Positions 1 through 30,624 of a stretch of DNA of 30,624 nucleotides are shown here, in pieces. Every line of letters begins with the position of its first letter. Positions within the stretch are counted from its first letter, which is position 1. The position numbers were made by a program, and so were the translations under genes. The stretch comes from Escherichia phage 186, in sequence record NC_001317.1; one strand, given 5' to 3'. The notes beneath the pieces were generated by a model. The model was not told the origin of the DNA, did no database searches, and saw nothing but the letters and a program-made list of their open reading frames with translations.

Positions 1-19
1 GGCGTGGCGGGGAAAGCAT
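1..19 (+). other. Putative cos cohesive-end sequence (P2-type 19-nt end)
   Basis: GGCGTGGCGGGGAAAGCAT at the very start of the window closely resembles the P2 19-nt cohesive end as I recall it (GGCGAGGCGGGGAAAGCAC). It sits immediately upstream of the portal gene, as in P2. Confidence 0.5.
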
Positions 20-163
20 TGCGCGCCAGAGGTGGCGCGTGAATGATAAAAATTATCGTCTGAGCGCCTCGTAATGGCGCTATCGTGGTGCTGTTGGTTC
101 GTTGGTGGTCGTGTGTGTTTGTGCGCGTGTGGCGCGTCTGAGACGTGATGGTGGCGGGGTATG

Positions 164-185
164 AAAAAGCCGCCATGCTGGCGGC
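164..185 (-). terminator. Rho-independent terminator downstream of the portal gene
   Basis: 7-bp GC-rich stem GCCGCCA/TGGCGGC with a 3-nt loop, followed on the minus strand by TTTTT, directly after the portal stop codon. Confidence 0.6.
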
Positions 186-195
186 TTGAGAGGGA

Positions 196-1218
196 TTATT
201 CCGGGTTGTCGAGGGTGTACTCTTTGAACCTGATGACCTCCATGCCGAGCCAGTCGTTTACCTCCCTGAACCTGTCCTGCAGCGGCGACAGGTCGTTACG
301 CACAAATACCTTTGCCACTTTCTCAACGTCACCGAGCGAGCCGATATTCTCGGGCTTGCCGCCCATGAGCTGGAACGGTACGCGGTGCGCGTCCATCAGG
401 TCGGCGGCGCTGGCTTTCTTGATGTTGAAAAAGTCATCCTTTGTGGCGACCTCGCTCAGTGGCACGATTTTAATGCCGTCCGGTTTTCCATTGGGAGCGT
501 AGAAAAACAGGTTTTTAAAATTGCCGAGCCCTTTCGAGTTGCGCATCGCCTCGCGCAGCGATTCGACGTCGGTCGCGCTCTGCGCCGGGTCGGTCACATA
601 CATGATGTAACCCGCATGCGCGCCGTTCTGGTAATACTTGCGGCGGAACAGCGTTGCGGATTCATTCAGCCAGGCGGAATTAAGCGCGCTGAGATATTCG
701 GGCAGGCCGTAAATCTCCTGATTAATGTCGGGCTCCAGCAGGTGAAACACGGTATCAGGCGCGAATTCATGCGGCAGAGTGAAGTTTTCCACAAACCAGA
801 AAACCGAATCGTCGACCCCGCGGCGGGTGTATTTGGCCGGTGAGGCCAGTAGCTTGATTAGCTGGCCGGTAACGCTGTGGCGCTGCTCAAGAAAGGCGTT
901 GCCGAATACCAGATAGTCGAGCGCAAAGCGGCTGAAATCCTGACGGGACAGCAGCGGGTGCGGGATGTAGGTGCTCGCGAGCACGTTGCGCTTAACGTAA
1001 ATCGGTGAGCTGTGATGTACAGCAGAGCGCAGGCTCTTTGCCAGCCCGGAGAAGCTGACCGGCGGCTCGTACCATTTGCCGTTACTGATGCACTCGACAT
1101 AATCCAGAATGTCGCGCTTATCGAGTACCGGCACTGGCTCGCCAAAGGTGAACGCCTCCATTTTTTGCGGGGCGCTGGCGGTCATGGCTACCTGTTTGCG
1201 TGGCTTGCGCTTGCTCAT
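196..1218 (-). CDS. Portal protein (P2 gpQ homolog)
   Basis: 340-aa ORF starting MSKRKPRKQ; size, position next to cos and sequence match P2-family portal proteins. SD GAGGTGG upstream. Its ATG overlaps the stop of the upstream ORF (ATGA). Confidence 0.93.
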   Translation of the reverse strand: MSKRKPRKQVAMTASAPQKMEAFTFGEPVPVLDKRDILDYVECISNGKWYEPPVSFSGLAKSLRSAVHHSSPIYVKRNVLASTYIPHPLLSRQDFSRFALDYLVFGNAFLEQRHSVTGQLIKLLASPAKYTRRGVDDSVFWFVENFTLPHEFAPDTVFHLLEPDINQEIYGLPEYLSALNSAWLNESATLFRRKYYQNGAHAGYIMYVTDPAQSATDVESLREAMRNSKGLGNFKNLFFYAPNGKPDGIKIVPLSEVATKDDFFNIKKASAADLMDAHRVPFQLMGGKPENIGSLGDVEKVAKVFVRNDLSPLQDRFREVNDWLGMEVIRFKEYTLDNPE

Positions 1219-1961
1219 GCTGCCACCTCACCCGCTGCAACAGCGAAAGACCAGTCGCAGCCAAACAGCAGGCGATAATCATCGTCGCTGTATTCGTGTT
1301 TAATTTCATCGGGCGCAAAGAGATTGCACCCGCGCTGGCATGCTGCATCCAGAGTGACCGACTGACGCCAGACACCATCTGTACAAAATACGCTGTCGCC
1401 GGTATTGATGAGCGGTGACGGTCGGTGCCTGCGGGTTGTGCCGTTCCATACCCTGAAAGCGTCATAATTATCAGAGGGCGAGGTAAACATCGTCAGGCTG
1501 TGGCGTTTATGGCAGGCGATACCCGCCGCGACTTTCGCAGCTCTTAGCGGGTTATTGAACCATCCGAACTCATCAAGATAGACATTACCCGCCAGTGCGG
1601 CGCAATGGGATTCCTCGCCGACAAAGCTGATAACCGCACCGTCGTCGAGCTGCAGGCTGTGGCCGTTACTCGTAAGACTGACGCCGACGCGCGCCGAAAG
1701 GTTACTCATGTACATCAGCGCCACGCGCGCATGCTCAATAGTGTGAGCAAACCAGACATGATTATCGCCTGTTGTCAGCGCATCGAGCAGCGCCTCACGG
1801 CTAAAGAGCTGCGTTGCGCCAATCTGGCGCGATTTGGTGATGCTGCGGTCGATATTGAGTTTCCCGACACGCAACCATGTTGCCTGATAGTCAAAGCTGT
1901 CATTGTGCAGAATATCGGCCATTGCCTGAATCTGGCTTTGTGAGAAAACGTTATTTTTCAT
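1215..1961 (-). CDS. Terminase large-subunit ATPase-domain paralog (truncated, no nuclease domain), function unknown
   Basis: 248-aa ORF translationally coupled on both sides (TAATG with terminase stop, ATGA with portal start), with SD GGAG 8 nt upstream. Clear similarity to the central region of the adjacent terminase: KSRQIGATQLFSREALLDAL vs KSRQIGATFYFSREALLRAL; VYLDEFGWF vs LYVDEIFWI; DGVWRQSVTLDAACQRGCNLF vs DGQWRQIVTIEDALAGGCTLF. Confidence 0.8.
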   Translation of the reverse strand: MKNNVFSQSQIQAMADILHNDSFDYQATWLRVGKLNIDRSITKSRQIGATQLFSREALLDALTTGDNHVWFAHTIEHARVALMYMSNLSARVGVSLTSNGHSLQLDDGAVISFVGEESHCAALAGNVYLDEFGWFNNPLRAAKVAAGIACHKRHSLTMFTSPSDNYDAFRVWNGTTRRHRPSPLINTGDSVFCTDGVWRQSVTLDAACQRGCNLFAPDEIKHEYSDDDYRLLFGCDWSFAVAAGEVAA

Positions 1962-3730
1962 TAATTAAACTCCAGAATGGATTTAGGCTGTATGCCGCTA
2001 CCGGCGGAAAGCGGTTCGTTTAACAGGGCGTGCATGGTCGCCCATGCAATATCGGCGTGACTGGCTTCCTCGGTGCGGCTGGCCTCGTAGGTGGCGCTGC
2101 GCCCGCTGCTGGTCATGGTTTTGCGGATGGACATAAACGACTGCGTGACGTCGGTTGCTCCGGCGTCGTACTCCAGACAGCCGCGGCGAATGGTGTCTTT
2201 TGCCTTGAGTACCATTGCGGTTTTCATTTCAGGCGTGTAACGGATGCCGCGTGCGGCCGGGTAGAATGAGCGCACCAACTGGAACACGCCGAGGCCGAGG
2301 CCGGTTGCGTCAATGCCGATGTATTCGACGCTGTATTTCTCGGTCAGTTTGCGGATGCCATCTGCCTGCGCGGCAAAGTCCATGCCCTTCCACTGGTGGC
2401 GCTCCAGCATGCGGAACTTGCCACCAGAAACCACCGGCGGCGCGAGCACGACGCACCCGGCGCTGTCGCCAGTGTGTGACGGGTCGTAGCCAATCCAGAC
2501 GGGGCGAGAGCCGAACGGATGGTCGGCGAACGGGGCGAAGTCCTCCCATTCTTCCATCACGTCGACCATGCAGCGCTGCAGCTCCTCGAACGGGAATACC
2601 GACGCTTTATCGTCGACAAACTCGCACATAAACAGGTTTTTAAAGTCCTCATCACTGTTTTCGCGTTTGAGTTGGTCGAGGTCGAACAGGGTGCAGCCAC
2701 CGGCAAGGGCGTCCTCAATGGTGACAATCTGCCGCCACTGGCCATCGTCGCAGAGCTGGCCACCGGCGAGCGCGCGGTGACTGATGTCAATTTCGATGCG
2801 GTCGGCAATACGGCTGCGCCCCTTGTTGAACAGCTCGCCAGACCAGAAGGGATAAGCGCCGTGCGCCAGCGTTGAGGGTGTCGAAAAGTAGGTTGAGCGC
2901 AGATGCTTCTGCGAGGCCATGCCCGAGGCGACTTTGCGCAGCTTCTGAAAATTCGGGATCCAGAATATTTCATCGACATACAGGTCGCCGTTATGGCTCT
3001 GAGCCGTGTTGGAGTTGGTACCGAGAAAAATCAGCTTTGCGCCGTTGTTGCCAATGACAATCGGGTCGCCGGTCAGGTCGACGTCAACCAGTCGCGCAAA
3101 CTGTATGATGTATTCGCGGAACACGTAAGCCTGCGTTTTACTGGCCGACAGAAAAATCTGGTTATGGCCGGTCTTGAGTGCTCGCAGCAGTGCCTCACGG
3201 GAAAAATAGAACGTCGCGCCAATCTGGCGGGATTTGAGAATGTCGCGAATACGGTGTGCCAGTCCTGCGCGGTACCACTGCAACTGGTACTCGAAAGACT
3301 GGTCGAAAAATAATTCCTCCAGCTTTTCGATAGCCTCGTCGCTGAAAAAATTCTTTTTCGGCTTCTTGCGCTCACCCTTGTTGCGGTTGGCGACGTTGGG
3401 GTTAAGGTCGGCCTCGTTGCCGGTCTGGCTGTAGCGGTTAACGCGTGCCAGTCGTTCAATCTGCCGCCCGAGCAGGTCAATCTCTTTGAAGTCACCGCCT
3501 GACTTTTGCGGCTTGGCGATGAGCTGAATCAGGCGCGCCTCAAGGCTGCTTTCAACGCGGGAAATCGGTGCGATGCCATCCCAGCCGTCGCGCTGTTTCC
3601 AGCTCTGCACGGTCGGGCGCTTGACCTGCAGCATTTCGGCAATCTGCGGCACGGAAAAACCCTGCCAGTAAAGCAGCGATGCCTGTCGTCGCGGGTCATG
3701 CAACAAGGTTGTATCGGTGGAAATGGTCAT
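1961..3730 (-). CDS. Terminase large subunit, ATPase plus nuclease (P2 gpP homolog)
   Basis: 589-aa ORF MTISTDTTLLHDPRRQASLLYWQGFSVPQIAEMLQV... with an N-terminal HTH-like region, a deviant Walker A (KSRQIGAT), Walker B (LYVDEIFW) and a C-terminal nuclease-like region (VWIGYDPSHTGDSAG). SD GAGG upstream. Confidence 0.93.
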   Translation of the reverse strand: MTISTDTTLLHDPRRQASLLYWQGFSVPQIAEMLQVKRPTVQSWKQRDGWDGIAPISRVESSLEARLIQLIAKPQKSGGDFKEIDLLGRQIERLARVNRYSQTGNEADLNPNVANRNKGERKKPKKNFFSDEAIEKLEELFFDQSFEYQLQWYRAGLAHRIRDILKSRQIGATFYFSREALLRALKTGHNQIFLSASKTQAYVFREYIIQFARLVDVDLTGDPIVIGNNGAKLIFLGTNSNTAQSHNGDLYVDEIFWIPNFQKLRKVASGMASQKHLRSTYFSTPSTLAHGAYPFWSGELFNKGRSRIADRIEIDISHRALAGGQLCDDGQWRQIVTIEDALAGGCTLFDLDQLKRENSDEDFKNLFMCEFVDDKASVFPFEELQRCMVDVMEEWEDFAPFADHPFGSRPVWIGYDPSHTGDSAGCVVLAPPVVSGGKFRMLERHQWKGMDFAAQADGIRKLTEKYSVEYIGIDATGLGLGVFQLVRSFYPAARGIRYTPEMKTAMVLKAKDTIRRGCLEYDAGATDVTQSFMSIRKTMTSSGRSATYEASRTEEASHADIAWATMHALLNEPLSAGSGIQPKSILEFN

Positions 3731-3895
3731 TGATGCCTCGCCGTAATGGATTCAGGGCAAGGCTACTTAATGGCCGTCAGTGATTCGCTAAGGTGCTGTT
3801 GTGTGGGCGGTTGTCCAGTCGTCATTGGTGGTCTGGCGTGTCCTGAGTCTGGAAACTGGCGGTGACCAGTAACCCCAACCTCAGGACTCCTGACA
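3731..3895. promoter_or_regulatory. Divergent late promoter region between the terminase operon (leftward) and the scaffold/capsid operon (rightward)
   Basis: 165-bp non-coding gap between divergently oriented late operons, as in P2 (P_P/P_O). No perfect TGT-N12-ACA activator dyad could be picked out by eye. Confidence 0.4.
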
Positions 3896-4750
3896 ATGGC
3901 AAAAAAAGTCTCAAAATTCTTTCGAATCGGCGTCGAGGGTGATACCTGCGACGGGCGCATTATCAGCGCCAGTGATATTCAGGAAATGGCCGAAACCTAT
4001 GACCCGCGTGTTTACGGTTGCCGTATCAACCTTGAACACCTGCGCGGCCTGTTGCCCGATGGCATATTCAAGCGTTACGGCGATGTGGTCGAGCTGAAAG
4101 CCGAGAAGATTGACGACGATTCTGCGCTTAACGGCAAGTGGGCGTTGTTCGCTAAAATCACCCCGACCGATGACCTTATCGCGATGAATAAAGCCGCGCA
4201 GAAGGTCTACACCTCAATGGAAATTCAGCCGAATTTTGCCAATACCGGCAAATGCTACCTCGTCGGCCTTGCTGTCACCGATGACCCGGCGAGCCTCGGC
4301 ACTGAATATCTCGAATTCTGCCGCACTGCGAAGCACAACCCGCTGCAGCGCTTTAAAGCCCACCCTGAAAACGTCTTTTCCGCCGCCACGCTGGCCGAAC
4401 TGGAATTTGAAGACGTTCCCGACACGGTGCTCAACAGCCTGGCCGATAAGGTGAAAGCCATTTTCAGCCGTAAGCAGGTCAGCGACGATGCGCGCCTGAA
4501 TGATGTACATGAAGCGGTGACCGCCGTCAGCGAGCATGTGCAGACCAACCTCACTGCACAGGATAAGCGTCTTTCCGATATGGAAACCGCGTTTGCCACC
4601 TTCAAACAGGAACTGACCGGCAAGGTTGAAGAAACCAGCCAGGCATTTTCCGTCCTGAAAACCACTCTCGACAAAACCGAAAGTTTCAGCCAGCCGCGAC
4701 GCACGAAAGCCAGCGGCGGTGGTGGCGATGAGCTGCTGACTGACTGCTGA
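3896..4750 (+). CDS. Capsid scaffolding protein (P2 gpO homolog)
   Basis: 284-aa ORF MAKKVSKFFRIGVEGDTCDGRIISA... closely resembling P2 gpO; first gene of the rightward head operon. Confidence 0.92.
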   Translation: MAKKVSKFFRIGVEGDTCDGRIISASDIQEMAETYDPRVYGCRINLEHLRGLLPDGIFKRYGDVVELKAEKIDDDSALNGKWALFAKITPTDDLIAMNKAAQKVYTSMEIQPNFANTGKCYLVGLAVTDDPASLGTEYLEFCRTAKHNPLQRFKAHPENVFSAATLAELEFEDVPDTVLNSLADKVKAIFSRKQVSDDARLNDVHEAVTAVSEHVQTNLTAQDKRLSDMETAFATFKQELTGKVEETSQAFSVLKTTLDKTESFSQPRRTKASGGGGDELLTDC

Positions 4751-4825
4751 TAAACCGCAGACCGAAACCGGGCGGAACCCCCGCCCGATGCTGTGACTAA
4801 CCGATTAAATCAAACAGGAAATACT

Positions 4826-5893
4826 ATGCGTCAGGAAACCCGTTTTAAGTTCAATGCCTATCTGACCCAGCTCGCCAAACTGAACGGCATCAGCGTTGAT
4901 GACGTCAGCAAAAAATTCACCGTCGAGCCGTCCGTCACGCAAACGCTGATGAACACCGTGCAGGCGTCATCCGCGTTTCTGCAGATGATTAACATTCTGC
5001 CGGTCGCAGAAATGAAGGGTGAGAAAATCGGTGTCGGTGTGACCGGCACCATCGCCAGCACGACCGACACCTCGGGCGACAAAGAGCGCCAGACCGCAGA
5101 TTTTACCGCGCTTGAGTCCAACAAGTACGAGTGCAACCAGATTAACTTTGACTTCCACCTGACCTATAAACGCCTCGACCTGTGGGCGCGTTTTCAGGAC
5201 TTTCAGCGTCGTATTCGCGACGCCATTGTCCAGCGTCAGGCACTGGATTTCATCATGGCCGGGTTTAACGGTACCACCCGCGCTGACACCTCTGACCGTG
5301 TTAAAAACCCGATGCTGCAGGATGTGGCCGTTGGCTGGCTGCAGAAATACCGCAATGAAGCCCCGGCGCGTGTGATGAGCAACATCACCGACGCTGACGG
5401 TAAAGTCGTTTCGGCAGTGATTCGCGTCGGTAAAAACGGCGACTATGAGAACCTCGACGCACTGGTGATGGATGGTACCAATACCCTGATTGACGAGATT
5501 TATCAGGATGACCCGAAACTCGTTGCCATCGTTGGCCGTAAGCTGCTGGCCGACAAATATTTTCCGCTGGTCAACAAACAGCAGGAAAACACCGAGTCGC
5601 TCGCGGCGGATATCATCATCAGCCAGAAGCGCATCGGCAACCTGCCAGCCGTACGTGTGCCGTACTTCCCGGCGAACGCGGTGTTCGTGACCACGCTGGA
5701 AAACCTCTCTATCTATTTCATGGATGAGAGCCACCGCCGCAGCATTGATGAAAACCCGAAAAAAGACCGCGTGGAAAACTACGAGTCGATGAACATCGAC
5801 TATGTGGTCGAGGCGTATGCCGCCGGGTGCCTGCTGGAAAACATCACCCTGGGCGATTTCACCGCACCTGCAGCACCGGAAGGCGGAGAGTAA
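4826..5893 (+). CDS. Major capsid protein (P2 gpN homolog)
   Basis: ORF-track start 4793 replaced by the internal ATG at 4826 (MRQETRFKFNAY..., SD AGGAA upstream), matching the P2 gpN N-terminus; 355 aa. Confidence 0.93.
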   Translation: MRQETRFKFNAYLTQLAKLNGISVDDVSKKFTVEPSVTQTLMNTVQASSAFLQMINILPVAEMKGEKIGVGVTGTIASTTDTSGDKERQTADFTALESNKYECNQINFDFHLTYKRLDLWARFQDFQRRIRDAIVQRQALDFIMAGFNGTTRADTSDRVKNPMLQDVAVGWLQKYRNEAPARVMSNITDADGKVVSAVIRVGKNGDYENLDALVMDGTNTLIDEIYQDDPKLVAIVGRKLLADKYFPLVNKQQENTESLAADIIISQKRIGNLPAVRVPYFPANAVFVTTLENLSIYFMDESHRRSIDENPKKDRVENYESMNIDYVVEAYAAGCLLENITLGDFTAPAAPEGGE

Positions 5894-5897
5894 ACCC

Positions 5898-6647
5898 ATG
5901 ACGAGCCCCGCACAGCGTCACATGATGCGGGTCTCGGCCTCTCAAGCCGCGCAGCGGGAACAAGCCCCGCTGCGCCATGCAACCGCCTATGAGCAGATGC
6001 TGGTTAAGCTGGCCGATGACCGCCGCACGTTAAAAAACATCCGTTCAAACGAACGTAAAGCCGAGAAAAAGCGCGAGCTGCTGCCGTTCTATGCGCCGTG
6101 GGTCGCCGGTGTGCTGACTGATGGTCGTGGTGCGCAGGATGACATTGTTATGACCGTCATGCTGTGGCGTCTCGATGCCGGTGATATCGCTGGCGCGCTG
6201 GAAATTGCCCCCTACGCGCTGAAGTACGGCCTCACCTCTGACCATCGCCGCACGACACCTTACATGCTGGTCGAGGAAGTGGCACTTGCCGCGCAGCGCC
6301 TGCGCGATGCCGGTGAGTCTGTCGACCTTTCCTGGCTGCAGGCCACTATCGACCTGACCGACGGCGCTGACGTTCCCGATATGGTGCGCGCCCGTCTGCA
6401 TAAGGTGACAGGCCTGACCCTGCGTGATGCCGGTATGAATGCAGAGGCGCTGGCGCAGTTTCAGCGCGCGATGCAGCTCGACCGCAATGCCGGTGTGCGC
6501 AAGGAGATTGAGCGACTGGAACGGGCATTGAAGCCAAAGACAGAGGCCGCGCCCCGTAAAACGACTAAACCGCGCACGCGTAAACCTGCCACCAAACCGG
6601 CAGCAAAGCGCGGGCGTCCACCAAAGGCGGCAAAAACCGCCGGTTAA
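5898..6647 (+). CDS. Terminase small subunit (P2 gpM homolog)
   Basis: ORF-track start 5802 overlaps the capsid gene; the internal ATG at 5898 (MTSPAQRHMMRVSA...) lies just after the capsid stop and matches the P2 gpM N-terminus. Basic Lys/Arg/Pro-rich C-terminal tail. Confidence 0.9.
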   Translation: MTSPAQRHMMRVSASQAAQREQAPLRHATAYEQMLVKLADDRRTLKNIRSNERKAEKKRELLPFYAPWVAGVLTDGRGAQDDIVMTVMLWRLDAGDIAGALEIAPYALKYGLTSDHRRTTPYMLVEEVALAAQRLRDAGESVDLSWLQATIDLTDGADVPDMVRARLHKVTGLTLRDAGMNAEALAQFQRAMQLDRNAGVRKEIERLERALKPKTEAAPRKTTKPRTRKPATKPAAKRGRPPKAAKTAG

Positions 6648-6739
6648 CTGAACGCTCCCCGAGCCGGGCGGCACGCCGGTCAAAGCAGGCAAAGACCTGA
6701 CGGCGACCGGCGTCCACCGCCCAACCTGATGAGGTTGTC

Positions 6740-7246
6740 ATGACGACAGTGATACTGAACCAGCCCGACGAACCGCAGGACGTACCGGGCGTGGTGATTC
6801 CCGCACCGGAGACGGGCGGTGCAGTGATTAAAAACACGTTCTTTTTCCCTGATGTGGATCCGAAGCGCGTGCGCGAACTGATGCGCCTTGAGCAGACGGT
6901 TTCCGATGCGCGCCTGCGCAATGCCATCAAGACCGGCATGGCCGAGACCAATGCGGAGCTTTACGACTACCGGCTGCGCCAGACTGCCGCCGGGTTTAAG
7001 CAACTGGCCGACGTGCCTGCCGAGGAAATCGACGGCGAGAATGTACGTGTTTTCCACTATCTGAGTGCTGTGACGGCAATGGCAACCGCCACCCTGTATG
7101 AGCGCTATCGCGGCGTTGAGGCCACCGGCAAAGGTGACAAAAAAGCCGACAGCGTGGAAACCACCATTGATGACCTGTGGCGGGATATGCGCTGGTCAGT
7201 TGCGCGTCTGCAGGACAAGCCGCGCTGCATTGTGGGGCAGCTCTGA
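6740..7246 (+). CDS. Head completion/stabilization protein (P2 gpL homolog)
   Basis: 168-aa ORF in conserved position after the small terminase; SD GAGG upstream. Confidence 0.85.
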   Translation: MTTVILNQPDEPQDVPGVVIPAPETGGAVIKNTFFFPDVDPKRVRELMRLEQTVSDARLRNAIKTGMAETNAELYDYRLRQTAAGFKQLADVPAEEIDGENVRVFHYLSAVTAMATATLYERYRGVEATGKGDKKADSVETTIDDLWRDMRWSVARLQDKPRCIVGQL

Positions 7247-7449
7247 TGAAAGTCAGGTCGATGCAGGGCGATACCCTCGACACGATTTGCGCCAGGTATT
7301 ACGGGCGCACTGAGGGCGTGGTTGAGACGGTGCTGCAGGCTAATCCGGGTCTGTCTGAGCTGGGTGTCATTCTGCCGAATGGTACAGAGATTGACCTGCC
7401 CGATGTGGCATCGTCACCCGTAACTAAAACTATCAACCTTTGGGAGTAA
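7246..7449 (+). CDS. Tail protein X (P2 gpX homolog)
   Basis: Internal ATG at 7246 overlapping the gpL stop gives a 67-aa product MKVRSMQGDTLDTICARYYGRTEGVVETVLQANPGL... matching P2 gpX in length and sequence. Confidence 0.85.
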   Translation: MKVRSMQGDTLDTICARYYGRTEGVVETVLQANPGLSELGVILPNGTEIDLPDVASSPVTKTINLWE

Positions 7450-7451
7450 CC

Positions 7452-7748
7452 ATGACAGAAGGTGAAAAAGGCGTCCTGTCACTGTTTGTGATTGGCGTGA
7501 TGATTGTTGTTGGGAAAGTGCTGGCAGGCGGTGAACCCATCACCCCGCGTCTGTTTATTGGCCGCATGCTGCTCGGTGGTTTTGTTTCAATGGTCGCCGG
7601 TGTTGTTCTGGTGCAGTTTCCTGACATGTCACTGCCCGCCGTGTGCGGGATTGGATCCATGCTCGGTATTGCCGGTTATCAGGTGGTTGAAATCGCCATA
7701 CAGCGCCGCTTTAAGTCACAAAAGGGGGAAAGTGATGCCGGTCATTAA
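7452..7748 (+). CDS. Holin (P2 gpY-like)
   Basis: Start moved to the ATG at 7452 (SD GGGAG). 98-aa protein with three hydrophobic helices and a charged C-terminus (QRRFKSQKGESD); sits immediately upstream of the endolysin. Confidence 0.8.
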   Translation: MTEGEKGVLSLFVIGVMIVVGKVLAGGEPITPRLFIGRMLLGGFVSMVAGVVLVQFPDMSLPAVCGIGSMLGIAGYQVVEIAIQRRFKSQKGESDAGH

Positions 7749-8232
7749 CACTCACCAGAATATCGCTGCGTTTCTGGACATGCTGGCGTATTCCGAAGGA
7801 ACAGCGAACCATCCGCTGACGAAAAATCGTGGCTACGACGTCATTGTCACTGGCCTTGATGGCAGACCAGAGATTTTCACCGATTACAGCGACCACCCTT
7901 TCGCGCATGGCCGACCACCGAAAGTGTTTAATCGCCGTGGCGAGAAATCCACAGCCTCGGGACGTTACCAGCAGCTTTATCTGTTCTGGCCGCACTATCA
8001 GAAACAGCTCGCATTGCCTGATTTCAGCCCACTGTCGCAGGATAAGCTCGCGATCCAGTTAATCCGGGAGCGCGGTGCTCTTGACGATATCCGGGCGGGG
8101 CGTATTGAGCGTGCTGTTTCACGTTGTCGCAATATCTGGGCGTCATTACCGGGGGCCGGTTACGGCCAGCGCGAGCACGGTCTCGAAAAGCTGGTCACCA
8201 TCTGGCGCACGGCTGGCGGGGTGGTGGCATGA
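7735..8232 (+). CDS. Endolysin (P2 gpK-like lysozyme)
   Basis: ORF-track start 7504 gives an implausible extension overlapping the holin; the ATG at 7735 (SD AAGGGGGAAAG) gives a 165-aa protein MPVINTHQNIAAFLDMLAYSEGT... closely matching P2 gpK. Confidence 0.92.
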   Translation: MPVINTHQNIAAFLDMLAYSEGTANHPLTKNRGYDVIVTGLDGRPEIFTDYSDHPFAHGRPPKVFNRRGEKSTASGRYQQLYLFWPHYQKQLALPDFSPLSQDKLAIQLIRERGALDDIRAGRIERAVSRCRNIWASLPGAGYGQREHGLEKLVTIWRTAGGVVA

Positions 8233-8642
8233 AAGTCCTGATAACGCTGCTTGTGATGGCCGTGCTCGGGTTGCTGTGGCTGCACCATGAGAACGGCAAT
8301 TTATCCCGCTCATTTGAGACGGCAAACCGCGTCGCGAGCGAGCAAAAGACGACGATTGGGATGCTGAAAAATCAGCTCAGTGTTGCCGGTCAGCTCGCCC
8401 GACGTAATGAATCCGCGCAGGTGACACTGCGCGAACAGCTCGCAAAGGCAAGTGCAGAAGCCAGCCGCCGTGAGCAGACGATAACGAGGTTACTTAATGA
8501 AAATGAAGCCTTTCGCCGCTGGTATAACGCTGCTCTGCCTGATGCTGTGCGTCGGCTGCACACCCGAACAGCCTGCGCCAGTGCCGGTGATTGTGGTCAA
8601 CGGATGCCCGAGGGTGAGCCTTTGCCCTATGCCGGGAAGTGA
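8229..8642 (+). CDS. Inner-membrane spanin (Rz-like; P2 LysB homolog)
   Basis: The ATG at 8229 overlaps the endolysin stop. N-terminal TM helix (MKVLITLLVMAVLGLLWL) followed by a coiled-coil-like region; resembles P2 LysB. Confidence 0.85.
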   Translation: MKVLITLLVMAVLGLLWLHHENGNLSRSFETANRVASEQKTTIGMLKNQLSVAGQLARRNESAQVTLREQLAKASAEASRREQTITRLLNENEAFRRWYNAALPDAVRRLHTRTACASAGDCGQRMPEGEPLPYAGK

Positions 8643-8787
8643 CCCGAAAACCAATGGTGACCTGAGCGCAGATATCCGCCGTCTTGAGGGGGCGCTGACT
8701 GCCTGCGCGCTGCAGGTCAAAACCGTCAAACACTGTCAGGATGAACTCGATGCAGAAGCACAAAAGCCTGCGCAAAGCGCTGATTAA
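8497..8787 (+). CDS. Outer-membrane lipoprotein spanin (Rz1-like; P2 LysC homolog)
   Basis: 96-aa ORF starting inside the LysB gene in the +1 frame and running past its end. Lipoprotein-type signal (LLCLMLCVGC) and a Pro/Cys-containing mature region (VNGCPRVSLCPMPGSDPKTNGDLSADIRRLE) typical of o-spanins. Confidence 0.85.
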   Translation: MKMKPFAAGITLLCLMLCVGCTPEQPAPVPVIVVNGCPRVSLCPMPGSDPKTNGDLSADIRRLEGALTACALQVKTVKHCQDELDAEAQKPAQSAD

Positions 8788-9217
8788 CGCCGTGCCGCAG
8801 CTCCGAAATAACCCCGATATGCTGCGCCTTTTTGCCGACAACGGCCACACCGATTCCCGACTGGCGAGCTCGCTGTCGTTTGAAAAGGTGTATGTGCTTA
8901 ACGTGGTGGTGACCGACTTTACTGGCGACCTCGATTTGATATTCGTGCCGGTGCAGGCATGGCTGCGTGAACATCAGCCGGACATTATGACCACCGACGA
9001 CGGGCGGGAAAAAGGATTCACCTGGATTATTGATATCAATAACGACGATTCGCTCGATATCAGTATCAGCCTGAGGCTCACCGAGCGCACGCTCGTCAAA
9101 GAGGTCGGGGGCGCGCTGCATGTCAGTTATGCACCAGAACCGCCACTGCCTGAGCTGGTGAAGCGCCCGGTTGCTATGTATGCAAACGGTGAATTAGTGA
9201 GCCAGTGGGATGAGTGA
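8741..9217 (+). CDS. Tail completion protein (P2 gpR homolog)
   Basis: 158-aa ORF (start may instead be the ATG at 8750) with SLRKALINAVPQLRNNPDMLRLFADNG and an NGELVSQWDE C-terminus matching P2 gpR. Confidence 0.85.
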   Translation: MNSMQKHKSLRKALINAVPQLRNNPDMLRLFADNGHTDSRLASSLSFEKVYVLNVVVTDFTGDLDLIFVPVQAWLREHQPDIMTTDDGREKGFTWIIDINNDDSLDISISLRLTERTLVKEVGGALHVSYAPEPPLPELVKRPVAMYANGELVSQWDE

Positions 9218-9659
9218 ATTAACCGCGCTGCAGGAGCGCCTCGCCGGTCTGATTGCCAGCCTGTCACCGGCGGCACGTCGCAAAATGGCGGCTGAGATTG
9301 CGAAAAAGCTGCGTACCAGTCAGCAGCAGCGCATCAAGCGCCAGCAGGCACCCGACGGCACCCCGTATGCCGCACGAAAGCGCCAGCCGGTACGGAGCAA
9401 GAAAGGCCGCATTAAGCGCGAAATGTTCGCCAAACTGCGCACCAGTCGCTTTATGAAAGCCAAAGGCAGCGATAGTGCGGCGGTGGTGGAGTTTACCGGC
9501 AAGGTGCAGCGCATGGCGCGGGTGCATCAGTACGGCCTCAAAGACCGCCCAAACCGCAACAGCCGGGATGTGCAGTACGAGGCGCGCCCGTTGCTCGGTT
9601 TCACCCGCGACGATGAGCAAATGATTGAAGACGTCATTATCAGCCACCTCGGCAAATAA
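9210..9659 (+). CDS. Tail completion protein (P2 gpS homolog)
   Basis: 149-aa ORF overlapping the gpR stop; conserved position and size. Confidence 0.85.
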   Translation: MSELTALQERLAGLIASLSPAARRKMAAEIAKKLRTSQQQRIKRQQAPDGTPYAARKRQPVRSKKGRIKREMFAKLRTSRFMKAKGSDSAAVVEFTGKVQRMARVHQYGLKDRPNRNSRDVQYEARPLLGFTRDDEQMIEDVIISHLGK

Positions 9660-9728
9660 ATATTGTGTGAACCACCACCGGAGGCGCGTGATTTGGCGCG
9701 GCTAAAGACCAGAGGCATTCTTTGCACT

Positions 9729-10370
9729 ATGAATACGTTATCCACGATACAGGAGCTCGCGCGTGCGATTCGTAACCTCATCCGCTCAGGTGTGGTGACG
9801 GAGGTCGATACCGTGCAGGGGCTGTGCCGCGTACAAAGCGGCGGGATCCAGACGACATGGCTGAACTGGCTGACCACCCGCGCCGGTCGTTCGCGCACAT
9901 GGTGGGCTCCCTCGCTCGGTGAGCAGGTGCTGCTGCTGGCAATCGGTGGCGAGCTTGATACCGCTTTCGTGCTGCCGGGGATTTTCTCCGACGATAACCC
10001 CGCTCCGTCTGCCTCGGCGGATGCGTGGCATGTGGTTTTTCCTGATGGCGCGGTCATTGAGTACGAGCCGGAGACCAGTGCACTGACGGTCAGAGGCATC
10101 AAAACTGCTGACGTGACCGCGTCGGAATCCATCACGGCCACTGTGCCTGTGGTGCTGGTGAAAGCAGAAACCCGCATCACCCTCGACACCCCGGAGGTGG
10201 TATGCACCAACAAACTGACGACGGCAACGCTTGAGGTGCAGAAAGGCGGGGAGATGAGAGGCGACATTGTCCACAACGGCGGCACATTTAAATCAAACGG
10301 TGTGCAGCTCGACGACCACGGTCACGGTGGTGTGCAAAGAGGCGGTGCCTGGACGGAGGACACCAAATGA
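9729..10370 (+). CDS. Baseplate central spike (P2 gpV homolog)
   Basis: Start moved to the ATG at 9729 (MNTLSTIQELARAIRNL...), matching the P2 gpV N-terminus; 213 aa. Confidence 0.9.
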   Translation: MNTLSTIQELARAIRNLIRSGVVTEVDTVQGLCRVQSGGIQTTWLNWLTTRAGRSRTWWAPSLGEQVLLLAIGGELDTAFVLPGIFSDDNPAPSASADAWHVVFPDGAVIEYEPETSALTVRGIKTADVTASESITATVPVVLVKAETRITLDTPEVVCTNKLTTATLEVQKGGEMRGDIVHNGGTFKSNGVQLDDHGHGGVQRGGAWTEDTK

Positions 10371-10714
10371 CGGCGCGCTATATGGGGATGAACCGCAACA
10401 CCGGTCTCGGTATCAGTGACACTGAACACATCAGCCAGAGCATGCGCGACATTCTGCTGACGCCGGTCGGCTCGCGGGTGATGCGTCGTGAATATGGCTC
10501 GCTCCTGTCTGCGCTGATTGATATGCCGCAAAACCCGGCGCTCAGGCTGCAAATCATGGTGGCGTGCTATTCGGCCATCCAGAAGTGGGAGCCGCGTATC
10601 AGGCTTACATCCATCAGCTTTGAGACTGGTGATGCTGGCGAGATGTATGTCGATATTACCGGGATGCGTACCGATACGGGTGCGTCAGTTTCAACCACTG
10701 TTTCACTGAGTTAA
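10367..10714 (+). CDS. Baseplate wedge protein (P2 gpW, gp25-like)
   Basis: 115-aa ORF overlapping the gpV stop; same size as P2 gpW. Confidence 0.88.
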   Translation: MTARYMGMNRNTGLGISDTEHISQSMRDILLTPVGSRVMRREYGSLLSALIDMPQNPALRLQIMVACYSAIQKWEPRIRLTSISFETGDAGEMYVDITGMRTDTGASVSTTVSLS

Positions 10715-10720
10715 ATCACT

Positions 10721-11629
10721 ATGGCAACTGTTGACCTGAGCCTGTTACCCGTTCCCGATGTGGTTGAGGAACTGGATTTTGAAACCATCCTTGCGGAACG
10801 CATTGCGACGCTAATTTCGCTATACCCCGAAGACCAGCAGGAAGCTGTAGCCCGGACGCTCGCACTTGAGTCTGAACCAATTGTTAAATTGCTGCAGGAA
10901 AACGCCTACCGTGAGGTTATCTGGCGTCAGCGTGTTAATGAAGCTGCTCGCGCAGGCATGCTGGCTTATGCCAGAGATAGCGACCTCGATAATCTCGGGG
11001 CGAATTTCAATGTTGAGCGCCTGGTCGTCAGGCCTGCTGATGACACCACCATCCCCCCGACCCCCGCTGAAATGGAGCTTGATGCCGATTTTCGTCTGCG
11101 TATACAGCAGGCATTTGAAGGGATGAGCGTTGCGGGATCCACCGGAGCTTATGAATTTCATGGCCGCAGTGCTGACGGGCGTGTCGCAGATATTTCTGTT
11201 ATCAGCCCTTCCCCAGCATGTGTCACGATATCTGTGCTTTCGCGTGAGAATAACGGTGCGGCGTCTGATGAGCTTCAGAGCATCGTGCGCAATGCGCTGA
11301 ATGCTGAGGACGTGAGGCCGGTTGCTGACCGGGTTACAGTGCAGTCAGCTCAGATTATTGACTACCAGATACGCGCAACACTTTTCGTTTATCCGGGGCC
11401 GGAAAATGAGCCGATTCGTGCGGCGGCTGAGGCGAAGCTCAAAGCTTATATCAGTGCACAGCACAGGTTGGGGCGGGATATTCGCCTGTCAGCAATTTAT
11501 GCCGCGTTGCATGTTGAGGGGGTGCAACGTGTCGAACTGGCTGCACCTGTGGCCGACATTGTGCTTGATAAAACGCAGGCATCTTTTTGCACAGACTATC
11601 AGATAGTGATTGGTGGCTCCGATGAGTGA
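10721..11629 (+). CDS. Baseplate wedge protein (P2 gpJ homolog)
   Basis: 302-aa ORF, same length as P2 gpJ, in conserved order. Confidence 0.88.
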   Translation: MATVDLSLLPVPDVVEELDFETILAERIATLISLYPEDQQEAVARTLALESEPIVKLLQENAYREVIWRQRVNEAARAGMLAYARDSDLDNLGANFNVERLVVRPADDTTIPPTPAEMELDADFRLRIQQAFEGMSVAGSTGAYEFHGRSADGRVADISVISPSPACVTISVLSRENNGAASDELQSIVRNALNAEDVRPVADRVTVQSAQIIDYQIRATLFVYPGPENEPIRAAAEAKLKAYISAQHRLGRDIRLSAIYAALHVEGVQRVELAAPVADIVLDKTQASFCTDYQIVIGGSDE

Positions 11630-12152
11630 TGTCCGCCTGTTACCTGTAGGGTCATCACCTCTTGAGGTGGCTGCTGCCAGAGCCTGCGCAGATATTGAAA
11701 ATACACCTGTTCCGTTACGCCGCCTGTGGAGTCCTGACACCTGTCCTGCAAATCTTTTGCCGTGGCTGGCGTGGGCGTTTTCCGTTGACCGCTGGGATGA
11801 GAACTGGCCGGAAAAAACAAAGCGCGATGTTATTCGCAGCGCGTATTTCACTCACTGCCACAAAGGCACGATAGGCGCTGTCAGGCGAGTTATTGAGCCG
11901 CTCGGATACATAATCAACGTTACGGAATGGTGGGAGACAGGTGACCCGGCGGGAACGTTTCGTCTTGATATCGGTGTGCTGGAAAGCGGTATTACCGAAG
12001 AAATGTATTTAGAAATGGAGCGGTTGATTGCTGATGCGAAACCTGCGAGCCGTCATTTGATTGGCCTGAATATTATCCAGGATATTCCCGGTTATATGTA
12101 TACAGGTGGTGTGAGCTGTGACGGCGACATTATTACAGTTTACCCCGGATAA
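11622..12152 (+). CDS. Baseplate protein (P2 gpI homolog)
   Basis: Start at the ATG at 11622 (MSDVRLLPVGSSPLEVAAARACADIE...) overlapping the gpJ stop; 176 aa with a strong match to P2 gpI. Confidence 0.9.
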   Translation: MSDVRLLPVGSSPLEVAAARACADIENTPVPLRRLWSPDTCPANLLPWLAWAFSVDRWDENWPEKTKRDVIRSAYFTHCHKGTIGAVRRVIEPLGYIINVTEWWETGDPAGTFRLDIGVLESGITEEMYLEMERLIADAKPASRHLIGLNIIQDIPGYMYTGGVSCDGDIITVYPG

Positions 12153-12162
12153 GTGAGGAATA

Positions 12163-13551
12163 ATGAGCACGAAATTTAAAACTATTATCACCACTGCCGG
12201 AGCCGAAAAACTGGCAGCGGCTACTGTGCCGGGTGGTAAAAAAGTGAATATCACCGTGATGGCCGTTGGTGACGGAGGCGGAAAACTGCCAGTGCCGGAC
12301 GCCGGTCAGGTGCAGCTCGTGAATGAGGTCTGGCGCCATGCCCTGAATAAAATCAGCCAGGACAACCGGAACAGCAATTACATTGTAGCCGAGCTGGTTA
12401 TTCCGCCCGAGGTGGGAGGATTCTGGATGCGCGAGTTGGGTCTTTATGATGACGAGGGCACTCTCATTGCTGTTGCCAATATGGCAGAAAGCTACAAGCC
12501 AGAACTTGCCGAGGGCTCAGGCCGTGCGCAGACATGTCGCATGGTCATTATTGTCAGCAGTATTGCCTCAGTTGAATTATCCATTGATTCGACAATGGTA
12601 ATGGCGACGCAGGAATATGTTGATGACAGGATTGCGGAACATGAGAAGTCACGTCGACATCCTGACGCCACACTGAAAGAAAAAGGCTTTACTCAACTCA
12701 GTAGCGCAACAGACAGCGCGTCTGAGGTGCTTGCGGCGACGCCGAAAGCGGTTAAAGCGGCGTATGACCTTGCTAATGCTAAATATACCGCTCAGGACGC
12801 GAGCACAGCGCAAAAAGGCATTGTGAGGCTGAGTAGTGCGGCAGACAGTACCAGTGAAGCTGAGGCCGCAACACCGAAAGCTGTCAAAATTGCGATGGAT
12901 AATGCGAATGCGAGGCTGGCAAAAGACCGGAACGGCGCTGATATTCCGAATCCGCCGTTGTTTGTCCAGAATATCGGTTTAAAACCCACGGTCGATAAAG
13001 CTGCTAATGCCGTTGATAAAAATGGCGACACGATGAACGGAAACCTGACACTCAAGGGTGATTACCGGCTGAGTTTTATTATCCAGAATGAAGACGGTTC
13101 TATTCGTGCTTATATCTTCAAGGACAAAGGTGGCGACGGTATTCGCATCAGTAATGGCGATGACGGCGGCGGTGATTTTGTTTTTGGTAAAAATGGACAG
13201 TTTTACTGCCCGGATATTATGCATGTTGGTAATACGATTGTATGGGGTGACGGAAATATCGAGGGGGCGCGATGGGGCGGTTTGTTGAGCGACTGGTTAA
13301 CTGCTCAACTGGTTGCCCGTGACAATAATATTAACTTGCGAGCACCCTATGAATGGGTTAACCAAAACTTTGTCAACCGTGCACAGCGCGGCGCACAGGC
13401 CAGCATGACTATGGACGGCGGACTTGTAGAGGCTCCATGGGGATGTTTTCTTACGGGGGGGAACGGTAACGAGGGTAATCAGGTTGGAGTGGCTTTATAC
13501 CGTCCATTGCAGATTCTTCGCAATAATACTTGGGTAACGATAGAGAACTGA
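12163..13551 (+). CDS. Tail fiber protein (P2 gpH-like N-terminus; divergent C-terminal receptor-binding region)
   Basis: 462 aa. The N-terminal ~150 aa are the conserved baseplate-attachment domain (MSTKFKTIITTAGAEKLAAATVPGGKK...). An internal tandem duplication follows (SSATDSASEVLAATPKAVKAAYDLANAKY / SSAADSTSEAEAATPKAVKIAMDNANARL), then a Gly-rich, AT-richer C-terminus. SD GAGGA upstream. Confidence 0.9.
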   Translation: MSTKFKTIITTAGAEKLAAATVPGGKKVNITVMAVGDGGGKLPVPDAGQVQLVNEVWRHALNKISQDNRNSNYIVAELVIPPEVGGFWMRELGLYDDEGTLIAVANMAESYKPELAEGSGRAQTCRMVIIVSSIASVELSIDSTMVMATQEYVDDRIAEHEKSRRHPDATLKEKGFTQLSSATDSASEVLAATPKAVKAAYDLANAKYTAQDASTAQKGIVRLSSAADSTSEAEAATPKAVKIAMDNANARLAKDRNGADIPNPPLFVQNIGLKPTVDKAANAVDKNGDTMNGNLTLKGDYRLSFIIQNEDGSIRAYIFKDKGGDGIRISNGDDGGGDFVFGKNGQFYCPDIMHVGNTIVWGDGNIEGARWGGLLSDWLTAQLVARDNNINLRAPYEWVNQNFVNRAQRGAQASMTMDGGLVEAPWGCFLTGGNGNEGNQVGVALYRPLQILRNNTWVTIEN

Positions 13552-13553
13552 AA

Positions 13554-14054
13554 ATGAAACTGATTAATTTGCAACGCTACATTCTGATGAATTATTTTTT
13601 AGGTGATGGCATTCAGTATTTTATAGATGCCACAGGTAAGGACTGGTATAAATCACTGCCCAAATTCACAAAGAAATACAGCCTTGCTATCGAAAATGAT
13701 ACGGGCGTTATTCGTAGTATCAGCGAAGATGCATCCCGGCTTTATCCCGGTGGTTTGACCGTTGTTGATGTTGACAGTATTCCGGCAGGTTGTGACATTT
13801 TCGGCGGATGGGTATTTGACGGAGAGAAAGTCATTCCTCGTGAGTACACATTGGCCGAACAGCAACGCCAGTCAGATGAAAAGAAAAAAACACTTCTTGC
13901 TGAGGCGGAGGCAACAATTTCCACGCTTGAGCGTGCGGTAAGGTTAGGCATGGCTACCGGGGAAGAAATAAGGCGACTCGAAGCATGGGAGCGTTACAGC
14001 GTATTGGTGAGCAGGGTTAAGCAGTCAGATGACTGGCCGCAAAAACCTGAATAA
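13554..14054 (+). CDS. Tail fiber assembly chaperone (P2 gpG/Tfa-like)
   Basis: ATG at 13554, 2 nt after the tail fiber stop; 166 aa; immediately downstream of the fiber gene with the typical Tfa arrangement. Confidence 0.8.
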   Translation: MKLINLQRYILMNYFLGDGIQYFIDATGKDWYKSLPKFTKKYSLAIENDTGVIRSISEDASRLYPGGLTVVDVDSIPAGCDIFGGWVFDGEKVIPREYTLAEQQRQSDEKKKTLLAEAEATISTLERAVRLGMATGEEIRRLEAWERYSVLVSRVKQSDDWPQKPE

Positions 14055-14182
14055 CCCGGCGGCATTTGCCCGCTTCTTTCTCATCCATTAGTTGTGCCAG
14101 ACATCATCCAGCCCTGACAAATAGCCCCTCACAAGACCAGCCAGGACAATAACACTCGCCCACTAACTACGGAGTTAACCGG

Positions 14183-15361
14183 ATGAGTGATTTTCACCAC
14201 GGCACGAAGGTCATCGAAATAAATGACGGTACGCGTGTTATTTCCACGGTCGCAACCGCAATCGTCGGCATGGTCTGGACAGCCAGCGATGCGGATGCCG
14301 AGACATTTCCCCTCAACGAGCCGGTACTGATTACCAATGTGCAGAGCGCCATTGCGAAAGCCGGTAAAAAAGGCACTCTGTCAGCTTCCCTGCAGGCCAT
14401 CGCCGACCAGTCAAAGCCTGTCACCGTTGTCGTGCGCGTTGCCGAAGGTACCGGAGACGATGCAGAAGCGCAGACCACGTCCAACATTATCGGCGGCACG
14501 GATGAGAACGGTAAATACACCGGTATCAAGGCGCTGCTAACTGCCGAAGCGGTCACCGGCGTTAAGCCGCGCATTCTCGGTGTGCCGGGTCTCGATACGC
14601 AGGAAGTCGCAACCGCACTTGCATCGGTCTGTATCAGCCTGCGTGCGTTTGGTTACGTCAGCGCATGGGGCTGTAAGACCATTTCCGAGGCGATGGCATA
14701 TCGCGAGAATTTCAGCCAGCGCGAGCTGATGGTCATCTGGCCTGATTTCCTCGCATGGGATACCACCGCGAACGCCACCGCCACGGCATACGCCACCGCC
14801 CGCGCACTCGGTCTGCGTGCCTACATCGACCAGACTATCGGCTGGCACAAAACGCTGTCTAACGTTGGCGTGCAGGGCGTTACCGGCATCAGCGCCTCAG
14901 TCTTTTGGGATTTGCAGGCATCCGGCACAGATGCTGACCTGCTCAACGAGGCCGGAGTCACCACGCTGGTGCGCAAGGATGGTTTCCGTTTTTGGGGGAA
15001 CCGCACATGCTCTGATGACCCGCTTTTCCTGTTTGAGAACTACACCCGAACCGCGCAGGTGCTGGCCGACACAATGGCTGAGGCGCACATGTGGGCGGTC
15101 GATAAGCCCATCACCGCATCGCTCATCCGTGACATTGTCGACGGCATTAACGCCAAATTCCGCGAGCTGAAATCAAATGGCTACATCGTGGACGGTGAAT
15201 GCTGGTTCGACGAGGAATCGAACGATAAGGAAACCCTCAAGGCCGGGAAACTGTATATCGACTACGACTATACACCGGTTCCCCCACTGGAAAGCCTGAC
15301 CCTGCGCCAGCGTATCACCGATAAATATCTGGTGAATCTGGCTGAATCGGTCAACAGCTAA
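14183..15361 (+). CDS. Tail sheath protein (P2 gpFI homolog)
   Basis: 392-aa ORF, SD ACGGAG upstream, in conserved position before the tube gene. Confidence 0.92.
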   Translation: MSDFHHGTKVIEINDGTRVISTVATAIVGMVWTASDADAETFPLNEPVLITNVQSAIAKAGKKGTLSASLQAIADQSKPVTVVVRVAEGTGDDAEAQTTSNIIGGTDENGKYTGIKALLTAEAVTGVKPRILGVPGLDTQEVATALASVCISLRAFGYVSAWGCKTISEAMAYRENFSQRELMVIWPDFLAWDTTANATATAYATARALGLRAYIDQTIGWHKTLSNVGVQGVTGISASVFWDLQASGTDADLLNEAGVTTLVRKDGFRFWGNRTCSDDPLFLFENYTRTAQVLADTMAEAHMWAVDKPITASLIRDIVDGINAKFRELKSNGYIVDGECWFDEESNDKETLKAGKLYIDYDYTPVPPLESLTLRQRITDKYLVNLAESVNS

Positions 15362-15376
15362 GGAGCCTGAAACAAC

Positions 15377-15898
15377 ATGGCACTACCCCGCAAACTTAAA
15401 TATCTGAACATGTTCAATGACGGCCTTAGCTACATGGGCGTTGTTGAATCCGTGACGCTGCCGAAGCTGACCCGCAAGCTCGAAAACTATCGCGGCGGCG
15501 GTATGAATGGCGCTGCAGCGATTGACCTCGGCCTCGACGATGATGCGCTTACTGTCGAATGGTCTGTCGGTGGCCTGCCTGATGTGGCGCTGTGGGCGCA
15601 GTATGCCGCGCCGGGGGCTGATGCCGTGCCGCTGCGTTTTGCTGGCTCTTACCAGCGTGACGACACTGGCGAAATCGTTGCGGTCGAGGTGGTCATGCGT
15701 GGCCGTCATAAAGAAATCGACGGCGGCGAAAATAAGCAGGGTGAAAATACCTCGACCAAACTGTCGACCGTTTGCACCTATTACCGCCTCACGATTGATG
15801 GTAGCGACATTATCGAAATCGACACCGTCAACATGGTCGAGAAGGTGAACGGCGTCGACCGTCTGGAACAGCACCGCCGCGCAATCGGGCTGCTGTAA
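15377..15898 (+). CDS. Tail tube protein (P2 gpFII homolog)
   Basis: 173-aa ORF with a strong SD (TAAGGAG); size and position as P2 gpFII. Confidence 0.92.
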   Translation: MALPRKLKYLNMFNDGLSYMGVVESVTLPKLTRKLENYRGGGMNGAAAIDLGLDDDALTVEWSVGGLPDVALWAQYAAPGADAVPLRFAGSYQRDDTGEIVAVEVVMRGRHKEIDGGENKQGENTSTKLSTVCTYYRLTIDGSDIIEIDTVNMVEKVNGVDRLEQHRRAIGLL

Positions 15899-15906
15899 TT
15901 CCCTGA

Positions 15907-15927
15907 CCGGTCAGCACTGCTGGCCGG
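15907..15927 (+). terminator. Stem-loop after the tube gene (possible attenuator or partial terminator)
   Basis: CCGGTCAGC-ACT-GCTGGCCGG hairpin (9-bp stem, one G:U) followed by UUAUUA. Confidence 0.35.
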
Positions 15928-15959
15928 TTATTACCCCCATTCAGAGCAGAGAAAAAATC

Positions 15960-16295
15960 ATGGCAAAAGCACCACGCAAAACCCCTGAATTTATTGATAC
16001 GGCTGGCAATGAAATTGACACCGTAAACCCGAATGTCGTGACCCTCGACAAGCCGATTAAACGCGCCGGTCAGACAATTGAAAAGGTCACGCTGATTGAA
16101 CCGAACGCAGGCACCCTGCGCGGCGTCAGTCTGGCGGCGGTGGCGCAGTCCGAGGTCGATGCGCTGATTAAGGTGCTGCCCCGCATGACCTACCCGGCAC
16201 TCACCACGCAGGAGCTCACCGCAATGAACCTGCCCGATATGCTGTCGCTGGCCGCTAAGGTGATTGGTTTTTTGTCACCGGCTTCGGCGGAATAG
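15960..16295 (+). CDS. Tail assembly chaperone E (P2 gpE homolog)
   Basis: 111-aa ORF ending ...KVIGFLSPASAE; contains the slippery run T TTT TTG at 16268..16274 near its 3' end. Confidence 0.85.
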   Translation: MAKAPRKTPEFIDTAGNEIDTVNPNVVTLDKPIKRAGQTIEKVTLIEPNAGTLRGVSLAAVAQSEVDALIKVLPRMTYPALTTQELTAMNLPDMLSLAAKVIGFLSPASAE

Positions 16296-16447
16296 ACTTC
16301 CCGCCCGGCCTGTCGACCGATGACCTGATGGCGGATATCGCAGTGATATTCCACTGGCCGCCATCAGAGCTCTATTCCCTGAGCCTGACCGAGCTCATCA
16401 CATGGCGCGAAAAGGCGCTGCAGCGTAGCGGAAACCACAATGAGTAA
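15960..16447 (+). CDS. Tail assembly chaperone E+E' fusion made by programmed -1 frameshift at TTTTTTG (about 16268..16274)
   Basis: After a -1 slip the reading frame continues as ...FVTGFGGIDFPPGLSTDDLMADIAVIFHWPPSELYSLSLTELITWREKALQRSGNHNE, ending at TAA 16445..16447 overlapping the tape-measure start. This matches the conserved P2 E/E' arrangement upstream of the tape measure gene. Confidence 0.8.
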
Positions 16448-18878
16448 TAACCTGAGGCTTGAGGTATTGCTGAAAGCGGTCGACCAGGCGACCCGACCGC
16501 TTAAATCCATCCAGACCGCGAGTAAAAGCCTGTCGGGCGATATTCGCGACACACAAAAAGGGCTGCGTGACCTGAATGGTCAGGCGTCGAAAATCGACGG
16601 CTTTCGTAAGGCAAGCGCGCAACTGGCCGTAACCAGTCAGGCGCTTGATAAGGCGAAACGCGAGGCCGGTGAGCTGGCCGTGCAGTTTAAAAACACCACC
16701 AATCCGACCCGCGCGCAGGCGCAGGCACTTGAAGCGGCAAGGCGTGCCGCCTCTGAGTTGCAGACGAAATACAACAGCCTGAGAACGTCGGTACAGCGCC
16801 AGCGCTCCGAGCTGATGCAGGCCGGTATTAATACCCGCACTCTCTCTGCAGATGAGCGTCGGCTCAAAACCTCCATCAGCGAAACAACTGCGCACGTTAA
16901 TCGACAACGTGAGGCACTGGCGCGCGTCAGTGCGCAGCAGGCGAAATTAAGCCGGGTGAAAGAGCGATATAAATCAGGCAAGGAGCTTGCCGGTAACATG
17001 GCCGCAGCAGGCGCTGCGGGGTCGGTATCGCGACACGGAACGATGGCCGGGGTTAAATTACTGATGCCCGGTTATGACTTTACGCAGAAAAATTCCGAGC
17101 TGCAGGCTGTGCTCGGGGTCGATAAGCAGTCGCCAGAAATGCAGGCGTTACGCAAACAGGCGCGCCACGTCGGCGACAATACTGCAGCCTCTGCAGATGA
17201 TGCAGCAAGCGCGCAAATCATCATTGCGAAAAGCGGCGGTGATGCAGCTGCCATTCAGGCGCGACGCCGAGTCACGCTGAATATGGCGCTGTCAAACCGG
17301 CGCACGATGGAGGAAAACGCAGCGCTGCTGACCGGGATGAAATCAGCGTTTCAGCTTTCAAACGACAAGATTGCGCACATTGGCGACGTTCTCTCGATGA
17401 CGATGAACAAAACCGCCGCCGATTTTGACGGACTGAGCGACGCGCTGACCTATGCCGCACCGGTGGCAAAAAATGCCGGGGTGAGCATCGAGCAAACCGC
17501 CGCAATGGTCGGTGCACTGCACGATGCCAAAATCACCGGGTCAATGGCGGGCACGGGTAGCCGCGCCATTCTCAGCCGCCTGCAGCTCCCACCGGAAAAA
17601 GCGTTTGAGGCCATTAAGGAGCTCGGCGTCAAAACGTCAGACAGCAAGGGGAACACGCGCCCGATATTCTCCATCCTGAAAGAAATGCAGCGCAGCTTTG
17701 AGAAAAACAACCTCGGGACAAGCCAGCGCGGCGAGTATATGAAAACCATTTTCGGCGAGGAGGCCAGCTCGGCGGCGGCGGTACTGATGGAAGCCGCCTC
17801 AAGCGGCAAACTTGACCGGCTCACCGCTGCGTTTAAAGCCTCGGACGGTAAAACCGAGGAACTGGTTAAGGTTATGCAGGATAACCTCGGCGGCGACTTT
17901 AAAGAGTTCCAGTCTGCTTATGAGGCAGTCGGTACTGACCTTTTTGACCAGCAAGAGGGCTCGCTGCGTAAACTCACCCAAACCGCCACGCAATACGTGT
18001 TAAAGCTCGACGGCTGGATCCAGAAGAACAAAGGGCTGGCGACAACCATTGGCATCATCGCCGGTGGCGCTCTAGCTCTGATTGGTATCATCGGCGGTAT
18101 TGGCCTCGTTGCGTGGCCGGTTGTTATGGGGATTAACGCCATTATCGCTGCTGCTGGCGTGCTGGGTACGGTCTTTACTGTTACCGGTAGTGCCATTGTG
18201 ACCGCACTTGGCGCGATTACCTGGCCGATTGTCGCAGTGGGGGCGGCTATTGTGGCTGGTGCGTTACTCATCCGTAAATATTGGGAGCCCATCAGCGCAT
18301 TTTTCTCGGGGGTGATTGAGGGCATCATGAGTGCCTTTGCACCGGTCGCAGAAATGTTCGCTCCACTGGCACCCATTTTTGACGGTCTCGGTGAGAAACT
18401 GCGCGGCGTCTGGCAGTGGTTTAAAGACCTGATAGCACCGGTCAAAGCCACGCAGGAAACGCTCGATAGCTGCAAAAATGTCGGCGTCATATTTGGTCAG
18501 GCGCTGGCCTCTGCTTTGATGCGTCCGCTCAATGTATTTAACAAGTTGCGCAGCGGTGTCGACTGGCTTCTCGAAAAGCTCGGTATCATCAACAAAGAGT
18601 CAGACAACCTCGACCAGACTGCCGCCAAAACCAACGCCGCCACGCAGGGTAATTCCTACATCCCGGCAACCAGCACATATGGCGGCTATCAAGCTTACCA
18701 GCCAGTTACCGCACCGGCGGGACGCTCTTACATTGACCAGAGTAAAAGCGAATACAAAATCACTCTGCCGGGAGGTGCTGCGCCGGGGCATCAGCTTGAC
18801 AGACAGCTACGCGACACGCTCGAACAGATTGAGCGCGAAAAGCGTGCGCGTCAGCGTGCCAGTATGAGCCATGACTGA
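16440..18878 (+). CDS. Tail tape measure protein (P2 gpT homolog)
   Basis: 812-aa ORF with an Ala-rich coiled-coil N-terminal half and hydrophobic Gly/Ala/Ile-rich segments (LATTIGIIAGGALALIGIIGGIGLVAWPVVMGINAIIAAAG); follows E/E'. Confidence 0.93.
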   Translation: MSNNLRLEVLLKAVDQATRPLKSIQTASKSLSGDIRDTQKGLRDLNGQASKIDGFRKASAQLAVTSQALDKAKREAGELAVQFKNTTNPTRAQAQALEAARRAASELQTKYNSLRTSVQRQRSELMQAGINTRTLSADERRLKTSISETTAHVNRQREALARVSAQQAKLSRVKERYKSGKELAGNMAAAGAAGSVSRHGTMAGVKLLMPGYDFTQKNSELQAVLGVDKQSPEMQALRKQARHVGDNTAASADDAASAQIIIAKSGGDAAAIQARRRVTLNMALSNRRTMEENAALLTGMKSAFQLSNDKIAHIGDVLSMTMNKTAADFDGLSDALTYAAPVAKNAGVSIEQTAAMVGALHDAKITGSMAGTGSRAILSRLQLPPEKAFEAIKELGVKTSDSKGNTRPIFSILKEMQRSFEKNNLGTSQRGEYMKTIFGEEASSAAAVLMEAASSGKLDRLTAAFKASDGKTEELVKVMQDNLGGDFKEFQSAYEAVGTDLFDQQEGSLRKLTQTATQYVLKLDGWIQKNKGLATTIGIIAGGALALIGIIGGIGLVAWPVVMGINAIIAAAGVLGTVFTVTGSAIVTALGAITWPIVAVGAAIVAGALLIRKYWEPISAFFSGVIEGIMSAFAPVAEMFAPLAPIFDGLGEKLRGVWQWFKDLIAPVKATQETLDSCKNVGVIFGQALASALMRPLNVFNKLRSGVDWLLEKLGIINKESDNLDQTAAKTNAATQGNSYIPATSTYGGYQAYQPVTAPAGRSYIDQSKSEYKITLPGGAAPGHQLDRQLRDTLEQIEREKRARQRASMSHD

Positions 18879-18890
18879 GAGGAATAAACG

Positions 18891-19376
18891 ATGATGCTTG
18901 CGCTTGGAATGTTTGTGTTTGAACGTCGCACCCTGCCTTATCAGTCGATGCAGCACTCGAAGGATTACCGCTGGGCGTCTAATGACCGGGTGGGTAAGCC
19001 GCCTGCTTATCAGTTTCTCGGCGAGGGGGAAACGTCGATACAGCTTGCCGGTACACTGTACCCAGCCATCACCGGCGGCTGGATCTCACTAAAGGCTGTA
19101 GAGGTAATGGCTAACGAGGGCAGAGCGTGGCCGTTGATTGAGGGAACTGGAAACATTTTAGGGATGTATATCGTCGATAAGGTGTCGACCACGCACGCCG
19201 AGTTTTTCAGCGACGGCGCTGCCAGAAAGATTGATTTCACCCTTTCGCTTAAACGGGTCGACGAATCACTGACGGCAATGTTTGGCGACCTGAATAAGCA
19301 GGCCAGCGAGCTTCTAGGCTCTGCCGGAAATCTGACTGATAAGCTGCAGAGTGCGCTCGGAGGACTGACCGCATGA
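18891..19376 (+). CDS. Tail protein (P2 gpU homolog)
   Basis: 161-aa ORF, SD GAGAGGA upstream; conserved position after the tape measure. Confidence 0.85.
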   Translation: MMLALGMFVFERRTLPYQSMQHSKDYRWASNDRVGKPPAYQFLGEGETSIQLAGTLYPAITGGWISLKAVEVMANEGRAWPLIEGTGNILGMYIVDKVSTTHAEFFSDGAARKIDFTLSLKRVDESLTAMFGDLNKQASELLGSAGNLTDKLQSALGGLTA

Positions 19377-20542
19377 TTACGGGCATGACTATTGACGCCG
19401 GAACTAGCCTTGCACCGGCATTTATGTTAACGCTGAACAGCCAGGACATTACCAGCAATTTTAGTGACCGGCTGATTTCTCTCACCATGACAGACAACCG
19501 GGGCTTTGAGGCTGACCAGCTCGACATTGAGCTCGACGACACCGACGGCAAAGTCGAATTACCACTGCGCGGGGCGGTGCTGACGTTGTGGCTTGGCTGG
19601 CAGGGTTCGGCGCTTCTGAATAAGGGCGATTTCACGGTCGATGAGATTGAGCACCGGGGCGCGCCTGATATCCTGACCATCCGCGCGCGTAGTGCAGACT
19701 TTCGCGGAACGCTCAATTCACGGCGTGAAGAATCATGGCACGATACTACCATCGGTGAGTTGGTCAGCACCATTGCAAAGCGCAATAAACTGACGGCCAG
19801 TGTCGCGGATTCACTGAAAAAAATTCCGGTACCGCATATCGACCAGTCGCAGGAGTCCGACGCCGTATTTCTGACCCGACTGGCTGACCGCAATGGGGCG
19901 ACGGTGTCAGTGAAAGCGGGGAAACTCCTGTTTCTGAAAGCCGGTAGTGCGATGACGGCCAGCGGCAAGCCCGTCCCGCAAATGACACTAACTCGCAACG
20001 ATGGTGACCGTCATCAGTTTGCTATTGCCGACCGTGGGGCTTACACCGGCGTAACCGCAAAATGGTTGCACACCAAAGACCCGAAGCCGCAAAAGCAGAA
20101 AGTAACACTGAAACGCAAGCCAAAAGAGAAGCACCTGCGCGCACTGGAGCACCCGAAAGCAAAGCCAGTCAGCAAAAAGACAAAGGCCAAAAAAGAGCCG
20201 GAAGCGCGCGAGGGTGAGTATATGGCCGGTGAGGCCGATAACGTGCTGGCGCTGACGACGGTCTACGCTTCTAAGGCGCAGGCGATGCGTGCCGCTCAGG
20301 CTAAGTGGGATAAGCTGCAGCGAGGCGTTGCGGAGTTTTCAATTACGCTGGCGCTTGGTAGGGCTGATTTATTCCCTGAGACACCGGTGCGCGTATCAGG
20401 CTTTAAGCGCGTCATAGATGAGCAGGCATGGTTAATCAGTAAGGTAACTCACAATCTGAATAATAGCGGCTTCACGACGGGCTTAGAGCTTGAGGTTAAA
20501 CTCTCTGATGTGGAGTACAACGCGGAATCGGATGATGAATAA
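19373..20542 (+). CDS. Tail protein (P2 gpD homolog)
   Basis: 389-aa ORF overlapping the gpU stop, SD GGAGGA upstream; last gene of the late tail operon. Basic KPKPQKQKVTLKRKPKEKH region. Confidence 0.88.
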   Translation: MITGMTIDAGTSLAPAFMLTLNSQDITSNFSDRLISLTMTDNRGFEADQLDIELDDTDGKVELPLRGAVLTLWLGWQGSALLNKGDFTVDEIEHRGAPDILTIRARSADFRGTLNSRREESWHDTTIGELVSTIAKRNKLTASVADSLKKIPVPHIDQSQESDAVFLTRLADRNGATVSVKAGKLLFLKAGSAMTASGKPVPQMTLTRNDGDRHQFAIADRGAYTGVTAKWLHTKDPKPQKQKVTLKRKPKEKHLRALEHPKAKPVSKKTKAKKEPEAREGEYMAGEADNVLALTTVYASKAQAMRAAQAKWDKLQRGVAEFSITLALGRADLFPETPVRVSGFKRVIDEQAWLISKVTHNLNNSGFTTGLELEVKLSDVEYNAESDDE

Positions 20543-20547
20543 AATGT

Positions 20548-20564
20548 ATTCACAAAAAGTGAAT
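20548..20564. promoter_or_regulatory. Inverted repeat ATTCAC-N5-GTGAAT in the promoter region of the late activator gene (putative repressor operator)
   Basis: ATTCACAAAAAGTGAAT 45 bp upstream of the activator start; the same dyad recurs at 22725..22741 and 23404..23420. Confidence 0.5.
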
Positions 20565-20608
20565 TTATGATTATCATTTATTCACGAATTGAGAATAAAG
20601 GGTGGGTT

Positions 20609-20827
20609 ATGTTTCATTGTCCGAAGTGCCATCATGCCGCACATGCGCGAACAAGCCGCTATCTAACCGAAAACACGAAAGAACGCTACCACCAGTGCCA
20701 GAACATCAACTGTAGTTGTACGTTTATGACAATGGAAACGATAGAGCGCTTTATTGTTACTCCGGGAGCCATTGACCCGGCACCGCCTCACCCGACTGTC
20801 GGTGGTCAGCGGCCATTGTGGCTCTGA
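20609..20827 (+). CDS. B: Ogr/B-family zinc-finger late-gene transcriptional activator
   Basis: ORF-track start 20567 replaced by the ATG at 20609, giving a 72-aa protein MFHCPKCHHAAHARTSRYLTENTKERYHQCQNINCSCTF... with the C-x2-C...C-x4-C zinc-binding pattern of P2 Ogr. Symbol B follows my recollection of phage 186 nomenclature. Confidence 0.9.
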   Translation: MFHCPKCHHAAHARTSRYLTENTKERYHQCQNINCSCTFMTMETIERFIVTPGAIDPAPPHPTVGGQRPLWL

Positions 20828-20844
20828 TAAATTTCCGCTAAATG

Positions 20845-20866
20845 CCCGCCGCGTGCGGGTTTTTTT
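20845..20866 (+). terminator. Rho-independent terminator after the late activator gene
   Basis: CCCGC-CGCGT-GCGGG hairpin followed by TTTTTTT, 18 nt after the stop codon. Confidence 0.65.
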
Positions 20867-20932
20867 ATGCACTCAGGAAAGTGGCGGTAAAAAATCCACC
20901 GCCATTCTATCGCCACTCGAAAACGAGGCAAC

Positions 20933-20957
20933 AAAAAGGCCACTCGAGAGAGTGGCC
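20933..20957 (-). terminator. Minus-strand hairpin plus U-run just beyond the att core (terminator for leftward int-operon transcripts; sib-like position)
   Basis: Perfect 8-bp stem GGCCACTC/GAGTGGCC with a 4-nt loop; on the minus strand it is followed by TTTTT. Lies on the far side of the att core from int. Confidence 0.45.
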
Positions 20958-20984
20958 TAACTGTATGTATTTACTACTTAAATT

Positions 20985-21030
20985 TGGTGGCCCCTGCTGG
21001 ACTTGAACCAGCGACCAAGCGATTATGAGT
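20985..21030 (-). other. attP core: 46-nt segment identical in form to the 3' end (anticodon loop to CCA) of a tRNA-Ile(CAU)-type gene
   Basis: The minus strand reads ACTCATAATCGCTTGGTCGCTGGTTCAAGTCCAGCAGGGGCCACCA: anticodon loop with CAT, T-arm GGTTCAAGTCC, acceptor 3' strand and CCA. No 5' half of the tRNA is present, so this is an attachment-site fragment, not a tRNA gene. Confidence 0.8.
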
Positions 21031-21156
21031 TCCTACAAGAACAACCGAAAATCAATAGTATGCGTTATTTATCATTGACATAGATTGCCATTGTTTGCCA
21101 ATAATTACCTATTATTCGCCATTTCTACCGCCACTTTATCGCCATTCTATTATCTG

Positions 21157-21408
21157 TTACTCAGAACCATCGCCGACATAGGTTCCATCAGGTGCGAGAT
21201 GATATCTTCCACCAACATAAGTCCCATCTGGGGCAAGTGTTGGGCGGCCAGCAACATAACTTCCATTTGGCGCTAAGCGTGGAACGCCACCGACATAAGT
21301 TCCATCGGGTGCAAGGCGTGGTGCTCCTCCTCCAACATAAGTCCCATTAGGGGCAAGCATAGGTTGTCCGTAAACATAGGTACCATCAGGTGCTAATCGA
21401 ACTGACAT
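21157..21408 (-). CDS. Small tandem-repeat protein (six roughly 13-aa LAPDGTYVGG-type repeats), function unknown
   Basis: 83-aa ORF with a strong SD (GGAGG, 4-nt spacer) 14 nt downstream of the integrase stop. Protein is MSVR followed by repeats LAPDGTYVYGQPM / LAPNGTYVGGGAPR / LAPDGTYVGGVPR / LAPNGSYVAGRPT / LAPDGTYVGGRYH / LAPDGTYVGDGSE. Confidence 0.6.
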   Translation of the reverse strand: MSVRLAPDGTYVYGQPMLAPNGTYVGGGAPRLAPDGTYVGGVPRLAPNGSYVAGRPTLAPDGTYVGGRYHLAPDGTYVGDGSE

Positions 21409-21422
21409 ACAACCTCCATAAC

Positions 21423-22433
21423 TTATTTGCTGTTAGTAATGTGAACTAAAGGATTTAGTTTAACTGCATCCTCTAAATGGTCGGGTGCAAAGTGCGCATA
21501 TCGCATGGTCATTTTTATATCTGTATGGCCGAGTACGCGCTGCAACACCAAAATATTACCGCCATTCATCATAAAGTGACTAGCGAAGGTGTGACGTAAA
21601 ACGTGGGTAAGTTGTCCTGCCGGTAGTTCGATACCTGTTCTTTCCAAAGCTGACCGGAACGCGCCATAACAATCACTGAACAACCGGCCCTTTTTATCAT
21701 CAGGCAGAGACTCATAGAGCTCTTTGCTGATTGGGACGGTGCGATTTTTTCTACCTTTCGTGTTGGTGTATGTGATTTTGTATTTCGCGAGTTGGCTTTT
21801 TCTCAGACTCTCGGCCTCAGACCACCGTGCGCCAGTTGCGAGACAGATTCTTACCACGGTTTCTAAATCAGGGTGGTCATGTCGGTTACACTCTCCGAGC
21901 AGTTGCGAAATTTGGTCGTGAGTTAGCCAAGTCATTTCCATTTCTTCTGTGCGGAATGGGCGCATATTTTTTAGTGGGTTTTCACCCTTCCATTCTCCGA
22001 GGCGGTTTAGCTCATTGAACACCGCCCGGAAGTAGGCCAGCTCAAGATTAAGCGTGCGAGGCGATACCTCTTTCACTCTGTTTGAACGGGCATACTCACC
22101 TTTTAACCGTTTTTCTCGGTAGCGGGAAAACATCTGCGCATCGAAATCGCGTGCGAGTGGTTCGCCCATACACTCAAAAGCATGGTGCATGGCTAACTGG
22201 CGTTTCAAACCATCTTTCAGTGTAATGCCATGAGCGCTATACCATGAATCAACCAGCTCTTTTAACGTGCGCCTGTCTTCCTTTTCTTCCTGCCACGGGT
22301 TTTGAACGGTGTACTGCTCAAACGCCAGAGCCTCGCCTTTAGTAGCGAATTTCTTTCTGATACGTTTGCCTTTTGCACCGTTTGGGTAGAGTTCACAAAT
22401 CCAACCGCCAGCCGGATTTTTACGGACGGTCAT
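21423..22433 (-). CDS. int: Tyrosine integrase
   Basis: 336 aa with tyrosine-recombinase motifs: LATGARWSEAESL (Arg), HVLRHTFASHF (His-x-x-Arg), LGHTDIKMTMRYAHF (His and catalytic Tyr). Adjacent to attP; its start overlaps the repressor stop. Confidence 0.95.
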   Translation of the reverse strand: MTVRKNPAGGWICELYPNGAKGKRIRKKFATKGEALAFEQYTVQNPWQEEKEDRRTLKELVDSWYSAHGITLKDGLKRQLAMHHAFECMGEPLARDFDAQMFSRYREKRLKGEYARSNRVKEVSPRTLNLELAYFRAVFNELNRLGEWKGENPLKNMRPFRTEEMEMTWLTHDQISQLLGECNRHDHPDLETVVRICLATGARWSEAESLRKSQLAKYKITYTNTKGRKNRTVPISKELYESLPDDKKGRLFSDCYGAFRSALERTGIELPAGQLTHVLRHTFASHFMMNGGNILVLQRVLGHTDIKMTMRYAHFAPDHLEDAVKLNPLVHITNSK

Positions 22434-23011
22434 TAGTTAACCTCGCTGTATACACCCACCACACGCCCCAACGTTTTAATATCATCAATGCCGCATTCGA
22501 AAGGAACCTTCCCGCCTGCAACATGTAGTTTTCTACCCGGTAGTTTTGTTAACTCTCGAATGCTTATTGCTCCCTCAATGTCGACTAGCCATAAGCCGTC
22601 AGACAATGATGCTTGCTTGTCCACAAAATAAATTTTCCCCTCGGAACGGATAGCCATCCCATCTGTGAGCGGTTTTGTGAAAAATTGGGCATCAACACTC
22701 AATTGTTTATCGGATTTGAGGATTTCTTCACTTAATGTGAATCCCTCAATCCTTTTTGCGTCGCTCGATTCTCTGTTATTTACAAATGCTTCTCCTTCTC
22801 CGGTAAGTAACCACTGGAGATTAGCACCTGTTTCAAGGGCACAGTGAGCCGCAAAGTCATAGGAGATAGCGCCTCGGGTGTACCTGTTTGACAATGAGCT
22901 GGACGCGATATCGAAGTGGTTAGCTAATTGAATTTTCTGCGAAAATCCGTACGCCTCGCAGATGCGGTCAAGTACATCCACGTTGCTCCATCCTAAAGAA
23001 TCTATTCTCAT
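22433..23011 (-). CDS. cI: Lysogeny (immunity) repressor, 186 CI-type
   Basis: 192-aa ORF MRIDSLGWSNVDVLDRICEAYGFSQKIQLANHFDIASSSLSNRYTRGAISYDFAAHCALETGANLQWLLTGEG...: N-terminal HTH domain plus C-terminal domain. Divergent from the early operon and co-transcribed with int. Size and sequence match my recollection of phage 186 CI (P2 C is only about 99 aa). Confidence 0.88.
   Translation of the reverse strand: MRIDSLGWSNVDVLDRICEAYGFSQKIQLANHFDIASSSLSNRYTRGAISYDFAAHCALETGANLQWLLTGEGEAFVNNRESSDAKRIEGFTLSEEILKSDKQLSVDAQFFTKPLTDGMAIRSEGKIYFVDKQASLSDGLWLVDIEGAISIRELTKLPGRKLHVAGGKVPFECGIDDIKTLGRVVGVYSEVN
22725..22741. promoter_or_regulatory. Inverted repeat CTTCAC-N5-GTGAAT inside the repressor gene (putative flanking operator, left)
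   Basis: CTTCACTTAATGTGAAT, about 370 bp left of the switch region; same dyad as at the late-activator promoter and at 23404..23420. Confidence 0.45.
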
Positions 23012-23140
23012 TTCGATAAAACCTATTTACTATCTCTCAATTGGGAGATATATTTTGGCTAAACCCACGCAATTGATGGCAAGTGTTGGCAAACAGAGTC
23101 AAATCAATTGCAAACTTTGGCTAATAGGGAATCATGCAAT
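23012..23140. promoter_or_regulatory. Lysis/lysogeny switch region: divergent promoters for cI (leftward) and apl/cII (rightward) with operator-like dyads
   Basis: 129-bp intergenic region containing the palindrome ATCTC-TCAATTGG-GAGAT (23022..23039), three CAATTG hexamers (about 23029, 23067, 23096) and a direct repeat TTTGGCTAA (about 23044 and 23114). Confidence 0.6.
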
Positions 23141-23404
23141 ATGGCTTCTGAAATCGCAATCATCAAAGTGCCTGCACCTATCGTTACTCTGCAACAATTC
23201 GCAGAGCTTGAGGGTGTTTCTGAACGCACCGCCTACCGCTGGACAACCGGCGACAACCCTTGTGTACCAATCGAACCCCGCACAATCCGTAAAGGCTGCA
23301 AGAAAGCAGGTGGCCCGATTCGCATTTATTACGCACGCTGGAAAGAAGAGCAGTTGCGTAAGGCGTTGGGACATTCCCGTTTTCAACTCGTCATCGGTGC
23401 TTAA
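23141..23404 (+). CDS. apl: Apl/Cox-type excisionase and transcriptional regulator
   Basis: The ORF track starts at a TTG (23108); the ATG at 23141 (SD AGGGA) gives an 87-aa protein MASEIAIIKVPAPIVTLQQFAELEGVSERTAYRWTTG... with an Xis-like HTH. First gene of the rightward early operon. Confidence 0.85.
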   Translation: MASEIAIIKVPAPIVTLQQFAELEGVSERTAYRWTTGDNPCVPIEPRTIRKGCKKAGGPIRIYYARWKEEQLRKALGHSRFQLVIGA

Positions 23405-23420
23405 TTCACTTTATGTGAAT
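23404..23420. promoter_or_regulatory. Inverted repeat ATTCAC-N5-GTGAAT between apl and cII (putative flanking operator, right)
   Basis: ATTCACTTTATGTGAAT, about 310 bp right of the switch region. Confidence 0.45.
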
Positions 23421-23434
23421 TGTAAGGATGCAAC

Positions 23435-23944
23435 ATGTTTGATTTTCAGGTTTCCAAACATCCCCACTATGACGAAGCGTGCCGGGCTTTTGCGCAGCGT
23501 CACAACATGGCGAAGCTGGCCGAGCGTGCGGGTATGAATGTTCAAACGTTACGTAACAAGCTCAACCCAGAACAGCCTCACCAGTTCACGCCGCCTGAAT
23601 TGTGGCTGCTGACTGACCTGACCGAAGACTCAACCCTCGTTGATGGTTTTCTGGCGCAGATTCATTGTCTGCCATGCGTGCCGGTTAATGAGCTGGCTAA
23701 AGATAAATTGCAGTCTTACGTCATGCGCGCAATGAGTGAACTCGGTGAACTGGCGAGCGGTGCGGTATCTGATGAGCGTCTGACCACTGCCCGTAAGCAC
23801 AACATGATTGAAAGCGTTAACTCCGGCATTCGCATGTTGTCATTGTCGGCTCTGGCGCTGCATGCACGTCTGCAGACTAATCCCGCTATGTCGAGCGTGG
23901 TCGATACCATGAGCGGTATTGGCGCATCGTTTGGTCTGATTTGA
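23435..23944 (+). CDS. cII: CII-type transcriptional activator for establishment of lysogeny
   Basis: 169-aa ORF, SD AAGGA upstream, with an HTH (NMAKLAERAGMNVQTLRNKLN). Position after apl, and size matches my recollection of 186 CII. Confidence 0.85.
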   Translation: MFDFQVSKHPHYDEACRAFAQRHNMAKLAERAGMNVQTLRNKLNPEQPHQFTPPELWLLTDLTEDSTLVDGFLAQIHCLPCVPVNELAKDKLQSYVMRAMSELGELASGAVSDERLTTARKHNMIESVNSGIRMLSLSALALHARLQTNPAMSSVVDTMSGIGASFGLI

Positions 23945-23951
23945 GGTGCGT

Positions 23952-24179
23952 ATGCTGAAAAGTGAACCGTCATTTGCGTCTCTGCTCGTTAAGCAAAGCC
24001 CCGGTATGCATTACGGCCACGGCTGGATCGCAGGTAAGGACGGCAAGCGCTGGCACCCGTGCCGCTCACAGTCCGAATTATTAAAAGGGCTGAAAACAAA
24101 GTCGCCGAAATCGTCAGGTTTTTTAATTATTCGTATTGTCCACTTTGTAATTAAAGGAGTGAAACATGTCACGCGATGA
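23952..24179 (+). CDS. Small early protein (possibly 186 Fil-like)
   Basis: The ORF track begins at a GTG (23946); the ATG at 23952 with SD GAGGTG gives 75 aa. The Fil assignment rests only on gene order as I recall it for 186. Confidence 0.55.
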   Translation: MLKSEPSFASLLVKQSPGMHYGHGWIAGKDGKRWHPCRSQSELLKGLKTKSPKSSGFLIIRIVHFVIKGVKHVTR

Positions 24180-24366
24180 ATTAAGAATTGTTTTGGGTGC
24201 CATGATTCCAAATATGGAGGAAGGTTTTGAAATTAAAACCCGCGACGGCGCAATACTTCGCGTTGACCCTGAGTGGGAGTGCTGCAAAGAATTTAAGGAT
24301 GGATTAAAAGCCGAAATCATCAAGCAGTTAAAAAGCAAACCTGCTGTTGTATTTGGATATAGTTAA
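24166..24366 (+). CDS. Small early protein (possibly 186 Dhr-like)
   Basis: 66-aa ORF with a strong SD (AAGGAG); overlaps the previous ORF by 14 nt. Function assignment by position only. Confidence 0.55.
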   Translation: MSRDELRIVLGAMIPNMEEGFEIKTRDGAILRVDPEWECCKEFKDGLKAEIIKQLKSKPAVVFGYS

Positions 24367-24432
24367 TTAATTAAACGTAATTACTTGGCGTAAACCCGCC
24401 GGGCATTCTTTTGCCAAAAAACAGGAGGATAT

Positions 24433-24666
24433 ATGAGTCGAACTATTTATTTATCAACGCCGAGTGGTGCTGGCGACCACTTGCTGGAGTCTTTGTTTAA
24501 AGAAGCCAAAAAAGAAGAGCGCAAAGACCGCCGTCTCGCCGTTTCAATCCGTCTCGAAGATCTGGCCGTTCACATTACCAATTCAGATATGACAGGCAAA
24601 GAAGCGGCCGAGCTACTGCGCCGCGAAGCCACTCGCTTTGAGAACGAATCACAGGAGCTTCACTAA
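24433..24666 (+). CDS. Hypothetical early protein
   Basis: 77-aa ORF with a strong SD (AGGAGG); charged, helical-looking sequence with no recognisable motif. Confidence 0.6.
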   Translation: MSRTIYLSTPSGAGDHLLESLFKEAKKEERKDRRLAVSIRLEDLAVHITNSDMTGKEAAELLRREATRFENESQELH

Positions 24667-24893
24667 TGGCCGACGCAATGGATTTAGCACAACTGCGCGA
24701 GCAGGAAGACCGCGAACGCCACATAAGCAACGCGCGCAGCCGTCGCCATGAGGTTTCTGCATTTATCTGTGAGGAATGCGATGCACCTATCCCGGAAGCG
24801 CGCCGCCGAGCCATACCGGGCGTGCAGTGCTGCGTTACCTGTCAGGAAATCTTAGAGCTGAAAAGTAAACATTATAACGGAGGTGCTTTATGA
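24666..24893 (+). CDS. TraR/DksA-family C4 zinc-finger protein
   Basis: 75-aa ORF whose ATG overlaps the previous stop; CEEC-x17-CCVTC zinc-finger pattern (FICEECDAPIPEARRRAIPGVQCCVTCQE), typical of phage TraR-like proteins. Confidence 0.7.
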   Translation: MADAMDLAQLREQEDRERHISNARSRRHEVSAFICEECDAPIPEARRRAIPGVQCCVTCQEILELKSKHYNGGAL

Positions 24894-25474
24894 GCATTAC
24901 CAATGCAACTATTAGCCAGCGTGCAAAAAAATGGCTTGAAGATGACCGTATATTTATTGACACCGAAACTACGGGTTTGGGTGATGATGCGGAAATAGTA
25001 GAAATCTGTTTAATAGATAGCGCTGGTTTTATCATGCTAAATACATTGGTTAAACCAACTAAACCAATTCCAGCAGAGGCTACGGCCATTCATGGAATAA
25101 CTGATGAAATGGTTATGTATGCGCCAACGTGGAAAGATATTCACGGCGCAGTAGCTTCTTTATTTTTTGAGTATGGCTTTGTTATTTATAACGCCGATTA
25201 CGACACAAGACTTATATATCAAACTGCGAAATTATATGGGCTTGAGAATGACGGCTTTTGTTATTTTTTAAATGAGCGTTCGGCCTGCGCCATGATGCTA
25301 TATGCAGAGTATCGCGGCGAGCCAGGGCGATTTAAAGGTTATAAATGGCACAAATTAGTTGATGCCGCTGCACATGAAGGGGTTAGCGTTGAAGGAAAGG
25401 CACACCGTGCATTAGCAGATTGCCGGATGACTCTTGGCATTATCGACGCTTTGGCAAAAGGCGGTGCAGCATGA
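24890..25474 (+). CDS. DnaQ-like (DEDDh) 3'-5' exonuclease
   Basis: 194 aa with Exo I (FIDTETTGL), Exo II (VIYNADYD) and Exo III (HRALADC) motifs; translationally coupled; AT-rich. Confidence 0.8.
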   Translation: MSITNATISQRAKKWLEDDRIFIDTETTGLGDDAEIVEICLIDSAGFIMLNTLVKPTKPIPAEATAIHGITDEMVMYAPTWKDIHGAVASLFFEYGFVIYNADYDTRLIYQTAKLYGLENDGFCYFLNERSACAMMLYAEYRGEPGRFKGYKWHKLVDAAAHEGVSVEGKAHRALADCRMTLGIIDALAKGGAA

Positions 25475-25746
25475 GTATCCGTATCGAAATAGGTGATAAA
25501 TGGGTAATCACCAGCGACCAATATCAATTCATCCTGAATGAAAAAAAAGTCGTTAAGACCGGCAATAAAGCTGGCGAGGAATGGCTCGACACCATCGGTT
25601 ATTACCCGAAGATTAATCAGCTCATTTCTGGTCTGGTACATCACCACATTCATACGGCAATGATTATTTCCCTTAGTGCAATGGCAGAGGAAATAGAGAA
25701 GTTATCTTTTATCTGTGAAGAAGCATTTAAGGCGGTTAAAAAATGA
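25471..25746 (+). CDS. Hypothetical early protein
   Basis: The ATG at 25471 overlapping the exonuclease stop gives 91 aa (MSIRIEIGDKWVITSDQYQFILNEKK...); no recognisable motif. Confidence 0.55.
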   Translation: MSIRIEIGDKWVITSDQYQFILNEKKVVKTGNKAGEEWLDTIGYYPKINQLISGLVHHHIHTAMIISLSAMAEEIEKLSFICEEAFKAVKK

Positions 25747-26747
25747 TTGATTCCCGCTGCTTTGCTGAAAGCACAATAAATATTGTTTCTGTTTCTGGTG
25801 GAAAGGACAGCCTTGCTCAATGGATTCTTGCGGTAGAGAACGACGTACCGCGCACCACTGTTTTTGCAGATACCGGGCATGAGCATTCCCAAACAATGGA
25901 GTATCTGGATTATCTTGAATCCAGACTCGGCCCGGTTATTCGAGTGAAAGCCGATTTTACTCGGCGGATTGAAGGCAAACGGAAATTCATTGCTGAAAAA
26001 TGGCCTGTCTCTCTCGTTGAAGAATGCGGAATGTCTCATGAGCAGGCTGCAGAACGAATCGCAAAGGCACTGGAAATCCTTAAGCCAACCGGTAATCCGT
26101 TTCTCGATTTGTGCATGTGGAAAGGACGGTTCCCGAGCACGAAAGCAAGGTTTTGTTCACTGGAACTGAAACATGACTCAGTACGGGACAAGATTGTACT
26201 CCCAGCGCTGGAGAAATATGACGAAGTAATTCTATGGCAGGGTGTTCGTGCTCAGGAGTCACCAGCCCGCGCTGCGTTACCTATGTGGGAGGAGGATGCA
26301 GATAATACCCCCGGTTTGCATGTGTATCGCCCAATTCTTAACTGGACACATGAAGACGTATTTGCCTTAGCTAAACGACACGGAATTAAACCGAACCCAC
26401 TCTATCAGCAAGGTTGTAGCAGAGTTGGCTGCATGCCATGTATTCATGCAAGAAAATCTGAGCTGGCAGAGATTTTTGCTCGCTGGCCGGAGGAGATTGC
26501 GCGCGTTGCAGAGTGGGAACGTCTTGTTGCTGCCTGTTCACGTCGGGGAAACTCAACATTTTTCCCTTCGACTCACGACCCGCGGCGAGCAGAAAAACGT
26601 ATTGAAGTTGTTACCGTAGAAGAATATGGGATAGCTTCATATCGTGACTGGGCGATGACTACGCGTGGCGGTTCTCAGTACGATTTGCTCGCTGCTACAA
26701 ACGACAAAACTGTGTGCAGTAGCGTTTATGCCGGTGTATGTGAATGA
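25743..26747 (+). CDS. PAPS reductase-like / PP-loop ATP-pyrophosphatase family protein (DndC-like fold)
   Basis: 334 aa with the N-terminal PP-loop SVSGGKDS and a C-terminal Cys cluster (GCSRVGCMPC); translationally coupled upstream and with gene A downstream. Confidence 0.8.
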   Translation: MIDSRCFAESTINIVSVSGGKDSLAQWILAVENDVPRTTVFADTGHEHSQTMEYLDYLESRLGPVIRVKADFTRRIEGKRKFIAEKWPVSLVEECGMSHEQAAERIAKALEILKPTGNPFLDLCMWKGRFPSTKARFCSLELKHDSVRDKIVLPALEKYDEVILWQGVRAQESPARAALPMWEEDADNTPGLHVYRPILNWTHEDVFALAKRHGIKPNPLYQQGCSRVGCMPCIHARKSELAEIFARWPEEIARVAEWERLVAACSRRGNSTFFPSTHDPRRAEKRIEVVTVEEYGIASYRDWAMTTRGGSQYDLLAATNDKTVCSSVYAGVCE

Positions 26748-28828
26748 CGGGTGTCGTTTACGCGTTTCCGTGGAATGCCCCACGGTCGGCAATAGCCAGC
26801 TCATATCTTACCTATGACCAACAGCATCGCCGCGACCGTATGTTCGCGGCTTTGCTGCATGCGAGAAAGGTGCTTTTTCTCCAGCCAGAATGTGTGCGCT
26901 TTGACGTTTATCGCACCGCTGCAGTTCTGGAGCAAAATCAGGGCAGTCAACGAGCCAATGCCTTTTTAATCAGCTTCTGCAAAAAGGCATTACCACGTCT
27001 TGAACTGGTCGCAAAAAAATACGAGTGCTCGGGCATCAACAGCAATGTATCAGCCGCTGTTTTCGATGGTCATTTTGATACCCAGCTTATGCAATATCTG
27101 GCGTCACGCATGGTCAATATGGTCGCCAGATTTAACCGCCTCCCGGATATGTCGCGCGCCGATATTGACCTGCTGGCCGCGGATATCGCTAATTTTATTC
27201 GCGCTGAACTGGCCGACATTGATGACACCGGATTTAGCGAACTCAAAACGCTGTACACTTGGTACATGCGCGCCGGTTTTATTTCCCTGCAATTCAACGT
27301 TACACCGCCGAAATGGGAGCGTGTGACTAAAAAATATTTTTGTGAGGATGAAATCGCACCGGCAGTAATGCGCATGTTTAATGAGGTTTGGTGGCGCGGC
27401 CGCTTGCGACGCATTGCGGCTGCATGGCGCGAACATCTGCAAATTGCAGTCGGCAACGTAAGCAAGAAACGACACGCATACGCGAGTAAAAACTGCGTCA
27501 CCGACTGGCGCGAGCAGAAGCGCCGCACGCGCGAATTTCTCAAGGGGCTGGATCTCGAAGACGAAGAAGGCAACCGCATCAGTCTGATTGAAAAATACGA
27601 CGGCTCGGTCGCTAATCCAGCAATACGCCGCTGTGAGCTGATGGCCCGCATTCGTGGGTTTGAAAATATCTGTAATGAGCTCGGTTATGTCGGGGAGTTC
27701 TATACTCTGACTGCACCGTCTAAATATCACGCCACCACCAAAGCGGGCTACCGTAACAGCAAATGGAACGGTGCAAGCCCGTCAGACACGCAGAGCTATC
27801 TCACAGGCCTTTGGGCACGCATACGCGCCAAGCTGCACCGGGAAGAAATCCGCATTTTCGGAATACGCGTCGCTGAACCGCATCACGATGGAACGCCGCA
27901 CTGGCATATGCTTATGTTCATGTTGCCGGAAGATGTCGAGCGTGTGCGACTCATCATCCGAGATTATGCGTGGGAGGAAGACCACTACGAACTGAGAAGC
28001 GATAAAGCCAAAAAGGCGCGCTTCCATGCTGAGGCCATTGACCCGGAAAAAGGCAGTGCTACTGGCTATGTCGCTAAATACATTTCCAAAAATATCGACG
28101 GTTATGCTCTCGATGGTGAAACCGATGACGAAAGTGGTGAGTTGTTAAAAGAGACTGCACCCGCCGTTTCAGCATGGGCGGCGCGCTGGCACATCCGTCA
28201 GTTTCAATTTATCGGCGGTGCGCCGGTGACGGTATACAGGGAGCTACGCAGAATGGCTGACCCTGAAACAGCCAGGGCGCTCAGTGTTGAATTCGCCGCA
28301 GTGCATGATGCTGCTCACTATGGACGCTGGGCTGATTATGTGAATGCTCAAGGCGGACCATTCGTTCGCCGTGACGATTTACAGGTACGTACATTGTATG
28401 AACCTCGAACTGAATTTAATCAGTATGGCGAAGAAACTGTGTGCATCAAAGGTGTCTACGATGCCTCGATAGGTGCTGGCTCTCCTATTCTAACCCGGTT
28501 AACGCAGTGGAAGATTGTTCCAAAGCGTGCCGTTGATTTGGCCGTTGACGTTAAGGGCGCTTCTGCGCCCTCTCGGAGTTCTGTCAATAACTGTACGGGA
28601 AGCGAAAGCGATCCACCGATACTCGATTTAACAAAACCGCTGAGTCGGCGTGAAAGACGAGAGTTGACGAACCGACTCAGGAAGAAAAAGCCAACAACAC
28701 GGCGAAAATTCATCCACGGAACGGATAAGCAAAACGTCGCTATAACGAAAACTATCGACGAGATACACTCTGACAACCGGCATCACAATCAGCCGGGGCG
28801 AAGCCCTGCACCTGATGGCCGGTGGTAA
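26744..28828 (+). CDS. A: Rolling-circle replication initiator endonuclease (P2/186 gpA family)
   Basis: 694 aa with the HUH-type motif (HHDGTPHWHMLMF) and active-site tyrosine region (GYVAKYISKNIDGYAL); last gene of the early operon. Confidence 0.92.
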   Translation: MTGVVYAFPWNAPRSAIASSYLTYDQQHRRDRMFAALLHARKVLFLQPECVRFDVYRTAAVLEQNQGSQRANAFLISFCKKALPRLELVAKKYECSGINSNVSAAVFDGHFDTQLMQYLASRMVNMVARFNRLPDMSRADIDLLAADIANFIRAELADIDDTGFSELKTLYTWYMRAGFISLQFNVTPPKWERVTKKYFCEDEIAPAVMRMFNEVWWRGRLRRIAAAWREHLQIAVGNVSKKRHAYASKNCVTDWREQKRRTREFLKGLDLEDEEGNRISLIEKYDGSVANPAIRRCELMARIRGFENICNELGYVGEFYTLTAPSKYHATTKAGYRNSKWNGASPSDTQSYLTGLWARIRAKLHREEIRIFGIRVAEPHHDGTPHWHMLMFMLPEDVERVRLIIRDYAWEEDHYELRSDKAKKARFHAEAIDPEKGSATGYVAKYISKNIDGYALDGETDDESGELLKETAPAVSAWAARWHIRQFQFIGGAPVTVYRELRRMADPETARALSVEFAAVHDAAHYGRWADYVNAQGGPFVRRDDLQVRTLYEPRTEFNQYGEETVCIKGVYDASIGAGSPILTRLTQWKIVPKRAVDLAVDVKGASAPSRSSVNNCTGSESDPPILDLTKPLSRRERRELTNRLRKKKPTTRRKFIHGTDKQNVAITKTIDEIHSDNRHHNQPGRSPAPDGRW

Positions 28829-29043
28829 AAGTTGTTTTAACGGTCGATGGGTGCGCGGAACGTCAAAAGGTGAAATCTTTGCTGCAGCTCCTTCACATCA
28901 GGCGAGACGCGGAAAATCCTTAATCGTGTTGCAGATTTAGCTGAGCTGGCAACGAAAATGTAACCGCTAATATTCATCCATATCATGTACATACAGTGTA
29001 TTTAACTGTGATTTTTTTCTTCACACCTTTTGCCAATACGTGC

Positions 29044-29063
29044 TACTGTATGTTTATACAGTA
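29044..29063. promoter_or_regulatory. LexA box (SOS operator) overlapping the promoter of the antirepressor gene
   Basis: TACTGTATGTTTATACAGTA fits the CTGT-N8-ACAG LexA consensus (17 of 20 against TACTGTATATATATACAGTA). A possible -35 TTGCCA (29031..29036) and -10 TATACA (29055..29060) overlap it. Confidence 0.8.
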
Positions 29064-29081
29064 TCTCGTAGTGGAGGTTGT

Positions 29082-29522
29082 GTGGATAGAGAGCTAAATG
29101 AGCACGTTATGATTGAGCGGGTCGAAATGATTGCGCGTCTGACTGCTGAAGGTACTTGTCAGGAAAGAGACCGTGAAATCGCATTGAATCTAATTGCGGA
29201 AATAGCAAGAGGCAACCTAATGAAAAATAATAATTTTTCTGTTGTTTTTTCCGCACCGCCTGTTGGTGAAACATTTGCAAAGGAGGGCAAAGTGAAAGTA
29301 AATATCACGTTGGATAAAGACCAAAAAATCGGCCAGCCGGTAATTGATGCTTTTCAGTGCGAATTGACCAAGCGAATACAGTCCGTTTTCCCGTCAACGC
29401 GCGTTACTGTTAAAAAGGGATCCATGACCGGTGTCGAGCTGATGGGGTTCGATAAAGATTCAGACCGCGAAGCGCTGGATAGCATCCTTCAGGAAGTGTG
29501 GGAAGATGAGAGCTGGCGTTAA
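29082..29522 (+). CDS. tum: SOS-inducible antirepressor with DinI-like C-terminal domain (186 Tum-type)
   Basis: GTG start at 29082 with SD GGAGG 5 nt upstream gives 146 aa. The C-terminal region ELTKRIQSVFPSTRVTVKKGSMTGVELMGFDKDSDREALDSILQEVWEDESW resembles DinI. Sits directly downstream of the LexA box; start-codon choice is inferred. Confidence 0.8.
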   Translation: MDRELNEHVMIERVEMIARLTAEGTCQERDREIALNLIAEIARGNLMKNNNFSVVFSAPPVGETFAKEGKVKVNITLDKDQKIGQPVIDAFQCELTKRIQSVFPSTRVTVKKGSMTGVELMGFDKDSDREALDSILQEVWEDESWR

Positions 29523-29547
29523 TCCCTGAAAAATGTGCAACCATCGA

Positions 29548-29578
29548 CCCCATGTTTGATAGCATGGGGTTGTTTTGT
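29548..29578 (+). terminator. Rho-independent terminator after the antirepressor gene
   Basis: CCCCATG-TTTGATAG-CATGGGG hairpin followed by TTGTTTTGT. Confidence 0.6.
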
Positions 29579-29603
29579 ATGGGATTACACACAAAGGAAA
29601 ATC

Positions 29604-30335
29604 ATGGATACCGTAATAGCATTTTTATCTCTGGCTCTCTTTATTGCTTTTATCGTCGGGTTAATCAAGCCGTCGCTGGTTCGAATGCCGAGCCGTAAGC
29701 GCTCCAGTGCTGTTTATCTCGGTGGCTGTCTGGCGCTGGGCGTTATTGGCTCAATCTTATGGCCGACTGAAAAAACTCAGCCGGTGGCAAAAACTGACGT
29801 ACCGGCGGTTAAAGCGGAACCGGCTACGCCAACGTTTGAGTACGCAGATAAAACCCTCAAAGAATATCGCAACGAGCCAAAAGAAACCCGGCACGAAATC
29901 GTTAAAGACTATGTTGGATTCAAAGGTGTGCAGGCCAGCGCTACCGATGTTTTTTATGCCTGTATGAGCGAGTACACTTTTACCAAAGATGATGCGTTAA
30001 AGCTCAGTGATGTGTTGGGGTGGTGTTTCAACGACTTCGAGAAAGATCCACAATCTCTGAATAATAAAATCAACCTTGACGAATTTCAGGGTAATTTTAG
30101 CGGTTGGGATGGCTCTTATCGCCCGTTAGAGAAGCTGATAAAAGCCAGTATGAATGATGATTCCTCTTATAAACATGTTTCAACGGTCTACCATCTGATT
30201 TTGAATAAAGACCCGCATGCCGTTGTAAAAACAACGTTTCGCGGCACTAATGCTTATGGTGGCGTGGTCAAACAGACCGTAGCAGCACGCGTCAACGTGC
30301 GAACGGGCGAGGTCGATTCAATACTCGACAATTAA
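29604..30335 (+). CDS. Membrane-anchored protein of unknown function (N-terminal TM helix plus about 200-aa soluble domain)
   Basis: ORF-track start 29535 would read through the terminator; the ATG at 29604 with SD AAGGAAA gives 243 aa. One hydrophobic helix (VIAFLSLALFIAFIVGLI), a second hydrophobic stretch (VYLGGCLALGVIGSILW), then a hydrophilic domain. Confidence 0.65.
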   Translation: MDTVIAFLSLALFIAFIVGLIKPSLVRMPSRKRSSAVYLGGCLALGVIGSILWPTEKTQPVAKTDVPAVKAEPATPTFEYADKTLKEYRNEPKETRHEIVKDYVGFKGVQASATDVFYACMSEYTFTKDDALKLSDVLGWCFNDFEKDPQSLNNKINLDEFQGNFSGWDGSYRPLEKLIKASMNDDSSYKHVSTVYHLILNKDPHAVVKTTFRGTNAYGGVVKQTVAARVNVRTGEVDSILDN

Positions 30336-30436
30336 ACATGACAAACGCCGCCGGTGCTGAAACTCGCTTTCAGTGCTGGCGGGGTTGAACAACGAGCCCC
30401 GCGAGGCGTTAGCCTACCCCTGAGCAACCGCCCAAG

Positions 30437-30464
30437 ACCGGTACTATTAAAGCCGGTTTTTTTA
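30437..30464 (+). terminator. Weak hairpin plus T7 run downstream of the last gene
   Basis: ACCGG-N11-CCGGT followed by TTTTTTT; the stem is only 5 bp. Confidence 0.3.
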
Positions 30465-30624
30465 TGCCACTTTTCCACGAATTTCCCGTTTTTTTAGCCG
30501 TGCATGCAACAGGTGCATTGTTTTGCATGCGTCAGGCTTGCCCGTTCTGGTTGTGCGTCGCCAGAGCTGGCGCGGCTCCAGAGTGGTCATGCAACTGCAT
30601 TAAAACCGACCCATAAAGTGGGCA

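Follow-up and report, generated by a model that had tools for sequence, protein, structure and literature searches.

Few molecular motors have been studied as thoroughly as the large terminases, which are also a main target of the pattern-recognition immunity of bacteria (Avs1-3, Upx). In P2-family phages this enzyme is gpP (W in phage 186), which has an N-terminal HTH/Terminase_5 region, an ATPase domain and a nuclease domain, and its gene P is directly adjacent to the portal gene Q in P2, SEN1 and vB_EcoM-613R3, the arrangement that the preliminary description of this DNA had taken as normal for P2-type phages. Extra terminase-derived polypeptides beside the full-length enzyme are known from phage T4, where shorter isoforms of gp17 arise from internal starts of the same gene and share its sequence. 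Separate small phage proteins that resemble the TerL ATPase, T4 vs.8 and Ksap1/Ksap2, are limited to certain lineages, and their genes do not adjoin the terminase gene (PMC13601566, PMC11564622); these stand-alone folds engage Avs2 and were suggested by the authors to be possible anti-defence proteins (PMC13601566). Finally, the phiO18_21 product of Aeromonas phage phiO18P, labelled "truncated terminase ATPase subunit", is an ATPase-only protein whose gene, flanked by terL and the portal gene, has codons that overlap with theirs.

Here we analyse an extra copy of this kind that is kept under selection in one phage lineage. The window, that is the whole stretch of 30,624 nucleotides (Escherichia phage 186, NC_001317.1), represents an EtG/PSP3-like phage, and a gene between the packaging enzyme and the portal protein, here called S, is conserved in phages of the 186/PSP3 type. 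Alignment with SEN1 and P2 shows a clean extra segment of 747 nt exactly between the P stop and the Q start. The features of the locus are collected in Table 1.

Table 1. Features of the P-S-Q locus in the window
Feature	Position	Strand	Basis
Putative rho-independent terminator 3' of gpQ, GCCGCC-AGCAT-GGCGGC then TTTTT	164..185	-	Sequence reading
gpQ, portal protein, 340 aa	196..1218	-	Pfam Phage_portal; Q homolog in PSP3 and EtG annotation
ATGA junction, S stop/gpQ start overlap	1215..1218	-	Sequence reading
S, 248-aa stand-alone TerL (gpP) ATPase-domain paralog	1215..1961	-	ORF, ATG start
GAGGTGG, Shine-Dalgarno-like for gpQ, within the 3' end of S	1223..1229	-	Sequence reading
DGVWRQSVT, codons D195-T203, block common to gpP	1353..1379	-	Alignment
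VYLDE, codons V127-E131, Walker B Asp130 and catalytic Glu131	1569..1583	-	Alignment
EESHCA, codons E116-A121, in place of the gpP TN..TAQ loop before the Walker B strand	1599..1616	-	Differential conservation
Deviant Walker A KSRQIGAT, codons K43-T50, identical to that of gpP	1812..1835	-	Alignment
Adenine-binding Q motif, codons F23-D-Y-Q26	1884..1895	-	Alignment
TAATG junction, gpP stop/S start, one-base overlap	1959..1963	-	Sequence reading
gpP, full-length large terminase, 589 aa	1961..3730	-	Pfam Terminase_5/HTH, Terminase_6N, Terminase_6C
GGAG, Shine-Dalgarno-like, 8 nt upstream of the S start	1970..1973	-	Sequence reading
Intergenic region between the divergent P and O operons	3731..3895	.	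P2 analogy

The S product is, with near certainty, a domain-level paralog of gpP that consists of the ATPase domain alone. BLASTP aligned it with residues 125-371 of the neighbouring gpP (which the PSP3 and EtG records name P or terminase large subunit) at 92 identities out of 248 (37%, E=3e-44), a match that, judged by the alignment, is far beyond chance. Its sole Pfam domain is Terminase_6N (PF03237, residues 41-237, E=3.3e-19). The protein begins near gpP residue 125 with no match to PF06056 or to an HTH (Terminase_5 region), and it ends near residue 371 with no match to PF17289, i.e. to the Terminase_6C or RNase H-like nuclease domain. It also lacks PF05944 (Phage_term_smal) and is therefore not a small terminase subunit of the gpM type; the gene with that domain sits downstream of the capsid gene in the related Yersinia, Pectobacterium and Hafnia loci. 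The PHROG profile phrog_3746 covers S residues 1-247 with its positions 123-374 (E=4.6e-122), NCBIfam holds no model that matches S, and a sequence search of the PDB with the S family profile returned nothing at E<=1. Matches there came from the fold search alone: the AF2 model (pLDDT 86) was placed by Foldseek closest to the ATPase domains of T4 gp17 and P74-26 TerL, and the Avs3-bound PhiV-1 terminase was also among the matches. Pairwise alignment, Pfam, PHROG, structure prediction and fold search thus bear out the preliminary description, in which an ATPase-only terminase paralog, about 35-40% identical by eye to the central region of gpP and devoid of the N-terminal HTH region and the C-terminal nuclease, had been proposed. 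The stand-alone TerL-ATPase-like fold of the vs.8/Ksap type is present in S as well (AF2 model, Foldseek), but profile comparison with vs.8 detected no homology (hhalign probability 0.2%, E=0.28), and unlike the genes of those proteins S adjoins the terminase gene. From the gp17 isoforms it differs in being a separate, diverged gene for the ATPase domain only.

The gene is embedded tightly in its surroundings. The gpP stop (TAA, 1963-1961) shares a base with the S start (ATG, 1961-1959), and the S stop (TGA, 1217-1215) overlaps the gpQ start (ATG, 1218-1216); both shared junctions, as well as the Shine-Dalgarno sequence of S, had been recognized in the preliminary description and can be read directly in the DNA. 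At the position equivalent to the GGAG upstream of S, a ribosome binding site is annotated in phage Midge. S overlaps or abuts the gpP and portal genes also in Yersinia, Pectobacterium, Hafnia and Enterobacter relatives, the 4-nt overlap being identical in the Yersinia and Pectobacterium relatives and, at the S/Q junction only, in the Hafnia relative. S would therefore be the middle gene of a late P-S-Q transcript, its translation probably coupled to that of gpP upstream and the translation of gpQ probably coupled to that of S, and its expression is probable. By analogy with P2, whose annotation shows pP/pO promoters and an activator binding site in its P-O intergenic region, the late promoters and the activator site are expected between the P and O operons of the window too. 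At the other end, a probable terminator closes the operon at the place where tQ is annotated in P2; since it was absent from the listing of the consensus scan, we infer it only from its sequence and this analogy. Around S itself the search for an internal promoter or terminator gave nothing above shuffled expectation, and separate transcription by such elements was rejected. Foreign origin of S was rejected in view of a GC content equal to that of the neighbours. A frameshift fusion of gpP and S at TAATG was rejected too: a stop codon interrupts the S frame one codon upstream of the ATG, a slippery heptamer is lacking, and the junctions vary between lineages.

Like gpP, S of the window has the entire ATPase domain with the deviant Walker A, Walker B, catalytic Glu, Q motif and DGxWRQxVT block. 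The canonical set is complete (K43, R45, G48, T50, D130, E131), and the Q-motif Gln and the S/T-rich C motif are also kept. KSRQIGAT (43-50), VYLDEFGW (127-134) and DGVWRQSVT...GCNLF, all noted at first reading, are indeed there, and the window protein retains all residues required for binding ATP-Mg and probably also those for hydrolysing it. The retention of Walker motifs holds for this copy but not for the class. We compared 34 short copies with 55 full-length gpP representatives for seven residues (Walker A Lys, Arg, Gly and Thr/Ser; Walker B Asp; catalytic Glu; Q-motif Gln). The six Walker A/B and catalytic residues were intact in 55/55 gpP, and all seven were kept in 52/55 gpP versus 16/34 short copies (Fisher p=5e-7); at least one was missing in the other 18 of the 34, and the Q-motif Gln was retained in 32. 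Among the substitutions are Walker A T->D combined with Walker B D->G in the Yersinia clade, Glu131Asp in PSP3, and Walker B E->Q or D->N in several copies. As far as the sequences tell, catalysis is not the conserved feature of the short-copy class.

Two motifs of gpP also distinguish the full-length enzyme from the short copies. The SA[ST]..Q motif is found in 55/55 gpP versus 2/34 short copies (the window has FAHTIEHA at that place), and the [ST]N..[ST]AQ loop in 45/55 versus 0/34 (GEESHCA in the window). Residues T238, N239 and Q244 of gpP are 91-98% conserved in the 55 gpP (Q244 98%) and only 3-6% in the 34 short copies, where the degraded loop is often acidic. In a weak, low-probability hhalign alignment, obtained as an anchored alignment in permissive local mode and not in global mode, the loop falls where P74-26 TerL has R128 and R139. 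In that enzyme R128 belongs to the DNA-binding patch and R139 acts in trans as the arginine finger (PMC5389665). The ATPase-only copies amount to a natural experiment that separates the parts of TerL serving the motor from those with other roles: all those examined are without the same conserved loop, and about half are without a canonical catalytic or nucleotide-binding residue.

The preliminary description implied that S was novel, which is less so, since orthologues are already annotated in several phage records: PSP3 orf2 (PSP3p02), EtG_02, CPTMidge_002 and SW9 gp02, besides the phiO18P protein. Further orthologues occur in SI22, BIS20, vB_YenM_201.16 and vB_YenM_56.17. The identity is 91-96% in the PSP3/EtG group and 46% in the Yersinia phages; it is the same gene in the same place, with no biological difference from S of the window. 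Literature searches, mostly outside subscription papers, returned no study that discusses the gene. As a gene, S was thus known before.

Distribution of S in other P2/186-like genomes, which the preliminary description had proposed to check, is patchy: it is present in some and absent from near-identical others. It was found in 8 E. coli genomes, compared to 1649 carrying gpP, and in 2/80 IMG/VR loci. SEN1 and the Y. pestis Eganvirus phages have flanks 93-95% identical and lack S, yet they are viable; likewise, phiO18P has a short copy and phiA051 does not. As these close relatives without S are viable phages, S is dispensable for viability.

Dispensable as it is, S is intact and under purifying selection. 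Its dN/dS is 0.10-0.19, with bootstrap upper bounds <=0.41 and no replicate reaching 1, and the orthologue dS of 0.13-0.34 is divergence enough to be measured, so these are not just recent transfers. Full-length open reading frames occur in about 30 clusters, and length (245-254 aa) and position are held down to 43% identity across many genera. The intact frame reported in the preliminary description therefore stands, and the frameshifts or stops in relatives that would have spoken for a pseudogene were not found in these clusters; degraded or chimeric copies were seen in Symbiopectobacterium (P0032, L116). The constraint is looser than in the neighbours: in dN, S exceeds the gpP ATPase domain by a factor of 2-5, and in the Yersinia clade dN/dS is 0.26-0.35 for S versus 0.01-0.04 for P and Q.

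The preliminary description spoke of an inserted paralog. There is indeed an extra gene between P and Q, but it is better described as a partial duplication of gpP, and apparently a repeated one. Eight further loci from other P2-like phage or prophage lineages (L022, L023, L024, L103, L104, L105, L107 and phage phiO18P) have a short ATPase-only frame directly after gpP, with the portal gene next where the contig allows, and here too the frame overlaps or abuts its neighbours; an additional locus, L106, is too short to display gpP or portal. In 5 of the 8 the nearest relative of the short copy is the gpP beside it, suggesting more than one origin of ATPase-only copies among P2-like phages, and the domain boundaries are the same in copies of apparently separate origin. 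The phiO18P copy looks like a separate and younger event than that of the window. Its counterpart in the Aeromonas prophage L103, a copy with the Walker A Arg->His substitution, matches it at 88% identity and the TerL of its own locus at 61% (71-75% for the DNA in register), and in-register DNA repeats are shared between short copy and gpP in both L103 and L104. Neighbour-joining bootstrap values for clades of a short copy with its cognate gpP are 2-43%; because of this weak support, the case for multiple births rests on the best-hit margins and the in-register repeats. S of the window, about equally distant (36-38%) from its own and from foreign gpPs, seems to be the product of an old partial duplication. 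Recent gene conversion between S and gpP was rejected here, as they share no DNA repeat beyond short chance matches. A candidate betaproteobacterial S family was also discarded, its approximately 70 GTDB loci at 34-37% identity being all full-length gpP.

What could such a protein do? Tentatively, and with somewhat less than even confidence in the reading as a whole, we propose that S, a partial gpP duplicate retained by purifying selection, binds nucleotide but does not translocate DNA, and acts as an accessory partner of the packaging machinery. The ATPase domain of gpP or the portal would be its binding target, and it would adjust how the motor or the cos-cutting complex assembles or works, being neither a second motor subunit nor a usual terminase subunit. 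Among the functions offered in the preliminary description, modulation of packaging ATPase assembly is thus our best guess. In ring ATPases a subunit without motor motifs that joins the ring is expected to poison it; therefore the proposed interaction must be of another kind. The position of S beside gpP may merely reflect its birth by local duplication, compare locus L018, where the short-copy gene is positioned after the portal gene.

One would argue instead that S is a conflict gene, a counter-defence factor or a by-product of immune pressure, for example a partial ligand, sponge or inhibitor of Avs1/Avs3 sensing or of TerL-binding inhibitors. We consider this unlikely, but it is the alternative that survives best. 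A conflict gene would account for the sporadic distribution of S among near-identical phages no less well than a packaging regulator would, and the apparent multiple births, the faster evolution of S than of its neighbours and the free loss of catalytic residues across the class point the same way, as do the Avs2-engaging analogues vs.8 and Ksap1/2 and the Avs3-bound PhiV-1 terminase among the fold matches. However, the isolated TerL ATPase domain strongly activates EcAvs2 and suffices for Upx (PMC13601566), so that a stand-alone ATPase domain should be a trigger and not a decoy, and a decoy of Avs2 or Upx is disfavoured. In addition, at 37% identity to its own gpP the protein would be a poor mimic for a sequence-specific binder, and it would be expressed late, alongside its supposed target.

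The dominant-negative option, in which S is a weapon against the motors of competing P2-like phages or of satellites borrowing the helper terminase, appears improbable. An ATPase-only protein without the conserved loop before Walker B could be suited to it, and co-resident P2-like prophages exist, with up to 4 gpP copies within one E. coli genome. But S is about equally distant from own and foreign gpPs, so that nothing would make it spare the motor of its own phage. P4 and similar satellites rely on the gpP of their helper, and poisoning it would harm the helper equally; moreover, S sits in the late operon and is probably silent in the prophage.

We give equally little credence to S as an ATP-dependent DNA binder outside translocation, which would hold cos ends or concatemers or take part in a process other than packaging. 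In other ATPases, Walker B E->Q or D->N substitutions trap the ATP-bound state, and several short copies carry exactly these. The isolated ATPase domain of P74-26 TerL is required for tight binding of DNA in the ATP-bound state and also suffices for it (PMC5389665). Against this, the loop with the equivalent of the DNA-binding R128, as placed by the low-probability alignment, is degraded in S and often acidic.

Still less probable is a genuine second motor subunit that would sit in the pentameric gpP ring and hydrolyse ATP for DNA translocation. The window copy, co-expressed with gpP, does keep the Q motif, Walker A Lys and Arg, Walker B Asp, catalytic Glu and C motif. Nevertheless, half of the short copies are without catalytic residues that all 55 gpP retain, the TN..TAQ loop is gone from all of them and SAS..Q from nearly all, the Yersinia clade has lost Walker A Thr and Walker B Asp together, PSP3 works as a laboratory phage despite its Glu131Asp, and relatives without S are viable. 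That S is a neutral or decaying remnant of tandem duplication, an option of the preliminary description to which its rarity in E. coli P2-like prophages and the degraded Symbiopectobacterium copies might speak, we reject as most implausible in view of dN/dS intervals far below 1, an intact frame of constant length and position, conserved start/stop overlaps and the shared domain boundaries of copies with apparently separate origins.

It is conceivable, if on the doubtful side, that stand-alone copies of the TerL ATPase domain form a recurrently evolved class, often of pseudo-ATPases, which are born by local duplication of gpP, are quickly without the motor-specific loop and are kept for phage-host or phage-satellite conflict or for capping or regulating TerL oligomers; in the P2 family they would then correspond to the unexplained T4 vs.8 and Ksap proteins. 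PSP3, EtG and Midge, which grow on E. coli, Salmonella or Erwinia, are tractable systems for the function of vs.8 and Ksap1/2 as well, and natural relatives without S exist.

The records of S orthologues carry the labels "terminase large subunit" or "terminase, ATPase subunit". The label "terminase large subunit" leads to terminases being counted twice and has already misled at least one genome paper: the EtG report counts S among "two subunits of terminase", a wording that the domain content of S, as read from its sequence, does not support.

The protein S, encoded between the genes of the large terminase gpP and the portal gpQ, aligns with gpP residues 125-371 at 37% identity (BLASTP, E=3e-44), and its limits coincide at both ends with those of the gpP ATPase domain. 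Terminase_6N is its only Pfam domain; PHROGs places it in phrog_3746, 'terminase large subunit' (4.6e-122), and NCBIfam holds no model for it. The AlphaFold2 model, built on 35 homologues (mean pLDDT 86, pTM 0.87), shows S as a predicted folded TerL ATPase domain, and its best PDB matches are the ATPase domains of T4 gp17 and Thermus phage P74-26 TerL and the PhiV-1 terminase with Avs3. The preliminary description of a terminase ATPase-domain-only paralog between the two genes was therefore correct. The motifs it named are also present: Walker A in its deviant form KSRQIGAT, which gpP shares exactly, Walker B VYLDE with Asp130 and the catalytic Glu131, and the DGVWRQSVT block. The Q motif (FDYQ) and the S/T-rich C motif (FTSPS) are kept as well.

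The window is a complete genome of a 186/PSP3-type P2-like phage; over its first 4 kb it shares 95.5% identity with Erwinia phage EtG, 95.2% with Escherichia phage Midge and 93% with Salmonella phage PSP3. One base is common to the stop of gpP and the start of S (TAATG), the S stop and the gpQ start have three (ATGA), and GGAG stands 8 nt upstream of the S start, which bears out the codon overlaps and the separate Shine-Dalgarno sequence proposed earlier. P and Q were said to be normally adjacent in P2-type phages, and they directly abut in P2, SEN1 and vB_EcoM-613R3; in the alignment the window has a single extra segment of 747 nt, exactly from the P stop to the Q start. Since no promoter or terminator signal above chance was found in the S region and its GC content is that of its neighbours, we read S as the middle gene of a putative late P-S-Q operon, a position that suits co-expression with gpP and the portal. 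The portal N-terminus (about 15-25 residues, basic and K/R-rich) differs in length and sequence between phages with S, such as that of the window, and those without it (SEN1, P2 and others), and the protein is conserved from '...MEAFTFGEP' onward, so that the junction region is a variable spot.

Coordinates of the terminase-portal genes and of other features in the window and in compared loci
Feature	Sequence	Coordinates	Strand	Length	Remarks
gpP, large terminase	window	1961..3730	-	589 aa	Terminase_5/HTH, Terminase_6N and Terminase_6C domains
S	window	1215..1961	-	248 aa	middle gene of three in a row
gpQ, portal	window	196..1218	-	340 aa	third of three consecutive genes
RNase T/DEDD-type exonuclease domain protein	window	24890..25474	+	194 aa	PF00929; early region
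PAPS-reductase-domain protein	window	25743..26747	+	334 aa	PF01507, E=1e-43
Replication gene A	window	26744..28828			
Two ORFs next to right cos end	window	29040..30335	+	160 aa (from first GTG); 266 aa	
S of PSP3 (orf2)	L001	1217..1963			Glu131Asp
Split gpP (S and portal intact)	L108	1234..3001			Erwinia tracheiphila ICMP 5845 chromosome
Genes in P-Q-S order	L018	6001..9834			Logan contig ERR2853776_117
Broken S region	L116	1526..3754			
Extra gene past portal	L005	7801..8190		129 aa	Yersinia P2-like phage
Extra gene past portal	L020	4301..4690		129 aa	Yersinia P2-like phage
Extra gene past portal	L021	4301..4690		129 aa	Yersinia P2-like phage

A search of 5.8 billion proteins returned about 30 clusters of stand-alone proteins of 245-254 aa, with 95% down to 43% identity to S, from Enterobacter, Edwardsiella, Hafnia, Pectobacterium, Yersinia and other hosts, and the nearest full-length terminases were only about 37% identical. 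In prophages of Yersinia, Pectobacterium, Hafnia and Enterobacter, S lies between a gpP of 589-590 aa and the portal, with overlapping or abutting codons. Within the window clade, pairwise Nei-Gojobori dN/dS was 0.10-0.19 for S (bootstrap upper bounds at most 0.41, no replicate at 1), compared with 0.02-0.06 for gpP and 0.03-0.06 for gpQ, and S changes at the protein level 2-5 times as fast as the gpP ATPase domain. The window and a Yersinia prophage share 73% amino-acid identity in gpP, 68% in gpQ and 44% in S, and in the Yersinia clade dN/dS is 0.26-0.35 for S against 0.01-0.04 for P and Q. These data show that selection on S is purifying but relaxed. The suggestion that S might be a decaying duplication does not hold, because the gene is maintained at such dN/dS values in the window clade and keeps its length down to 43% identity.

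The gene is patchily distributed. Window-type gpP is found in 1649 of 5426 complete E. coli genomes and S in 8; stand-alone ATPase-only relatives of the gpP ATPase domain (short copies, S included) occur in 2 of 80 P2-like loci of an IMG/VR sample and in nine distinct phages among about 486 P2-like records of the phage collection. GTDB, with one genome per species, has the window-type S family in Erwinia tracheiphila, Citrobacter, five Pectobacterium species and Yersinia proxima, and in degraded form in Symbiopectobacterium. Close relatives with and without the gene coexist (EtG and PSP3 versus SEN1 and the Y. pestis phages; phiO18P versus phiA051), which shows that S is dispensable for phage viability. 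In the E. tracheiphila prophage of L108, whose S (248 aa) has 96% identity with the window copy, both S and the portal gene (340 aa) are intact and gpP is divided among at least three ORFs of 218, 132 and 222 aa; either the terminase is truly a pseudogene there or long-read errors were left uncorrected. In L116 the S region consists of short ORF fragments, as would be expected of a prophage that decays in a symbiont.

The same architecture recurs in distant P2-like lineages. When 1.84 billion cluster representatives were searched exhaustively with a profile, the best 150 matches included at least 27 proteins of 222-285 aa that aligned end to end as an ATPase domain alone, the remainder being gpP-type terminases of about 570-650 aa. 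Gene context was looked up for seven of these short proteins and one relative on a viral contig: in seven loci (L022, L023, L024, L103, L104, L105, L107) a short ORF separates the portal gene from a gpP-type ORF, which in L105 and L107 runs off the contig; on the 1-kb contig L106 nothing is seen but the short ORF and the first part of a downstream ORF that overlaps it. In five loci the short copy is closest to its own neighbouring gpP: 61% against 47% for the next-best gpP in L103 (Aeromonas type, as in phiO18P), 63% against 54% in L104, 45% against 39% in L105, and 53-61% against 47-52% in L023 and L024, whose gpPs score alike. In L103 and L104 a DNA identity of 71-82% remains between the short copy and the ATPase region of gpP, the two being offset by a constant 1406 or 1411 nt. 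We found no such DNA-level repeat between window S and gpP, and window S is about equidistant (36-38%) from all gpPs. The matches to the own gpP and the in-register repeats thus suggest that gpP was partially duplicated several times, separately and at different dates; the event behind the window S clade would be an old one. Multiple births are our inference, because groupings of S with its cognate gpP have weak bootstrap support in the neighbour-joining tree; gene conversion is the alternative account. One lineage (L018 and L019, the latter Logan contig ERR15835544_620) has the order P-Q-S, with S 22 nt past the portal stop. The 212-aa protein P0032 of Candidatus Symbiopectobacterium looks like a chimera of gpP and S: from its N-terminus past Walker A as far as '...NQIF' it is the same as Pectobacterium gpP, and beyond that point it is S-like, which suggests a deletion via recombination between the two paralogs.

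We compared motifs in 55 full-length gpP representatives and 34 short copies. All 55 gpPs have an intact set of Walker A Lys, Arg, Gly and Thr/Ser, Walker B Asp and catalytic Glu; with the Q-motif Gln counted, 52 are fully canonical, and the other three look like alignment gaps. By the same count only 16 of the 34 short copies are fully canonical (Fisher p=5e-7). Walker A Lys is lost in eight short copies, the catalytic Glu is Gln in P0125 and P0132, and Walker B Asp is Asn in P0076 and P0139. Walker A Thr changed to Asp is always paired with a non-Asp Walker B (7/7, Yersinia clade included). Asp at Walker A position 8 (GAD) occurs only where Walker B Asp has become Gly, Ser, Ala or Pro, the sites of this pairing being the Yersinia S clade (P0028-P0030; L005, L020, L021), P0044, P0045, P0065, P0069, P0113 and P0131; it might be that the Mg-binding carboxylate was relocated rather than simply lost, and the seven copies may have one shared ancestor, hence a single event. 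In PSP3 alone the catalytic Glu131 of S is Asp (VYLDDF), while the 97%-identical SW9 keeps Glu; either the laboratory phage truly differs here or its old record contains a sequencing error.

Two further motifs separate the groups: SA[ST]..Q (gpP 195-200) is present in 55/55 gpPs and 2/34 short copies, and the [ST]N..[ST]AQ loop immediately ahead of the Walker B strand (gpP 238-244, with Q244 98% conserved) in 45/55 gpPs by the strict pattern and in none of the 34. Acidic residues often replace this loop (GEESHCA in window S), and almost all short copies show both losses, irrespective of where they seem to have come from. Common to gpP and short copies are, among others, Q149, R162, F176, E179, G188, G248, W257, T280, D329, R333, T337 and C369 (gpP numbering). 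In a permissive hhalign comparison of low statistical support, the gpP profile and P74-26 TerL coincide at the Q motif, P-loop, Walker B, C motif and domain end, and the lost loop falls where P74-26 TerL has R128 and R139. Judged from these residues, catalysis is not the conserved property of the class, and the motor-type loop is always gone; our inference is therefore that S does not serve in the ring as a translocating subunit.

The reading with the best support, which we propose tentatively, is that S may be a nucleotide-binding accessory partner of the packaging machinery; its binding partner would be either the ATPase domain of gpP or the portal, and it would modulate how that machinery assembles or works. 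The main rival, a role in conflict, seems rather unlikely to us, although the patchy occurrence of S, its apparent repeated births and its fast evolution would agree with it. A parallel exists in T4 vs.8 and Ksap1/2, which stand alone, have a TerL-ATPase-like fold and unknown function, activate Avs2 and are suspected by their describers to be possible anti-defence proteins (PMC13601566). vs.8 and S have no detectable sequence relationship, so the resemblance is of kind and not of family, and a simple decoy role is opposed by the activation of EcAvs2 and Upx by an isolated ATPase domain (PMC13601566). A second motor subunit is less likely, given the missing loop, as are a dominant-negative weapon, a separate DNA-binding role and, for a gene under purifying selection, a neutral remnant.

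The S gene is already in databases under a misleading name and is apparently unstudied; we found no discussion of it among the papers searchable. Its PSP3 orthologue, PSP3p02, is annotated 'similar to 186 W; similar to orf3; orf2', and others are EtG_02, CPTMidge_002 and SW9 gp02, with further ones in SI22, BIS20 and the Yersinia enterocolitica phages vB_YenM_201.16 and vB_YenM_56.17; the names given are 'terminase large subunit' or 'terminase, ATPase subunit', and the counterpart in Aeromonas phage phiO18P is a 'truncated terminase ATPase subunit'. The other 186-type records inspected all lack S. The EtG genome announcement calls EtG_02 and EtG_03 'the two subunits of the terminase', with 98.8% identity to the 186 terminase subunits (PMC5824000). 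Domain content does not support this reading: by that measure EtG_02 is an ATPase-only paralog and not the small subunit, whose gene (PF05944) follows the capsid gene in related loci. What is added here is that the S gene is under selection, that its architecture recurs in distant P2-like lineages, probably via several births, and that a specific pattern of motif loss sets short copies apart from working terminases; if the class acts in immunity or motor regulation, its interest would be high.

Other genes of these phages deserve mention. The PAPS-reductase-domain gene of the window lies directly upstream of replication gene A and overlaps it, and L018 has a similar gene in the same place. Next to the right cos end, the last 60 residues of the 160-aa ORF form a DinI-like domain; the 266-aa ORF, without a Pfam match, is possibly cargo in the variable region near cos. 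The extra gene of the Yersinia phages starts one base past the portal stop and is annotated 'exonuclease', with no Pfam match on record. In L018 and L019 two genes lie beyond S, close to the probable cos end: one encodes a 557-aa AAA_15/AAA_21 ATPase, the other a 333-aa product without a Pfam match, and together they look like a candidate two-gene defence cargo.

Follow-up and report, generated by a model that had tools for sequence, protein, structure and literature searches.

The compact lysis and tail region of Escherichia phage 186 lacks lysA and pre-sheath cargo, an ordinary layout among its relatives

Genes and features of the lysis and tail region

We analyzed a stretch of 30,624 nucleotides (the window; sequence record NC_001317.1) from Escherichia phage 186, whose accessions we take to be U32222 and NC_001317. 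Six of the encoded proteins are exact matches to 186 proteins: P (AAC34155, 'P protein [Escherichia phage 186]'), Orf27 (AAC34156, named LysB family protein), the tail fibre protein H, the tail fibre assembly protein (AAC34165), CI (RPC1_BP186) and CII (RPC2_BP186). The last two identify an immunity region of the 186 type, and a Pfam Phage_186_Fil match is found at 23946-24179. The late genes follow the collinear order of P2: portal, terminase, scaffold, capsid, small terminase, L, X, lysis genes, R, S, V, W, J, I, H, G, FI, FII, E, T, U, D and late activator. Based on tblastn, every P2 late protein tested from L through FI has a collinear homologue in 186, except LysA, Orf30 and Fun(Z), and the reverse comparison matches the remaining late region to P2 as well.

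Table 1 Features of the lysis and tail region of phage 186, and one additional late-region ORF
Feature	Position	Strand	Evidence or remark
Extra terminase-ATPase-like ORF, 248 aa	1215-1961	-	Late region; shared with PSP3, absent from P2
Holin, P2 Y homologue	7452..7748	+	Pfam Phage_holin_3_2, E=6e-42; 90% aa identity to P2 Y
Endolysin, 186 gene P, P2 K homologue	7735..8232	+	94.5% identity to P2 K, 165 aa
ATGA junction, endolysin stop and i-spanin start	8229..8232	+	i-spanin ATG 8229-8231; 4-nt overlap; P2 lysA position
i-spanin, 186 Orf27, P2 LysB homologue	8229..8642	+	61% aa identity to P2 LysB
o-spanin, P2 LysC homologue	8497..8787	+	Pfam LysC, E=2.4e-13; 71% aa identity to P2 LysC
Tail completion, P2 R homologue	8741-9217	+	69% aa identity to P2 R
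Tail completion, P2 S homologue	9210-9659	+	53% aa identity to P2 S
S-V intergenic gap, P2 orf30 position	9660..9728	.	69 bp, unoccupied in 186
Baseplate genes, P2 V, W, J, I homologues	9729..12152	+	74%, 60%, 80%, 83% aa identity to P2
Tail fibre H, 462 aa	12163..13551	+	Pfam Phage_tail_fib, Phage_fiber_2, gp37_trimer
Tail fibre assembly protein, P2 G homologue ('fiber chaperone')	13554..14054	+	Pfam Caudo_TAP, E=6e-22
Hairpin and T-rich tail	14058..14085	+	Terminator scan match at 14058-14074
TGT-N12-CCA element	14093..14110	+	Aligns with P2 L003:11656-11684, annotated 'activator binding site; pF'
-10-like GACAAT	14145-14150	+	Aligns with P2 GAAAAT
Predicted late transcription start	near 14157-14159	+	Homology to P2 annotated pF start, L003:11727-11729
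Ribosome-binding site GGAG, sheath gene	14171..14174	+	Read from sequence
Tail sheath gene, P2 FI homologue	14183..15361	+	86% aa identity to P2 FI, 395 aa

The lysis genes are tightly packed. The 3' end of the holin gene overlaps the start of the endolysin gene by 14 nt, and the latter runs from an ATG at 7735 to a TGA at 8230-8232. The endolysin has no Pfam match at E<=0.01, and its identity to P2 K places it in the P2 K endolysin family; from a reading of the sequence it appears to resemble lambda R. Its cluster includes other proteins named GH104/GH24. The N-terminal stretch of the i-spanin, MKVLITLLVMAVLGLLWL, is hydrophobic, and the o-spanin gene starts within lysB in another frame, ends within the R-homologue gene and encodes a lipobox-like LCVGC. 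This hydrophobic N-terminus and the nested LysC with its lipobox-like motif are consistent with a two-component overlapped spanin (Rz/Rz1-like; P2 LysB/LysC). Lysis in 186 would most likely rely on a four-gene set consisting of a Y-type holin, the endolysin P and the two-component spanin (Orf27/LysB plus the LysC homologue). By homology to the P2 mechanism, it would proceed with no separate LysA-type antiholin.

Residues 1-251 of the tail fibre H have 82% identity to P2 H; the C-terminal remainder is divergent and weakly related. The tail fibre assembly protein shares 46% amino acid identity with P2 G, and its gene has a GC content of 0.45. Between S and V, the P2 interval is 940 bp and holds orf30, compared with 69 bp in 186; no P2 Orf30 homologue was found in the whole window (tblastn, best E=1.7). 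In about half or more of the surveyed relatives (including the best 80 of at least 598 IMG/VR matches) the S-V slot holds 0.8-4 kb.

The earlier note placed the accessory content of this phage in the early operon and at the right end. This is mostly right, given that all 186 ORFs without any P2 homologue in the reverse comparison lie at 21.1-30.3 kb, but it overlooked the extra terminase-like ORF in the late region. Several of the right-side non-P2 genes are core regulators (CI, CII, Tum-like) and not cargo. Several early-region ORFs have no assigned function.

The endolysin-LysB junction and the lysA position

The direct overlap of the endolysin stop with the i-spanin start, as described in the earlier note, is exact to the base, with 4 nt shared. 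The accompanying claim that there is no LysA-type gene is also borne out: no ORF homologous to the P2 LysA-type protein (a putative antiholin with four TMDs) lies between the endolysin and LysB genes of 186, and the best tblastn match of P2 LysA to the whole window has E=4.0. The consecutive accessions of P and Orf27 (AAC34155 and AAC34156) suggest that no gene had been annotated between them. In the alignment of 186 with P2, the difference is one clean 443-bp block, comprising P2 lysA and the first lysB codons, that is absent from both 186 and PSP3; no remnant or scar of a deletion was found in this alignment at the lysA position of 186. Neither the ATGA overlap nor the short gap before the sheath gene is a statistical anomaly, leaving no chance model to test against.

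LysA has been described as an antiholin (PMC3091744). The annotation of P2 lysA reads 'nonessential; affects timing of lysis'.

We surveyed related lysis cassettes in GTDB prophages, isolates and the best 80 of at least 598 IMG/VR matches; both surveys were restricted to elements found via the J protein, and the elements are phylogenetically non-independent. Overall, lysA is absent from 88 of 121 cassettes, with 39/52 lacking it in the GTDB set (prophages plus 186, PSP3 and P2) and 49/69 in the IMG/VR set (again the best 80 of at least 598). All of the lysA-less cassettes in the GTDB set have the endolysin stop between -10 and +5 nt from the LysB start. Among close IMG/VR relatives (R >=88% identical, within the same 80 best of at least 598 matches), 22 out of 23 have the Y and K genes without lysA. 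Wherever a lysA-type gene occurs in the surveyed elements, it is between the endolysin and lysB genes.

The absence of lysA could reflect secondary loss, in which an ancestor of 186 had a lysA-type gene, and perhaps a pre-sheath cargo, that was deleted or recombined away. We consider this unlikely. In its favor, lysA-like genes are old and widespread: they accompany two unrelated holin/endolysin pairs in the surveyed elements (34-42% identity to P2 LysA), one of them in P2 with the same Y-K pair, and they occur in 4 of 10 GTDB prophages whose R, S and FI genes are of the 186 type. They are also present in three prophages (L017, L024 and L031) that share 92-98% identity with 186 in LysB, R and FI. 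EtG, the sole Eganvirus isolate among the LysA matches listed, has both slots filled, and the hairpin downstream of G carries a 1-nt deletion in 186. Against loss, no remnant of lysA was found, and the ATGA overlap at the 186 junction is functional. The same endolysin/LysB junction is found in PSP3, BIS20, 613R3 and 22 IMG/VR contigs (best 80 of at least 598 matches), as well as in six further GTDB prophages, including L004, L005, L015, L023 and L025 (4-nt overlap; L023 was also measured at -16). The G-FI block of 186 likewise aligns base for base with its relatives, with no extra sequence, and the cargo in that slot is lineage-specific, a pattern better explained by repeated insertion than by an ancestral gene.

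Even less probable is a functional replacement, by which antiholin function or lysis timing has been relocated, for example to a dual-start holin or a non-homologous small membrane protein. No positive evidence favors it, although small alternative-frame ORFs lie over the endolysin gene (7829-8062 and 8075-8290) and several early-region ORFs are of no assigned function. Those alternative-frame ORFs have no obvious transmembrane-like stretch, the 186 holin starts at a single Met and lacks a Met-Lys-Met dual start of the lambda type, tblastn detects no LysA homologue anywhere in the window, and P2 lysA itself is nonessential by annotation.

One of the two pairs found with lysA combines the Y holin with a K-type endolysin; in the other, a small holin of 73 aa is coupled to an endolysin with a SAR-like N-terminus. 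Both pairs are also common without lysA (2x2 counts 30/9/7/4 and 27/15/22/5). It is conceivable, if doubtful, that the lysA-type gene is a free-standing optional module and that LysA has a target common to both systems, such as membrane energisation or the spanin. A holin-specific antiholin would need matched co-evolution with two different holins. If the shared-target idea were true, 186 would be a natural lysA-null of the Y-K system in which it could be tested.

The interval between the tail fibre assembly and sheath genes

The TAA of the tail fibre assembly gene is at 14052-14054 and the sheath ATG at 14183. The gap, given as about 128 bp in the earlier note, is exactly 128 bp (14055-14182), and the P2 Z/fun position is empty as the note stated: G and FI have no cargo between them, and no P2 Fun(Z) homologue was found in the whole window (tblastn, best E=0.37). 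Neither strand of 14055-14182 has an ORF of at least 40 aa, the longest being 28 aa, and the gap has no Rfam match.

On the evidence of alignment, the 128-bp gap is a conserved regulatory unit rather than a cargo site that was emptied. Alignment of the 150 bp preceding FI extends over 22 elements, P2 included, and the kept columns are a hairpin arm, TGTG, CCA, GA.AAT and the ribosome-binding block, which coincide with the annotated pF activator site and start site of P2. TGTG and CCA are kept in at least 85% of the 22 aligned relatives, as is the block ACGGAGTTAA.CGGATG. P2 late promoters have a TGT-N12-ACA partial dyad centred about 55 nt upstream of the start, together with a -10 element but no good -35. 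The annotated pF activator site of P2 also reads TGT-N12-CCA, and in 186 the centre of this element lies about 56 nt before the predicted start; the -10 element would come next. It is one of only 10 matches of this kind on the + strand of the window, a second one being at 3800-3817 in the divergent head promoter region. A homologue of Ogr, 62% identical to P2 Ogr, is encoded at 20567-20827. The position homologous to P2 pF carries what appears to be a P2-type, pF-class late promoter; the 186 promoter, start site and terminator are all predicted by alignment to the P2 annotation.

Upstream of the promoter, the terminator scan finds 5 pairs followed by a TCTTTCTCAT tail, with a local fold of -6.8 kcal/mol. 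The 186 hairpin aligns with a GGCGGGC...GCCCGCC hairpin conserved in relatives and differs from it by a 1-nt deletion in the left arm, to which we attribute the low stability; folds of longer 65-nt segments give -9.2 in 186 and about -10.6 to -26.5 in relatives. It is likely a terminator of the V-to-G operon, predicted from the alignment, that is degenerate in 186; because the hairpin is weak, termination there is uncertain. The order in the gap would be the hairpin of the V-to-G operon, an activator-dependent late promoter, and then the sheath leader and ribosome-binding site.

That the gap instead hides an unannotated small gene or a regulatory RNA, so that the cargo position is not really empty, is extremely unlikely. 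A 28-aa TTG ORF (14066-14152) and several ORFs of 20-23 aa do overlap the gap, and relatives with a gap of about 390 bp have a 56-aa ORF with a hydrophobic, transmembrane-like stretch (L027). However, conservation in the alignment falls on the hairpin, activator site, -10, leader and ribosome-binding site and follows no reading frame, no Rfam family is matched, and the terminator and promoter already explain the length of the gap.

About 60% of the surveyed elements (IMG/VR represented by the best 80 of at least 598 matches) have only H and G, followed by a gap of 120-170 bp before the sheath gene. With a limit of <=170 bp, the counts are 32/54 and 39/63 in the two survey sets, and 19 of the 22 elements with FI at least 90% identical (all with IMG/VR limited to its best 80 of at least 598 matches). 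Where cargo is present it varies by lineage, and includes fun(Z), an invertase, an acyltransferase, a Tad2-like gene and DUF1493. In P2, it follows the G stop codon and precedes the conserved hairpin-promoter block. The TO-region, the Z-region and the orf30 position commonly hold non-P2 genes in other P2-like phages (PMC3091744).

Variable slots and comparison with P2, PSP3, BIS20 and EtG

The endolysin-LysB and G-FI positions are true variable slots that are empty in 186. Its layout without lysA or cargo is correct as first described, but it is ordinary and already on record. We conclude that, very probably, the window spans the whole genome of a temperate coliphage (186; Eganvirus, Peduoviridae) and 7735-14182 is its normal, tightly packed lysis and tail operon, with a four-gene lysis set, a regulatory G-FI gap and three family-variable slots. 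These slots would be those of P2 lysA, orf30 and fun(Z), empty in 186 and in almost all close relatives, and the empty state would be the commonest one family-wide. The description of the region as missing P2 loci is factual as to the absence; its framing is P2-centred, since the empty state is that of the family majority. Both compact junctions are common to nearly all close relatives of the 186/PSP3/BIS20 type (IMG/VR being the best 80 of at least 598 matches). The earlier note's proviso, that phages of this subgroup might never carry genes at these positions, does not literally hold, as the Eganvirus EtG shows.

The Salmonella phages PSP3 and BIS20 (Eganvirus) have the gene order of 186, including the 4-nt endolysin/LysB overlap. 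Both are without lysA, and their G-FI gaps measure 135 and 130 bp, respectively. The S-V gap of PSP3 is 65 bp by tblastn extrapolation or 68 bp by annotated coordinates. Both phages have about 88-89% DNA identity to 186 over 7000-15000, with the exception of the tail fibre. Their tail-fibre C-termini and assembly proteins differ from those of 186. The CI and Apl of BIS20 have no nucleotide similarity to 186, and integrases from SW9, PsP3 and SEN1 share only about 53% identity with the 186 and BIS20 enzymes (PMC8986868).

Erwinia phage EtG, an Eganvirus by record taxonomy, has late genes collinear with those of 186 and covers 64% of 186 7000-15000 at 86% identity. Unlike 186, it has a lysA-like gp11 (40% identical to P2 LysA) between a different endolysin and an Rz-like spanin, and minus-strand gp23 (DUF1493) and gp24 between the tail-fibre assembly and sheath genes.

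Compared with P2 (Peduovirus), 186 is without the 426-bp lysA between K and lysB, the approximately 2.2 kb including fun(Z) between G and the hairpin-promoter block, and old and tin at the right end. In contrast, 186 has the extra terminase-like ORF, CI/Apl/CII and Fil, and exonuclease-like, PAPS-reductase-like and Tum-like DinI-domain genes. The late genes of the two phages, L to FI, are collinear, with 46-95% amino acid identity, and both phages have an overlapped LysB/LysC spanin and a homologous hairpin and pF promoter block before the sheath gene.

Lysis genes and the lysA position

The endolysin and LysB-type i-spanin genes of phage 186 are joined by an ATGA junction (8229-8232), in which, as read directly from the sequence, the endolysin TGA (8230-8232) overlaps the lysB ATG. 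A tblastn search of the whole window with P2 LysA returned only noise (best E 4.0). The observation of the earlier note, that the endolysin stop overlaps the i-spanin start directly and that no LysA-type gene is present, is therefore confirmed. Neither the endolysin nor LysB has a Pfam match.

When 186, PSP3 and P2 were aligned at the DNA level over their lysis genes, no remnant of lysA was found, and a single clean block of 443 bp is exclusive to P2. From the K (endolysin) stop, this block extends through 14 nt of spacer, including a ribosome-binding site, and through lysA into the first few lysB codons, which are those overlapping the lysA end. In 186 and PSP3 the final endolysin codon runs directly into the ATGA.

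Two further readings of this region were rejected. The amino-acid identity between P2 and 186 is 90-95% for Y (holin) and K and 53-70% for the flanking genes, as a recent exchange of the Y-K module would produce, but at the DNA level Y-K (~75-90% identity in each 60-nt block) does not clearly exceed the left flank. Protein-level constraint explains the high amino-acid identity. Functional covariation of the LysB N-terminus with lysA was discarded because only the first ~10 residues vary, these are the codons overlapping the lysA 3' end, and the hydrophobic core is unchanged.

Lysis by 186 would rely on holin, endolysin and spanin alone, with the holin and late transcription setting its timing; no dual-start motif was found in the 186 holin. 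The P2 LysA annotation describes a nonessential protein that influences lysis timing only, and it has been called an antiholin (PMC3091744), consistent with lysA being dispensable. Phage 186 is a natural lysA-less comparator for work on lysis timing.

Features of phage 186 in the lysis, late and early regions
Feature	Position	Remarks
Terminase-like ORF, 248 aa	1215-1961 (- strand)	Between portal and large-terminase genes; extra gene relative to P2
TGT-N12-[A/C]CA copy	3800-3817	Divergent head-gene promoter region
Endolysin (186 P protein)	7735-8232	AAC34155; identical to 186 entry
LysB-type i-spanin (186 Orf27)	ATG at 8229-8231	AAC34156, LysB family; identical to 186 entry
LysC-type o-spanin	8497-8787	Starts within lysB in another frame; ends within next gene
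S-V interval (P2 orf30 position)	9660-9728	69 bp
Tail fibre H		AAC34164; identical to 186 entry
Tail-fibre assembly protein	Gene end 14054	AAC34165; identical to 186 entry
Hairpin	14058-14074	
T-rich tail	To about 14085	
TGT-N12-CCA	14093-14110	Same reading in P2
-10-like GACAAT	14145-14150	
Predicted transcription start	About 14157-14159	
GGAG ribosome-binding site	14171-14174	
Sheath gene ATG	14183	
Small ORF adjoining integrase gene	21157-21408	No P2 homologue
ORF in switch region	22962-23537	No P2 homologue; presumably Apl, by position on the 186 map
CI, CII, Fil	Within 21.1-30.3 kb	No P2 homologue; CI and CII identical to 186 entries
Two further small ORFs	24166-24366, 24575-24814	No P2 homologue
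RNase T/DnaQ-type exonuclease-like ORF	24890-25474	Early operon; no P2 counterpart; GC 0.42
PAPS-reductase-domain ORF	25743-26747	Early operon; no P2 counterpart; GC 0.49
DinI-domain protein (Tum-like)	Within 21.1-30.3 kb	No P2 homologue
Right-end ORF, 266 aa	Within 21.1-30.3 kb	No P2 homologue

The tail-fibre to sheath interval and the remaining late region

The gap of about 128 bp noted earlier before the sheath gene, with the P2 Z/fun cargo position unoccupied, proved to be exactly 128 bp and to contain no ORF above 28 aa. It has no Rfam match; the sole match in the window was a sub-threshold, chance hit to Rota_CRE (E=0.81) within the tail-fibre gene. Searches of the whole window (tblastn) with P2 Fun(Z) and Orf30 gave only noise (best E 0.37 and 1.7, respectively), and the S-V slot, which the earlier note did not mention, is also unfilled. 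For each of the other P2 late proteins used as queries (L through FI), tblastn found a collinear homologue in the window at 46-95% identity, and the rest of the window's late region was covered by the reverse comparison with P2.

We aligned 22 elements, P2 among them, over the 150 bp that precede the sheath gene, treating columns shared by at least 85% of the sequences as conserved. The regions align well. The conserved columns comprise the right arm of a GC-rich hairpin, TGTG, CCA, AAT.GC, GA.AAT and a leader and ribosome-binding-site block ending ACGGAGTTAA.CGGATG. The annotated pF activator-binding site and transcription start of P2 coincide with conserved columns. The motif TGT-N12-[A/C]CA has only 10 matches on the plus strand of the genome. 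Based on homology to the P2 annotation, we infer that the 128-bp gap is a conserved terminator and late-promoter unit. In P2 the hairpin-promoter block still lies directly upstream of FI (sheath), as in 186, which places ~2.2 kb including fun(Z) between the stop of G (tail-fibre assembly) and the hairpin; the 128-bp unit marks this insertion point of the P2 Z-region cargo.

One nucleotide is deleted from the left arm of the 186 hairpin, whose predicted fold is only -6.8 kcal/mol (ViennaRNA), weaker than in relatives. Given this weakened structure (14058-14085), 186 may show more transcription running on from the tail-fibre operon into the sheath operon.

The C-terminal half of H together with the assembly gene (12900-14054) has a GC content of 0.45-0.50, compared with 0.54-0.60 in the surrounding late genes. 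At 90% identity, the protein clusters of H and the assembly protein are small (3 and 7 members); one member comes from a Citrobacter youngae assembly in which proteins identical to 186 CI, P and Orf27 also occur. This stretch looks like a rare, horizontally swapped host-range cassette. A recombination hotspot has been described in the tail-fibre gene (PMC8986868).

Genes without a P2 homologue

The earlier placement of accessory content in the early operon and at the right end holds for the most part. Every ORF of the window without any P2 homologue lies within 21.1-30.3 kb, a region of lower GC. Several of them, though, belong to the core regulators and are not cargo. The 266-aa right-end ORF contains a perfect 20-bp palindrome, TTGTATGGGATTACACACAA, at 29575-29594. 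The late region also has an extra gene, the 248-aa ORF, which has the terminase ATPase domain only (Pfam Terminase_6N, E=3e-19); the middle part of P2 gpP matches it at 37.5% identity. The ORF is found in PSP3 (PSP3p02) and absent from P2; thus, content specific to the 186 type exists in the late region.

Occupancy of the three slots in relatives

By its ORFs and in similarity searches, the window is the complete genome of a temperate, P2-like myovirus, and the deposited phages matching it best are Eganvirus BIS20, PHB48, SW9, SEN1 and PSP3 (DNA identity 87-92%). The annotated isolates PSP3 and BIS20 have the same 4-nt endolysin/LysB overlap as 186, and G-FI gaps of 135 and 130 bp. To these we added a survey with the baseplate J protein as query and 10-kb flanks, which cover both junctions. 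It comprised 61 prophage loci taken from bacterial assemblies, one genome per species, together with the best 80 of at least 598 IMG/VR matches. Lysis cassettes were classed on the X-to-R interval (R, tail completion).

Lysis cassettes in the first set (GTDB prophages with the window, PSP3 and P2) and among the best 80 IMG/VR contigs
Cassette	First set	IMG/VR (among best 80)
Small holin + SAR-type endolysin, no lysA	30/52	27/69
Small holin + SAR-type endolysin + lysA-like gene	9/52	15/69
Y + K, no lysA	7/52	22/69
Y + K + lysA	4/52	5/69
Other cassettes (Pseudomonas)	2/52	0/69

Overall, 88 of 121 cassettes (first set and IMG/VR, the latter from the best 80 contigs) are without lysA, and in every such cassette of the first set the endolysin stop is -10 to +5 nt from the LysB start. 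Y and K without lysA occur in 22 of the 23 IMG/VR contigs, among the best 80, whose R is at least 88% identical to that of the window. P2 LysA homologues are found in 79 records of the phage-isolate collection, 75 of them at 90% identity or more; the matches listed at that level are P2-type phages (P2, Wphi, L-413C and similar). Only four distant homologues occur among isolates, including EtG and ENT4. H and G alone, with a final gap of at most 170 bp, are present in 32/54 first-set elements, in 39/63 IMG/VR contigs (among the best 80) and in 19 of the 22 contigs whose sheath protein reaches 90% identity; some "extra ORF" scores are artefacts of a fragmented H gene, the gap still being ~130 bp (L004, L022, L056, L070 and L074; L-numbers are fetched loci, mostly prophages). 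The lysA-less, cargo-less state is the common one, and is close to universal in the immediate 186/PSP3/BIS20 clade.

The earlier note also raised the possibility that P2-like phages of this subgroup never carry genes at these positions, and this does not hold literally. Unlike in 186, both positions are occupied in Erwinia phage EtG (classified as Eganvirus EtG): a lysA-like gene separates its endolysin and spanin genes, and a pair of minus-strand genes, one of them DUF1493, sits between those for tail-fibre assembly and sheath. Prophages L017, L021, L024 and L031, whose LysB, R and FI are 89-98% identical to those of the window, combine a lysA-like gene with a small holin and a SAR-type endolysin; L022 has the same type of endolysin but no lysA. 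The interpretation is partly supported.

Genes 34-42% identical to P2 LysA were seen in L017 (6374-7519), L007, L016, L021, L024, L026, L031, L041 and L056, downstream of another lysis pair, a 73-aa small holin and an endolysin whose N-terminus is SAR-like. The lysA module thus assorts independently of holin and endolysin type. In L022, an Erwinia tracheiphila ICMP 5845 prophage, the endolysin reading frame (7011-7519) is split over two frames and no holin ORF of at least 60 aa lies upstream; this cassette may be decaying.

Genuine G-FI cargo is diverse across elements. P2 has fun(Z), and the P2-type prophages of E. albertii and E. ruysiae carry unknown proteins. Other cargo includes a GDSL-lipase-like protein, tail-fibre-like genes, an O-antigen-type acyltransferase (Acyl_transf_3; Kosakonia, L045 5798-6967, - strand), a protein with Tad2-like anti-defence and DUF7823 domains (Xenorhabdus, L064 14486-15286), and Hin/Gin-type DNA invertases (L059 13851-14432, L061 14015-14734), which probably switch tail fibres. 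A recurrent class of gaps of ~350-390 bp (L027, L010, L034, L043, L062, L063 and several IMG/VR contigs) contains a 56-aa minus-strand ORF (13964-14134 in L027) that encodes a hydrophobic, transmembrane-like segment and could be a very small Z-position cargo gene.

The S-V slot is filled more often than G-FI and is the most frequently filled of the three. It measures 0.8-4 kb in about half of the measurable first set and in 46/73 IMG/VR contigs (among the best 80), and 65 bp in nearly all 186-type contigs measured. One example of its content is YjcF in phage 613R3. We conclude that lysA, S-V (orf30) and G-FI are three independently variable positions. Non-P2 genes have been described as very common at the TO-region, Z-region and orf30 position of other P2-like phages (PMC3091744). 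The retrieved passages of Rousset et al. 2022 (PMC9122126) describe a hotspot of P2-like phages with reference to the old and tin genes and do not include the Z/fun position, so they have no direct bearing on the G-FI slot. The slot map can aid the mining of P2-like prophages for cargo and defence genes.

As a discovery these results carry little weight, 186 being a classic model phage whose compact lysis and tail operons are visible in deposited 186-type annotations; its late region was reportedly first described by Portelli et al. in 1998. Previous work placed 186, BIS20, PsP3, SEN1 and SW9 in Eganvirus and found 90-92% homology with BIS20 over the first 11 kb, lysis genes included (PMC8986868). 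The layout of 186 is the ordinary, already documented architecture of this phage and its clade, and it is P2 that is the atypical member at the lysA and cargo positions.

Follow-up and report, generated by a model that had tools for sequence, protein, structure and literature searches.

Inverted repeats at three places in the coliphage 186 genome correspond to known operators of its CI repressor

The inverted repeat ATTCAC-N5-GTGAAT recurs in the genome of coliphage 186 at both sides of the lysogeny switch and also in front of a gene for late activation, which raises the question of which protein would read this dyad. The sequence-only reading had proposed three copies of a repressor site, two of them acting on the switch through DNA looping and the third controlling the late activator promoter directly. 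In the present work the window is the whole coliphage 186 genome (30,624 bp), and the analysis covers positions, non-randomness, identity of the repressor, agreement with published distances and fragments, promoter overlap at the level of consensus and selection at the DNA level. The dyads are, with a probability of about 95%, secondary-type operators of the 186 CI immunity repressor. They are the published CI sites pB, FL and FR, so that the identification is correct and long known, with nothing of substance that differs. We take this system to be that described by Dodd & Egan (1996, 2002), Dibbens et al. (1992), Pinkett et al. (2006) and Wang et al. (2013), and the class name of the dyads to be the 'B-type' of Shearwin et al. 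(2002). The sites are as follows (no strand is assigned).

20548..20564: predicted pB operator dyad 1, perfect ATTCAC-AAAAA-GTGAAT, overlapping the predicted -35 hexamer of pB
20580..20596: predicted pB operator dyad 2, ATTCACGAATTGAGAAT, ATTCAC-GAATT-GAGAAT, with 1 mismatch, over the predicted transcription start
22726..22742: predicted FL operator, CTTCACTTAATGTGAAT, CTTCAC-TTAAT-GTGAAT on the + strand (ATTCACATTAAGTGAAG in the cI sense)
23404..23420: predicted FR operator, perfect ATTCAC-TTTAT-GTGAAT, in the 30-bp apl-cII spacer

A search of the whole genome found exact copies at 20548..20564 (ATTCACAAAAAGTGAAT) and 23404..23420 (ATTCACTTTATGTGAAT), in both cases with the sequence and coordinates originally proposed, and none of 100 dinucleotide shuffles had any exact match. 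Allowing up to one mismatch, the genome contains four sites versus 0.03 expected (the largest value in a shuffle was 1) and, allowing up to two, six versus 1.26. The dyad is non-random, strongly over-represented and confined to the pB, FL and FR places. The gene context given by the sequence-only reading (upstream of the late activator B, within cI, and between apl and cII) was right, as was its naming of FL, FR and pB as features of 186. The copy within cI exists but had been placed one base off, at 22725..22741 (which is TCTTCACTTAATGTGAA), and carries one mismatch (CTTCAC for ATTCAC), so that the phrase 'same inverted repeat' is only approximately true. Likewise, the count of three holds for places but not for sites, since the one-mismatch dyad at 20580..20596 had been missed. 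Two sites with two mismatches were considered as operators and rejected. That at 23584..23600 (GTTCACGCCGCCTGAAT), inside cII, has a G+C-rich spacer, in which it differs from all other sites, and only some of the FR-bearing relatives have it, a pattern that coding conservation of cII alone would fit. The other one, at 30046..30062, is without support, about 1.3 such sites being expected by chance.

With respect to the protein involved, the switch region contains the following features.

22433..23011, - strand: cI, immunity repressor, 192 aa, with an HTH domain (12-76) and a C-terminal oligomerisation domain (93-185)
23026..23054, + strand: promoter-like site pR, TTTACT-17-TATATT, enclosing the 20-bp palindrome TATCTCTCAATTGGGAGATA at 23031..23050
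23141..23404, + strand: apl, excisionase and switch regulator, whose homologues in relatives are annotated apl/Cox
23435..23944, + strand: cII, lysogeny-establishment activator (Pfam PF06892, E = 3.7e-48)

The cI product is the protein of PDB entry 2FJR ("186 CI") over residues 4-192, with one difference (E in the genome, K in the chain), and also matches PDB 2FKD. It contains the Pfam domains PF07022 (Phage_CI_repr) and PF16452 (Phage_CI_C), and the start and end of the gene agree with the published pCYMR-6.186cI insert. The centres of the cI-internal and apl-cII dyads, 22734 and 23412, are 678 bp apart, which is exactly the centre-to-centre distance reported between FL and FR (Wang et al. 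2013). The published 'pR-pL only' fragment has one primer at 22779..22801 (+) and the other at 23287..23306 (-); these delimit 528 bp (22779..23306), as published, and both switch-flanking dyads fall outside it, FL to the left of 22779 and FR to the right of 23306. A primer of the published 'FL only' fragment maps to 22787..22806 (-), and the FL dyad is inside that fragment. These primer positions place FL and FR where the dyads are. Genome, repressor, the 678-bp spacing, primer positions and CI control of pB all match, and the assignment of the operators thus appears sound on distances, primers and secondary citations rather than on published operator sequences.

FR shares its first base with the apl stop codon and precedes the cII Shine-Dalgarno sequence by 3 nt. 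The pR palindrome is centred on 23040.5, with FL at a distance of 306.5 bp and FR, on the opposite side, at 371.5 bp; the offsets of roughly -370 and +310 bp proposed previously hold only relative to about position 23100. According to the literature, pR has three strong CI operators, spaced by two turns of the helix. The two outer ones, sought at +/-21 bp from the central palindrome, were not recognisable by symmetry, and only the central one was located. The dyad is distinct in sequence from the pR palindrome, and a single CI HTH is reported to recognise two types of inverted repeat.

What follows on CI binding at these sites, on looping and on regulation comes from published work, including atomic force microscopy (AFM) and TPM data. 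FL and FR assist repression of pR and let CI activate pL by means of loops to a CI wheel, and AFM has shown CI bound at FL, pR-pL and FR, with all the predicted looped species and pairwise loops imaged (Wang et al. 2013). In the mechanism that we favour, FL and FR would be single distal operators on either side of pR, and the wheel of seven CI dimers sitting on the three strong pR operators would capture one or the other, looping about 300 bp. Such capture would strengthen pR repression and, because space on the wheel is limited, would also displace the weakly wrapped pL DNA. CI would then repress the lytic promoter while its own promoter stays on, and transcriptional interference with pL would be lifted. 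With CI abundant, FL, FR and pR-pL would each be filled by a wheel of their own, and pL would be repressed. The looping expected of the distal sites is supported by the identity of the repressor, the 678-bp spacing, the mapping of the fragments and the loops seen by AFM, but not a lambda-style pairing of operators, since a 14-mer wheel is involved for whose space FL and FR partly compete with pL DNA.

The third place is the promoter region of the late activator gene, with the following features.

20549..20577, + strand: predicted promoter pB, TTCACA-17 nt-TATCAT, σ70-like, overlapping dyad 1 and followed by dyad 2
20609..20827, + strand: gene B, late-gene activator, 72 aa, an Ogr/Delta zinc finger (Pfam PF04606, E = 2.4e-21)
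20982..21070, no strand assigned: host-homologous segment (attP core region), between B and int

Dyad 1 starts 6 bp past the D stop codon, and the B start codon is 45 bp downstream of it. The hexamers of the predicted promoter match the consensus at 10 of 12 positions, the best score in 20400..23700 (a consensus match only), and the -10 hexamer is flanked on both sides by the two dyads, which are 32 bp apart. A passage in PMC8538670, citing Dibbens et al. 1992, states that the promoter of the late activator B is repressed by CI. This statement and the overlap of dyad 1 with the predicted -35 hexamer uphold the proposed repressor control of pB, now with two dyads instead of one. CI bound at both, on the -35 hexamer and at the predicted start, would block RNA polymerase, and B, hence all late genes, would be silent in the lysogen. 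We infer a functional role for the second dyad.

Of 5426 complete E. coli genomes, 5421 have a match to part of the segment 20960..21070, and most of the IMG/VR loci derived from prophages stop about 1.6 kb after the cI start, just beyond int. The host homology of the attP region is drawn from this E. coli genome comparison, ARAGORN and Rfam having given no tRNA there. Since attP is located between B and int, pB in the prophage is at the far end of the element, apart from the switch; its repression must therefore be local, with no loop to the switch, and we infer that it is autonomous.

The sites were compared with those of six GenBank phages and 80 IMG/VR loci with a 186-like CI (58-100% identity). 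Dyads are kept at FR, FL and pB in the six phages, whose CI proteins are 58-87% identical. Among the 80 IMG/VR loci, FR has at most one mismatch in 76, with conserved arms and a variable A/T spacer, and FL at most two mismatches in 78. Dyad 1 precedes the B homologues of MHG75, EtG and ENT90 too, and it is conserved in 19 unique IMG/VR contexts. The imperfect dyad 2 is kept in place, with mismatches that differ among relatives; for instance, it is ATTCATTATTTGTGAGT in the loci L093/L096 and a perfect copy, ATTCACATTGTGTGAAT, in Klebsiella phage Kp4884-2; EtG (3 mismatches) and ENT90 have a weak one or none. The dyad arms are invariant over 47-59 unique contexts, and no compensatory changes were seen. 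This conservation indicates that the dyads are under purifying selection at the DNA level, independent of coding, across the relatives.

A clear footprint of such selection is seen at FL, which occupies cI codons 90-96 (G-F-T-L-S-E-E). In codons 91-95, synonymous positions are identical in 29 of 30 comparisons versus 39-58% elsewhere in cI. Residue 90 is variable (G, S, I, T or K), yet its codon ends in A in six out of seven sequences (counting that of 186). In relatives with a 186-like CI, the DNA of FL is invariant even at synonymous positions and stands as an island in a variable linker: F-T-L-S-E is found in at least 59 distinct sequence contexts while the linker around it varies freely, and in relatives lacking the FL dyad the aligned CI residues differ from F-T-L-S-E. 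FL appears to be an overlapping code, in which selection on the operator seems to fix F-T-L-S-E, codon for codon, where the two CI domains meet.

ATTCAC-N5-GTGAAT is absent from YenM_324 and PSP3, two relatives with a divergent CI that retain similar apl, cII and B genes. The CI recognition helix of YenM_324 is fairly similar, yet the dyad is lacking, so HTH sequence does not predict the dyad in any simple way. PSP3, whose CI is about 33% identical, carries a different dyad, with a TTGCAAA-nn-CAA core, at the three analogous places, 2676..2693, 3412..3429 and 5969..5986 of the PSP3 locus L008. The layout (a site at the late-activator promoter, another inside cI and a third between the apl-like gene and cII) may therefore survive a change of immunity specificity, as judged from these sequences. 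Both extensions, namely FL as an overlapping code and the three-location layout as a conserved design, may be absent from the literature; that they hold jointly is put at somewhat below even odds.

Other explanations of the dyads were weighed against CI binding. They might act at the RNA level, as hairpins in the D-B, cI and apl-cII transcripts that terminate transcription, direct processing or regulate translation, since every dyad can fold a hairpin of 5-8 bp, with z-scores of -1.9 to -3.7, FR comes shortly before the ribosome-binding site of cII and dyad 1 closely follows the D stop. However, these hairpins are weak (-2.9 to -7.1 kcal/mol), a short T-rich stretch follows dyad 1 only, and none of the dyads was called terminator-like. 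Invariant arms devoid of compensatory changes are the signature of a sequence-specific DNA site, the dyad is common to three unrelated transcripts and both transcript orientations, and published work places CI protein at FL and FR, all of which makes an RNA role highly improbable. Binding by a host factor or by another phage regulator, such as Apl, CII or B, is equally implausible. Although another palindrome, ATGATTATCAT, is present in the pB region between the two dyads, the Apl operators reported at pR-pL and attP are 6-bp direct repeats and not inverted repeats, published AFM and footprinting put CI at FL and FR, and the dyad tracks the 186-like CI, being missing where CI is divergent even if apl, cII and B are similar.

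CI bound at FL and FR could also act locally and without looping, for instance as a roadblock or occluder of transcription into int or cII. FR is immediately upstream of cII and FL is inside the lysogenic operon, looped species in vitro were rarer than the published model predicts, and an in vivo loopometer assay of pR-FL looping by 186 CI had an inconclusive outcome. However, in published AFM elongation assays CI at pR/pL and FR 'negligibly interfered with transcription', effects of FL and FR on pR and pL about 300 bp off have been reported and all the pairwise loops have been imaged, so that a purely local action is very unlikely. That the repeats are chance matches or inherited sequence devoid of function has nothing in its favour besides the shortness of the motif (12 specified bases), and it is already refuted by the shuffles and by DNA-level conservation in both a variable coding linker and a variable intergenic spacer; its probability is practically nil. 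Operators of CI, looping to the switch from FL and FR, are the reading retained.

As in lambda CI acting at OL-OR, distal operators and looping tighten repression of the lytic promoter and autoregulate the repressor's own promoter. Lambda uses two clusters of three operators 2.3 kb apart and a dimer-octamer-dodecamer assembly; in 186, by contrast, the wheel of seven dimers is preformed and the distal operators are single dyads, some 300-370 bp from the switch. No second copy with up to two mismatches was found within 150 bp of FL or FR, which therefore do not form clusters of the lambda OL/OR type. Moreover, the distal operators of 186 differ in sequence from its main pR operators, unlike those of lambda-type clusters, and they activate the maintenance promoter, through displacement on the wheel and relief of interference between face-to-face promoters. 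P2 belongs to a related phage family that shares with 186 the face-to-face early promoters and an Ogr/Delta late activator, but the P2 C repressor is small, unrelated to 186 CI and acts at one site, where it binds a pair of direct repeats, and the P2 and WPhi genomes showed no distal sites.

The 186 switch is a textbook alternative to that of lambda; it combines a 14-mer repressor wheel with wrapped and looped DNA and with relief of transcriptional interference. A reading of the sequence alone located its established operators, two of three exactly and one off by a base, and reached essentially the published interpretation. The published picture of this switch is unchanged, and the additions are modest and comparative: the sites are kept in about 85 related phages and prophages, pB consistently has a second, weaker dyad (EtG and ENT90 being the exceptions), and FL bears the footprint of DNA-level selection in a coding linker.

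The inverted repeat ATTCAC-N5-GTGAAT (the dyad) recurs in the 186 genome far above chance expectation, and this repetition is real. A genome scan finds two exact copies, at 20548..20564 and 23404..23420, and genome shuffles contain none; with up to one mismatch allowed, four sites are observed against 0.03 expected, so that chance matches are excluded as an explanation. The spacers of all four are A/T-rich. The sequence-only reading had described three copies of one repeat. The coordinates of the two exact copies were right, but the third, proposed at 22725..22741, is present in cI at 22726..22742 with one mismatch, and a fourth had been overlooked.

Dyads and associated genes of coliphage 186
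20548..20564, dyad 1 at pB (promoter of the late activator gene B), exact copy
20580..20596, dyad 2 at pB, ATTCACGAATTGAGAAT, 1 mismatch, centre-to-centre 32 bp from dyad 1
20609..20827, B, Ogr/Delta zinc finger (Pfam)
22433..23011, minus strand, cI, 192 aa, Phage_CI_repr and Phage_CI_C (Pfam)
22726..22742, FL, inside cI, reads CTTCACTTAATGTGAAT, 1 mismatch to the dyad
23404..23420, FR, apl-cII spacer, exact copy
cII, Phage_CP76 (Pfam)

Two further sites carry two mismatches (23584..23600 and 30046..30062), a number within chance expectation (about 1.3). The former (GTTCACGCCGCCTGAAT) lies within cII, 180 bp right of FR, and has a G+C-rich spacer; about half of the related loci keep it, probably only through cII coding.

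The 30,624-bp window is the coliphage 186 genome. Its cI product matches residues 4-192 of PDB 2FJR_A ("Repressor protein CI") at all but one position, where the window has E and the crystallised chain K, and also matches 2FKD, a C-terminal-domain 14-mer; Wang et al. 2013 (PMC3675496) identify both entries as structures of 186 CI. The ends of the published 186 cI expression insert agree with the window, in which each of three published switch-fragment primers occurs once. According to the same study, FL and FR help to repress the lytic promoter pR and let CI activate the lysogenic promoter pL, and AFM images show all pairwise loops among FL, pR and FR. The dyad centres in cI (22734) and between apl and cII (23412) are exactly 678 bp apart, which is the published FL-FR distance. 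Moreover, the published primer positions, including that of the "FL only" fragment primer (22787..22806, pointing left), place FL left of ~22779 and FR right of 23306, where the dyads are found. The dyads are therefore the pB, FL and FR operators of 186 themselves, not merely similar sites, and were already known. The names given in the sequence-only reading were thus correct, and its view of distal operators acting through looping is supported by the AFM loops and the published spacing. Its offsets of about -370 and +310 bp hold for a reference point near 23100; the distances to the centre of the palindrome at pR (23031..23050) are 306.5 bp for FL and 371.5 bp for FR.

The pR palindrome itself, TATCTCTCAATTGGGAGATA, shows symmetric changes in relatives (records L001, L002, L003 and L005), for instance TACTTCTCAATTGGGAAGTA in MHG75 and TATCTCCCAATATGGAGATA in YenM_56.17, and varies even where CI has exactly the same helix-turn-helix (HTH) region as in 186. 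Between pR and pL, TTGGC-containing direct repeats about 10-11 bp apart (23055..23125) correspond to the Apl operators, of which seven are published.

Direct repressor control of the late-activator promoter, also proposed from sequence, agrees both with published CI repression of this promoter (PMC8538670, citing Dibbens et al. 1992) and with the position of the dyads. Within 20400..23700, the sequence most like a σ70 promoter is TTCACA-17-TATCAT, before B (20549..20577, 10/12 consensus positions). Dyad 1 covers the -35 hexamer and spacer of this predicted pB, and dyad 2, which begins 3 bp past the -10 hexamer, spans the expected start site and lies 13 bp upstream of the start codon of B. The inner arms of both dyads, together with a palindrome (ATGATTATCAT) holding the -10 hexamer, make up a nested imperfect 27-bp palindrome, GTGAAT-TT-ATGATTATCAT-TT-ATTCAC (20559..20585, centred on 20572), whose centre bears what we take to be a loose resemblance to a Fur box.

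Between B and int, the segment 20982..21070 has a match in nearly every E. coli chromosome (5421/5426 complete genomes). In 24 E. coli genomes, including K-12-derived laboratory strains, the match covers 80% of a 111-bp query (98.9% identity) and carries no annotated feature, which suggests a 186-like att remnant beside the host target. Most prophage-derived relatives stop just beyond int. Taken together, the host-homologous segment and the ends of the relatives place pB of a lysogen at the opposite prophage end from the switch. We infer that pB is repressed autonomously; the presence of two dyads at this promoter is consistent with that. An 83-aa ORF between attP and int (21157..21408, minus strand), with about six L-A-P-(D/N)-G-T-Y-V-G-G repeats and a weak match to Pfam PD40 (WD40-like beta-propeller repeat, E = 5e-6), adjoins attP and would thus fall at a prophage end.

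The dyad is kept at all three places in six GenBank phages with 58-87% CI identity to 186 (MHG75, YenM_56.17, YenM_201.16, Kp4884-2, EtG and ENT90). Among 80 IMG/VR loci (CI 65-100% identical), the best match has at most one mismatch at the FR position in 76 and at most two at the FL position in 78. The FR arms form a conserved island amid a variable spacer, their 5-bp centre differing among A/T-rich strings. At FL, the synonymous positions of the codons for F-T-L-S-E are identical in 29/30 pairwise comparisons, while in the rest of cI the same codon is used at only 39-58% of conserved residues. The third base of codon 90, which is the first base of the FL dyad, is A in 6/7 sequences (186 included) although residue 90 is variable (G, S, I, T, K). 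Coding imposes the single FL mismatch, which falls on the first base of codon 96 (Glu). FTLSE (codons 91-95, 22727..22741) lies at the boundary between the HTH (12-76) and C-terminal (93-185) domains of CI. The linker residues around it vary widely among 59 unique contexts, and dyad-less relatives have EKLID or SRLES in its place. These comparisons suggest that the FL operator fixes the peptide as well as its codons. A scan of the collection for dyad-N7-TATCAT gave 24 unique contexts, 19 of them directly upstream of a B homologue; there, the second pB site persists as an imperfect dyad whose mismatches differ between lineages, and in Kp4884-2 the downstream dyad is a perfect copy. This pattern is as expected from selection on a protein-binding DNA site, which argues that dyad 2 is functional.

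No dyad was found in the 6-7.5 kb examined of each of YenM_324 (L007, CI 47%) and PSP3 (L008, CI 33%). PSP3 has a different 18-bp dyad with the common core TTGCAAAnnCAA (copies AACTTGCAAAATCAAGTT, AGCTTGCAAATGCAAATT and AGTTTGCATTTGCAAGTT):

PSP3 dyads
L008 2676..2693, apl-like/cII gap
L008 3412..3429, inside cI
L008 5969..5986, ~45-60 bp upstream of the B/ogr homologue

One further two-mismatch match lies in the 7.5 kb (5689), so that the arrangement of the three copies may be due to chance. Their positions hint that the heteroimmune PSP3 retains the three-location layout of 186 with its own dyad. As annotated, PSP3 cI (3186..4046, 287 aa) encodes apparently two tandem N-terminal HTH copies (containing VLERLMSAYGVKMQKDLADLLGIAKHSVSGWVQRD and VLRRILDAYGFTMQKELGDLLGISSGTISTWVRRD) followed by one C-terminal domain. 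The YenM_324 apl-cII spacer holds ATTCA-GAA-TGAAT (3084..3096), whose half-site resembles the 186 dyad with a 3-bp spacer versus 5+2 in 186; only a few residues of its CI recognition helix differ from those of 186.

Other roles for the dyads fare poorly. They are unlikely to act as RNA hairpins, since these would be weak (-2.9 to -7.1 kcal/mol), none scores as terminator-like, and the arms are invariant, without compensatory change. Binding by a protein other than CI is also unlikely: Apl sites are direct repeats, and dyad occurrence tracks 186-like CI. A purely local roadblock is contradicted by published data, in which 186 CI does not impede elongation.

The site positions and evolutionary evidence come from this analysis, and binding, looping and regulatory effects from the literature. 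In the published model of CI action at these operators, which we adopt, three adjacent CI dimers would occupy three strong pR operators, with neighbouring pL DNA wrapped weakly on the CI wheel. Binding of the same wheel by FL or FR through a ~300-bp loop would increase pR occupancy and displace pL. With pR off, pL would then remain active and be freed from transcriptional interference. As CI levels rise, each site would carry its own wheel and pL would be repressed; at pB, CI would occlude the promoter directly. However, the model predicts more 186 CI loops than were seen in vitro, and for technical reasons a looping assay with intact 186 CI in vivo gave no clear result.

Distal-site looping in 186 is alike in purpose to OL-OR looping in lambda. 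However, 186 has one dyad per distal site where lambda has operator clusters, loops over ~300 bp versus 2.3 kb and, unlike lambda, has a preformed 14-mer CI wheel and distal sites that differ in sequence from the main operators. No description of the second pB dyad, the FL selection footprint or the PSP3 layout was found in the accessible literature. These represent minor additions to a known system: a second dyad at pB, a footprint of DNA-level selection for FL in the inter-domain linker of CI, and a hint of the same layout in PSP3.

Follow-up and report, generated by a model that had tools for sequence, protein, structure and literature searches.

The interval between gene B and int in Escherichia phage 186 is, with a probability that we put at about 0.95, the attP of coliphage 186, a complex site in the style of lambda and P2 that serves a heterobivalent tyrosine integrase. 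We analysed sequence record NC_001317.1, and all coordinates refer to that whole stretch of 30,624 nucleotides (the window). No result that we obtained contradicts this explanation. For coliphage 186 (Eganvirus), the attachment site is already known; accounts of it, of the tRNA-Ile gene that it targets, of the arm repeats and of the operators for Apl go back to the 1990s, reportedly by Dodd, Reed and Egan in 1993 and by Reed et al. in 1997, and the site is a routine genome-engineering tool (pOSIP-KO). Indeed, the pR-pL oligonucleotide, the att arms, the ileY and ileX sites, the arm consensus GCCAc/tt and the five Apl operators all agree with the known site, and we detected no difference. The analysis shows that a tRNA-fragment attP and part of its arm pattern are recognisable from raw sequence alone, and it yields three small refinements: a 12-nt in-silico bracket for the crossover, a probable replacement terminator for the target gene, and evidence that the arm words track Int and the operator words track Apl.

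The attP interval is flanked by a rightward gene for an Ogr/Delta-type zinc-finger protein (186 gene B; Pfam Ogr_Delta) and by the leftward int gene, and B-attP-int is the gene order of P2-like phages. The Int protein of 186 is 95-97% identical to the Int of related phages. The int gene and the core of the site are placed as follows:

21423-22433, minus strand: int, encoding a 336-aa tyrosine integrase (Pfam Int_N, 8e-34; Phage_integrase, 2.8e-25)
20985-21030, minus strand: attP core (common core), 46 nt, a copy of positions 31-76 of a tRNA-Ile(CAU) gene

In the mechanism that we propose, Int, which is encoded just upstream on the same strand, would bind the core around the tRNA anticodon-loop sequence and would also bind arm repeats with the sequence RTGGCGRT on both flanks, while IHF would bend the DNA. 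The partner of attP in recombination would be the identical stretch of a tRNA-Ile(CAU) gene of the host, either ileY (the site called '186-1') or ileX ('186-2'). Strand exchange would take place at or next to the anticodon loop, within 21019-21030, and the host would therefore supply tRNA positions 1 to about 31. The phage would supply the remaining tRNA bases through the CCA together with its own terminator hairpin, yielding an intact gene at attL, while the original 3' part of the host gene and the host terminator would be displaced to attR, beside int. Excision would also require Apl, which would coat five operators between the core and the int-side arm repeats.

The core is a near-perfect or perfect copy of part of the host target genes. 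On the minus strand, which is also the strand of int, it reads ACTCATAATCGCTTGGTCGCTGGTTCAAGTCCAGCAGGGGCCACCA; it runs from the final base of the 5' anticodon stem through the anticodon loop, the 3' anticodon stem, the variable loop and the T arm to the 3' acceptor strand with the CCA. The tRNA-Ile(CAU) gene is 76 nt long, and its position n corresponds to window position 21061-n. In this register, E. coli ileX (in the order mug-ileX-nfeF) is identical to the core at 46/46 positions and ileY, which is annotated as tRNA-Ile(CAU) in K-12, at 45/46. The single difference in ileY is at gene position 67, A in ileY versus G in the core; at its pairing partner, position 6, ileY has T and ileX has C. 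The ileY gene also has three further bases past the CCA (AAT) in common with the phage. A core query offset by one base was matched at 45/45 positions (100%) in 5421 of 5426 complete E. coli genomes. Thus, a sequence-only reading of this DNA, which had assigned the 46 nt to the stretch from the anticodon loop to the CCA of a tRNA-Ile(CAU)-type gene without stating the strand, was correct in that assignment; the strand is minus, alignment to host tRNA genes defines positions 31-76 as the identity segment, and host tRNA genes that match it do exist.

The window holds a fragment of this gene, not the gene, because ARAGORN called no complete tRNA gene anywhere in the window; only positions 31-76 are present. 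A functional tRNA gene encoded by the phage is ruled out by the same result, the window being without a complete cloverleaf. An Rfam E-value scan of 20800-21250 likewise gave no tRNA match, only sub-threshold matches driven by two terminator hairpins, and this result is uninformative because it is expected for a fragment of 46 nt.

On both sides of the core lie short repeats, whose conserved unit is the 8-mer RTGGCGRT. There are five exact copies within 270 bp around the core and one weak copy:

21138-21145, minus strand: putative Int arm-type copy ATGGCGAT, outermost on the int side, invariant in 7/7 aligned phages
21127-21134, minus strand: putative Int arm-type copy GTGGCGGT, int side, 11 bp from the copy at 21138-21145, fits the published consensus
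21116-21123, minus strand: weak arm-like copy ATGGCGAA, int side, 11-bp spacing, overlaps the last Apl operator
20909-20916, minus strand: putative Int arm-type copy GTGGCGAT, B side, invariant in the 7 phages
20898-20905, minus strand: putative Int arm-type copy ATGGCGGT, B side, 11 bp from the copy at 20909-20916
20881-20888, plus strand: putative Int arm-type copy GTGGCGGT, B side, inverted, conserved in 6/7 phages

Clustering of this kind is not expected by chance: the Poisson probability is ~2.5e-9 per window, and in 300 first-order Markov simulations of the window the maximum was 3 copies in any 270-bp span. We aligned the arms of 186 with those of six relatives (EtG, Yersinia GCS667, MDG45, Salmonella BIS20, PHB48 and Erwinia ENT90), and the exact copies are invariant across these phages, save the inverted copy (6/7). 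The inverted copy belongs to a longer inverted match of 16 nt, between 20878-20893 and 21122-21137 on the int side. In 186-type phages, direct repeats in the arms with the consensus tgccGCCActt have been assigned to Int (PMC3448106), a consensus that RTGGCGRT fits, and Int arm sites as well as an Int core site are drawn in the 186 attP in a figure of PMC7498355. From this conservation, the one comparative paper and the one figure legend, we assign the RTGGCGRT repeats as putative Int arm-type sites, which differ in sequence from the core.

The sequence-only reading had also proposed integrase arm sites on both flanks, defined by direct repeats of the 10-mer GCCATTCTAT, and this proposal is supported, with a correction to the repeated unit. 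The 10-mer does occur exactly twice in the 30.6-kb window, both times on the plus strand (20901-20910 and 21141-21150), the left copy starting 84 bp before the core and the right copy 111 bp beyond it, in agreement with the distances given in that reading. The repeated unit, however, is the 8-mer with its five exact copies rather than a 10-mer found twice. The left copy of the 10-mer straddles the two adjacent 8-mers at 20898-20905 and 20909-20916, and the right copy consists of the last 5 nt of the outermost 8-mer and 5 nt that are unconserved in the relatives, the TCTAT extension in the 10-mer being unconserved. By itself the 10-mer is not significant: allowing at most one mismatch, we found 3 matches where 1.4 are expected, and 15 of 100 shuffles equalled this number. 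The interpretation of the repeats as arm sites fared better, given their clustering, their conservation and their fit to the published consensus, although one of the exact copies is inverted and is thus not a direct repeat.

Three parts of the attP were missing from the earlier reading: the Apl operators, an IHF-like site and a terminator hairpin. The first two lie between the core and the int-side arm copies:

21075-21121, minus strand: five operators of Apl (excisionase/RDF), 10-11 bp apart, from the published Apl-binding fragment
21075-21080: Apl operator TTGACA (plus-strand reading)
21085-21090: Apl operator TTGCCA (plus-strand reading)
21095-21100: Apl operator TTGCCA (plus-strand reading)
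21105-21110: Apl operator TTACCT (plus-strand reading)
21116-21121: Apl operator TCGCCA (plus-strand reading), overlaps the weak copy ATGGCGAA
21050-21062, plus strand: IHF-like site AATCAATAGTATG, between the core and the Apl operators, 12/13 match to WATCAANNNNTTR

Apl is known to bind the 186 attP (PMC7498355), and the published 'attP 5' Apl-binding fragment (supplement of PMC7498355) corresponds to about 21063-21122. The operators are tandem direct repeats in one arm, about one helix turn apart. The operator word, TGGCAA on the minus strand, recurs at pR-pL, and in phage BIS20 it becomes TGATAA both at attP and at pR-pL (the cI-apl intergenic region). The Apl protein of BIS20 is only 70% identical to that of 186, with changes in the helix-turn-helix. 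In contrast to this variation, the phages 186, GCS667 and BIS20 have 98% identity over Int residues 1-55, and none of the three departs from RTGGCGRT. This co-variation of word and protein in three phages therefore indicates that the operator block tracks Apl and that RTGGCGRT tracks Int.

IHF sites exist in the 186 attP according to Fig. 1 of PMC7498355. The exact IHF consensus WATCAANNNNTTR was not found in the att region of 186, which has only the site with 12 of 13 matches; the relatives read AATCAATAGTTTG at this block, a 13/13 match to the consensus, and the block is conserved. We infer that the bases at 21050-21062 may be where IHF binds.

An explanation in which the GCCATTCTAT/RTGGCGRT repeats are not Int arm sites, but serve a different DNA-binding protein (Apl, IHF or some factor of the host) or are a by-product of coding, appears very unlikely to us. 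The lack of significance of the 10-mer across the window would fit such an explanation, as would the position of the int-side copies in the six relatives, where they lie inside the int reading frame (…NPLAVSGDKVAVEM…); part of the conservation could therefore be due to constraint on the protein. However, the 8-mer is equally conserved on the non-coding B side, the inverted copy included, and in 186 the int-side copies have been retained even though they are no longer coding. Binding by Apl is further disfavoured in that its operator word is a different one (TGGCAA) that co-varies with Apl, whereas RTGGCGRT is fixed along with the N terminus of Int. The literature points in the same direction, with the arm repeats of 186-type phages assigned to Int (PMC3448106) and Int arm sites drawn in the 186 attP in the figure described above (PMC7498355).

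The assignment of the whole interval to coliphage 186 attP can be followed into bacterial genomes in which the site has been used. The 186 pR-pL oligonucleotide (supplement of PMC7498355) is exactly window positions 23053-23128. Seven engineered genomes of the K-12 type contain, at 100% identity and 4-5 kb from each other, the two stretches that flank the core, 20872-20984 and 21031-21156, and five of these strains (CM2, CM5, CM13, CM19 and CM56) are documented pOSIP-KO constructs, built with a vector that carries the integrase and attP of coliphage 186 (PMC10030836). CM56 was reported to carry its insert at site '186-2' and the other CM strains at '186-1' (PMC10030836). We find the insert of CM56 between mug and nfeF, that is, at ileX, while in the other CM strains, and in one MG1655 derivative, the insert adjoins ypjC, that is, ileY. 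The genome positions of the CM inserts thus agree with the '186-1' and '186-2' labels of PMC10030836 and with Table 1 of PMC3448106, in which ileY and ileX are the integration sites of phage 186 in MG1655. In one engineered genome, an FRT scar is joined directly to window position ~21172.

Natural lysogens have the same arrangement. Prophages similar to 186, of ~30 kb, reside at ileY in E. coli strain 10 and in isolate EC-1639. Both are bounded at attL by an entire tRNA of 76 nt (CAT anticodon), after which come the B-side arm, gene B and the late genes; the attR end consists, in this order, of cI, int, a cargo ORF, the int-side arm and a 3' fragment of the tRNA. The core thus occurs at both ends of the prophage. 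ARAGORN called a complete 76-nt tRNA with a CAT anticodon at each of the three attL junctions that we tested and at none of six attR junctions. Furthermore, six metagenome contigs carry the int-side arm (123-126 of 126 positions identical) fused to displaced tRNA-Ile fragments, in three host neighbourhoods. From the structure of these junctions it therefore follows that integration leaves a restored tRNA gene at attL and moves the 3' part of the host gene to attR. Both of the predictions made from sequence only, that integration would restore the 3' half of the tRNA and that the host locus would be of the ileX/ileY type, are borne out: the regenerated tRNA is complete, the vector inserts are found at both loci, and the natural prophages of strain 10 and EC-1639 are at ileY. 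Moreover, prophages, metagenomic elements and vector inserts of this family all lie in tRNA-Ile genes, and none of them maps the family to a non-tRNA site.

The sequence differences between phage and host allow the position of the crossover to be bracketed:

21019-21030, minus strand: interval that would contain the strand exchange (overlap region), gene positions 31-42, as bracketed by the polymorphisms of a single lysogen
21023-21029, minus strand: anticodon loop CTCATAA, gene positions 32-38

One limit is the start of the identity between phage and host, at position 31 or, in ENT90, at position 32, where the anticodon loop begins. The other limit comes from EC-1639. In this isolate, attL has T43, the T-arm GTTGG…CCAAC and G67, while attR has C43, the T-arm GCTGG…CCAGC and A67; all of the differences, at 43, at about 50-64 and at 67, are thus of the phage type at attL and of the host type at attR, and T43 is invariant in 7/7 aligned phages. 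Given this partition of the polymorphisms by prophage end, the exchange would therefore fall within positions 31-42, a bracket that comes from one natural lysogen and assumes that neither mutation nor gene conversion followed integration. The pattern suggests that the strands are exchanged in or beside the anticodon loop, with cut sites within these 12 nt. Elements that target tRNA genes are sorted into sublocation classes, of which the anticodon loop is one. The lysogens at ileY show the corresponding partition at position 67, with the phage base G at attL and the host base A at attR. As a consequence, such lysogens carry a hybrid tRNA, in which a T6·G67 wobble pair replaces the T6-A67 pair.

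A crossover elsewhere in the identity block, 3' of position 43, is in principle permitted by 46 nt of identity, within which exchange might occur anywhere, but we regard it as very unlikely. In ileY lysogens position 67 is already of the phage type at attL, and in EC-1639 everything from position 43 to position 67 is of the phage type at attL and of the host type at attR. In addition, the identity block begins exactly at the anticodon loop in 7/7 phages, as expected if the phage need carry only sequence 3' of the exchange point. The idea that the phage once carried a tRNA gene, of which the tRNA-like segment is a decayed remnant, and that recombination does not involve this segment but a crossover site elsewhere, can draw on the frequency of tRNA genes in phages and on the lack of an intact tRNA here by ARAGORN, as for a relic, but it is already refuted by the junction data, in which the core is exactly the segment duplicated at the ends of natural prophages and vector insertions, the arms part precisely there, and a core-containing fragment of ~300 bp on pOSIP-KO suffices for integration.

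Within the coliphage 186 attP, the B-side arm also carries a hairpin with the features of an intrinsic terminator:

20927-20958, minus strand: putative intrinsic terminator with a 9-bp stem (AGGCCACTC/GAGTGGCCT) and the loop TCTC, followed by TTTTGTT, from a terminator scan

The hairpin is G+C-rich and lies on the tRNA strand, starting 26 nt after the CCA, and its RNA has a folding energy of -19.9 kcal/mol (z = -4.6). Across the 7 phages the stem and the T-run are conserved, apart from a change of one outer pair (G-C to A-T), and the loop is variable. In the host, native ileX has a hairpin immediately downstream of the CCA, and so does each of the other tRNA-Ile loci. After integration, the phage hairpin is downstream of the regenerated tRNA at attL, and the host hairpin stays with the displaced fragment at attR. 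Most likely, then, the phage hairpin terminates the regenerated tRNA gene in place of the host terminator. A promoter-like match on the minus strand nearby (20931-20904, score 9/12) was dismissed as chance because the number of such matches equals the shuffle expectation.

In the unintegrated phage, the same hairpin is downstream of int and of an 83-aa ORF, on the same strand, across attP. It is conceivable, but in our judgement unlikely, that the hairpin has two roles that depend on the state of the phage. In the free phage it would terminate transcripts that read through from int, or give them a processing site; in the lysogen, the hairpin, moved to attL, would serve the tRNA, and int transcripts would run into host DNA. 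If true, this would amount to retroregulation similar to that by lambda sib, built from a tRNA terminator. The stem also contains GAGTGGC, which resembles the arm word GAGTGGCG, and Int could contact it besides. The conservation of the stem in the 7 phages is compatible with two roles, with contact by Int and with a plain terminator alike.

We compared the site with those of relatives and of other known systems. The Eganvirus phages EtG, GCS667, MDG45, BIS20 and PHB48 and the Erwinia phage ENT90 share with 186 the core from the 3' part of tRNA-Ile(CAU), the terminator hairpin and the IHF-like block, and their RTGGCGRT copies are at the same positions and in the same orientations. They differ from 186 in that the 3' end of int overlaps the int-side arm, while in 186 a segment of 305 bp separates the two; in addition, Salmonella BIS20 and PHB48 have the RDF operator word TGATAA. 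Among the phages the core differs in its T-stem, where the changes are paired. The Yersinia-type T-stem (ACTGG…CCAGT) is native to complete tRNA genes of Yersinia (Y. pestis included), Serratia, Photorhabdus, Proteus and other genera, and a scan of genome contigs for the two T-stem variants that differ from E. coli, the Yersinia type and that of EtG (Erwinia), gave at least 120 matches, all of the Yersinia type among those listed.

Phage P2 has a short core of about 27 bp. Like 186, it has its attP in the order ogr/B-attP-int-repressor, and for both phages the literature describes a heterobivalent Int with direct repeats in the two arms, a part for IHF, and an RDF (Cox in P2) that also regulates the switch (PMC3448106, PMC7498355). 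The two differ in the arm consensus, which is tgTGGaCa (TGTGGACA) in P2-type phages versus GCCAct in 186-type phages, and in the target, since P2-type phages mostly integrate between genes and 186 integrates in a tRNA gene (PMC3448106). The attP of lambda (POP') is likewise a complex site with core-type and arm-type Int sites and bends due to IHF, and it also has tandem sites for its RDF (Xis) one helix turn apart in one arm (PMC7498355). Its 15-bp core, however, lies between gal and bio with no tRNA gene, its arm sequences are unrelated, and it has no gene fragment or terminator to carry. Haemophilus phage HP1 uses the anticodon-loop sublocation. HP1 and islands in tRNA genes resemble 186 in that the tRNA gene is split and the element restores it, and the two ends of such an island can be recognised by the restored gene and by the displaced fragment (Islander database, PMC4383910). 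HP1 targets tRNA-Leu (PMC3448106), and both the target tRNA and the arm motifs differ from those of 186.

The segment that sets 186 apart from its relatives lies between int and the int-side arm:

21146-21450, minus strand: 186-specific segment of 305 bp, from int to the int-side arm, by comparison with the six relatives
21157-21408, minus strand: 83-aa ORF with six 13-aa repeats (consensus roughly LAPDGTYVGG), in the 305-bp segment

The segment is dispensable for att function because the attP fragment on the vector ends near 21172. The int frame of the relatives extends across the arm repeats (…NPLAVSGDKVAVEM…) and contains one extra CTGGCGGT copy, which is missing in 186, where Int instead ends …NPLVHITNSK. 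Searches of complete E. coli genomes, of phage records (tblastn) and of PHROGs gave no match to the 83-aa ORF or its 305-bp segment, and the only family match of the ORF was a weak one to the Pfam PD40 repeat. An exact-sequence look-up found the ORF in 47 blocks of an assembly collection. In six contigs among the matches listed, the same six whose attR junctions are described above, it directly follows a 336-aa Int, and in the four longer contigs of these six it follows a complete 186-type switch region. In other prophages, unrelated ORFs occupy the same slot between int and the arm.

The phage 186 core, the attP copy of the 3' part of a tRNA-Ile(CAU) gene (window 20985-21030, minus strand), matches the host gene ileX perfectly, but has a mismatch with the second host gene, ileY, at gene position 67 (window 20994). 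Despite this mismatch, ileY is the site that carries the vector label '186-1', and both of the natural E. coli prophages that we examined sit there. Position 67 was compared at two tRNA-Ile loci:

L004 3498-3573, tRNA-Ile locus
L005 2763-2838, tRNA-Ile locus

In lysogens at ileY, the tRNA is a hybrid whose positions 6 and 67 form a T6·G67 wobble pair. One candidate for the cause of the ileY preference is the AAT that follows the CCA of ileY and is shared with the phage. When the 46-nt core was used as the query, we found 8116 places in 5421 E. coli genomes; since the median is one place per genome, more than half of the complete E. coli genomes seem to have a single tRNA-Ile(CAU) locus of the core sequence. 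The ileY gene may be an accessory copy within an island-rich region (ygaQ-ypjC-ypjA-ssrA).

To rebuild the host ileY allele of strain EC-1639, we joined the 5' part from attL, the junction with the regenerated tRNA (L007 1425-1500), to the 3' part from attR, the junction with the displaced host fragment (L008 2620-2665). The rebuilt allele has A28 and C43, compared to G28 and T43 in K-12, which implies that its anticodon stem would contain an A28·C42 mismatch. The core of the EC-1639 prophage has a foreign T-arm, GTTGG/CCAAC; on two metagenome contigs (L139 and L140), in which the int-side arm is fused to a displaced tRNA-Ile fragment, this T-arm is native to the host fragment.

The gap that separates int from the int-side arm is a variable cargo position, with the following occupants:

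L003 18322-19785, strand opposite int, 1464-nt hypothetical ORF (strain 10 prophage)
L008 1585-2490, int strand, 906-nt ORF (EC-1639 prophage)
Window 21146-21450, 305-bp segment specific to 186, missing in six related phages
Window 21157-21408, minus strand, 83-aa repeat ORF inside the 305-bp segment (186 cargo)

The 83-aa ORF consists of six tandem 13-aa repeats (MSVRLAPDGTYVYGQPMLAPNGTYVGGGAPRLAPDGTYVGG…), and its sole family match is a weak one to Pfam PD40 (5e-6). The ORF had no PHROG match and no tblastn match among 50,697 phage records, and its segment had no megablast match among 5,426 E. coli genomes; the identical protein (exact match) is present in 47 blocks from metagenome and other assemblies, and on the contigs listed among these matches the ORF lies directly after the 336-aa Int.

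The 3' end of int differs between 186 and its relatives (window regions 21105-21145 and 21423-21450). In EtG, GCS667, MDG45, BIS20 and PHB48 (L009-L013), the int frame runs on across the int-side arm repeats (…NPLAVSGDKVAVEM…), and their arm sites thus sit within coding sequence; the int-side arm region of these five phages also has an extra copy of CTGGCGGT that is absent in 186. The Int C-terminus of 186 (…NPLVHITNSK) differs from that of the relatives because of the inserted segment.

In BIS20 and PHB48 (L012, L013, L015), which are Salmonella Eganviruses, Int and the arm repeats are still of the 186 type, but Apl, the excisionase and switch regulator, has diverged (70% identity). Their operator word is TGATAA at both attP and pR-pL and differs from the 186 word. 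These two phages show a natural specificity swap of this regulator.

Two terminator sequences lie by the B-side arm:

Window 20844-20868, plus strand, intrinsic terminator of the Ogr-like B gene, GCCCGCCGCGTGCGGGT followed by a T-run
Window 20937-20958, terminator stem with halves GAGTGGC/GCCACTC

The B gene terminator directly precedes the B-side arm repeats and is kept in relatives. The halves of the second stem are the word of the adjacent arm-type copy GAGTGGCGAT (20909-20918), and the stem sequence is identical in all seven phages aligned; the likeness of stem and arm word could be a coincidence or could reflect a further constraint, for example contact with Int.

In several records labelled 'Klebsiella phage', among them OK490408 and OK490461, the sequence starts exactly at the position equivalent to window 21031, where the int-side arm begins just after the core. 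Their identity to the arm is 90-93%, and they look like prophage predictions trimmed at the att core boundary.

Follow-up and report, generated by a model that had tools for sequence, protein, structure and literature searches.

The attachment site of Escherichia phage 186 contains, between its core and the convergent late genes, a short GC-rich inverted repeat that reads on the int strand as a hairpin followed by a run of U, and the question raised by this locus is what such an element does inside attP. The original prediction, made from the sequence of the window (the whole stretch of 30,624 nucleotides of NC_001317.1 that was analysed), described a terminator-like hairpin on the int strand beyond att that is split from int by integration, and likened this arrangement to the retroregulatory sib element of lambda. 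The window is that of a 186-type P2-like phage of the genus Eganvirus, and the closest phages are other members of this genus, namely Erwinia phage EtG, a set of Yersinia YpM phages, Salmonella BIS20, and PHB48.

The features of the region are listed in Table 1. On the minus strand the order is cI, int, an 83-aa repeat ORF, the P-arm repeats, a 45-nt part of tRNA-Ile2, a 26-nt spacer, the hairpin and the P'-arm repeats, beyond which lies the B/ogr terminator in the opposite orientation. The overlap of the cI stop with the int start is consistent with an operon of these two genes, and the 83-aa ORF would be co-transcribed with int as far as the hairpin. This ORF is made almost wholly of about seven LAPDGTYVGG-type repeats and exhibits a weak match to PD40 repeats in Pfam and none in PHROGs. 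The place that it occupies between int and the P arm is a slot for variable cargo: EtG, the YpM phages, BIS20, PHB48 and ENT90 have nothing there, and the prophage of E. coli EC-1639 has a 301-aa ORF.

Table 1. Features of the attachment region and its neighbours, with the corresponding terminator of PsP3 in the last line. Positions are those of the window unless a locus is named.
Feature	Position	Strand	Remarks
GPD tail hub	19373-20542	+	
B/ogr late-gene activator, Ogr/Delta zinc finger	20609-20827	+	PF04606, E = 2.4e-21; convergent with int and tRNA
B/ogr intrinsic terminator (predicted), GCCCGC-CGCGU-GCGGGU + U7	20844-20867	+	consensus scan; conserved in relatives
P' arm repeats, GAGTGGCGATAGAATGGCGGTGGA on the minus strand	20878-20918	.	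inverted copy at 20878-20893; conserved in relatives
U-rich tail UUUUGUUG, directly 3' of the stem	20929-20936	-	equals UUUUUGUU if the closing A-U pair is counted as tail
AAAAA	20933-20937	+	read directly
Predicted terminator hairpin, 9-bp stem AGGCCACUC / GAGUGGCCU, tetraloop UCUC	20937-20958	-	8-bp GC-rich core 20938-20957
Stem arm GGCCACTC	20938-20945	+	read directly
Loop GAGA	20946-20949	+	read directly
Stem arm GAGTGGCC	20950-20957	+	read directly
AT-rich spacer, 26 nt, between tRNA 3' end and hairpin	20959-20984	-	
att core, 45-nt identity with tRNA-Ile2(CAU) over its 3' part (anticodon loop CTCATAA through CCA)	20985-21029	-	K-12 ileX
P arm copy of the P' arm repeat, int side of core	21122-21147	.	
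83-aa repeat ORF	21157-21408	-	LAPDGTYVGG-type repeats; not in relatives
int, tyrosine integrase	21423-22433	-	
cI repressor	22433-23011	-	stop overlaps int start
PsP3 int-strand terminator (predicted), AAGGGGTTGG...CCAGCCCCTT TTTT	L133 2139-2165	-	

The attP of 186 has IHF sites, Int core and arm sites, and five Apl operators (PMC7498355), and the phage integrates at ileY and ileX (PMC3448106). The tRNA segment of the window represents only the 3' part of the gene, and ARAGORN identified no complete tRNA in the window. The repeats on either side of the core comprise a 24-nt direct repeat shared by the P' arm and 21124-21147, together with the inverted repeats I1 and I2, and those of the P' arm are probable Int arm-type sites. 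In most relatives the spacer carries an IHF-consensus-like motif, AATCA(T/G)NNNNTTA, which has a weaker match in 186 and is a putative IHF site. The hairpin stem begins 26 nt past the terminal A of the tRNA. Because it lies between the core and the probable P' arm repeats, the hairpin is placed inside attP and past the core; the earlier description, which put it across the att core from int and the repeat ORF, therefore holds, with the refinement that it does not leave the attachment site. Across the P' arm it faces the plus-strand B/ogr terminator, and since two unidirectional terminators bracket the P' arm repeats (20844-20958), this stretch would be transcribed from neither side.

Direct reading of the minus strand gives GGCCACUC-UCUC-GAGUGGCC followed by the U-rich UUUUUGUU, and positions 20938-20957 thus form a perfect 8-bp GC-rich stem with a tetraloop whose 3' neighbour on that strand is TTTTTGTT. 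The perfect stem, the tetraloop and the U5 that had been reported for 20933-20957 are exact, and a ninth pair (A20937-T20958) is possible, which gives a 9-bp stem. A consensus scan of 15000-26000 ranked the hairpin first among terminator-like sites (9 pairs, 6 of them GC, loop of 4) and gave no second minus-strand site of this kind from the int stop (21423) to the hairpin, which is the first one after cI, int and the 83-aa ORF. The stem of 9 bp with 6 GC pairs and a tetraloop falls within the range of intrinsic terminators (GC-rich, approximately 5-14 bp, short loop), the U-tract follows the stem immediately on the minus strand, and neither direct reading nor the scan gave a T-run after the stem on the plus strand. 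The description of the element as terminator-like on the int strand is thereby borne out at the level of prediction, with all sequence features of an intrinsic terminator present. It folds independently in both 121-nt and 301-nt contexts, with a free energy of -16.3 kcal/mol. Perfect stems that reach 9 bp or more, include 6 or more GC pairs and are followed by a T-rich tail occur at two sites in the 30.6-kb window (20958..20937 and 187..167) and never in 200 dinucleotide-preserving shuffles of it, which rules out a chance origin of the hairpin.

The second of these sites, on the minus strand at 167-187 (AAGCCGCCAGCATGGCGGCTT TTTCATAC), is the only other perfect 9-bp GC-rich hairpin with a T-rich tail in the window. 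Assignment to a known RNA family was rejected, as Rfam searched at a permissive threshold returned only sub-threshold matches that reflect the shape of a terminator (25 bits for Phe_leader, whose gathering score is 55, and 21 for isrK, whose gathering score is 50). The literature covered on int 3' ends of 186 and P2, on sib and on replacement terminators, a body that does not extend to the older 186 papers, contains nothing specific to this hairpin.

Comparison with related sequences indicates that the pairing itself is maintained. The seven inner pairs do not vary among eight att regions, and the outer pair alternates between G-C and A-T, while the loop is different in almost every lineage. 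Across genomes at least 61 distinct variants of the hairpin were identified, with 43 loops and 25 stems, and inner stem positions alternate between TC/GA, CTT/AAG, CC/GG, CAT/ATG and TTC/GAA. In an alignment of 53 variants, 96.2% of the cells are standard pairs and 6 of the 9 pairs exhibit changes on both sides (31 cells), counts that could be inflated by the shared ancestry of the surrounding cassette and the relatedness of the sequences. The observed pairing values were matched by none of 500 shuffles, and registers slid by 1-3 columns gave only 25-60% pairing. The T-run is nearly invariant in relatives, reading TTTT(T)GTT, and the outer GCCAC/GTGGC pairs are conserved beyond the needs of structure. 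The exact pattern of 186 was found only in EC-1639 among the loci examined, because most relatives have AAGCC where 186 has AGGCC. The pairing pattern combined with a one-sided U-tract is a terminator-like pairing constraint. Judged by anatomy, pairing and U-tract, the hairpin is a conserved Rho-independent terminator, at which RNA polymerase is predicted to halt.

The same inverted repeat could in principle act as DNA within attP, as a protein site (an Int arm half-site or the site of an accessory factor), a cruciform or a spacer of fixed length, and not as an RNA terminator at all. Its position between the core and the P' arm repeats agrees with this, as do its fixed distance of about 26 nt from the tRNA end, the unusual conservation of the outer GCCAC/GTGGC pairs, and a 3' arm, GAGTGGC, whose 7 nt are also those with which the arm repeat GAGTGGCGAT begins. 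A DNA-level function nevertheless appears improbable, since compensatory stem changes and free loop variation point to a constraint on pairing more than to a sequence-specific site, an invariant T-run confined to one strand is a feature of terminators with no role in a cruciform, and scars that lack any element still keep the hairpin. The same spacer and hairpin also precede three unrelated repeat families, which are of the TGGCG type at 18 loci, GTGTCGC at 9 and C-rich at 10. The hairpin thus does not covary with the arm-repeat family and does not track the arm specificity of the integrase. The specific possibility of an Int half-site, suggested by the shared GAGTGGC, was ruled out by the occurrence of the same hairpin beside unrelated arm repeats.

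The arrangement after integration was examined at loci selected by an exact 45-nt match in a search of one genome per species across the Enterobacterales with the exact 45-mer, which returned at least 120 loci that were sorted using ARAGORN, tblastn and a six-frame ORF search. For E. coli EC-1639, similarity to the window extends from B/ogr through the hairpin and ends at 21030 under an annotated complete tRNA-Ile. The order at this B/ogr end is complete tRNA-Ile, spacer, hairpin, B/ogr and D, and the int end, about 30 kb away, has a partial tRNA copy only, with the 3' end …CCAGCAAGGGCCACCA. The tRNA 3' end and downstream flank at the int end are those of the unoccupied K-12 ileY locus. From these two ends it follows that the T-arm adjoining the hairpin is derived from the phage and that crossover takes place near the anticodon loop.

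This pattern extends well beyond one strain. At least 12 loci represent the B/ogr end of a lysogen, with a complete tRNA-Ile2, the hairpin at about +26, and then homologues of B and D on the opposite strand. At the int ends (L018, L055, L075, L110), cI and Int lie upstream on the same strand, followed by a partial tRNA and a different hairpin 5-9 nt after CCA, which is a homologue of the K-12 ileX terminator. Both prophage ends are present on one contig in Citrobacter portucalensis (L056/L110), the Int of which is 97% identical to that of 186, in Raoultella lignicola (L039/L055) and in Erwinia psidii (L099/L075). The claim that integration splits the hairpin from int is confirmed by EC-1639, where the hairpin is at the B/ogr end approximately 30 kb from int, and by these paired ends of Citrobacter, Raoultella and Erwinia. 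In EC-1639, and in at least 12 lysogens overall, the phage stem-loop is directly downstream of the rebuilt complete tRNA, after which it is the first terminator-like site, and the native tRNA terminator is found at the distal (int) end of the prophages. As the hairpin behind int is replaced at ileX-type sites by the native tRNA terminator, integration there mostly trades one terminator for another.

The phage-borne 3' parts of the tRNA differ from each other by compensatory changes in the T-stem (GCTGG/CCAGC, ACCCG/CGGGT, ACTGG/CCAGT and GTTGG/CCAAC, in a comparison of 20985-21029 of the window with L001, L126 and L002). These changes imply that the segment is maintained as a working part of a tRNA, and that lysogens express hybrid tRNAs with a phage-specific T-arm.

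Native tRNA-Ile2 genes, including K-12 ileX, carry a terminator of their own 5-9 nt after CCA. The matches listed include 94 complete tRNA-Ile2 genes, of which 36 are followed by such a native terminator, 44 have the phage-type hairpin instead (at about +26), and 12 are without a nearby intrinsic terminator. The native flank of K-12 ileY also has no int-strand (minus) intrinsic terminator within approximately 360 nt and, together with those 12 genes, indicates that a terminator close to this tRNA is not indispensable. The 3' flank of ileY (L124, approximately 1150-1262) contains an inverted repeat, TGGCGGT...ACGCCA, that resembles a 186-type P' arm and may be an old attachment-site scar. The K-12 ileX terminator and the attP hairpin are both GC-rich hairpins with a U-run soon after CCA on the same strand, and their stabilities are similar (-19.4 and -16.3 kcal/mol, respectively). 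The ileX terminator differs in its unrelated sequence, its 12-bp stem, its start 8-11 nt rather than 26 nt after CCA, and the absence of an AT-rich spacer.

Traces of lost elements carry the same arrangement. At three loci (L046, L057, L062) a scar beside unrelated host genes still includes the tRNA, the spacer, the hairpin and part of the P' arm, which is truncated, and a 2-kb remnant (L119) likewise retains all four. Loci of this type could be read the other way, with the spacer and hairpin as the natural 3' flank of a tRNA-Ile2 paralogue in the host, captured by phages and without a function for them. Many flanked complete tRNA-Ile2 genes indeed have no recognisable phage gene in the 2.5-6.8 kb downstream (L027, L049, L065-L067, L084, L086, L096). 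Arm-like repeat motifs still follow the flank in most of these cases, however, and the flank is present in virion genomes of phages of several genera (EtG, the YpM phages, BIS20, PHB48, ENT90). At the paired junctions, moreover, the native terminator has moved to the opposite end. A captured flank without function is therefore very unlikely, and an ancient host origin would in any case be compatible with a present function.

The explanation preferred here, which is probably correct, is that the hairpin is a Rho-independent terminator in the P' arm of attP that serves the int operon in the free genome and, in the lysogen, serves the rebuilt tRNA-Ile2 gene and shields the genes beyond it. Such a terminator would act on one direction of transcription only, that of int and the tRNA. 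In a genome that is free or has just entered the cell, it would end the cI-int-ORF83 transcripts and would spare B/ogr and the tail genes antisense transcription from the int operon. At integration, crossover near the anticodon loop would join the 5' half of the host tRNA-Ile2 to the phage-borne 3' part, and the host's own terminator would shift to the far (int) end of the prophage, about 30 kb off. The phage hairpin would become the terminator of the rebuilt tRNA-Ile2 gene, and ending this gene is most likely its function after integration; it would also shield the convergent B and late genes of the lysogen from the tRNA promoter. The roles in the free genome and in the lysogen share one strand and cannot be separated by sequence analysis. 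The tRNA-linked role is supported by the division of the tRNA-Ile2 genes listed (36 of 94 native, 44 of 94 phage-type), by the scars, and by the contrast with P2 and the experiments on ICEKp1 described below.

The hairpin may also be part of something more general. A plausible reading, put forward tentatively, treats the 3' part of the tRNA, the 26-nt spacer and the hairpin as one conserved unit, a portable cassette that is used by at least three arm-site families and persists as the terminator of the gene after the element is lost. An element-type terminator follows nearly half of the complete tRNA-Ile2 genes of the Enterobacterales (44/94, among the matches listed). Four loci (L027, L067, L084, L121) have tRNA-Ile2, spacer and hairpin followed by C-rich repeats, and three others (L050, L060, L096) have the same series followed by GTGTCGC repeats. 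No homologue of any window protein was found within several kb of the C-rich and GTGTCGC loci, and because their repeats are also unrelated to the 186-type TGGCG repeats, other families of elements are suggested to share the cassette.

A longer version of the hairpin is present in Lelliottia sp. WAP21 (L073). After a complete tRNA-Ile2 at 6831, the spacer leads into a perfect hairpin of 21 bp with a free energy of -29.8 kcal/mol and the arms AATCATACAACAAACCATTCC / GGGATGGTTTGTTGTATGATT, and the version at L104 has 23 bp. The predicted L073 hairpin, unlike that of 186, would be long enough for an RNase III substrate.

Negative retroregulation of the lambda sib type would have read-through int RNA form an RNase III site at the hairpin, with degradation from the 3' end in the free phage and relief of int upon integration. 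The geometry invites this comparison, as lambda sib/tI likewise has attP between itself and int, lies on the int strand, includes a terminator hairpin with a U-tract, and is also uncoupled from int by integration; the lysogen junctions confirm that the 186 hairpin is past the att core as seen from int and is uncoupled in the same way. The sib duplex of lambda is an RNase III substrate. Its pairing is interrupted, in runs of 6+12+3 pairs, and requires transcription to continue past the U-tract; the same folding tool gave about 21 paired positions for it, including bases beyond that tract. The attP hairpin, by contrast, remains an isolated, plain 9 bp in the 301-nt read-through fold, with no extension toward a duplex of about 20 bp, and is inside attP between the core and the arm sites. 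A further difference from lambda is that the host tRNA terminator replaces the hairpin 3' of int after integration; int in ileX-type lysogens gains another hairpin of similar strength, and its 3' end is not bare. A stable 3' hairpin normally protects the upstream mRNA and does not destabilise it, and no N-like antitermination system is known in 186/P2-type phages. A sib mechanism in 186 is accordingly extremely unlikely. Of the original sib-like proposal the geometry stands, and the mechanism is unsupported because the extended duplex that defines it was tested and is absent. The tRNA context, which the original prediction did not take into account, would give a simpler reason for the conservation of the hairpin than a sib-like role.

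An effect of integration on int of the opposite sign to sib could operate alongside the preferred terminator explanation, though this too is unlikely. Here the hairpin would give the cI-int-cargo mRNA of the free genome a defined and protected 3' end, and in an ileY-type lysogen the transcript would run into host DNA and be less stable or ended by Rho, which would lower Int in the prophage. The element 3' of int after integration depends on the site, being a native terminator of similar strength at ileX-type sites and none within approximately 360 nt at ileY, so the 3' end of the int operon would differ between the free and integrated states at ileY. The junction at the int end of EC-1639 joins int exactly to this ileY flank, which on the minus strand is without an intrinsic terminator over that distance in K-12, and ileY is a site of 186 alongside ileX (PMC3448106). 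Most of the int-end junctions sampled, on the other hand, have a strong native terminator 5-9 nt after the partial tRNA (L018, L055, L075, L110), and the difference at the int 3' end vanishes there. Excision of 186 is moreover controlled mainly by Apl and not by the supply of Int. In the ileY case the hairpin would probably favour expression of int in the free genome.

Related elements help to place the hairpin of 186. P2 (NC_001895) shares with 186 the order ogr, attP, int and repressor and the same types of site, namely Int arm sites, an IHF site, a core and excisionase sites. Unlike 186, it has a single bidirectional hairpin, the ogr/F-operon terminator, which lies outside attP, and no int-strand terminator was found between the core and the arm site of P2 (NC_001895). 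The integration target of P2 is not a tRNA gene (PMC3448106). PsP3 resembles 186 in having a core region, an int-strand terminator (Table 1), ATGGCGG arm repeats and an ogr terminator, but the core sequence before its hairpin does not resemble a tRNA 3' end, and a dedicated terminator after the core is thus not strictly tied to tRNA targets.

The closest experimental parallel is ICEKp1, which inserts at tRNA-Asn. As in 186, its integration into the 3' part of the tRNA shifts the native Rho-independent terminator to the far end, and stem-loops of the element are located directly after the rebuilt tRNA (PMC13023037). Experiments with ICEKp1 have shown that the tRNA-Asn promoter then reads into the element and that the stem-loops of the element attenuate this transcription (PMC13023037). 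The two elements differ in what lies behind the tRNA. In ICEKp1, int adjoins the tRNA and is co-directional with it, and the stem-loops only attenuate transcription, so that the tRNA promoter drives int. In 186 the late genes at the tRNA end are convergent and int is at the other end. With convergent late genes and the full anatomy of a terminator, insulation would be expected in 186 and not promoter capture.

The attractive analogy with lambda sib is thereby corrected as unsupported, and the hairpin of 186 appears to be an ordinary intrinsic terminator in an informative position, with no new kind of regulation. This accounts for a conserved non-coding element in a well-studied attachment site. 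It would also explain the position of the hairpin, where transcription from both the rebuilt tRNA and the int operon is predicted to halt before colliding with the late-gene activator, which is convergent. An element that integrates into a tRNA gene faces a strong tRNA promoter once the native terminator has been displaced; ICEKp1 uses this promoter to drive int, and the 186 family appears to block it. If the cassette proposed above is real, mobile elements would have widely and durably rewritten the 3' end and the terminator of the AUA-decoding tRNA gene.

Follow-up and report, generated by a model that had tools for sequence, protein, structure and literature searches.

An 83-aa open reading frame (ORF) made up of six short tandem repeats lies between the integrase gene and the attachment site of Escherichia phage 186. 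We analyzed it in a window of 30,624 nt (sequence record NC_001317.1), which is the whole stretch of DNA considered here. The explanation that we prefer, with a probability of roughly 0.6, is that the phage carries a cytoplasmic six-hairpin binding protein that is expressed in the lysogen, is optional cargo, binds a target rather than acting on DNA, and stands outside the integration machinery. The parts of this explanation that concern the gene, its family and its status as cargo are nearly certain, and the part that concerns its mode of action is tentative.

Position and repeat structure of the ORF

The initial annotation had described an 83-aa ORF with a strong Shine-Dalgarno sequence starting 14 nt past the integrase stop, consisting of six imperfect repeats of about 13 aa (LAPDGTYVGGxPR) encoded by tandem DNA repeats of about 39 bp. 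All of these features were confirmed on the minus strand (Table 1). The int stop codon TAA (21425-21423) is followed by a spacer of 14 nt (GTTAT-GGAGG-TTGT) and the ATG of the ORF at 21408. The deduced protein consists of MSVR and six units of 13, 14, 13, 13, 13 and 13 aa, each starting with LAP(D/N)G(T/S)YV; in order, these are LAPDGTYVYGQPM, LAPNGTYVGGGAPR, LAPDGTYVGGVPR, LAPNGSYVAGRPT, LAPDGTYVGGRYH and LAPDGTYVGDGSE. In the DNA, Tandem Repeats Finder reported a period of 39 nt (2.9 copies, 75% match) and one of 120 nt, and a repeat search found copy spacings of 39, 39 and 81 nt. The stop codon of the ORF (21157-21159) is 10 nt from the attP arm-type repeat, and the ORF is indeed the gene nearest to the att core. 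The observation made in the initial annotation is thus real, while its interpretation is partly supported by the results below.

The ORF, which we take to be the one labeled CP69 in phage 186, probably has an existing annotation in the source phage as a hypothetical ORF. The papers on 186 and Eganvirus that were consulted do not mention it, and literature searches for CP69, 6BHPP (the Pfam family described below) and the repeat peptide yielded nothing usable.

Table 1. Features around the ORF in the window, in order of position, and loci of relatives embedded in T6SS clusters.
Feature	Position	Strand	Remarks
Tail gene D	19373-20542	+	P2/186-type genome
Ogr/B zinc-finger activator	end at 20827	+	followed by a terminator
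Terminator-like hairpin	20937-20958	-	first one downstream of the ORF, just beyond the tRNA half
tRNA-Ile(CAU)-like gene, 3' half	~20985-21029	-	anticodon loop to CCA; att core region
Arm-type direct repeat of attP, TCTACCGCCACTTTATCGCCATTC	21124-21147	+	pairs with 20895-20918; conserved in EtG and GCS667
Cargo segment, ~300 bp	21148-21449 (to within a few nt)		ORF, Shine-Dalgarno sequence and new int C-terminal codons; absent from EtG and GCS667
83-aa ORF	21157-21408	-	ATG start; six predicted beta-hairpin repeats; 8.4 kDa, pI ~5.6; no signal peptide
Shine-Dalgarno sequence GGAGG	21413-21417	-	4 nt upstream of the ATG, within the int-ORF spacer 21409-21422
Tyrosine integrase gene int, 336 aa	21423-22433	-	C-terminal residues past ...KLNPL unlike those of relatives, marking the left edge of the cargo insertion
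cI, 186-type CI repressor	22433-23011	-	presumed to head the lysogenic operon cI-int-ORF
T6SS-embedded 6BHPP loci	L003 4805-6748; L036 4721-6282; L051 1142-1647		

The attachment site

The attP direct repeats TCCACCGCCATTCTATCGCCACTC and TCTACCGCCACTTTATCGCCATTC flank the tRNA-like core, with 229 bp separating the two, and a 16-nt inverted repeat is also found at attP (20878-20893 and 21122-21137). The direct repeats carry the motifs ACCGCCAYT and ATCGCCAYT and are probably Int arm-type sites, conserved in phages EtG and GCS667. The tRNA half matches tRNA-Ile and 'tRNA-OTHER' loci of E. coli genomes; ARAGORN reported no complete tRNA. Because the tRNA 3' half is accompanied by its own terminator hairpin, integration would re-form the tRNA, with the 3' end and the terminator coming from the phage. 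A search with Rfam over 20700-21600 gave nothing near threshold. The isrK model matched window 20782-20865 on the plus strand at 21 bits against a gathering cut-off of 50; this match, over the 3' end of Ogr/B and its terminator, is probably due to chance.

Engineered K-12 strains (NZ_CP174267.1, L057 2501-2740, and other 'CM' strains) contain window 20982-21174, at 99.5-100% identity, joined to FRT and synthetic cargo (luxR and others), as expected of a 186-type attP integration scar. The fragment stops at 21174, which is 18 nt inside the 3' end of the ORF, and the ORF thus lies outside the attP fragment that is sufficient in cis for integration.

Evidence for a protein-coding gene

One intact orthologue was found, in an IMG/VR prophage (L055) with the gene order cII-apl-cI-int and an Int 91% identical to that of phage 186. 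It also encodes 83 aa, at the same place, 17 nt past the int stop, and is preceded by AGGAGGG. The two ORFs share 85% protein identity and 78% DNA identity, and for this single pair the dN/dS ratio is 0.12 (dN 0.116, dS 0.96), compared with 0.04 in int. The other five frames of the region are interrupted by stop codons in both phages. Within the ORF of phage 186 itself, the 10-aa core of the six repeats shows 69 synonymous and 27 non-synonymous codon differences, and the DNA identity among the repeats is only 60-75%. These comparisons mark the ORF as a genuine protein-coding gene under purifying selection. According to the initial annotation, a DNA-level element would be indicated if the ORF were broken or not conserved in relatives while the DNA repeat persisted; the opposite was seen, with the orthologue keeping its frame.

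Alternatively, the 39-bp repeats could be a DNA element, such as additional Int, Apl or IHF sites extending the P arm of attP, with the ORF being incidental. They do adjoin attP immediately, and tandem direct repeats are typical of the binding sites of recombination directionality factors (PMC7498355). However, the repeats are conserved as peptide rather than as DNA, their differences being mostly synonymous, and they do not resemble the arm-type motif ATCGCCAYT. Their period of 39 bp also differs from the 10-11 bp of the Apl operators (PMC7498355). Moreover, the arm repeats end at 21147 and the att junction of the engineered strains at 21174, and sibling phages with near-identical int and attP have no such segment. 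We consider a DNA element extremely unlikely. The synonymous excess among the internal repeats, the prophage orthologue and the wider protein family described below all argue for a protein.

An optional gene between int and attP

In phages EtG and GCS667, a dozen Yersinia MHG/MDG phages, BIS20 and PHB48, both flanks of the ORF are matched and about 300 bp are missing. In EtG, whose int and attP have about 94% nucleotide identity to the phage 186 region, and in GCS667, the 3' end of int reads directly into the arm-type site. In the alignments, the ORF sits exactly where the 3' end of int meets the attP arm, and it replaces the last int codons. The cargo-less phages (L048 605-644 and L049 622-643, compared with window 21423-21449) encode the C-terminal tail of Int (...LNPLAVSGDKVAVE...) in the attP arm-type repeat. 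In three cargo-bearing phages, Int stops a few residues past LNPL, with the unrelated tails VHITNSK, SQINVN and ANN.

No copy of the ORF was found by tblastn and blastn in 5,426 complete E. coli genomes, 50,697 phage records and a plasmid set, and the exact protein sequence was absent from a collection of 15 billion proteins; the closest match in a metagenome scan had 79% identity. The GC3 of the ORF is 25%, compared with 48% in int. Klebsiella phage Kp4882-2 (OK490461.1; L050 130-1377) carries an unrelated AT-rich ORF of 415 aa in the same slot. Pfam returned nothing for this ORF, and PADLOC gave a weak similarity to DzbB from the Dazbog defence system (E = 6e-8), which suggests that the slot between int and attP is a hotspot for cargo or defence genes in P2-like phages.

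The clean ~300-bp presence or absence between collinear relatives, together with the atypical composition, identifies the ORF as an optional, horizontally acquired accessory cargo gene of a 186-type (Eganvirus) temperate phage. Because sibling phages lack it, the ORF is not part of the core machinery of integration or lysogeny. The proposal that it is moron-like or lysogenic-conversion cargo at the prophage end is therefore upheld, although the promoter and terminator of its own that a classical moron would have were not detected. The optional genes old, tin and Z/fun of P2, which are lysogen-expressed cargo genes of P2-like phages, offer a parallel in principle. Like the ORF, they are non-essential, patchy or replaced among relatives and atypical in composition, and prophage expression is expected for both. 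The ORF differs from them in occupying the int-attP slot and in having no detected promoter or terminator of its own, and it has no sequence relationship to them.

Expression context

No terminator-like hairpin was found on the minus strand between cI, int and the ORF, and promoter-like matches for the ORF did not exceed the shuffled expectation. Since the ORF follows int directly with no intervening terminator, co-transcription with int is plausible, and because no promoter or terminator of its own was detected, the ORF appears to ride on the cI-int operon. In the lysogenic pL operon (cI-int-ORF) it is probably the last cistron to be transcribed, and the hairpin at 20958-20937 is likely to form the 3' end of this transcript in the non-integrated form. 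Translation would start from the strong Shine-Dalgarno sequence of the ORF on the lysogenic transcript. From this position and signal, we infer that the product is made in lysogens and is cytoplasmic.

The same arrangement could be read as that of an accessory factor coupled to int and serving site-specific recombination or int expression, for example a chaperone, a directionality modulator or an mRNA-stability element. The short distance to int, the strong Shine-Dalgarno sequence and the probable shared transcript agree with this idea, as does the recurrence of the int-ORF pair in the IMG/VR prophage. However, the ORF is missing from EtG despite its closely matching int and attP, the family consists overwhelmingly of secreted proteins from non-phage loci with no integrase nearby, and DNA-binding features are not apparent in the protein. 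A role in recombination or int expression is therefore improbable, and we favor a cargo gene that would share the transcript of int.

Membership in the 6BHPP family

A database search with the ORF product returned 201 proteins at E ≤ 1e-3 (best 3e-37; 66-73% identity), and all of the best 120 of these 201 matches listed carry the Pfam family PF27023 (6BHPP). Judged by its similarity to proteins assigned to that family, the ORF almost certainly belongs to this existing, uncharacterized family, and the initial view that the repeat was not a known domain has to be revised. A full HMMER scan of 1.84 billion representatives yielded 431 cluster representatives matching the ORF. 6BHPP is a rare family, spread over many phyla. 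No match was found among PHROGs, NCBIfam and the PADLOC defence models. A 'Klebsiella' match (L006) was considered as an enterobacterial orthologue and rejected, as it is a secreted homologue on a high-GC contig with no prophage.

The ORF shares with PF27023 proteins the (L/M/I)APDG(T/S)YVGGxP(R/Q) unit of 13-14 aa, usually in six copies, a repeat region of about 78 aa and, often, a short tail that is acidic or resembles GDGSE. In the ORF, both the sequence and the structural model described below show six hairpin units of about 13 aa in tandem, and six is also the family mode. Among 242 family proteins, 126 have six repeats; lower counts occur in many short or fragmentary entries, and counts above six came from spurious matches only. 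The copy number, whose variation among relatives the initial annotation had suggested checking, thus peaks at six and is practically never higher. Three complete-looking secreted members (P0102, P0110 and P0119) have three repeats; one may speculate that such proteins dimerize into a closed six-unit assembly.

Members of the family come from metagenomes and metagenome-assembled genomes of many phyla and are mostly secreted proteins of environmental bacteria. About 78% of 100 distinct 6BHPP sequences from the loci have a signal-peptide-like hydrophobic N-terminus. In some members repeats 1-2 and 5-6 contain Cys pairs, and some are found as the C-terminal module of a Sel1, ankyrin or lipoprotein chain. 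Whereas most 6BHPP proteins have a leader (of the signal-peptide or lipoprotein type) or are C-terminal modules, the ORF product is leaderless, phage-borne and encoded in a lysogenic operon. Given the leader in most relatives, the leaderless phage copy may act differently or have lost part of its activity. Leaderless proteins of 83-84 aa, however, recur in unrelated bacteria (L009, L011, L058, L067 and L096) and share the MxxxxL start and the VGDGSE end with the phage protein, which indicates that the leaderless state is a natural variant rather than an artefact.

These observations bear on whether the ORF is a functionless or decaying passenger, that is, a gene for a secreted protein that lost its signal peptide at capture and has been drifting since. 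The missing leader and the rarity of the gene, with its one orthologue, would fit such a history, as would one copy that is interrupted beside an insertion sequence. In this copy, on metagenomic scaffold L138 (1-2076), the sequence is 100% identical to window 21614-21309; beyond that, the ORF is cut off at codon 33, and transposase genes of the IS3 family adjoin it. The break is either a natural IS disruption or a scaffolding artefact, misassembly being possible because the scaffold contains Ns; such an interruption is compatible with the ORF being dispensable. Against drift, the dN/dS ratio is low at a dS of about 1 between the two phages, which have kept the length, the six repeats and the Shine-Dalgarno sequence, and the leaderless forms of unrelated bacteria have the same start and end. 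We consider a decaying passenger unlikely and favor a functional, leaderless member of the family.

Predicted fold

The structure prediction that had been suggested gave a confident six-hairpin model. AlphaFold2 (AF2) with an alignment of 61 sequences reached a mean pLDDT of 96.4 and a pTM of 0.80, with twelve strands forming six hairpins. Most strands have three residues; those of two pairs, located in the first repeats, are shorter. Each unit consists of a strand x-R-L, a five-residue A-P-D-G-T turn, a strand Y-V-G and a two-residue G-G link. From the single sequence the pLDDT was 44, indicating that the confidence comes from the family signal. The ORF product is thus predicted to fold as six consecutive beta-hairpins in one compact domain, displaying six Tyr and six Asp/Asn residues. 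Considering the pTM and the repeat counts, the domain is probably closed; its units may be arranged as a ring or a curled sheet.

A Foldseek search against the PDB and BFVD found nothing at E < 0.1, the best match being choline-binding repeats with a TM-score of about 0.15; as modeled, the fold matches no solved structure in the PDB. Two readings of the periodicity in the initial annotation did not hold. A collagen-like repeat was excluded, as Gly does not occur at every third residue; the period is 13-14 aa, with Gly at unit positions 5, 9 and 10. An open beta-solenoid or fibre is at odds with the compact model, with a copy number capped at six and with solenoid matches at E > 0.1. Choline- and glucan-binding solenoids (the LytA C-terminal domain and glucansucrases) resemble the ORF in consisting of short beta-hairpins in tandem, with many aromatic and Gly residues. 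However, their repeats are about 20 aa long, vary in copy number and form an open superhelix, whereas the ORF family is capped at six and compact, and the rmsd to the ORF model is above 12 Å. The third suggestion of the initial annotation, a repetitive binding module, remains plausible in light of the model.

The Pfam scan of the ORF gave only a weak composite PD40 match (26.7 bits for the whole protein against a cut-off of 20.9), and the PDB sequence search gave only the PQQ-like propeller 3hxj (E = 6e-6), through repeated partial matches to a 'PDGTiYvG' hairpin. PD40 (PF07676) and PQQ-like blades share the x-A-P-D-G-T-x-Y-V-G hairpin motif with the ORF, but their period is about 38-40 aa rather than 13 aa, and their blades are four-stranded whereas the ORF has two strands per unit. 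The ORF matches the PD40 profile at positions 12-22 only, a single PD40 repeat never passes the cut-off, and a structural match was not obtained. With neither a full repeat of about 38 aa nor a four-stranded blade, a PD40/WD40-like propeller repeat was rejected.

Neighborhoods of related genes and a subfamily in T6SS clusters

The neighborhoods of 6BHPP genes are heterogeneous and include an alpha-2-macroglobulin/PBP1C operon followed by GmrSD, a Mu-like region next to a Type ISP restriction enzyme, and a secreted nuclease. No common partner gene was found in the neighborhoods of the closest leaderless homologues, which lie beside a TIR and HipA pair, an AAA_15 ATPase, Vsr with a methylase, and hydrogenase genes. 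Two genes upstream of one leaderless 6BHPP gene, at L058 193-606, is a gene for another secreted tandem-repeat mini-protein, of 137 aa, unrelated in sequence, with about eight copies of TDSFGNTT(Y/C)RDxxGNT(V/I)R.

One leaderless subfamily (about 71-83 aa, with alternating ...GDGGxI...) is located inside T6SS clusters. Its gene is divergent from tssA in L003/L004 and L036 (TssA 62% identical), genes for TssM, TagF and OmpA are adjacent, and in L003/L004 and L051 a PAAR gene follows it directly. A general linkage of 6BHPP loci to PAAR was rejected by tblastn; since the PAAR proteins are 91% identical, the linkage belongs to one T6SS lineage.

These loci raise the possibility that the ORF product acts in the cytoplasm, as partner or antagonist, on contractile injection systems (T6SS and P2-like tails), for example on their spike or PAAR tip, and so serves the lysogen in exclusion or against T6SS. 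More broadly, 6BHPP would be an undescribed closed six-hairpin fold whose leaderless members partner or antagonize such systems, with the T6SS subfamily serving the machine and the phage copy binding incoming spikes or tips. The T6SS-embedded leaderless genes, their position next to tssA and PAAR genes, and the P2-type contractile tail of the carrier phage would agree with this. However, the linkage is confined to that one lineage, and the phage protein falls outside the T6SS subfamily, in the VGDGSE-ending subgroup, whose other members have no such neighbors. Both the specific role and its extension to the family are long shots. If true, the 186 copy would be a new kind of lysogen exclusion or anti-injection protein directed against P2-like phages, tailocins and T6SS.

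Implications for phage 186 and the 6BHPP family

We return to the reading of the ORF product as a cytoplasmic, target-binding cargo protein of the lysogen. We guess that this small protein serves as a multivalent binding module, which would sequester or block a target that belongs to the host or a rival phage or that is injected, and would thereby confer an accessory trait on the lysogen. If the ORF proves dispensable, it would be just an ordinary moron.

For P2-like phages, the int-attP junction can be regarded as a slot for cargo, known in at least three states: empty, occupied by a 6BHPP gene, or occupied by the Dazbog-like 415-aa gene. Phage 186 contains one of the best-studied genetic switches, and the ORF is the last gene of the presumed lysogenic operon in this model phage. 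Because both the phage and its host are fully tractable, the 186 copy is the easiest entry point to the function of the 6BHPP family.

Follow-up and report, generated by a model that had tools for sequence, protein, structure and literature searches.

A gene-precise cassette in the early operon of phage 186 encodes CP81, a predicted stand-alone DEDDh 3'-5' exonuclease

CP81 of Escherichia phage 186 (24890-25474, plus strand) encodes a stand-alone exonuclease of the DEDDh (DnaQ-like) 3'-5' class, as assigned from the open reading frame list, Pfam, phrog_192 and an AlphaFold2 model. The gene makes up a gene-precise cassette by itself and occupies a variable slot flanked by a TraR-like gene and the replication initiator gene A; this arrangement is the new result here. 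On balance, we regard CP81 as probably an accessory, trans-acting, ExoX-like 3'-5' DNA-end exonuclease of the replication phase, carried as an optional cassette, although our preference for this reading is a modest one. All coordinates refer to the window, that is, the whole stretch of 30,624 nucleotides that was analysed (NC_001317.1), and every feature named below lies on its plus strand.

CP81 is a conserved member of the DEDDh superfamily

The first-pass annotation had described a 194-aa open reading frame with all three Exo motifs of the DEDDh family, and reading the sequence located each of them. Exo I (FIDTETTGL, residues 22-30; 24953-24979) contains the catalytic residues D24 and E26, Exo II (YNADYD, residues 100-105; 25187-25204) contains the catalytic D105, and Exo III (HRALADC, residues 172-178; 25403-25423) contains H172 and D177 in the arrangement of the 'h' variant. 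The Pfam profile RNase_T (PF00929) matches the protein end to end, with residues 21-184 aligned to profile positions 1-163 of 164, and scores 65.5 bits (E = 1.1e-17) against a gathering cut-off of 24 bits. The phage protein family phrog_192, which carries the PHROG name 'DNA polymerase exonuclease subunit', also matches (E = 4e-58). The open reading frame is genuine, and its motif set is far beyond chance.

An alignment of 30 homologues, with identity down to 49%, revealed no variation at D24, E26, D105, H172 or D177. Besides these catalytic positions, T25, T28 and G29 of Exo I, Y100 of Exo II, R173 and A174 of Exo III and the AIHGIT element were invariant, and N101 was conserved in at least 90% of sequences. 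The AlphaFold2 model built on this alignment (mean pLDDT 93, pTM 0.88) adopts an RNase H-like alpha/beta fold of the DnaQ type; Exo residues, profile threshold and fold all place CP81 in the RNase_T superfamily. Alignment and model agree on an extra, subfamily-specific N-terminal helix (residues 8-17) that contains an invariant tryptophan, W15. In the model, the last helix, that of Exo III, spans residues 174-189, and the C-terminus follows five residues on, at residue 194. The alignment contained no conserved C-terminal tail in the enterobacterial group of homologues; Serratia and Yersinia homologues bear C-terminal extensions of about 90 aa, and a Pfam search with these extensions returned no match.

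We calculated dN/dS for 40 pairs drawn from ten phage homologues and the 186 gene and obtained a median of 0.11, which indicates strong purifying selection on CP81. The first-pass assignment to the stand-alone DnaQ-like exonucleases is borne out by Pfam, PDB matches, invariant residues, the AlphaFold2 model and Foldseek. Judging from its sequence, CP81 is highly likely to be an active two-metal DEDDh 3'-5' exonuclease that is made early in lytic growth.

CP81 is not a new gene, and public databases already annotate it as an exonuclease. An exact-sequence look-up returned AAC34183.1 (UniProt CP81_BP186, "Uncharacterized exonuclease CP81") as identical to the 194-aa product, and matched the next two products downstream to the Escherichia phage 186 proteins Orf83 and Orf84. 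Relatives in the records of Yersinia and Salmonella phages are labelled "exonuclease" or "putative exonuclease", and the RefSeq name for the family is "3'-5' exonuclease". CP81 is thus a member of a very large known family, with ordinary anatomy. Searches of a paper library found no functional, biochemical or genetic work on CP81 or on DnaQ-type exonucleases of P2-like phages.

Operon context and base composition

The gene order in 186 is integrase, CI, Apl/CII, Fil, DUF2732, TraR-like, CP81, DUF5405, PAPS-reductase family and A. CP81 had been placed in the early operon, and its surroundings agree with that placement: all genes from 24433 to 28828 lie on one strand with overlapping stop and start codons. 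A promoter and terminator scan, in which counts were at or below chance expectation, found no terminator-like site within this block and no internal promoter or terminator signal around CP81.

The gene upstream of CP81 encodes a TraR/DksA-type C4 zinc finger (24666-24893; Pfam zf-dskA_traR, E = 1.8e-10; 79.6 bits against TIGR02419, cut-off 59.7) and marks the left-hand, fixed edge of the variable slot. Its last codons contain the ribosome-binding site of CP81, read from the sequence as GGAGG (24880-24884), 5 nt upstream of the ATG, and its stop codon (24891-24893) overlaps the CP81 start as ATGA. The CP81 stop codon overlaps the ATG of orf83 (25471-25746; DUF5405, 91 aa, Pfam E = 2e-17) at 25471 in the same manner, and ATGA overlaps occur at four junctions in all (TraR/CP81, CP81/orf83, orf83/orf84 and orf84/A). 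Orf84 (25743-26747) is a PAPS-reductase family protein (Pfam PAPS_reduct, E = 1.2e-43) with PADLOC similarity to SspD, BrxP and DndC; its gene is carried by only some relatives and is a second optional cargo gene of the slot. Gene A (26744-28828; Pfam Phage_GPA, E = 1.9e-136) is the fixed right border. The first-pass annotation had named a TraR-like zinc finger and a PAPS-reductase-like protein as the two flanks of CP81. The TraR-like gene does adjoin CP81, whereas the PAPS-reductase gene is one gene removed, with Orf83 (DUF5405) between.

CP81 is unusually AT-rich, with a GC content of 42.2% (GC3 33.3%) compared with 53.1% for the genome. Its GC3 is the lowest among credible 186 genes, its GC content ranks among the bottom 0.7% of 585-nt windows across the 186 genome, and the genome-wide minimum for windows of that length begins at 24835. 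The contrast with the late genes, which had been noted at the outset, is real (late-gene mean, 55.6%); it needs qualifying within the early half of the genome (20.4-30.6 kb), where mean GC is 47.7% and CP81 has a z score of -1.7. The genes fil and orf83 are about as AT-rich as CP81. Of 67 loci in other phages, 65 have an exonuclease gene lower in GC than their gene A, with an average gap of 8.3 points. These values, together with the presence/absence polymorphism described below, support the earlier suggestion of horizontal acquisition.

CP81 is an optional cassette in the TraR-A slot

We compared 186 with five of its relatives that carry no exonuclease gene (L103, L104, L120, L136 and L141). 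In all five, 24874 is the last 186 position with blastn homology on the left; on the right, homology picks up again at 25471 in four relatives and at 25477 in L103. Together with junction sequences, these borders define a 596-bp cassette (24875-25470) that is replaced in exonuclease-less 186-like relatives by about 13 bp, as determined from the loci whose junction sequence was read. The unit of presence or absence is exactly the CP81 gene plus its ribosome-binding site.

To place this polymorphism in a wider frame, 79 close 186-like loci were collected by anchoring on gene A (at least 87% identical). The exonuclease is encoded in 13 of these, and in 28 the TraR-like gene directly abuts A. The TraR-A interval ranges from 11 bp to 1853 bp, the longest being that of 186 itself, with exonuclease, DUF5405 and PAPS reductase. 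Salmonella Fels-2-like loci likewise carry the exonuclease sporadically (7 of 79). Across 161 distinct intervals, the slot cargo included Dam methylase (86 intervals), exonuclease (36), DUF5405 (36), DUF3850/ASCH (29), PAPS reductase (13), a 173-aa phrog_21415 protein (10) and a DpdA-like "queuine tRNA-ribosyltransferase" (phrog_887; 7). Patchy presence, exact indel borders and low GC lead us to regard CP81 as an optional, mobile single-gene cassette.

At these frequencies in the 186-like and Fels-2-like loci, CP81 fails the conserved-presence test for a core component of the P2/186 replication machinery. Its dispensability agrees with gene A reportedly being the sole 186 gene needed for replication (Sivaprasad et al., J Mol Biol 1990).

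Viral contigs that encode a relative of CP81 have the gene for gpA within 6 kb in 67 of 80 cases, almost always downstream, and a Dam gene follows the exonuclease gene in 50 of these 80 exonuclease-anchored loci. We considered functional coupling between exonuclease and Dam and rejected it: Dam is present in 77 of 79 Fels-2-like loci regardless of the exonuclease (7 of 79), and the 186-like clade has the exonuclease without Dam. The adjacency is a base-rate effect of Dam being near-universal in the Fels-2-like clade. Coupling to the PAPS reductase was also rejected, each gene being found without the other. As a separate observation, DUF5405 always lies downstream of the exonuclease gene in the 186-like clade; DUF5405 is also common where the exonuclease is missing.

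Distribution beyond P2-like phages

In backbones other than those of P2-like phages, relatives of CP81 are encoded near a Rep_trans initiator, DnaG/Toprim primases and a D5-type helicase, with C5-cytosine methylases, DUF2303, Rha, antirepressor and antiterminator Q as further neighbours. These neighbourhoods are early or replication regions. Relatives with 33-57% identity over the full domain are also present on 3598 of 72,556 plasmid records (~5%), 2597 of them conjugative. Examples include IncI plasmids, in which the gene lies beside yacAB, and IncC plasmids, in which it lies between an integrase gene and a Tus-like gene. One further relative each was seen on a plasmid-like contig from a metagenome and in an islet of Aeromonas. 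A full-library search placed 294 clusters (50% identity) in the CP81 subfamily at E <= 1e-30; with the threshold relaxed to E <= 1e-10, it found 3598 clusters.

Among complete E. coli genomes the gene is rare. Megablast with the CP81 gene found no match in 5426 such genomes, and a homologue at about 71% nucleotide identity occurs in only 9 of them; 186-like early regions are present in 125. The identical protein occurs on 286 contigs and is common in Salmonella assemblies.

Sequence and fold point to a DNA substrate

We searched PDB sequences, NCBIfam models and solved folds for the nearest relatives of CP81. The only PDB sequence matches were ExoX, PolC and epsilon, led by ExoX (4fzx, E = 7.6e-9) and followed by the PolC exonuclease domain and the epsilon subunit of Pol III; residues 22-110 account for most of the phmmer alignment to 4fzx. 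Foldseek placed epsilon, Staphylococcus aureus DinG with ssDNA, ExoX and PolC at the top (TM 0.57-0.72), with a probability of 1.00 for epsilon, ExoX, the DinG exonuclease and RNase T. RNase T and ERI1/3-type RNases were also among the fold matches, with TM scores of about 0.6-0.72 (RNase T, ~0.62).

The NCBIfam models that matched CP81 were all DNA exonucleases or epsilon-type, and every one of them scored far below its curated cut-off. The ExoX equivalog is one such case (NF005937, 47.2 versus 202 bits). By these profile comparisons, CP81 belongs to the DEDDh superfamily but to none of the epsilon, ExoX and RNase T families in the strict sense. Its closest resemblance is to enzymes working on DNA 3' ends, and DNA is its likely substrate, judging from its nearest relatives by sequence and fold, to which it is 20-29% identical.

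Possible roles of CP81

We propose that CP81 would remove nucleotides from free 3'-OH ends of DNA by two-metal chemistry. Its transcription would be that of the early lytic block, with translation coupled on the upstream side to the TraR-like gene and on the downstream side to orf83; CP81 would thus be made as gene A starts rolling-circle replication. Since it has no polymerase-binding tail, CP81 most likely acts in trans and distributively. Its targets may be 3' ssDNA tails, nicks and gaps in DNA that is undergoing replication or recombination, and trimming them would help the phage only under certain conditions or in certain hosts. We infer the accessory role in replication or recombination from the recurrent neighbourhood with replication initiators and primases; this proximity may perhaps arise merely because all early accessory genes sit there. 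The other cargo of the slot, with its flavour of DNA modification and anti-restriction, points as much to counter-defence as to replication.

Counter-defence is the main rival to the accessory replication role, possible in our view and clearly the less probable of the two. CP81 would in that case destroy DNA with free 3' ends that host immunity makes or senses, candidates being retron msDNA, the cDNA of defence reverse transcriptases and 3' ssDNA ends to which end-sensing systems or RecA/SOS respond. Several features of the gene fit such a function: its cassette-like, sporadic presence (9-16% of close relatives), its foreign base composition, the company of Dam, DpdA-like (phrog_887), PAPS-reductase/SspD-like and ASCH/DUF3850 genes in the slot, and the homologues on 3598 of 72,556 plasmids (2597 conjugative) and on other mobile elements. 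In addition, at least one P4-hotspot defence system blocked each phage of a panel except 186cIts (Rousset et al. 2022, PMC9122126). The same authors, however, raise the possibility that defence systems borne on satellites spare the phages that serve as their helpers, and this would account for the 186 result. A PADLOC search, which covers a defence library and not an anti-defence library, also revealed no homology of CP81 to described anti-defence proteins and returned only generic DEDDh and PDC-S48 models. Exonucleases are not mentioned in the main text of a Nature 2024 paper on anti-defence genes of leading regions (PMC11541004), and the plasmid homologues that we examined do not lie within obvious leading-region anti-defence islands.

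Extended from the gene to its site, the counter-defence reading would make the TraR-A interval an early-expressed anti-defence cargo site. We consider it rather doubtful that the interval serves P2/186-like phages in this way, with CP81 as one of its effectors. Such a site would be distinct from the published A-Q defence hotspot, and CP81 would work there alongside the DNA-modification cargo (Dam, DpdA-like, PAPS-reductase/SspD-like and ASCH). If this reading is true, plasmid members of the CP81 family would serve establishment in new hosts.

It is unlikely that CP81 is a trans-acting proofreader that replaces or supplements epsilon and corrects 3' mismatches when the host polymerase copies phage DNA, thereby raising phage fidelity. 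Pol III epsilon is indeed the top structural match (TM 0.69-0.72), the PHROG family takes its name from a polymerase exonuclease subunit, and replication initiators and primases neighbour the gene in several backbones. Nevertheless, CP81 stops at residue 194, after the Exo III helix, and neither the alignment nor the AlphaFold2 model contains the alpha-binding C-terminal extension or the clamp-binding motif of epsilon. Its scores against the epsilon equivalogs are also far too low (TIGR01406, 49.2 versus 222.7 bits; NF004316, 44.5 versus 196 bits). On these two grounds, score and C-terminal extension, we rejected CP81 as an epsilon replacement. Stand-alone DnaQ homologues are moreover common, at more than three per proteome, and mostly are not polymerase subunits (PMC12926913).

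An RNA or oligonucleotide exonuclease of the RNase T, Orn or ERI type, or a degrader of linear nucleotide signals, is slightly less probable again. RNase T and the ERI1/3 family have the DEDDh fold in common with CP81 (TM 0.61-0.72), and the matching Pfam family bears the name RNase_T; yet none of the 25 NCBIfam matches at E <= 0.01 was an RNase T or Orn model, many were DNA-exonuclease models, and the PDB sequence matches include no RNase. The first-pass annotation had also suggested that CP81 might degrade host signalling nucleotides. DEDDh exonucleases attack a free 3'-OH end, and cyclic nucleotides have none. Because the chemistry needs such an end, degradation of cyclic signalling nucleotides by CP81 is mechanistically disfavoured and unlikely, and is the least likely option. 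Finally, it is very improbable that CP81 is a decaying hitch-hiker that does nothing for the phage: most relatives do without it, but its dN/dS of ~0.11, invariant catalytic residues, intact translational coupling and presence as an identical protein on 286 contigs all speak against decay.

CP81 has been in the databases since deposition of the 186 genome, already under the name "exonuclease", and matters little as it stands. The puzzle is that a small stand-alone DnaQ-like exonuclease, kept under strong purifying selection, is carried by temperate phages whose replication relies on the host replisome and by about 5% of sequenced plasmids. Phage 186 is a classic genetic system, and natural, isogenic-like phage pairs with and without CP81 exist. 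The only route to a notable result would be the counter-defence reading of the TraR-A slot.

Comparison with known exonucleases

ExoX (4FZX/4FZY) is the solved structure closest to CP81 by sequence (28-29% identity). Both are small stand-alone DEDDh enzymes with an HxxxxD Exo III motif, and ExoX acts distributively on the 3' ends of ssDNA and dsDNA. By analogy, ExoX would be the best working model for CP81. The two differ in that CP81, the shorter protein, terminates directly behind its exonuclease domain, and in that CP81 has the extra N-terminal helix with W15, is borne by a phage and is optional.

The exonuclease domain of epsilon (1J53, 2IDO and 5FKV), the top match by fold, superposes with an rmsd of ~3 Å and has the DEDDh residues and an HGI(T) element in common with CP81. 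Epsilon binds polymerase alpha through its C-terminal segment, where its clamp-binding motif also lies. CP81 has neither the alpha-binding tail nor the clamp motif, is only 21-22% identical to epsilon, and scores far below the cut-offs of TIGR01406, NF004316 and TIGR00573.

The S. aureus DinG exonuclease, the PolC exonuclease domain and Cas-associated DEDDh trimmers are also matches by fold (8zef, 2p1j and 8h2f), and the generic DEDDh model of PADLOC scores 99.5 bits against CP81. These enzymes, too, act on DNA 3' ends. In contrast to them, CP81 is unfused and has no cas, helicase or polymerase gene attached; the 186 genome contains no CRISPR context.

Conjugative plasmids (IncI, IncC and others) and further prophages carry "3'-5' exonuclease" genes that belong to the CP81 subfamily (33-57% identity in the plasmid records); those of the plasmids are, like CP81, annotated by domain only. 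Unlike CP81, the plasmid proteins that we examined are ~280-290 aa long and have an N-terminal extension of ~85 aa. Their genes adjoin toxin-antitoxin modules, integrases or Tus-like genes and not gene A.

Cassette borders

The gene for CP81, a predicted 194-aa DEDDh (DnaQ-like) 3'-5' exonuclease (24890-25474, + strand), forms together with its ribosome-binding site a cassette (24875-25470) that is optional among 186-like relatives. Similar short sequences, GGAGGTGCTTTATGAG at 24878-24894 and GGCGGTGCAGCATGAG at 25461-25477, mark its two borders, and the TraR-like protein and CP81 therefore both end in Gly-Gly-Ala-x, followed in each case by an ATGA stop/start overlap. This border repeat may have provided microhomology for cassette exchange. 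Alternatively, it may merely reflect a common ribosome-binding context, and a short repeat present in two copies can also arise by chance.

Distribution and architecture of CP81 homologues

Among 5,426 complete E. coli genomes, CP81-type genes are nearly absent (9 genomes, at ~71% nucleotide identity). In 186-like prophages of this species (genome matches H26-H37; locus L256), the interval between the TraR-like gene and replication gene A is usually occupied by a DUF3850 gene instead of CP81. In Salmonella, by contrast, a protein identical to CP81 is common.

Homologues vary in architecture. C-terminal extensions of ~90 aa, for which no Pfam match was found, occur in the homologues P0035, P0046, P0120 (Serratia, compost) and L072:4721-5539, and plasmid homologues carry N-terminal extensions of ~85 aa (L254:8749-9597, L255:8728-9597); both kinds of extension may be partner-binding modules. 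The 'Dnq' protein of phage N15 (BFVD O21967, 114 aa) is a truncated relative (48% identity across 91 residues) in which just the N-terminal half of the exonuclease domain is represented; presumably it is either vestigial or a fragment that lacks catalytic function.

Base composition and terminator-like site

Additional low-GC troughs at 13200-14100, 22520-23212 and 28798-29545 suggest that composition is mosaic elsewhere in the phage 186 genome. The first spans an ORF at 13554-14054 (GC 45%) within a late region that is otherwise GC-rich, the second corresponds to the cI/pR-pL switch region and the third lies 3' of gene A. From the early promoter region to the end of gene A, the sole intergenic terminator-like site is a hairpin with a T-rich tail at 24384-24403 (+ strand), between fil and the DUF2732 gene, found in a scan that performed at chance level overall.

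Cargo of the TraR-A slot

Across P2/186-like phages (loci L014-L253), the segment separating the TraR-like gene from gene A (24894-26743 in phage 186) is a hypervariable cargo slot, ranging in length from 11 bp to >3 kb. Recurrent cargo comprises the exonuclease, Dam methylase, DUF5405, DUF3850/ASCH, PAPS reductase, a DpdA-like protein (phrog_887) and a 173-aa protein of phrog_21415. In a few P2-like contigs (L044, L047, L067), the exonuclease lies 3' rather than 5' of gene A, and the cassette is therefore not bound to a single insertion point.

Orf84 (25743-26747, + strand), which belongs to the PAPS-reductase family (Pfam E = 1.2e-43), is likewise optional among relatives and is placed in the phage early operon. 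DndA/D/E and Ssp partner genes are absent from the window; within the defence library, Orf84 most closely resembles SspD, BrxP and DndC, proteins of DNA-phosphorothioation/BREX systems. A defence hotspot between genes A and Q has been published for P2-like phages (PMC9122126), and the TraR-A slot is distinct from it.

What the first reader, a model, noticed from the sequence alone, without database searches (positions are those of the whole stretch)
25743..26747. PAPS-reductase-like PP-loop enzyme in the early replication operon
A 334-aa protein with the PP-loop SVSGGKDS and a C-terminal Cys cluster (CSRVGCMPC) is translationally coupled directly upstream of replication initiator A. This fold is used by sulfate-assimilation reductases and by the DNA-phosphorothioation enzyme DndC. 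In a phage early operon it is a candidate DNA- or nucleotide-modifying or anti-restriction function rather than a metabolic enzyme. Its role in P2/186-type phages is not established as far as I know.
Basis: partly seen in the sequence, partly recalled or inferred. Interest (0 to 1): 0.5.

Follow-up and report, generated by a model that had tools for sequence, protein, structure and literature searches.

The report
Phage PAPS-reductase-like enzyme, function untested
A 186-type phage carries, just before its replication gene, an intact enzyme of the PAPS-reductase/DndC fold that sits in a swap-in slot other phages fill with DNA-modifying enzymes; it is therefore probably a DNA-modification or anti-restriction accessory rather than a sulfur-metabolism gene, but nobody has tested this.

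Summary
ORF 25743..26747 (+) encodes a 334-aa protein with a canonical PP-loop (SVSGGKDS) and the motif CSRVGCMPC. It is joined by ATGA overlaps to the DUF5405 gene upstream and to replication gene A downstream.

It is a full-length member of a large phage, prophage and ICE family. The family is annotated only as "PAPS reductase family protein" (PHROG 424). Lambda NinC is a distant relative.

It is not CysH, an APS reductase, DndC or SspD. Every curated model scores far below its cut-off, the CysH ECGLH motif is absent, and no DndD/DndE/SspB/SspC-type partner is present in the window.

The family conserves the PP-loop, C138, the C230-x2-C233 pair (which aligns with Fe-S ligands of APS reductase) and a flexible C-terminal tail that ends in an invariant Cys-Glu. 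dN is about 0.1 while dS is saturated, so the protein is under strong purifying selection.

The slot 5' of A is variable cargo. In other phages it is empty or holds Dam, Dcm, a DpdA-like transglycosylase or DUF3850. In unrelated elements, DNA methyltransferases are about ten-fold enriched immediately next to family members. One published PAPS-domain::Dam fusion is implicated in escape from Dnd.

Best reading: an early-expressed, ATP-dependent nucleic-acid-modifying or counter-restriction accessory. Its chemistry and target are inferred, not shown. The gene and family are already known; the function is open and testable.

The parts
25743..26747 (+). Gene for the 334-aa PAPS-reductase-like PP-loop protein, stop codon included
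   Evidence: ORF and translation. Pfam PF01507 E=1.2e-43. PHROG 424 E=2.9e-82 and phrog_15238 E=1.2e-85. AF2 model pLDDT 93.8.
25788..25811 (+). PP-loop SVSGGKDS (residues 16-23), the ATP alpha/beta-phosphate binding motif
   Evidence: Translation. G20, D22 and S23 are invariant and S18, G19 and K21 are at least 90% conserved in 50 homologues down to about 40% identity.
26154..26156 (+). Cys138 in the invariant motif F-C-x-x-E-L-K (K143 also invariant); candidate third Fe-S ligand
   Evidence: Invariant in alignments A1 and A2. Also present in lambda NinC as 'FCTDRLK'. Its equivalence to the Cys-Cys pair of APS reductase could not be resolved.
26415..26441 (+). CSRVGCMPC (residues 225-233); the conserved core is R227-V-G-C230-x-P-C233
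   Evidence: C230 is invariant, C233 is at least 90% conserved and C225 is not conserved. C230/C233 align with 'GCEPC' of P. aeruginosa APS reductase 2goy and 'GCAPC' of the M. tuberculosis enzyme 7lhr.
26715..26744 (+). C-terminal tail CSSVYAGVCE (C325 ... C333-E334), probably mobile
   Evidence: C333 and E334 are invariant and C325 is at least 90% conserved. pLDDT falls to 76, 75 and 58 over the last 30 residues.
25471..25746 (+). Upstream DUF5405 gene (P2 orf83 homologue). Its stop overlaps the start of the PAPS-like gene (ATGA)
   Evidence: Pfam PF17399 E=2e-17. Sequence. In phages with an empty slot this gene abuts A directly.
26744..28828 (+). Replication initiator/endonuclease gene A. 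Its start overlaps the stop of the PAPS-like gene (ATGA)
   Evidence: Pfam Phage_GPA E=1.9e-136. Sequence. The ORF is 694 aa here but 739 aa in 99.9%-identical contigs, because of one extra C at 28768.
24433..25474 (+). Preceding genes of the same tightly overlapped early-lytic chain: DUF2732, TraR/DksA zinc finger, DnaQ/RNase_T-type exonuclease
   Evidence: Pfam. Junctions overlap by 1-4 nt. No promoter-like site lies between 24292 and the gene.

Best explanation
The gene is optional cargo inserted in the variable slot immediately 5' of replication gene A of a 186-type phage. It is co-transcribed and translationally coupled with the early lytic genes, so the protein is made when phage DNA starts to replicate.

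It encodes an active enzyme of the PAPS-reductase branch of the PP-loop ATP-pyrophosphatases. It is not a sulfate-assimilation reductase.

Proposed mechanism (inferred):
1. The canonical SGGKDS loop binds ATP and adenylates an oxygen on a nucleic-acid substrate.
2. Three conserved cysteines (C138, C230, C233) hold a [4Fe-4S]-type cluster, as in APS reductase, DndC, TtuA and TtcA.
3. The mobile C-terminal Cys pair (C325, C333) brings in, or resolves, a sulfur, for example a persulfide from host IscS.
4. The outcome is a modification of phage DNA, or interference with a modification-dependent host defence such as Dnd/Ssp/BREX-4 or restriction enzymes. This would protect newly replicated phage DNA.

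Shown: the sequence features, the fold, purifying selection, the cargo-slot behaviour and the adjacency to methyltransferases. Inferred: ATP use, the Fe-S cluster, sulfur chemistry, DNA as the target, and the anti-restriction outcome.
For: - Intact, invariant PP-loop and conserved DTG.E, C138/K143, R169/E172 and C230-x2-C233 across 50 homologues down to about 40% identity.
- dN 0.10-0.12 with saturated dS against homologues of 83-88% amino-acid identity.
- Confident AF2 model (pLDDT 93.8). Its closest solved folds are PAPS/APS reductases, followed by TtuA, FMN adenylyltransferase and QueC.
- The CxxC pair aligns with the Fe-S ligands of APS reductase.
- CysH has the degenerate loop 'SSSFGIQ' where this family has SGGKDS.
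- The slot holds other cargo in related phages: a DpdA-like enzyme in SEN1/SW9, Dcm in an E. coli prophage, Dam in 56 P2-like phage records, DUF3850 or DUF7415, or nothing.
- A P2-type phage, P37, has the same gene in the same place.
- The identical protein occurs in a phage that carries a Lar restriction-alleviation gene two genes upstream.
- In 46 non-P2 loci, 12 of 41 genes of at least 150 aa at offset +-1 are DNA methyltransferases, against 5 of 150 at offsets +-4 to 7 (Fisher p=6e-6).
- In phiE125 a methyltransferase gene overlaps the PAPS-like gene. Parlo and Rivra also carry methyltransferases beside it.
- Piel et al. transferred two genes, one of them a PAPS-domain::Dam fusion, into a vibriophage, and the phage then escaped host Dnd.
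- Feussner et al. list Aca-regulated PAPS reductases as candidate anti-defence genes.
- There is no internal promoter, and the six-gene chain is tightly overlapped.
Against: - There is no biochemical or genetic datum for this protein or for any close homologue.
- Scores against DndC/SspD/BrxP models are weak and curated cut-offs are not met.
- The window has no DndD/DndE/SspB/SspC-type partner and no cysteine desulfurase. PT synthesis is reported to need a PAPS-domain protein plus an NTPase.
- In P2-like prophages the Dam adjacency is confounded, because Dam is a common independent occupant of the same slot.
- The window's copy has no adjacent methyltransferase.
- The equivalence of C138 to an APS-reductase ligand is unresolved.
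- Lambda NinC, a distant relative, is dispensable in the laboratory and has no known phenotype.
- In the Piel experiment, a second gene was transferred together with the fusion, and the fusion carries a methylase. The PAPS domain alone was therefore not proven responsible.
Confidence: 0.5

Rival explanations
1. It is an auxiliary metabolic gene: a CysH-type PAPS or APS reductase that boosts host sulfate assimilation during infection. Many genome papers annotate it this way.
For: The Pfam PAPS_reduct domain is present. The closest solved structures are CysH and APS reductases. The CxxC pair aligns with APS reductase. Some phage papers call such genes AMGs.
Against: NCBIfam CysH scores 68 bits against 154, TIGR00434 44 against 165, and APS_reductase 55 against 235. 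The catalytic C-terminal ECGLH motif is absent. The PP-loop is canonical SGGKDS, while CysH has a degenerate loop. Extra family-specific features are conserved: a helical insert at residues 73-127 and a C-terminal region at 240-334. Neighbours are replication and DNA-modification genes, never sulfur-assimilation genes.
Confidence: 0.06
2. It modifies RNA or the nucleotide pool rather than DNA. One example is thiolation of host or phage tRNA (TtcA/TtuA/ThiI-like), to tune translation or escape anticodon nucleases. Another is conversion of a free nucleotide.
For: It combines a PP-loop with a CxxC pair, a pattern typical of tRNA thiolases. TtuA, ThiI and QueC appear among the fold matches. It is a stand-alone enzyme without a DNA-targeting partner.
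Against: No THUMP, PUA or other RNA-binding domain is present. Fold similarity to tRNA thiolases (TM about 0.3) is weaker than to PAPS/APS reductases. The positional link is to DNA methyltransferases and a DNA transglycosylase-type enzyme, not to tRNA genes or RNA enzymes.
Confidence: 0.15
3. It is not an enzyme of modification at all. It would be a regulatory or accessory protein: an IbrA-like co-activator, or a helper of the A protein at the origin.
For: It is translationally coupled to A. It lies directly upstream of A in 30 of 76 loci. From memory, IbrA-type proteins were described only genetically, as activators.
Against: Most P2/186-like phages replicate without it, since the slot is empty or holds unrelated cargo. 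46 of 76 loci have no A-type gene. All catalytic-type residues are invariant under strong purifying selection, which a purely structural role would not require.
Confidence: 0.1
4. It is a prophage-encoded defence or superinfection-exclusion gene, acting like the modification half of a PT-based system in the lysogen.
For: There are weak PADLOC matches to SspD, BrxP and DndC. From memory, P2-like prophages are known carriers of defence hotspots.
Against: The gene sits inside the CI-repressed early lytic operon. It has no promoter-like site of its own and has overlapping start and stop codons. No restriction or sensor partner is present. The occupants of the same slot in other phages are orphan modification enzymes.
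Confidence: 0.07

Closest known systems
Phage/MGE 'PAPS reductase family protein' group (PHROG 424 / phrog_15238; for example Yersinia phage P37 QIW90028, Burkholderia phiE125 gp57, Serratia Parlo gp23)
   Same: Full-length homology covering residues 11-334: 82% identity to P37 and 44% to phiE125 and Parlo. All conserved motifs are shared, including the terminal Cys-Glu. All lie in early or replication modules.
   Different: Nothing essential differs; this is the family it belongs to. The window's copy has no adjacent methyltransferase, unlike about a third to a half of the other loci.
Bacteriophage lambda NinC
   Same: Distant homologue (hhalign probability 99.3%, E=1.9e-20). It shares the DTGxEHP, FCTxxLK, WxGxRAxE and CxxC motifs and lies in the replication-proximal accessory region.
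   Different: BLASTP identity is only 22%. Its PP-loop reads SGGRTS, lacking the Asp. It is 290 aa and its C-terminal part is not alignable, so the conserved Cys-Glu end is not shared. It is non-essential and its function is unknown.
Vibrio crassostreae podophage p0018, a PAPS-domain::Dam fusion (Piel et al. 2022; preprint 10.1101/2021.05.05.442762)
   Same: A phage-borne PAPS-reductase-domain protein physically linked to a DNA adenine methylase, in a variable anti-defence region. It is the only experimental link of such a protein to escape from a host defence, namely Dnd.
   Different: It is a fusion protein of 479 aa. I could not obtain its sequence, so homology beyond the Pfam domain is untested. 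A neighbouring gene was transferred with it, so the role of the PAPS domain itself is not isolated.
DndC / SspD / BrxP (sulfur-inserting enzymes of DNA phosphorothioation systems)
   Same: PAPS_reduct fold with a canonical PP-loop and conserved cysteines. There are partial profile matches: SspD 69 bits, BrxP 47, DndC 26.
   Different: Scores fall far below the family cut-off (TIGR03183: 21 against 290). The protein is 334 aa, against profile lengths of 447-779 positions for the DndC and BrxP models. It has no DUF4007 or DndD/DndE/SspB/SspC partners and no linked desulfurase. The Cys spacing differs from that of DndC (spacing recalled from memory).
Assimilatory PAPS reductase CysH and APS reductase
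   Same: These are the best structural matches (Foldseek E about 1e-6, TM 0.4/0.6). The CxxC pair aligns with the Fe-S ligands of APS reductase.
   Different: There is no ECGLH catalytic motif. The PP-loop is canonical rather than degenerate. A roughly 55-residue helical insert and a 95-residue C-terminal extension are present. Curated cut-offs are not met.

Membership tests
Phage/MGE PAPS-reductase-like family (PHROG 424) | Full-length profile match | tested here: met
   phrog_424 E=2.9e-82 over residues 1-333. phrog_15238 E=1.2e-85. 302 clusters at 50% identity with E<1e-30, mostly full length.
Phage/MGE PAPS-reductase-like family (PHROG 424) | Family-invariant residues: SGGKDS, DTG.E, C138/K143, G167/R169/E172, NPLY, RVGC.PC and the terminal C-E | tested here: met
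   All are present in the window protein.
Adenine nucleotide alpha-hydrolase / PP-loop ATP pyrophosphatases | SGGxDS PP-loop at the end of the first beta-strand of a Rossmann-like fold | tested here: met
   SVSGGKDS directly follows strand E11-16 of the model. Fold matches to PAPS reductases, TtuA, GMP synthase and QueC.
Adenine nucleotide alpha-hydrolase / PP-loop ATP pyrophosphatases | ATP to AMP + PPi activity | not testable with these tools
   Needs an enzyme assay.
CysH PAPS reductase | Score above the curated equivalog cut-off | tested here: not met
   NF002537: 68.2 bits against 154. TIGR00434: 43.8 against 165.1. TIGR02057: 39 against 254.2.
CysH PAPS reductase | C-terminal catalytic Cys in an ECGLH motif | tested here: not met
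   The C-terminus reads ...CSSVYAGVCE and no ECGLH is present. The motif definition is from established knowledge of CysH.
APS reductase (Fe-S type) | Cys-Cys ... Cys-x-x-Cys ligands of a [4Fe-4S] cluster | tested here: inconclusive
   The CxxC pair is present and aligned. There is no Cys-Cys pair. A single invariant C138 lies about 8 residues upstream of the aligned position, and its equivalence is unresolved. TIGR02055 scores 55 against 235.
DndC (DNA phosphorothioation) | Score above the TIGR03183 cut-off | tested here: not met
   21 bits against 290.4. The PADLOC DndC models score at most 26 bits, over residues 131-212 only.
DndC (DNA phosphorothioation) | Operon with DndD (ATPase) and DndE, often with DndA/B | tested here: not met
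   The window neighbours are DUF5405, an exonuclease, a TraR-type zinc-finger protein and A. No such partner was seen in the Pfam scans of the neighbours of 76 loci, although only the top 25 families are listed per scan.
SspD / BrxP | Association with SspB/DUF4007 and an SspC/BrxC ATPase | tested here: not met
   Neither is in the window. The SspD profile matches partially at 69 bits and BrxP at 47 bits.
IbrA / YbdN-type proteins paired with a ParB-like IbrB | Adjacent ParB/Srx-domain partner | tested here: not met
   There is no ParB-like gene in the early operon of the window. No homologue of the phiE125 gp58 ParB-like protein was found in 80 loci by phmmer. phiE125 itself does have one. Homology of this family to IbrA/YbdN was not tested because those sequences were not at hand.

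The most novel reading that the evidence does not exclude
The protein is a self-sufficient, single-polypeptide DNA-modifying enzyme. It would adenylate a DNA oxygen (a backbone phosphate or a base carbonyl) and replace it with sulfur, using an Fe-S cluster and its own C-terminal cysteines, without any DndD/E- or SspB/C-type partner. That would give model phage 186 a previously unseen DNA modification, either a minimal phosphorothioation route or a thio-base, which defeats modification-sensing or restriction defences.
Probability: 0.15. Interest if true: 0.8.

Novelty: already known. Interest (0 to 1): 0.38.

Why it matters
Thousands of prophages, phages and ICEs carry this family: 6,191 clusters at 90% identity. 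Databases label it a sulfur-metabolism enzyme, and that label is very probably wrong.

The family has no demonstrated activity. Its placement beside, or in place of, DNA methyltransferases and a DpdA-like enzyme makes it one of the more common uncharacterised candidate anti-restriction or DNA-modification functions.

This copy sits in a 186-type phage, a classical and genetically tractable system with a defined early operon. That makes the open question directly testable through a deletion, plating on hosts carrying Dnd, Ssp, BREX or restriction systems, and DNA mass spectrometry.

A positive result would re-annotate a very large gene family. It might also reveal a minimal sulfur-insertion pathway.

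Tried and rejected
- NCBIfam and PADLOC scans gave no membership above any cut-off.
- A PDB sequence search of the C-terminal 140 residues found no homologue beyond the CxxC region.
- I tried to fix the alignment of C138 to the Cys-Cys pair of APS reductase using profile and sub-sequence searches. It stayed unresolved. Model coordinates are not exposed, so Cys-Cys distances could not be measured.
- The AFDB50 fold library was unavailable. BFVD returned only generic 'PAPS reductase' viral proteins.
- Literature searches for IbrA/IbrB/YbdN/YbdM, PptA, NinC, 186 orf84/CP84 and for PAPS reductase with anti-defence found no functional study of this family.
- The PNB-2 partner of a Stx-phage methyltransferase turned out to be an unrelated wHTH protein.
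- Pfam scans of longer family members for fused domains found only one sub-threshold SAM-methyltransferase hit. Cluster look-ups gave only generic names.
- The ParB-partner idea, raised by phiE125 gp58, did not generalise.
- I first read the Dam gene directly upstream, seen in 14 of 30 P2-like loci, as evidence of functional coupling. I then down-weighted it, because Dam alone is a common occupant of the same slot in phages without the PAPS-like gene.
- The first attempt at search for related loci with the 50-sequence alignment failed for lack of a conserved stretch. A 13-sequence alignment worked.
- Phage 186 records (NC_001317, U32222) are not in the held collections. The identity of the window with 186 therefore rests on its length and gene content only.
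Full report
**1. Observation.**
The ORF is exactly as described: 25743..26747 on the + strand, ATG start, 334 codons and a TGA stop. SVSGGKDS occupies residues 16-23, and CSRVGCMPC occupies residues 225-233.

The start codon overlaps the stop of the upstream DUF5405 gene (aaaATGAtt). The stop overlaps the ATG of gene A (gaATGAcg). Gene A is a Phage_GPA replication endonuclease, E=1.9e-136.

From 24433 to 28828, six genes follow each other with 1-4 nt overlaps. No sigma-70-like site lies on the + strand between 24292 and the gene. The gene is therefore part of the early lytic transcript that starts near the cI/apl divergent region.

The window is 30,624 nt long. It carries cI, cII (CP76), the DUF2732 gene, a TraR-type zinc-finger gene, an RNase_T-type exonuclease, the DUF5405 gene, A, a DinI-like gene and a P2-type morphogenesis block. 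In 99.9%-identical contigs, the genes at the corresponding positions are called as Fil and Dhr. The window is thus a complete 186-type (Eganvirus) genome. From memory, 30,624 bp is the length of phage 186 itself, but the 186 records are not in the held collections, so I could not verify this.

**2. What the protein is.**
Pfam PAPS_reduct matches residues 14-235 with E=1.2e-43.

No curated NCBIfam model is reached:

| Model | Score (bits) | Cut-off (bits) |
|---|---|---|
| CysH (NF002537) | 68 | 154 |
| APS reductase (TIGR02055) | 55 | 235 |
| DndC (TIGR03183) | 21 | 290 |

(all). The PADLOC models for SspD, BrxP and DndC match only partially, at 69, 47 and 26 bits.

By contrast, PHROG 424 and phrog_15238 match at E of about 1e-82 to 1e-85. 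The big protein collections hold 6,191 clusters at 90% identity, and 302 clusters at 50% identity with E<1e-30. Most are 300-340 aa and align end to end. All carry only the generic name 'PAPS reductase family protein'.

The exact protein occurs in 41 blocks of the assembly collection, always in the same prophage context. The family spans Enterobacterales, Pseudomonas, Burkholderiales, Alphaproteobacteria and Paenibacillus/Lysinibacillus.

Lambda NinC is a distant relative (hhalign 99.3%, E=1.9e-20). It is dispensable.

**3. Conserved anatomy.**
In 50 homologues down to about 40% identity, the following are invariant or nearly so:
- the PP-loop (S18 G19 G20 K21 D22 S23)
- D43-T-G-x-E47
- D122
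- F137-C138-x-x-x-L-K143
- G167-x-R169-x-x-E172-S
- N218-P-L-Y221
- R227-V-G-C230-x-P-C233
- K238
- W258-E259
- W303, T306, G309-G310
- C325
- the last two residues, C333-E334

The AF2 model is confident (pLDDT 93.8, pTM 0.90). The exception is the last 30 residues (76, 75, 58), which carry C325 and C333. The best solved-structure matches are CysH and APS reductases (E about 1e-6). Next come FMN adenylyltransferase, TtuA, GMP synthase and QueC.

C230/C233 align with GCEPC/GCAPC of the Fe-S-containing APS reductases. That these two cysteines are cluster ligands there is established knowledge. Where this family has SGGKDS, CysH has the degenerate 'SSSFGIQ'. This fits ATP use, as in DndC and the tRNA thiolases, rather than PAPS binding.

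I could not settle whether C138 corresponds to the Cys-Cys ligand pair. I also could not measure distances, because model coordinates are not exposed.

Against homologues of 83-88% amino-acid identity, dN is 0.10-0.12 and dS is saturated, with nucleotide identity only about 72-75%. The protein is under strong purifying selection.

**4. The slot.**
Flanking DNA (the DUF5405 gene and the 5' end of A) is 88-96% identical to many E. coli, Salmonella, Yersinia, Klebsiella and Erwinia P2/186-like phages. None of the 5,426 complete E. coli genomes has the gene at the nucleotide level.

Between the DUF5405 gene and A, those phages have one of the following:

| Slot content | Example |
|---|---|
| Nothing | P2, Wphi, EtG |
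| A small ORF | Yersinia MHG phages |
| DUF3850 / 'RNA-binding' protein | Midge, MRSN346647 |
| DUF7415 | E. coli prophage |
| DNA cytosine methyltransferase | E. coli E21 |
| 'Queuine tRNA-ribosyltransferase' (DpdA-like) | SEN1, SW9 (the un-annotated SI22 match spans the same length) |

In the annotated examples examined (P37, SEN1, E. coli E21), the cargo gene keeps a 4-nt overlap with A. In a further 56 P2-like phage records, a Dam methylase gene lies next to the TraR/DksA zinc-finger gene, that is, in the same part of the early operon.

P37, a P2-type phage with a C/Cox/B early region, has an 82%-identical copy in the same place. It also carries an ASCH gene and a Dcm gene just after A. 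In another 186-like phage, the identical protein sits two genes downstream of a Lar restriction-alleviation gene.

The slot is therefore a cargo position, and the identifiable enzymes among its occupants are orphan DNA-modifying enzymes.

**5. Context elsewhere.**
I called ORFs in 76 species-representative loci and clustered the neighbours. Thirty loci have an A-type gene within three genes downstream, 25 of them immediately downstream.

At least 35 of the 76 loci have a DNA methyltransferase within three genes:
- D12 Dam in 20 loci
- C5 Dcm in about 15 loci
- N6_N4 in 3 loci

The Dam adjacency in P2-like loci (14 of 30 at position -1) is confounded by Dam's independent use of the slot.

In the 46 loci of other kinds, the enrichment is clearer. 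These are lambda-like replication modules with O/P/DnaB/RusA/Q, and ICEs with AcaB, DUF3158 and DUF2857. There, 12 of 41 genes of at least 150 aa at offset +-1 are methyltransferases. A direct Pfam scan finds 5 of 150 at offsets +-4 to 7 (odds ratio 12, Fisher p=6e-6).

phiE125 has an overlapping methyltransferase gene, then the PAPS-like gene, then a ParB-like gene. The ParB link does not generalise. No DndD/E-type or SspB/C-type partner appeared in any scan.

**6. Literature.**
- Piel et al. (preprint 10.1101/2021.05.05.442762) moved two genes, one a PAPS-domain::Dam fusion, into a vibriophage. The phage gained the ability to grow on a Dnd-carrying host.
- Feussner et al. 2026 list Aca-regulated PAPS reductases as putative anti-defence genes and cite Piel.
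- A 2024 Thermus-virus paper states that these phage proteins 'deserve further investigation'.
- PT synthesis in Dnd, Ssp and BREX-4 is reported to need a PAPS-domain protein plus an NTPase.
- Several phage papers still call such genes sulfur AMGs.
- I found nothing on the 186/P2 gene itself.

**7. Mechanism, with what is shown and what is inferred.**
Shown:
- an intact, selected PP-loop enzyme of the PAPS-reductase fold
- expression within the early lytic operon
- optional cargo status
- positional exchangeability, and adjacency, with DNA-modifying enzymes

Inferred:
- It binds ATP and adenylates an oxygen of a nucleic-acid substrate.
- C138/C230/C233 bind an Fe-S cluster.
- The mobile C-terminal cysteines shuttle or resolve sulfur.
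- The outcome protects replicating phage DNA from a modification-dependent or restriction defence. This could be by modifying the DNA itself, or by plugging into or blocking a host PT system.

I put 0.5 on the general reading (a nucleic-acid modification or counter-defence accessory). I put about 0.15 on the specific, novel reading: stand-alone sulfur insertion into DNA. The rivals are an RNA or nucleotide target (0.15), a regulatory or replication helper (0.10), a lysogen defence (0.07) and a CysH-type AMG (0.06).

**8. Comparison and novelty.**
The protein works most like DndC/SspD and the Fe-S tRNA thiolases. It fails every membership test for DndC, SspD, CysH and APS reductase. It is a clear member of the uncharacterised phage/MGE PAPS-reductase-like family.

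The ORF, its family label and the anti-defence hypothesis are all already public. The feature is therefore 'already known' as an object.

What this work adds:
- the definition of the conserved Cys set, including the terminal Cys-Glu
- the demonstration that the 5'-of-A position is a DNA-modification cargo slot
- a controlled measure of methyltransferase adjacency

**9. Verdict.**

Interest is moderate at 0.38. This is a very common, mis-annotated family without a known function, sitting in a tractable model phage. It is not a surprise to specialists, and it is not new as a sequence feature.

Noticed in passing
window 28768 (also 25738, 28907-28909, 29580, 30489): Compared with a 99.9%-identical prophage on metagenome scaffold L088, the window has single-base indels, several of them in short base runs. 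The extra C at 28768 ends the gene A ORF at 28828, giving 694 aa. In L088, L089 and L091 A is 739 aa. The extra A at 25738 changes the last codons of the DUF5405 gene. These look like sequencing or assembly differences, so the annotated A protein of this genome may be truncated artificially.
   Followed up: partly
L090:4434-5081 (equivalent to window 24890..25474): A 186-like phage encoding the identical PAPS-like protein has a 215-aa Lar_restr_allev (restriction alleviation) gene where the window has the RNase_T-type exonuclease. A second position of the early operon is therefore also exchangeable cargo with an anti-restriction flavour.
   Followed up: no
L002:2237-3067 (Salmonella phage SEN1), same slot as window 25743..26747: SEN1 and SW9 carry a 'queuine tRNA-ribosyltransferase' (DpdA-like) gene in the slot, overlapping A by 4 nt; the un-annotated SI22 match spans the same length. 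This would imply 7-deazaguanine insertion into phage DNA using host preQ0. It was not examined further.
   Followed up: no
window 24890..25474: The early operon encodes a DnaQ/RNase_T-type exonuclease (Pfam E=1.1e-17). In the Piel et al. vibriophages, escape from retron Ec48 mapped to a phage exonuclease with an RNaseT/DNA polymerase III domain, in the same genomes that carry the PAPS::Dam anti-Dnd genes. Any relation is untested.
   Followed up: no
window 29535..30335: A 266-aa ORF, called as 243 aa in the related contigs, lies downstream of the DinI-like (Tum-type) gene. It has no Pfam match and its N-terminus looks hydrophobic. It is unexplained late or accessory cargo near the right end of the genome.
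   Followed up: no
L036, L038, L040-L042, L054 (genome loci): In Citrobacter, Morganella, Brenneria and Neptuniibacter, family members (58-60% identity in the first three) lie among ICE/IncC-type genes (AcaB, DUF3158, DUF3085, DUF2857, DUF3275). The family is therefore not confined to phages.
   Followed up: partly
window 24433..24666: The DUF2732 protein gives a sub-threshold Pfam hit to Nmad5 ('nucleotide modification associated domain 5'): E=0.0088, 16.6 bits against a cut-off of 27. This is probably chance.
   Followed up: no
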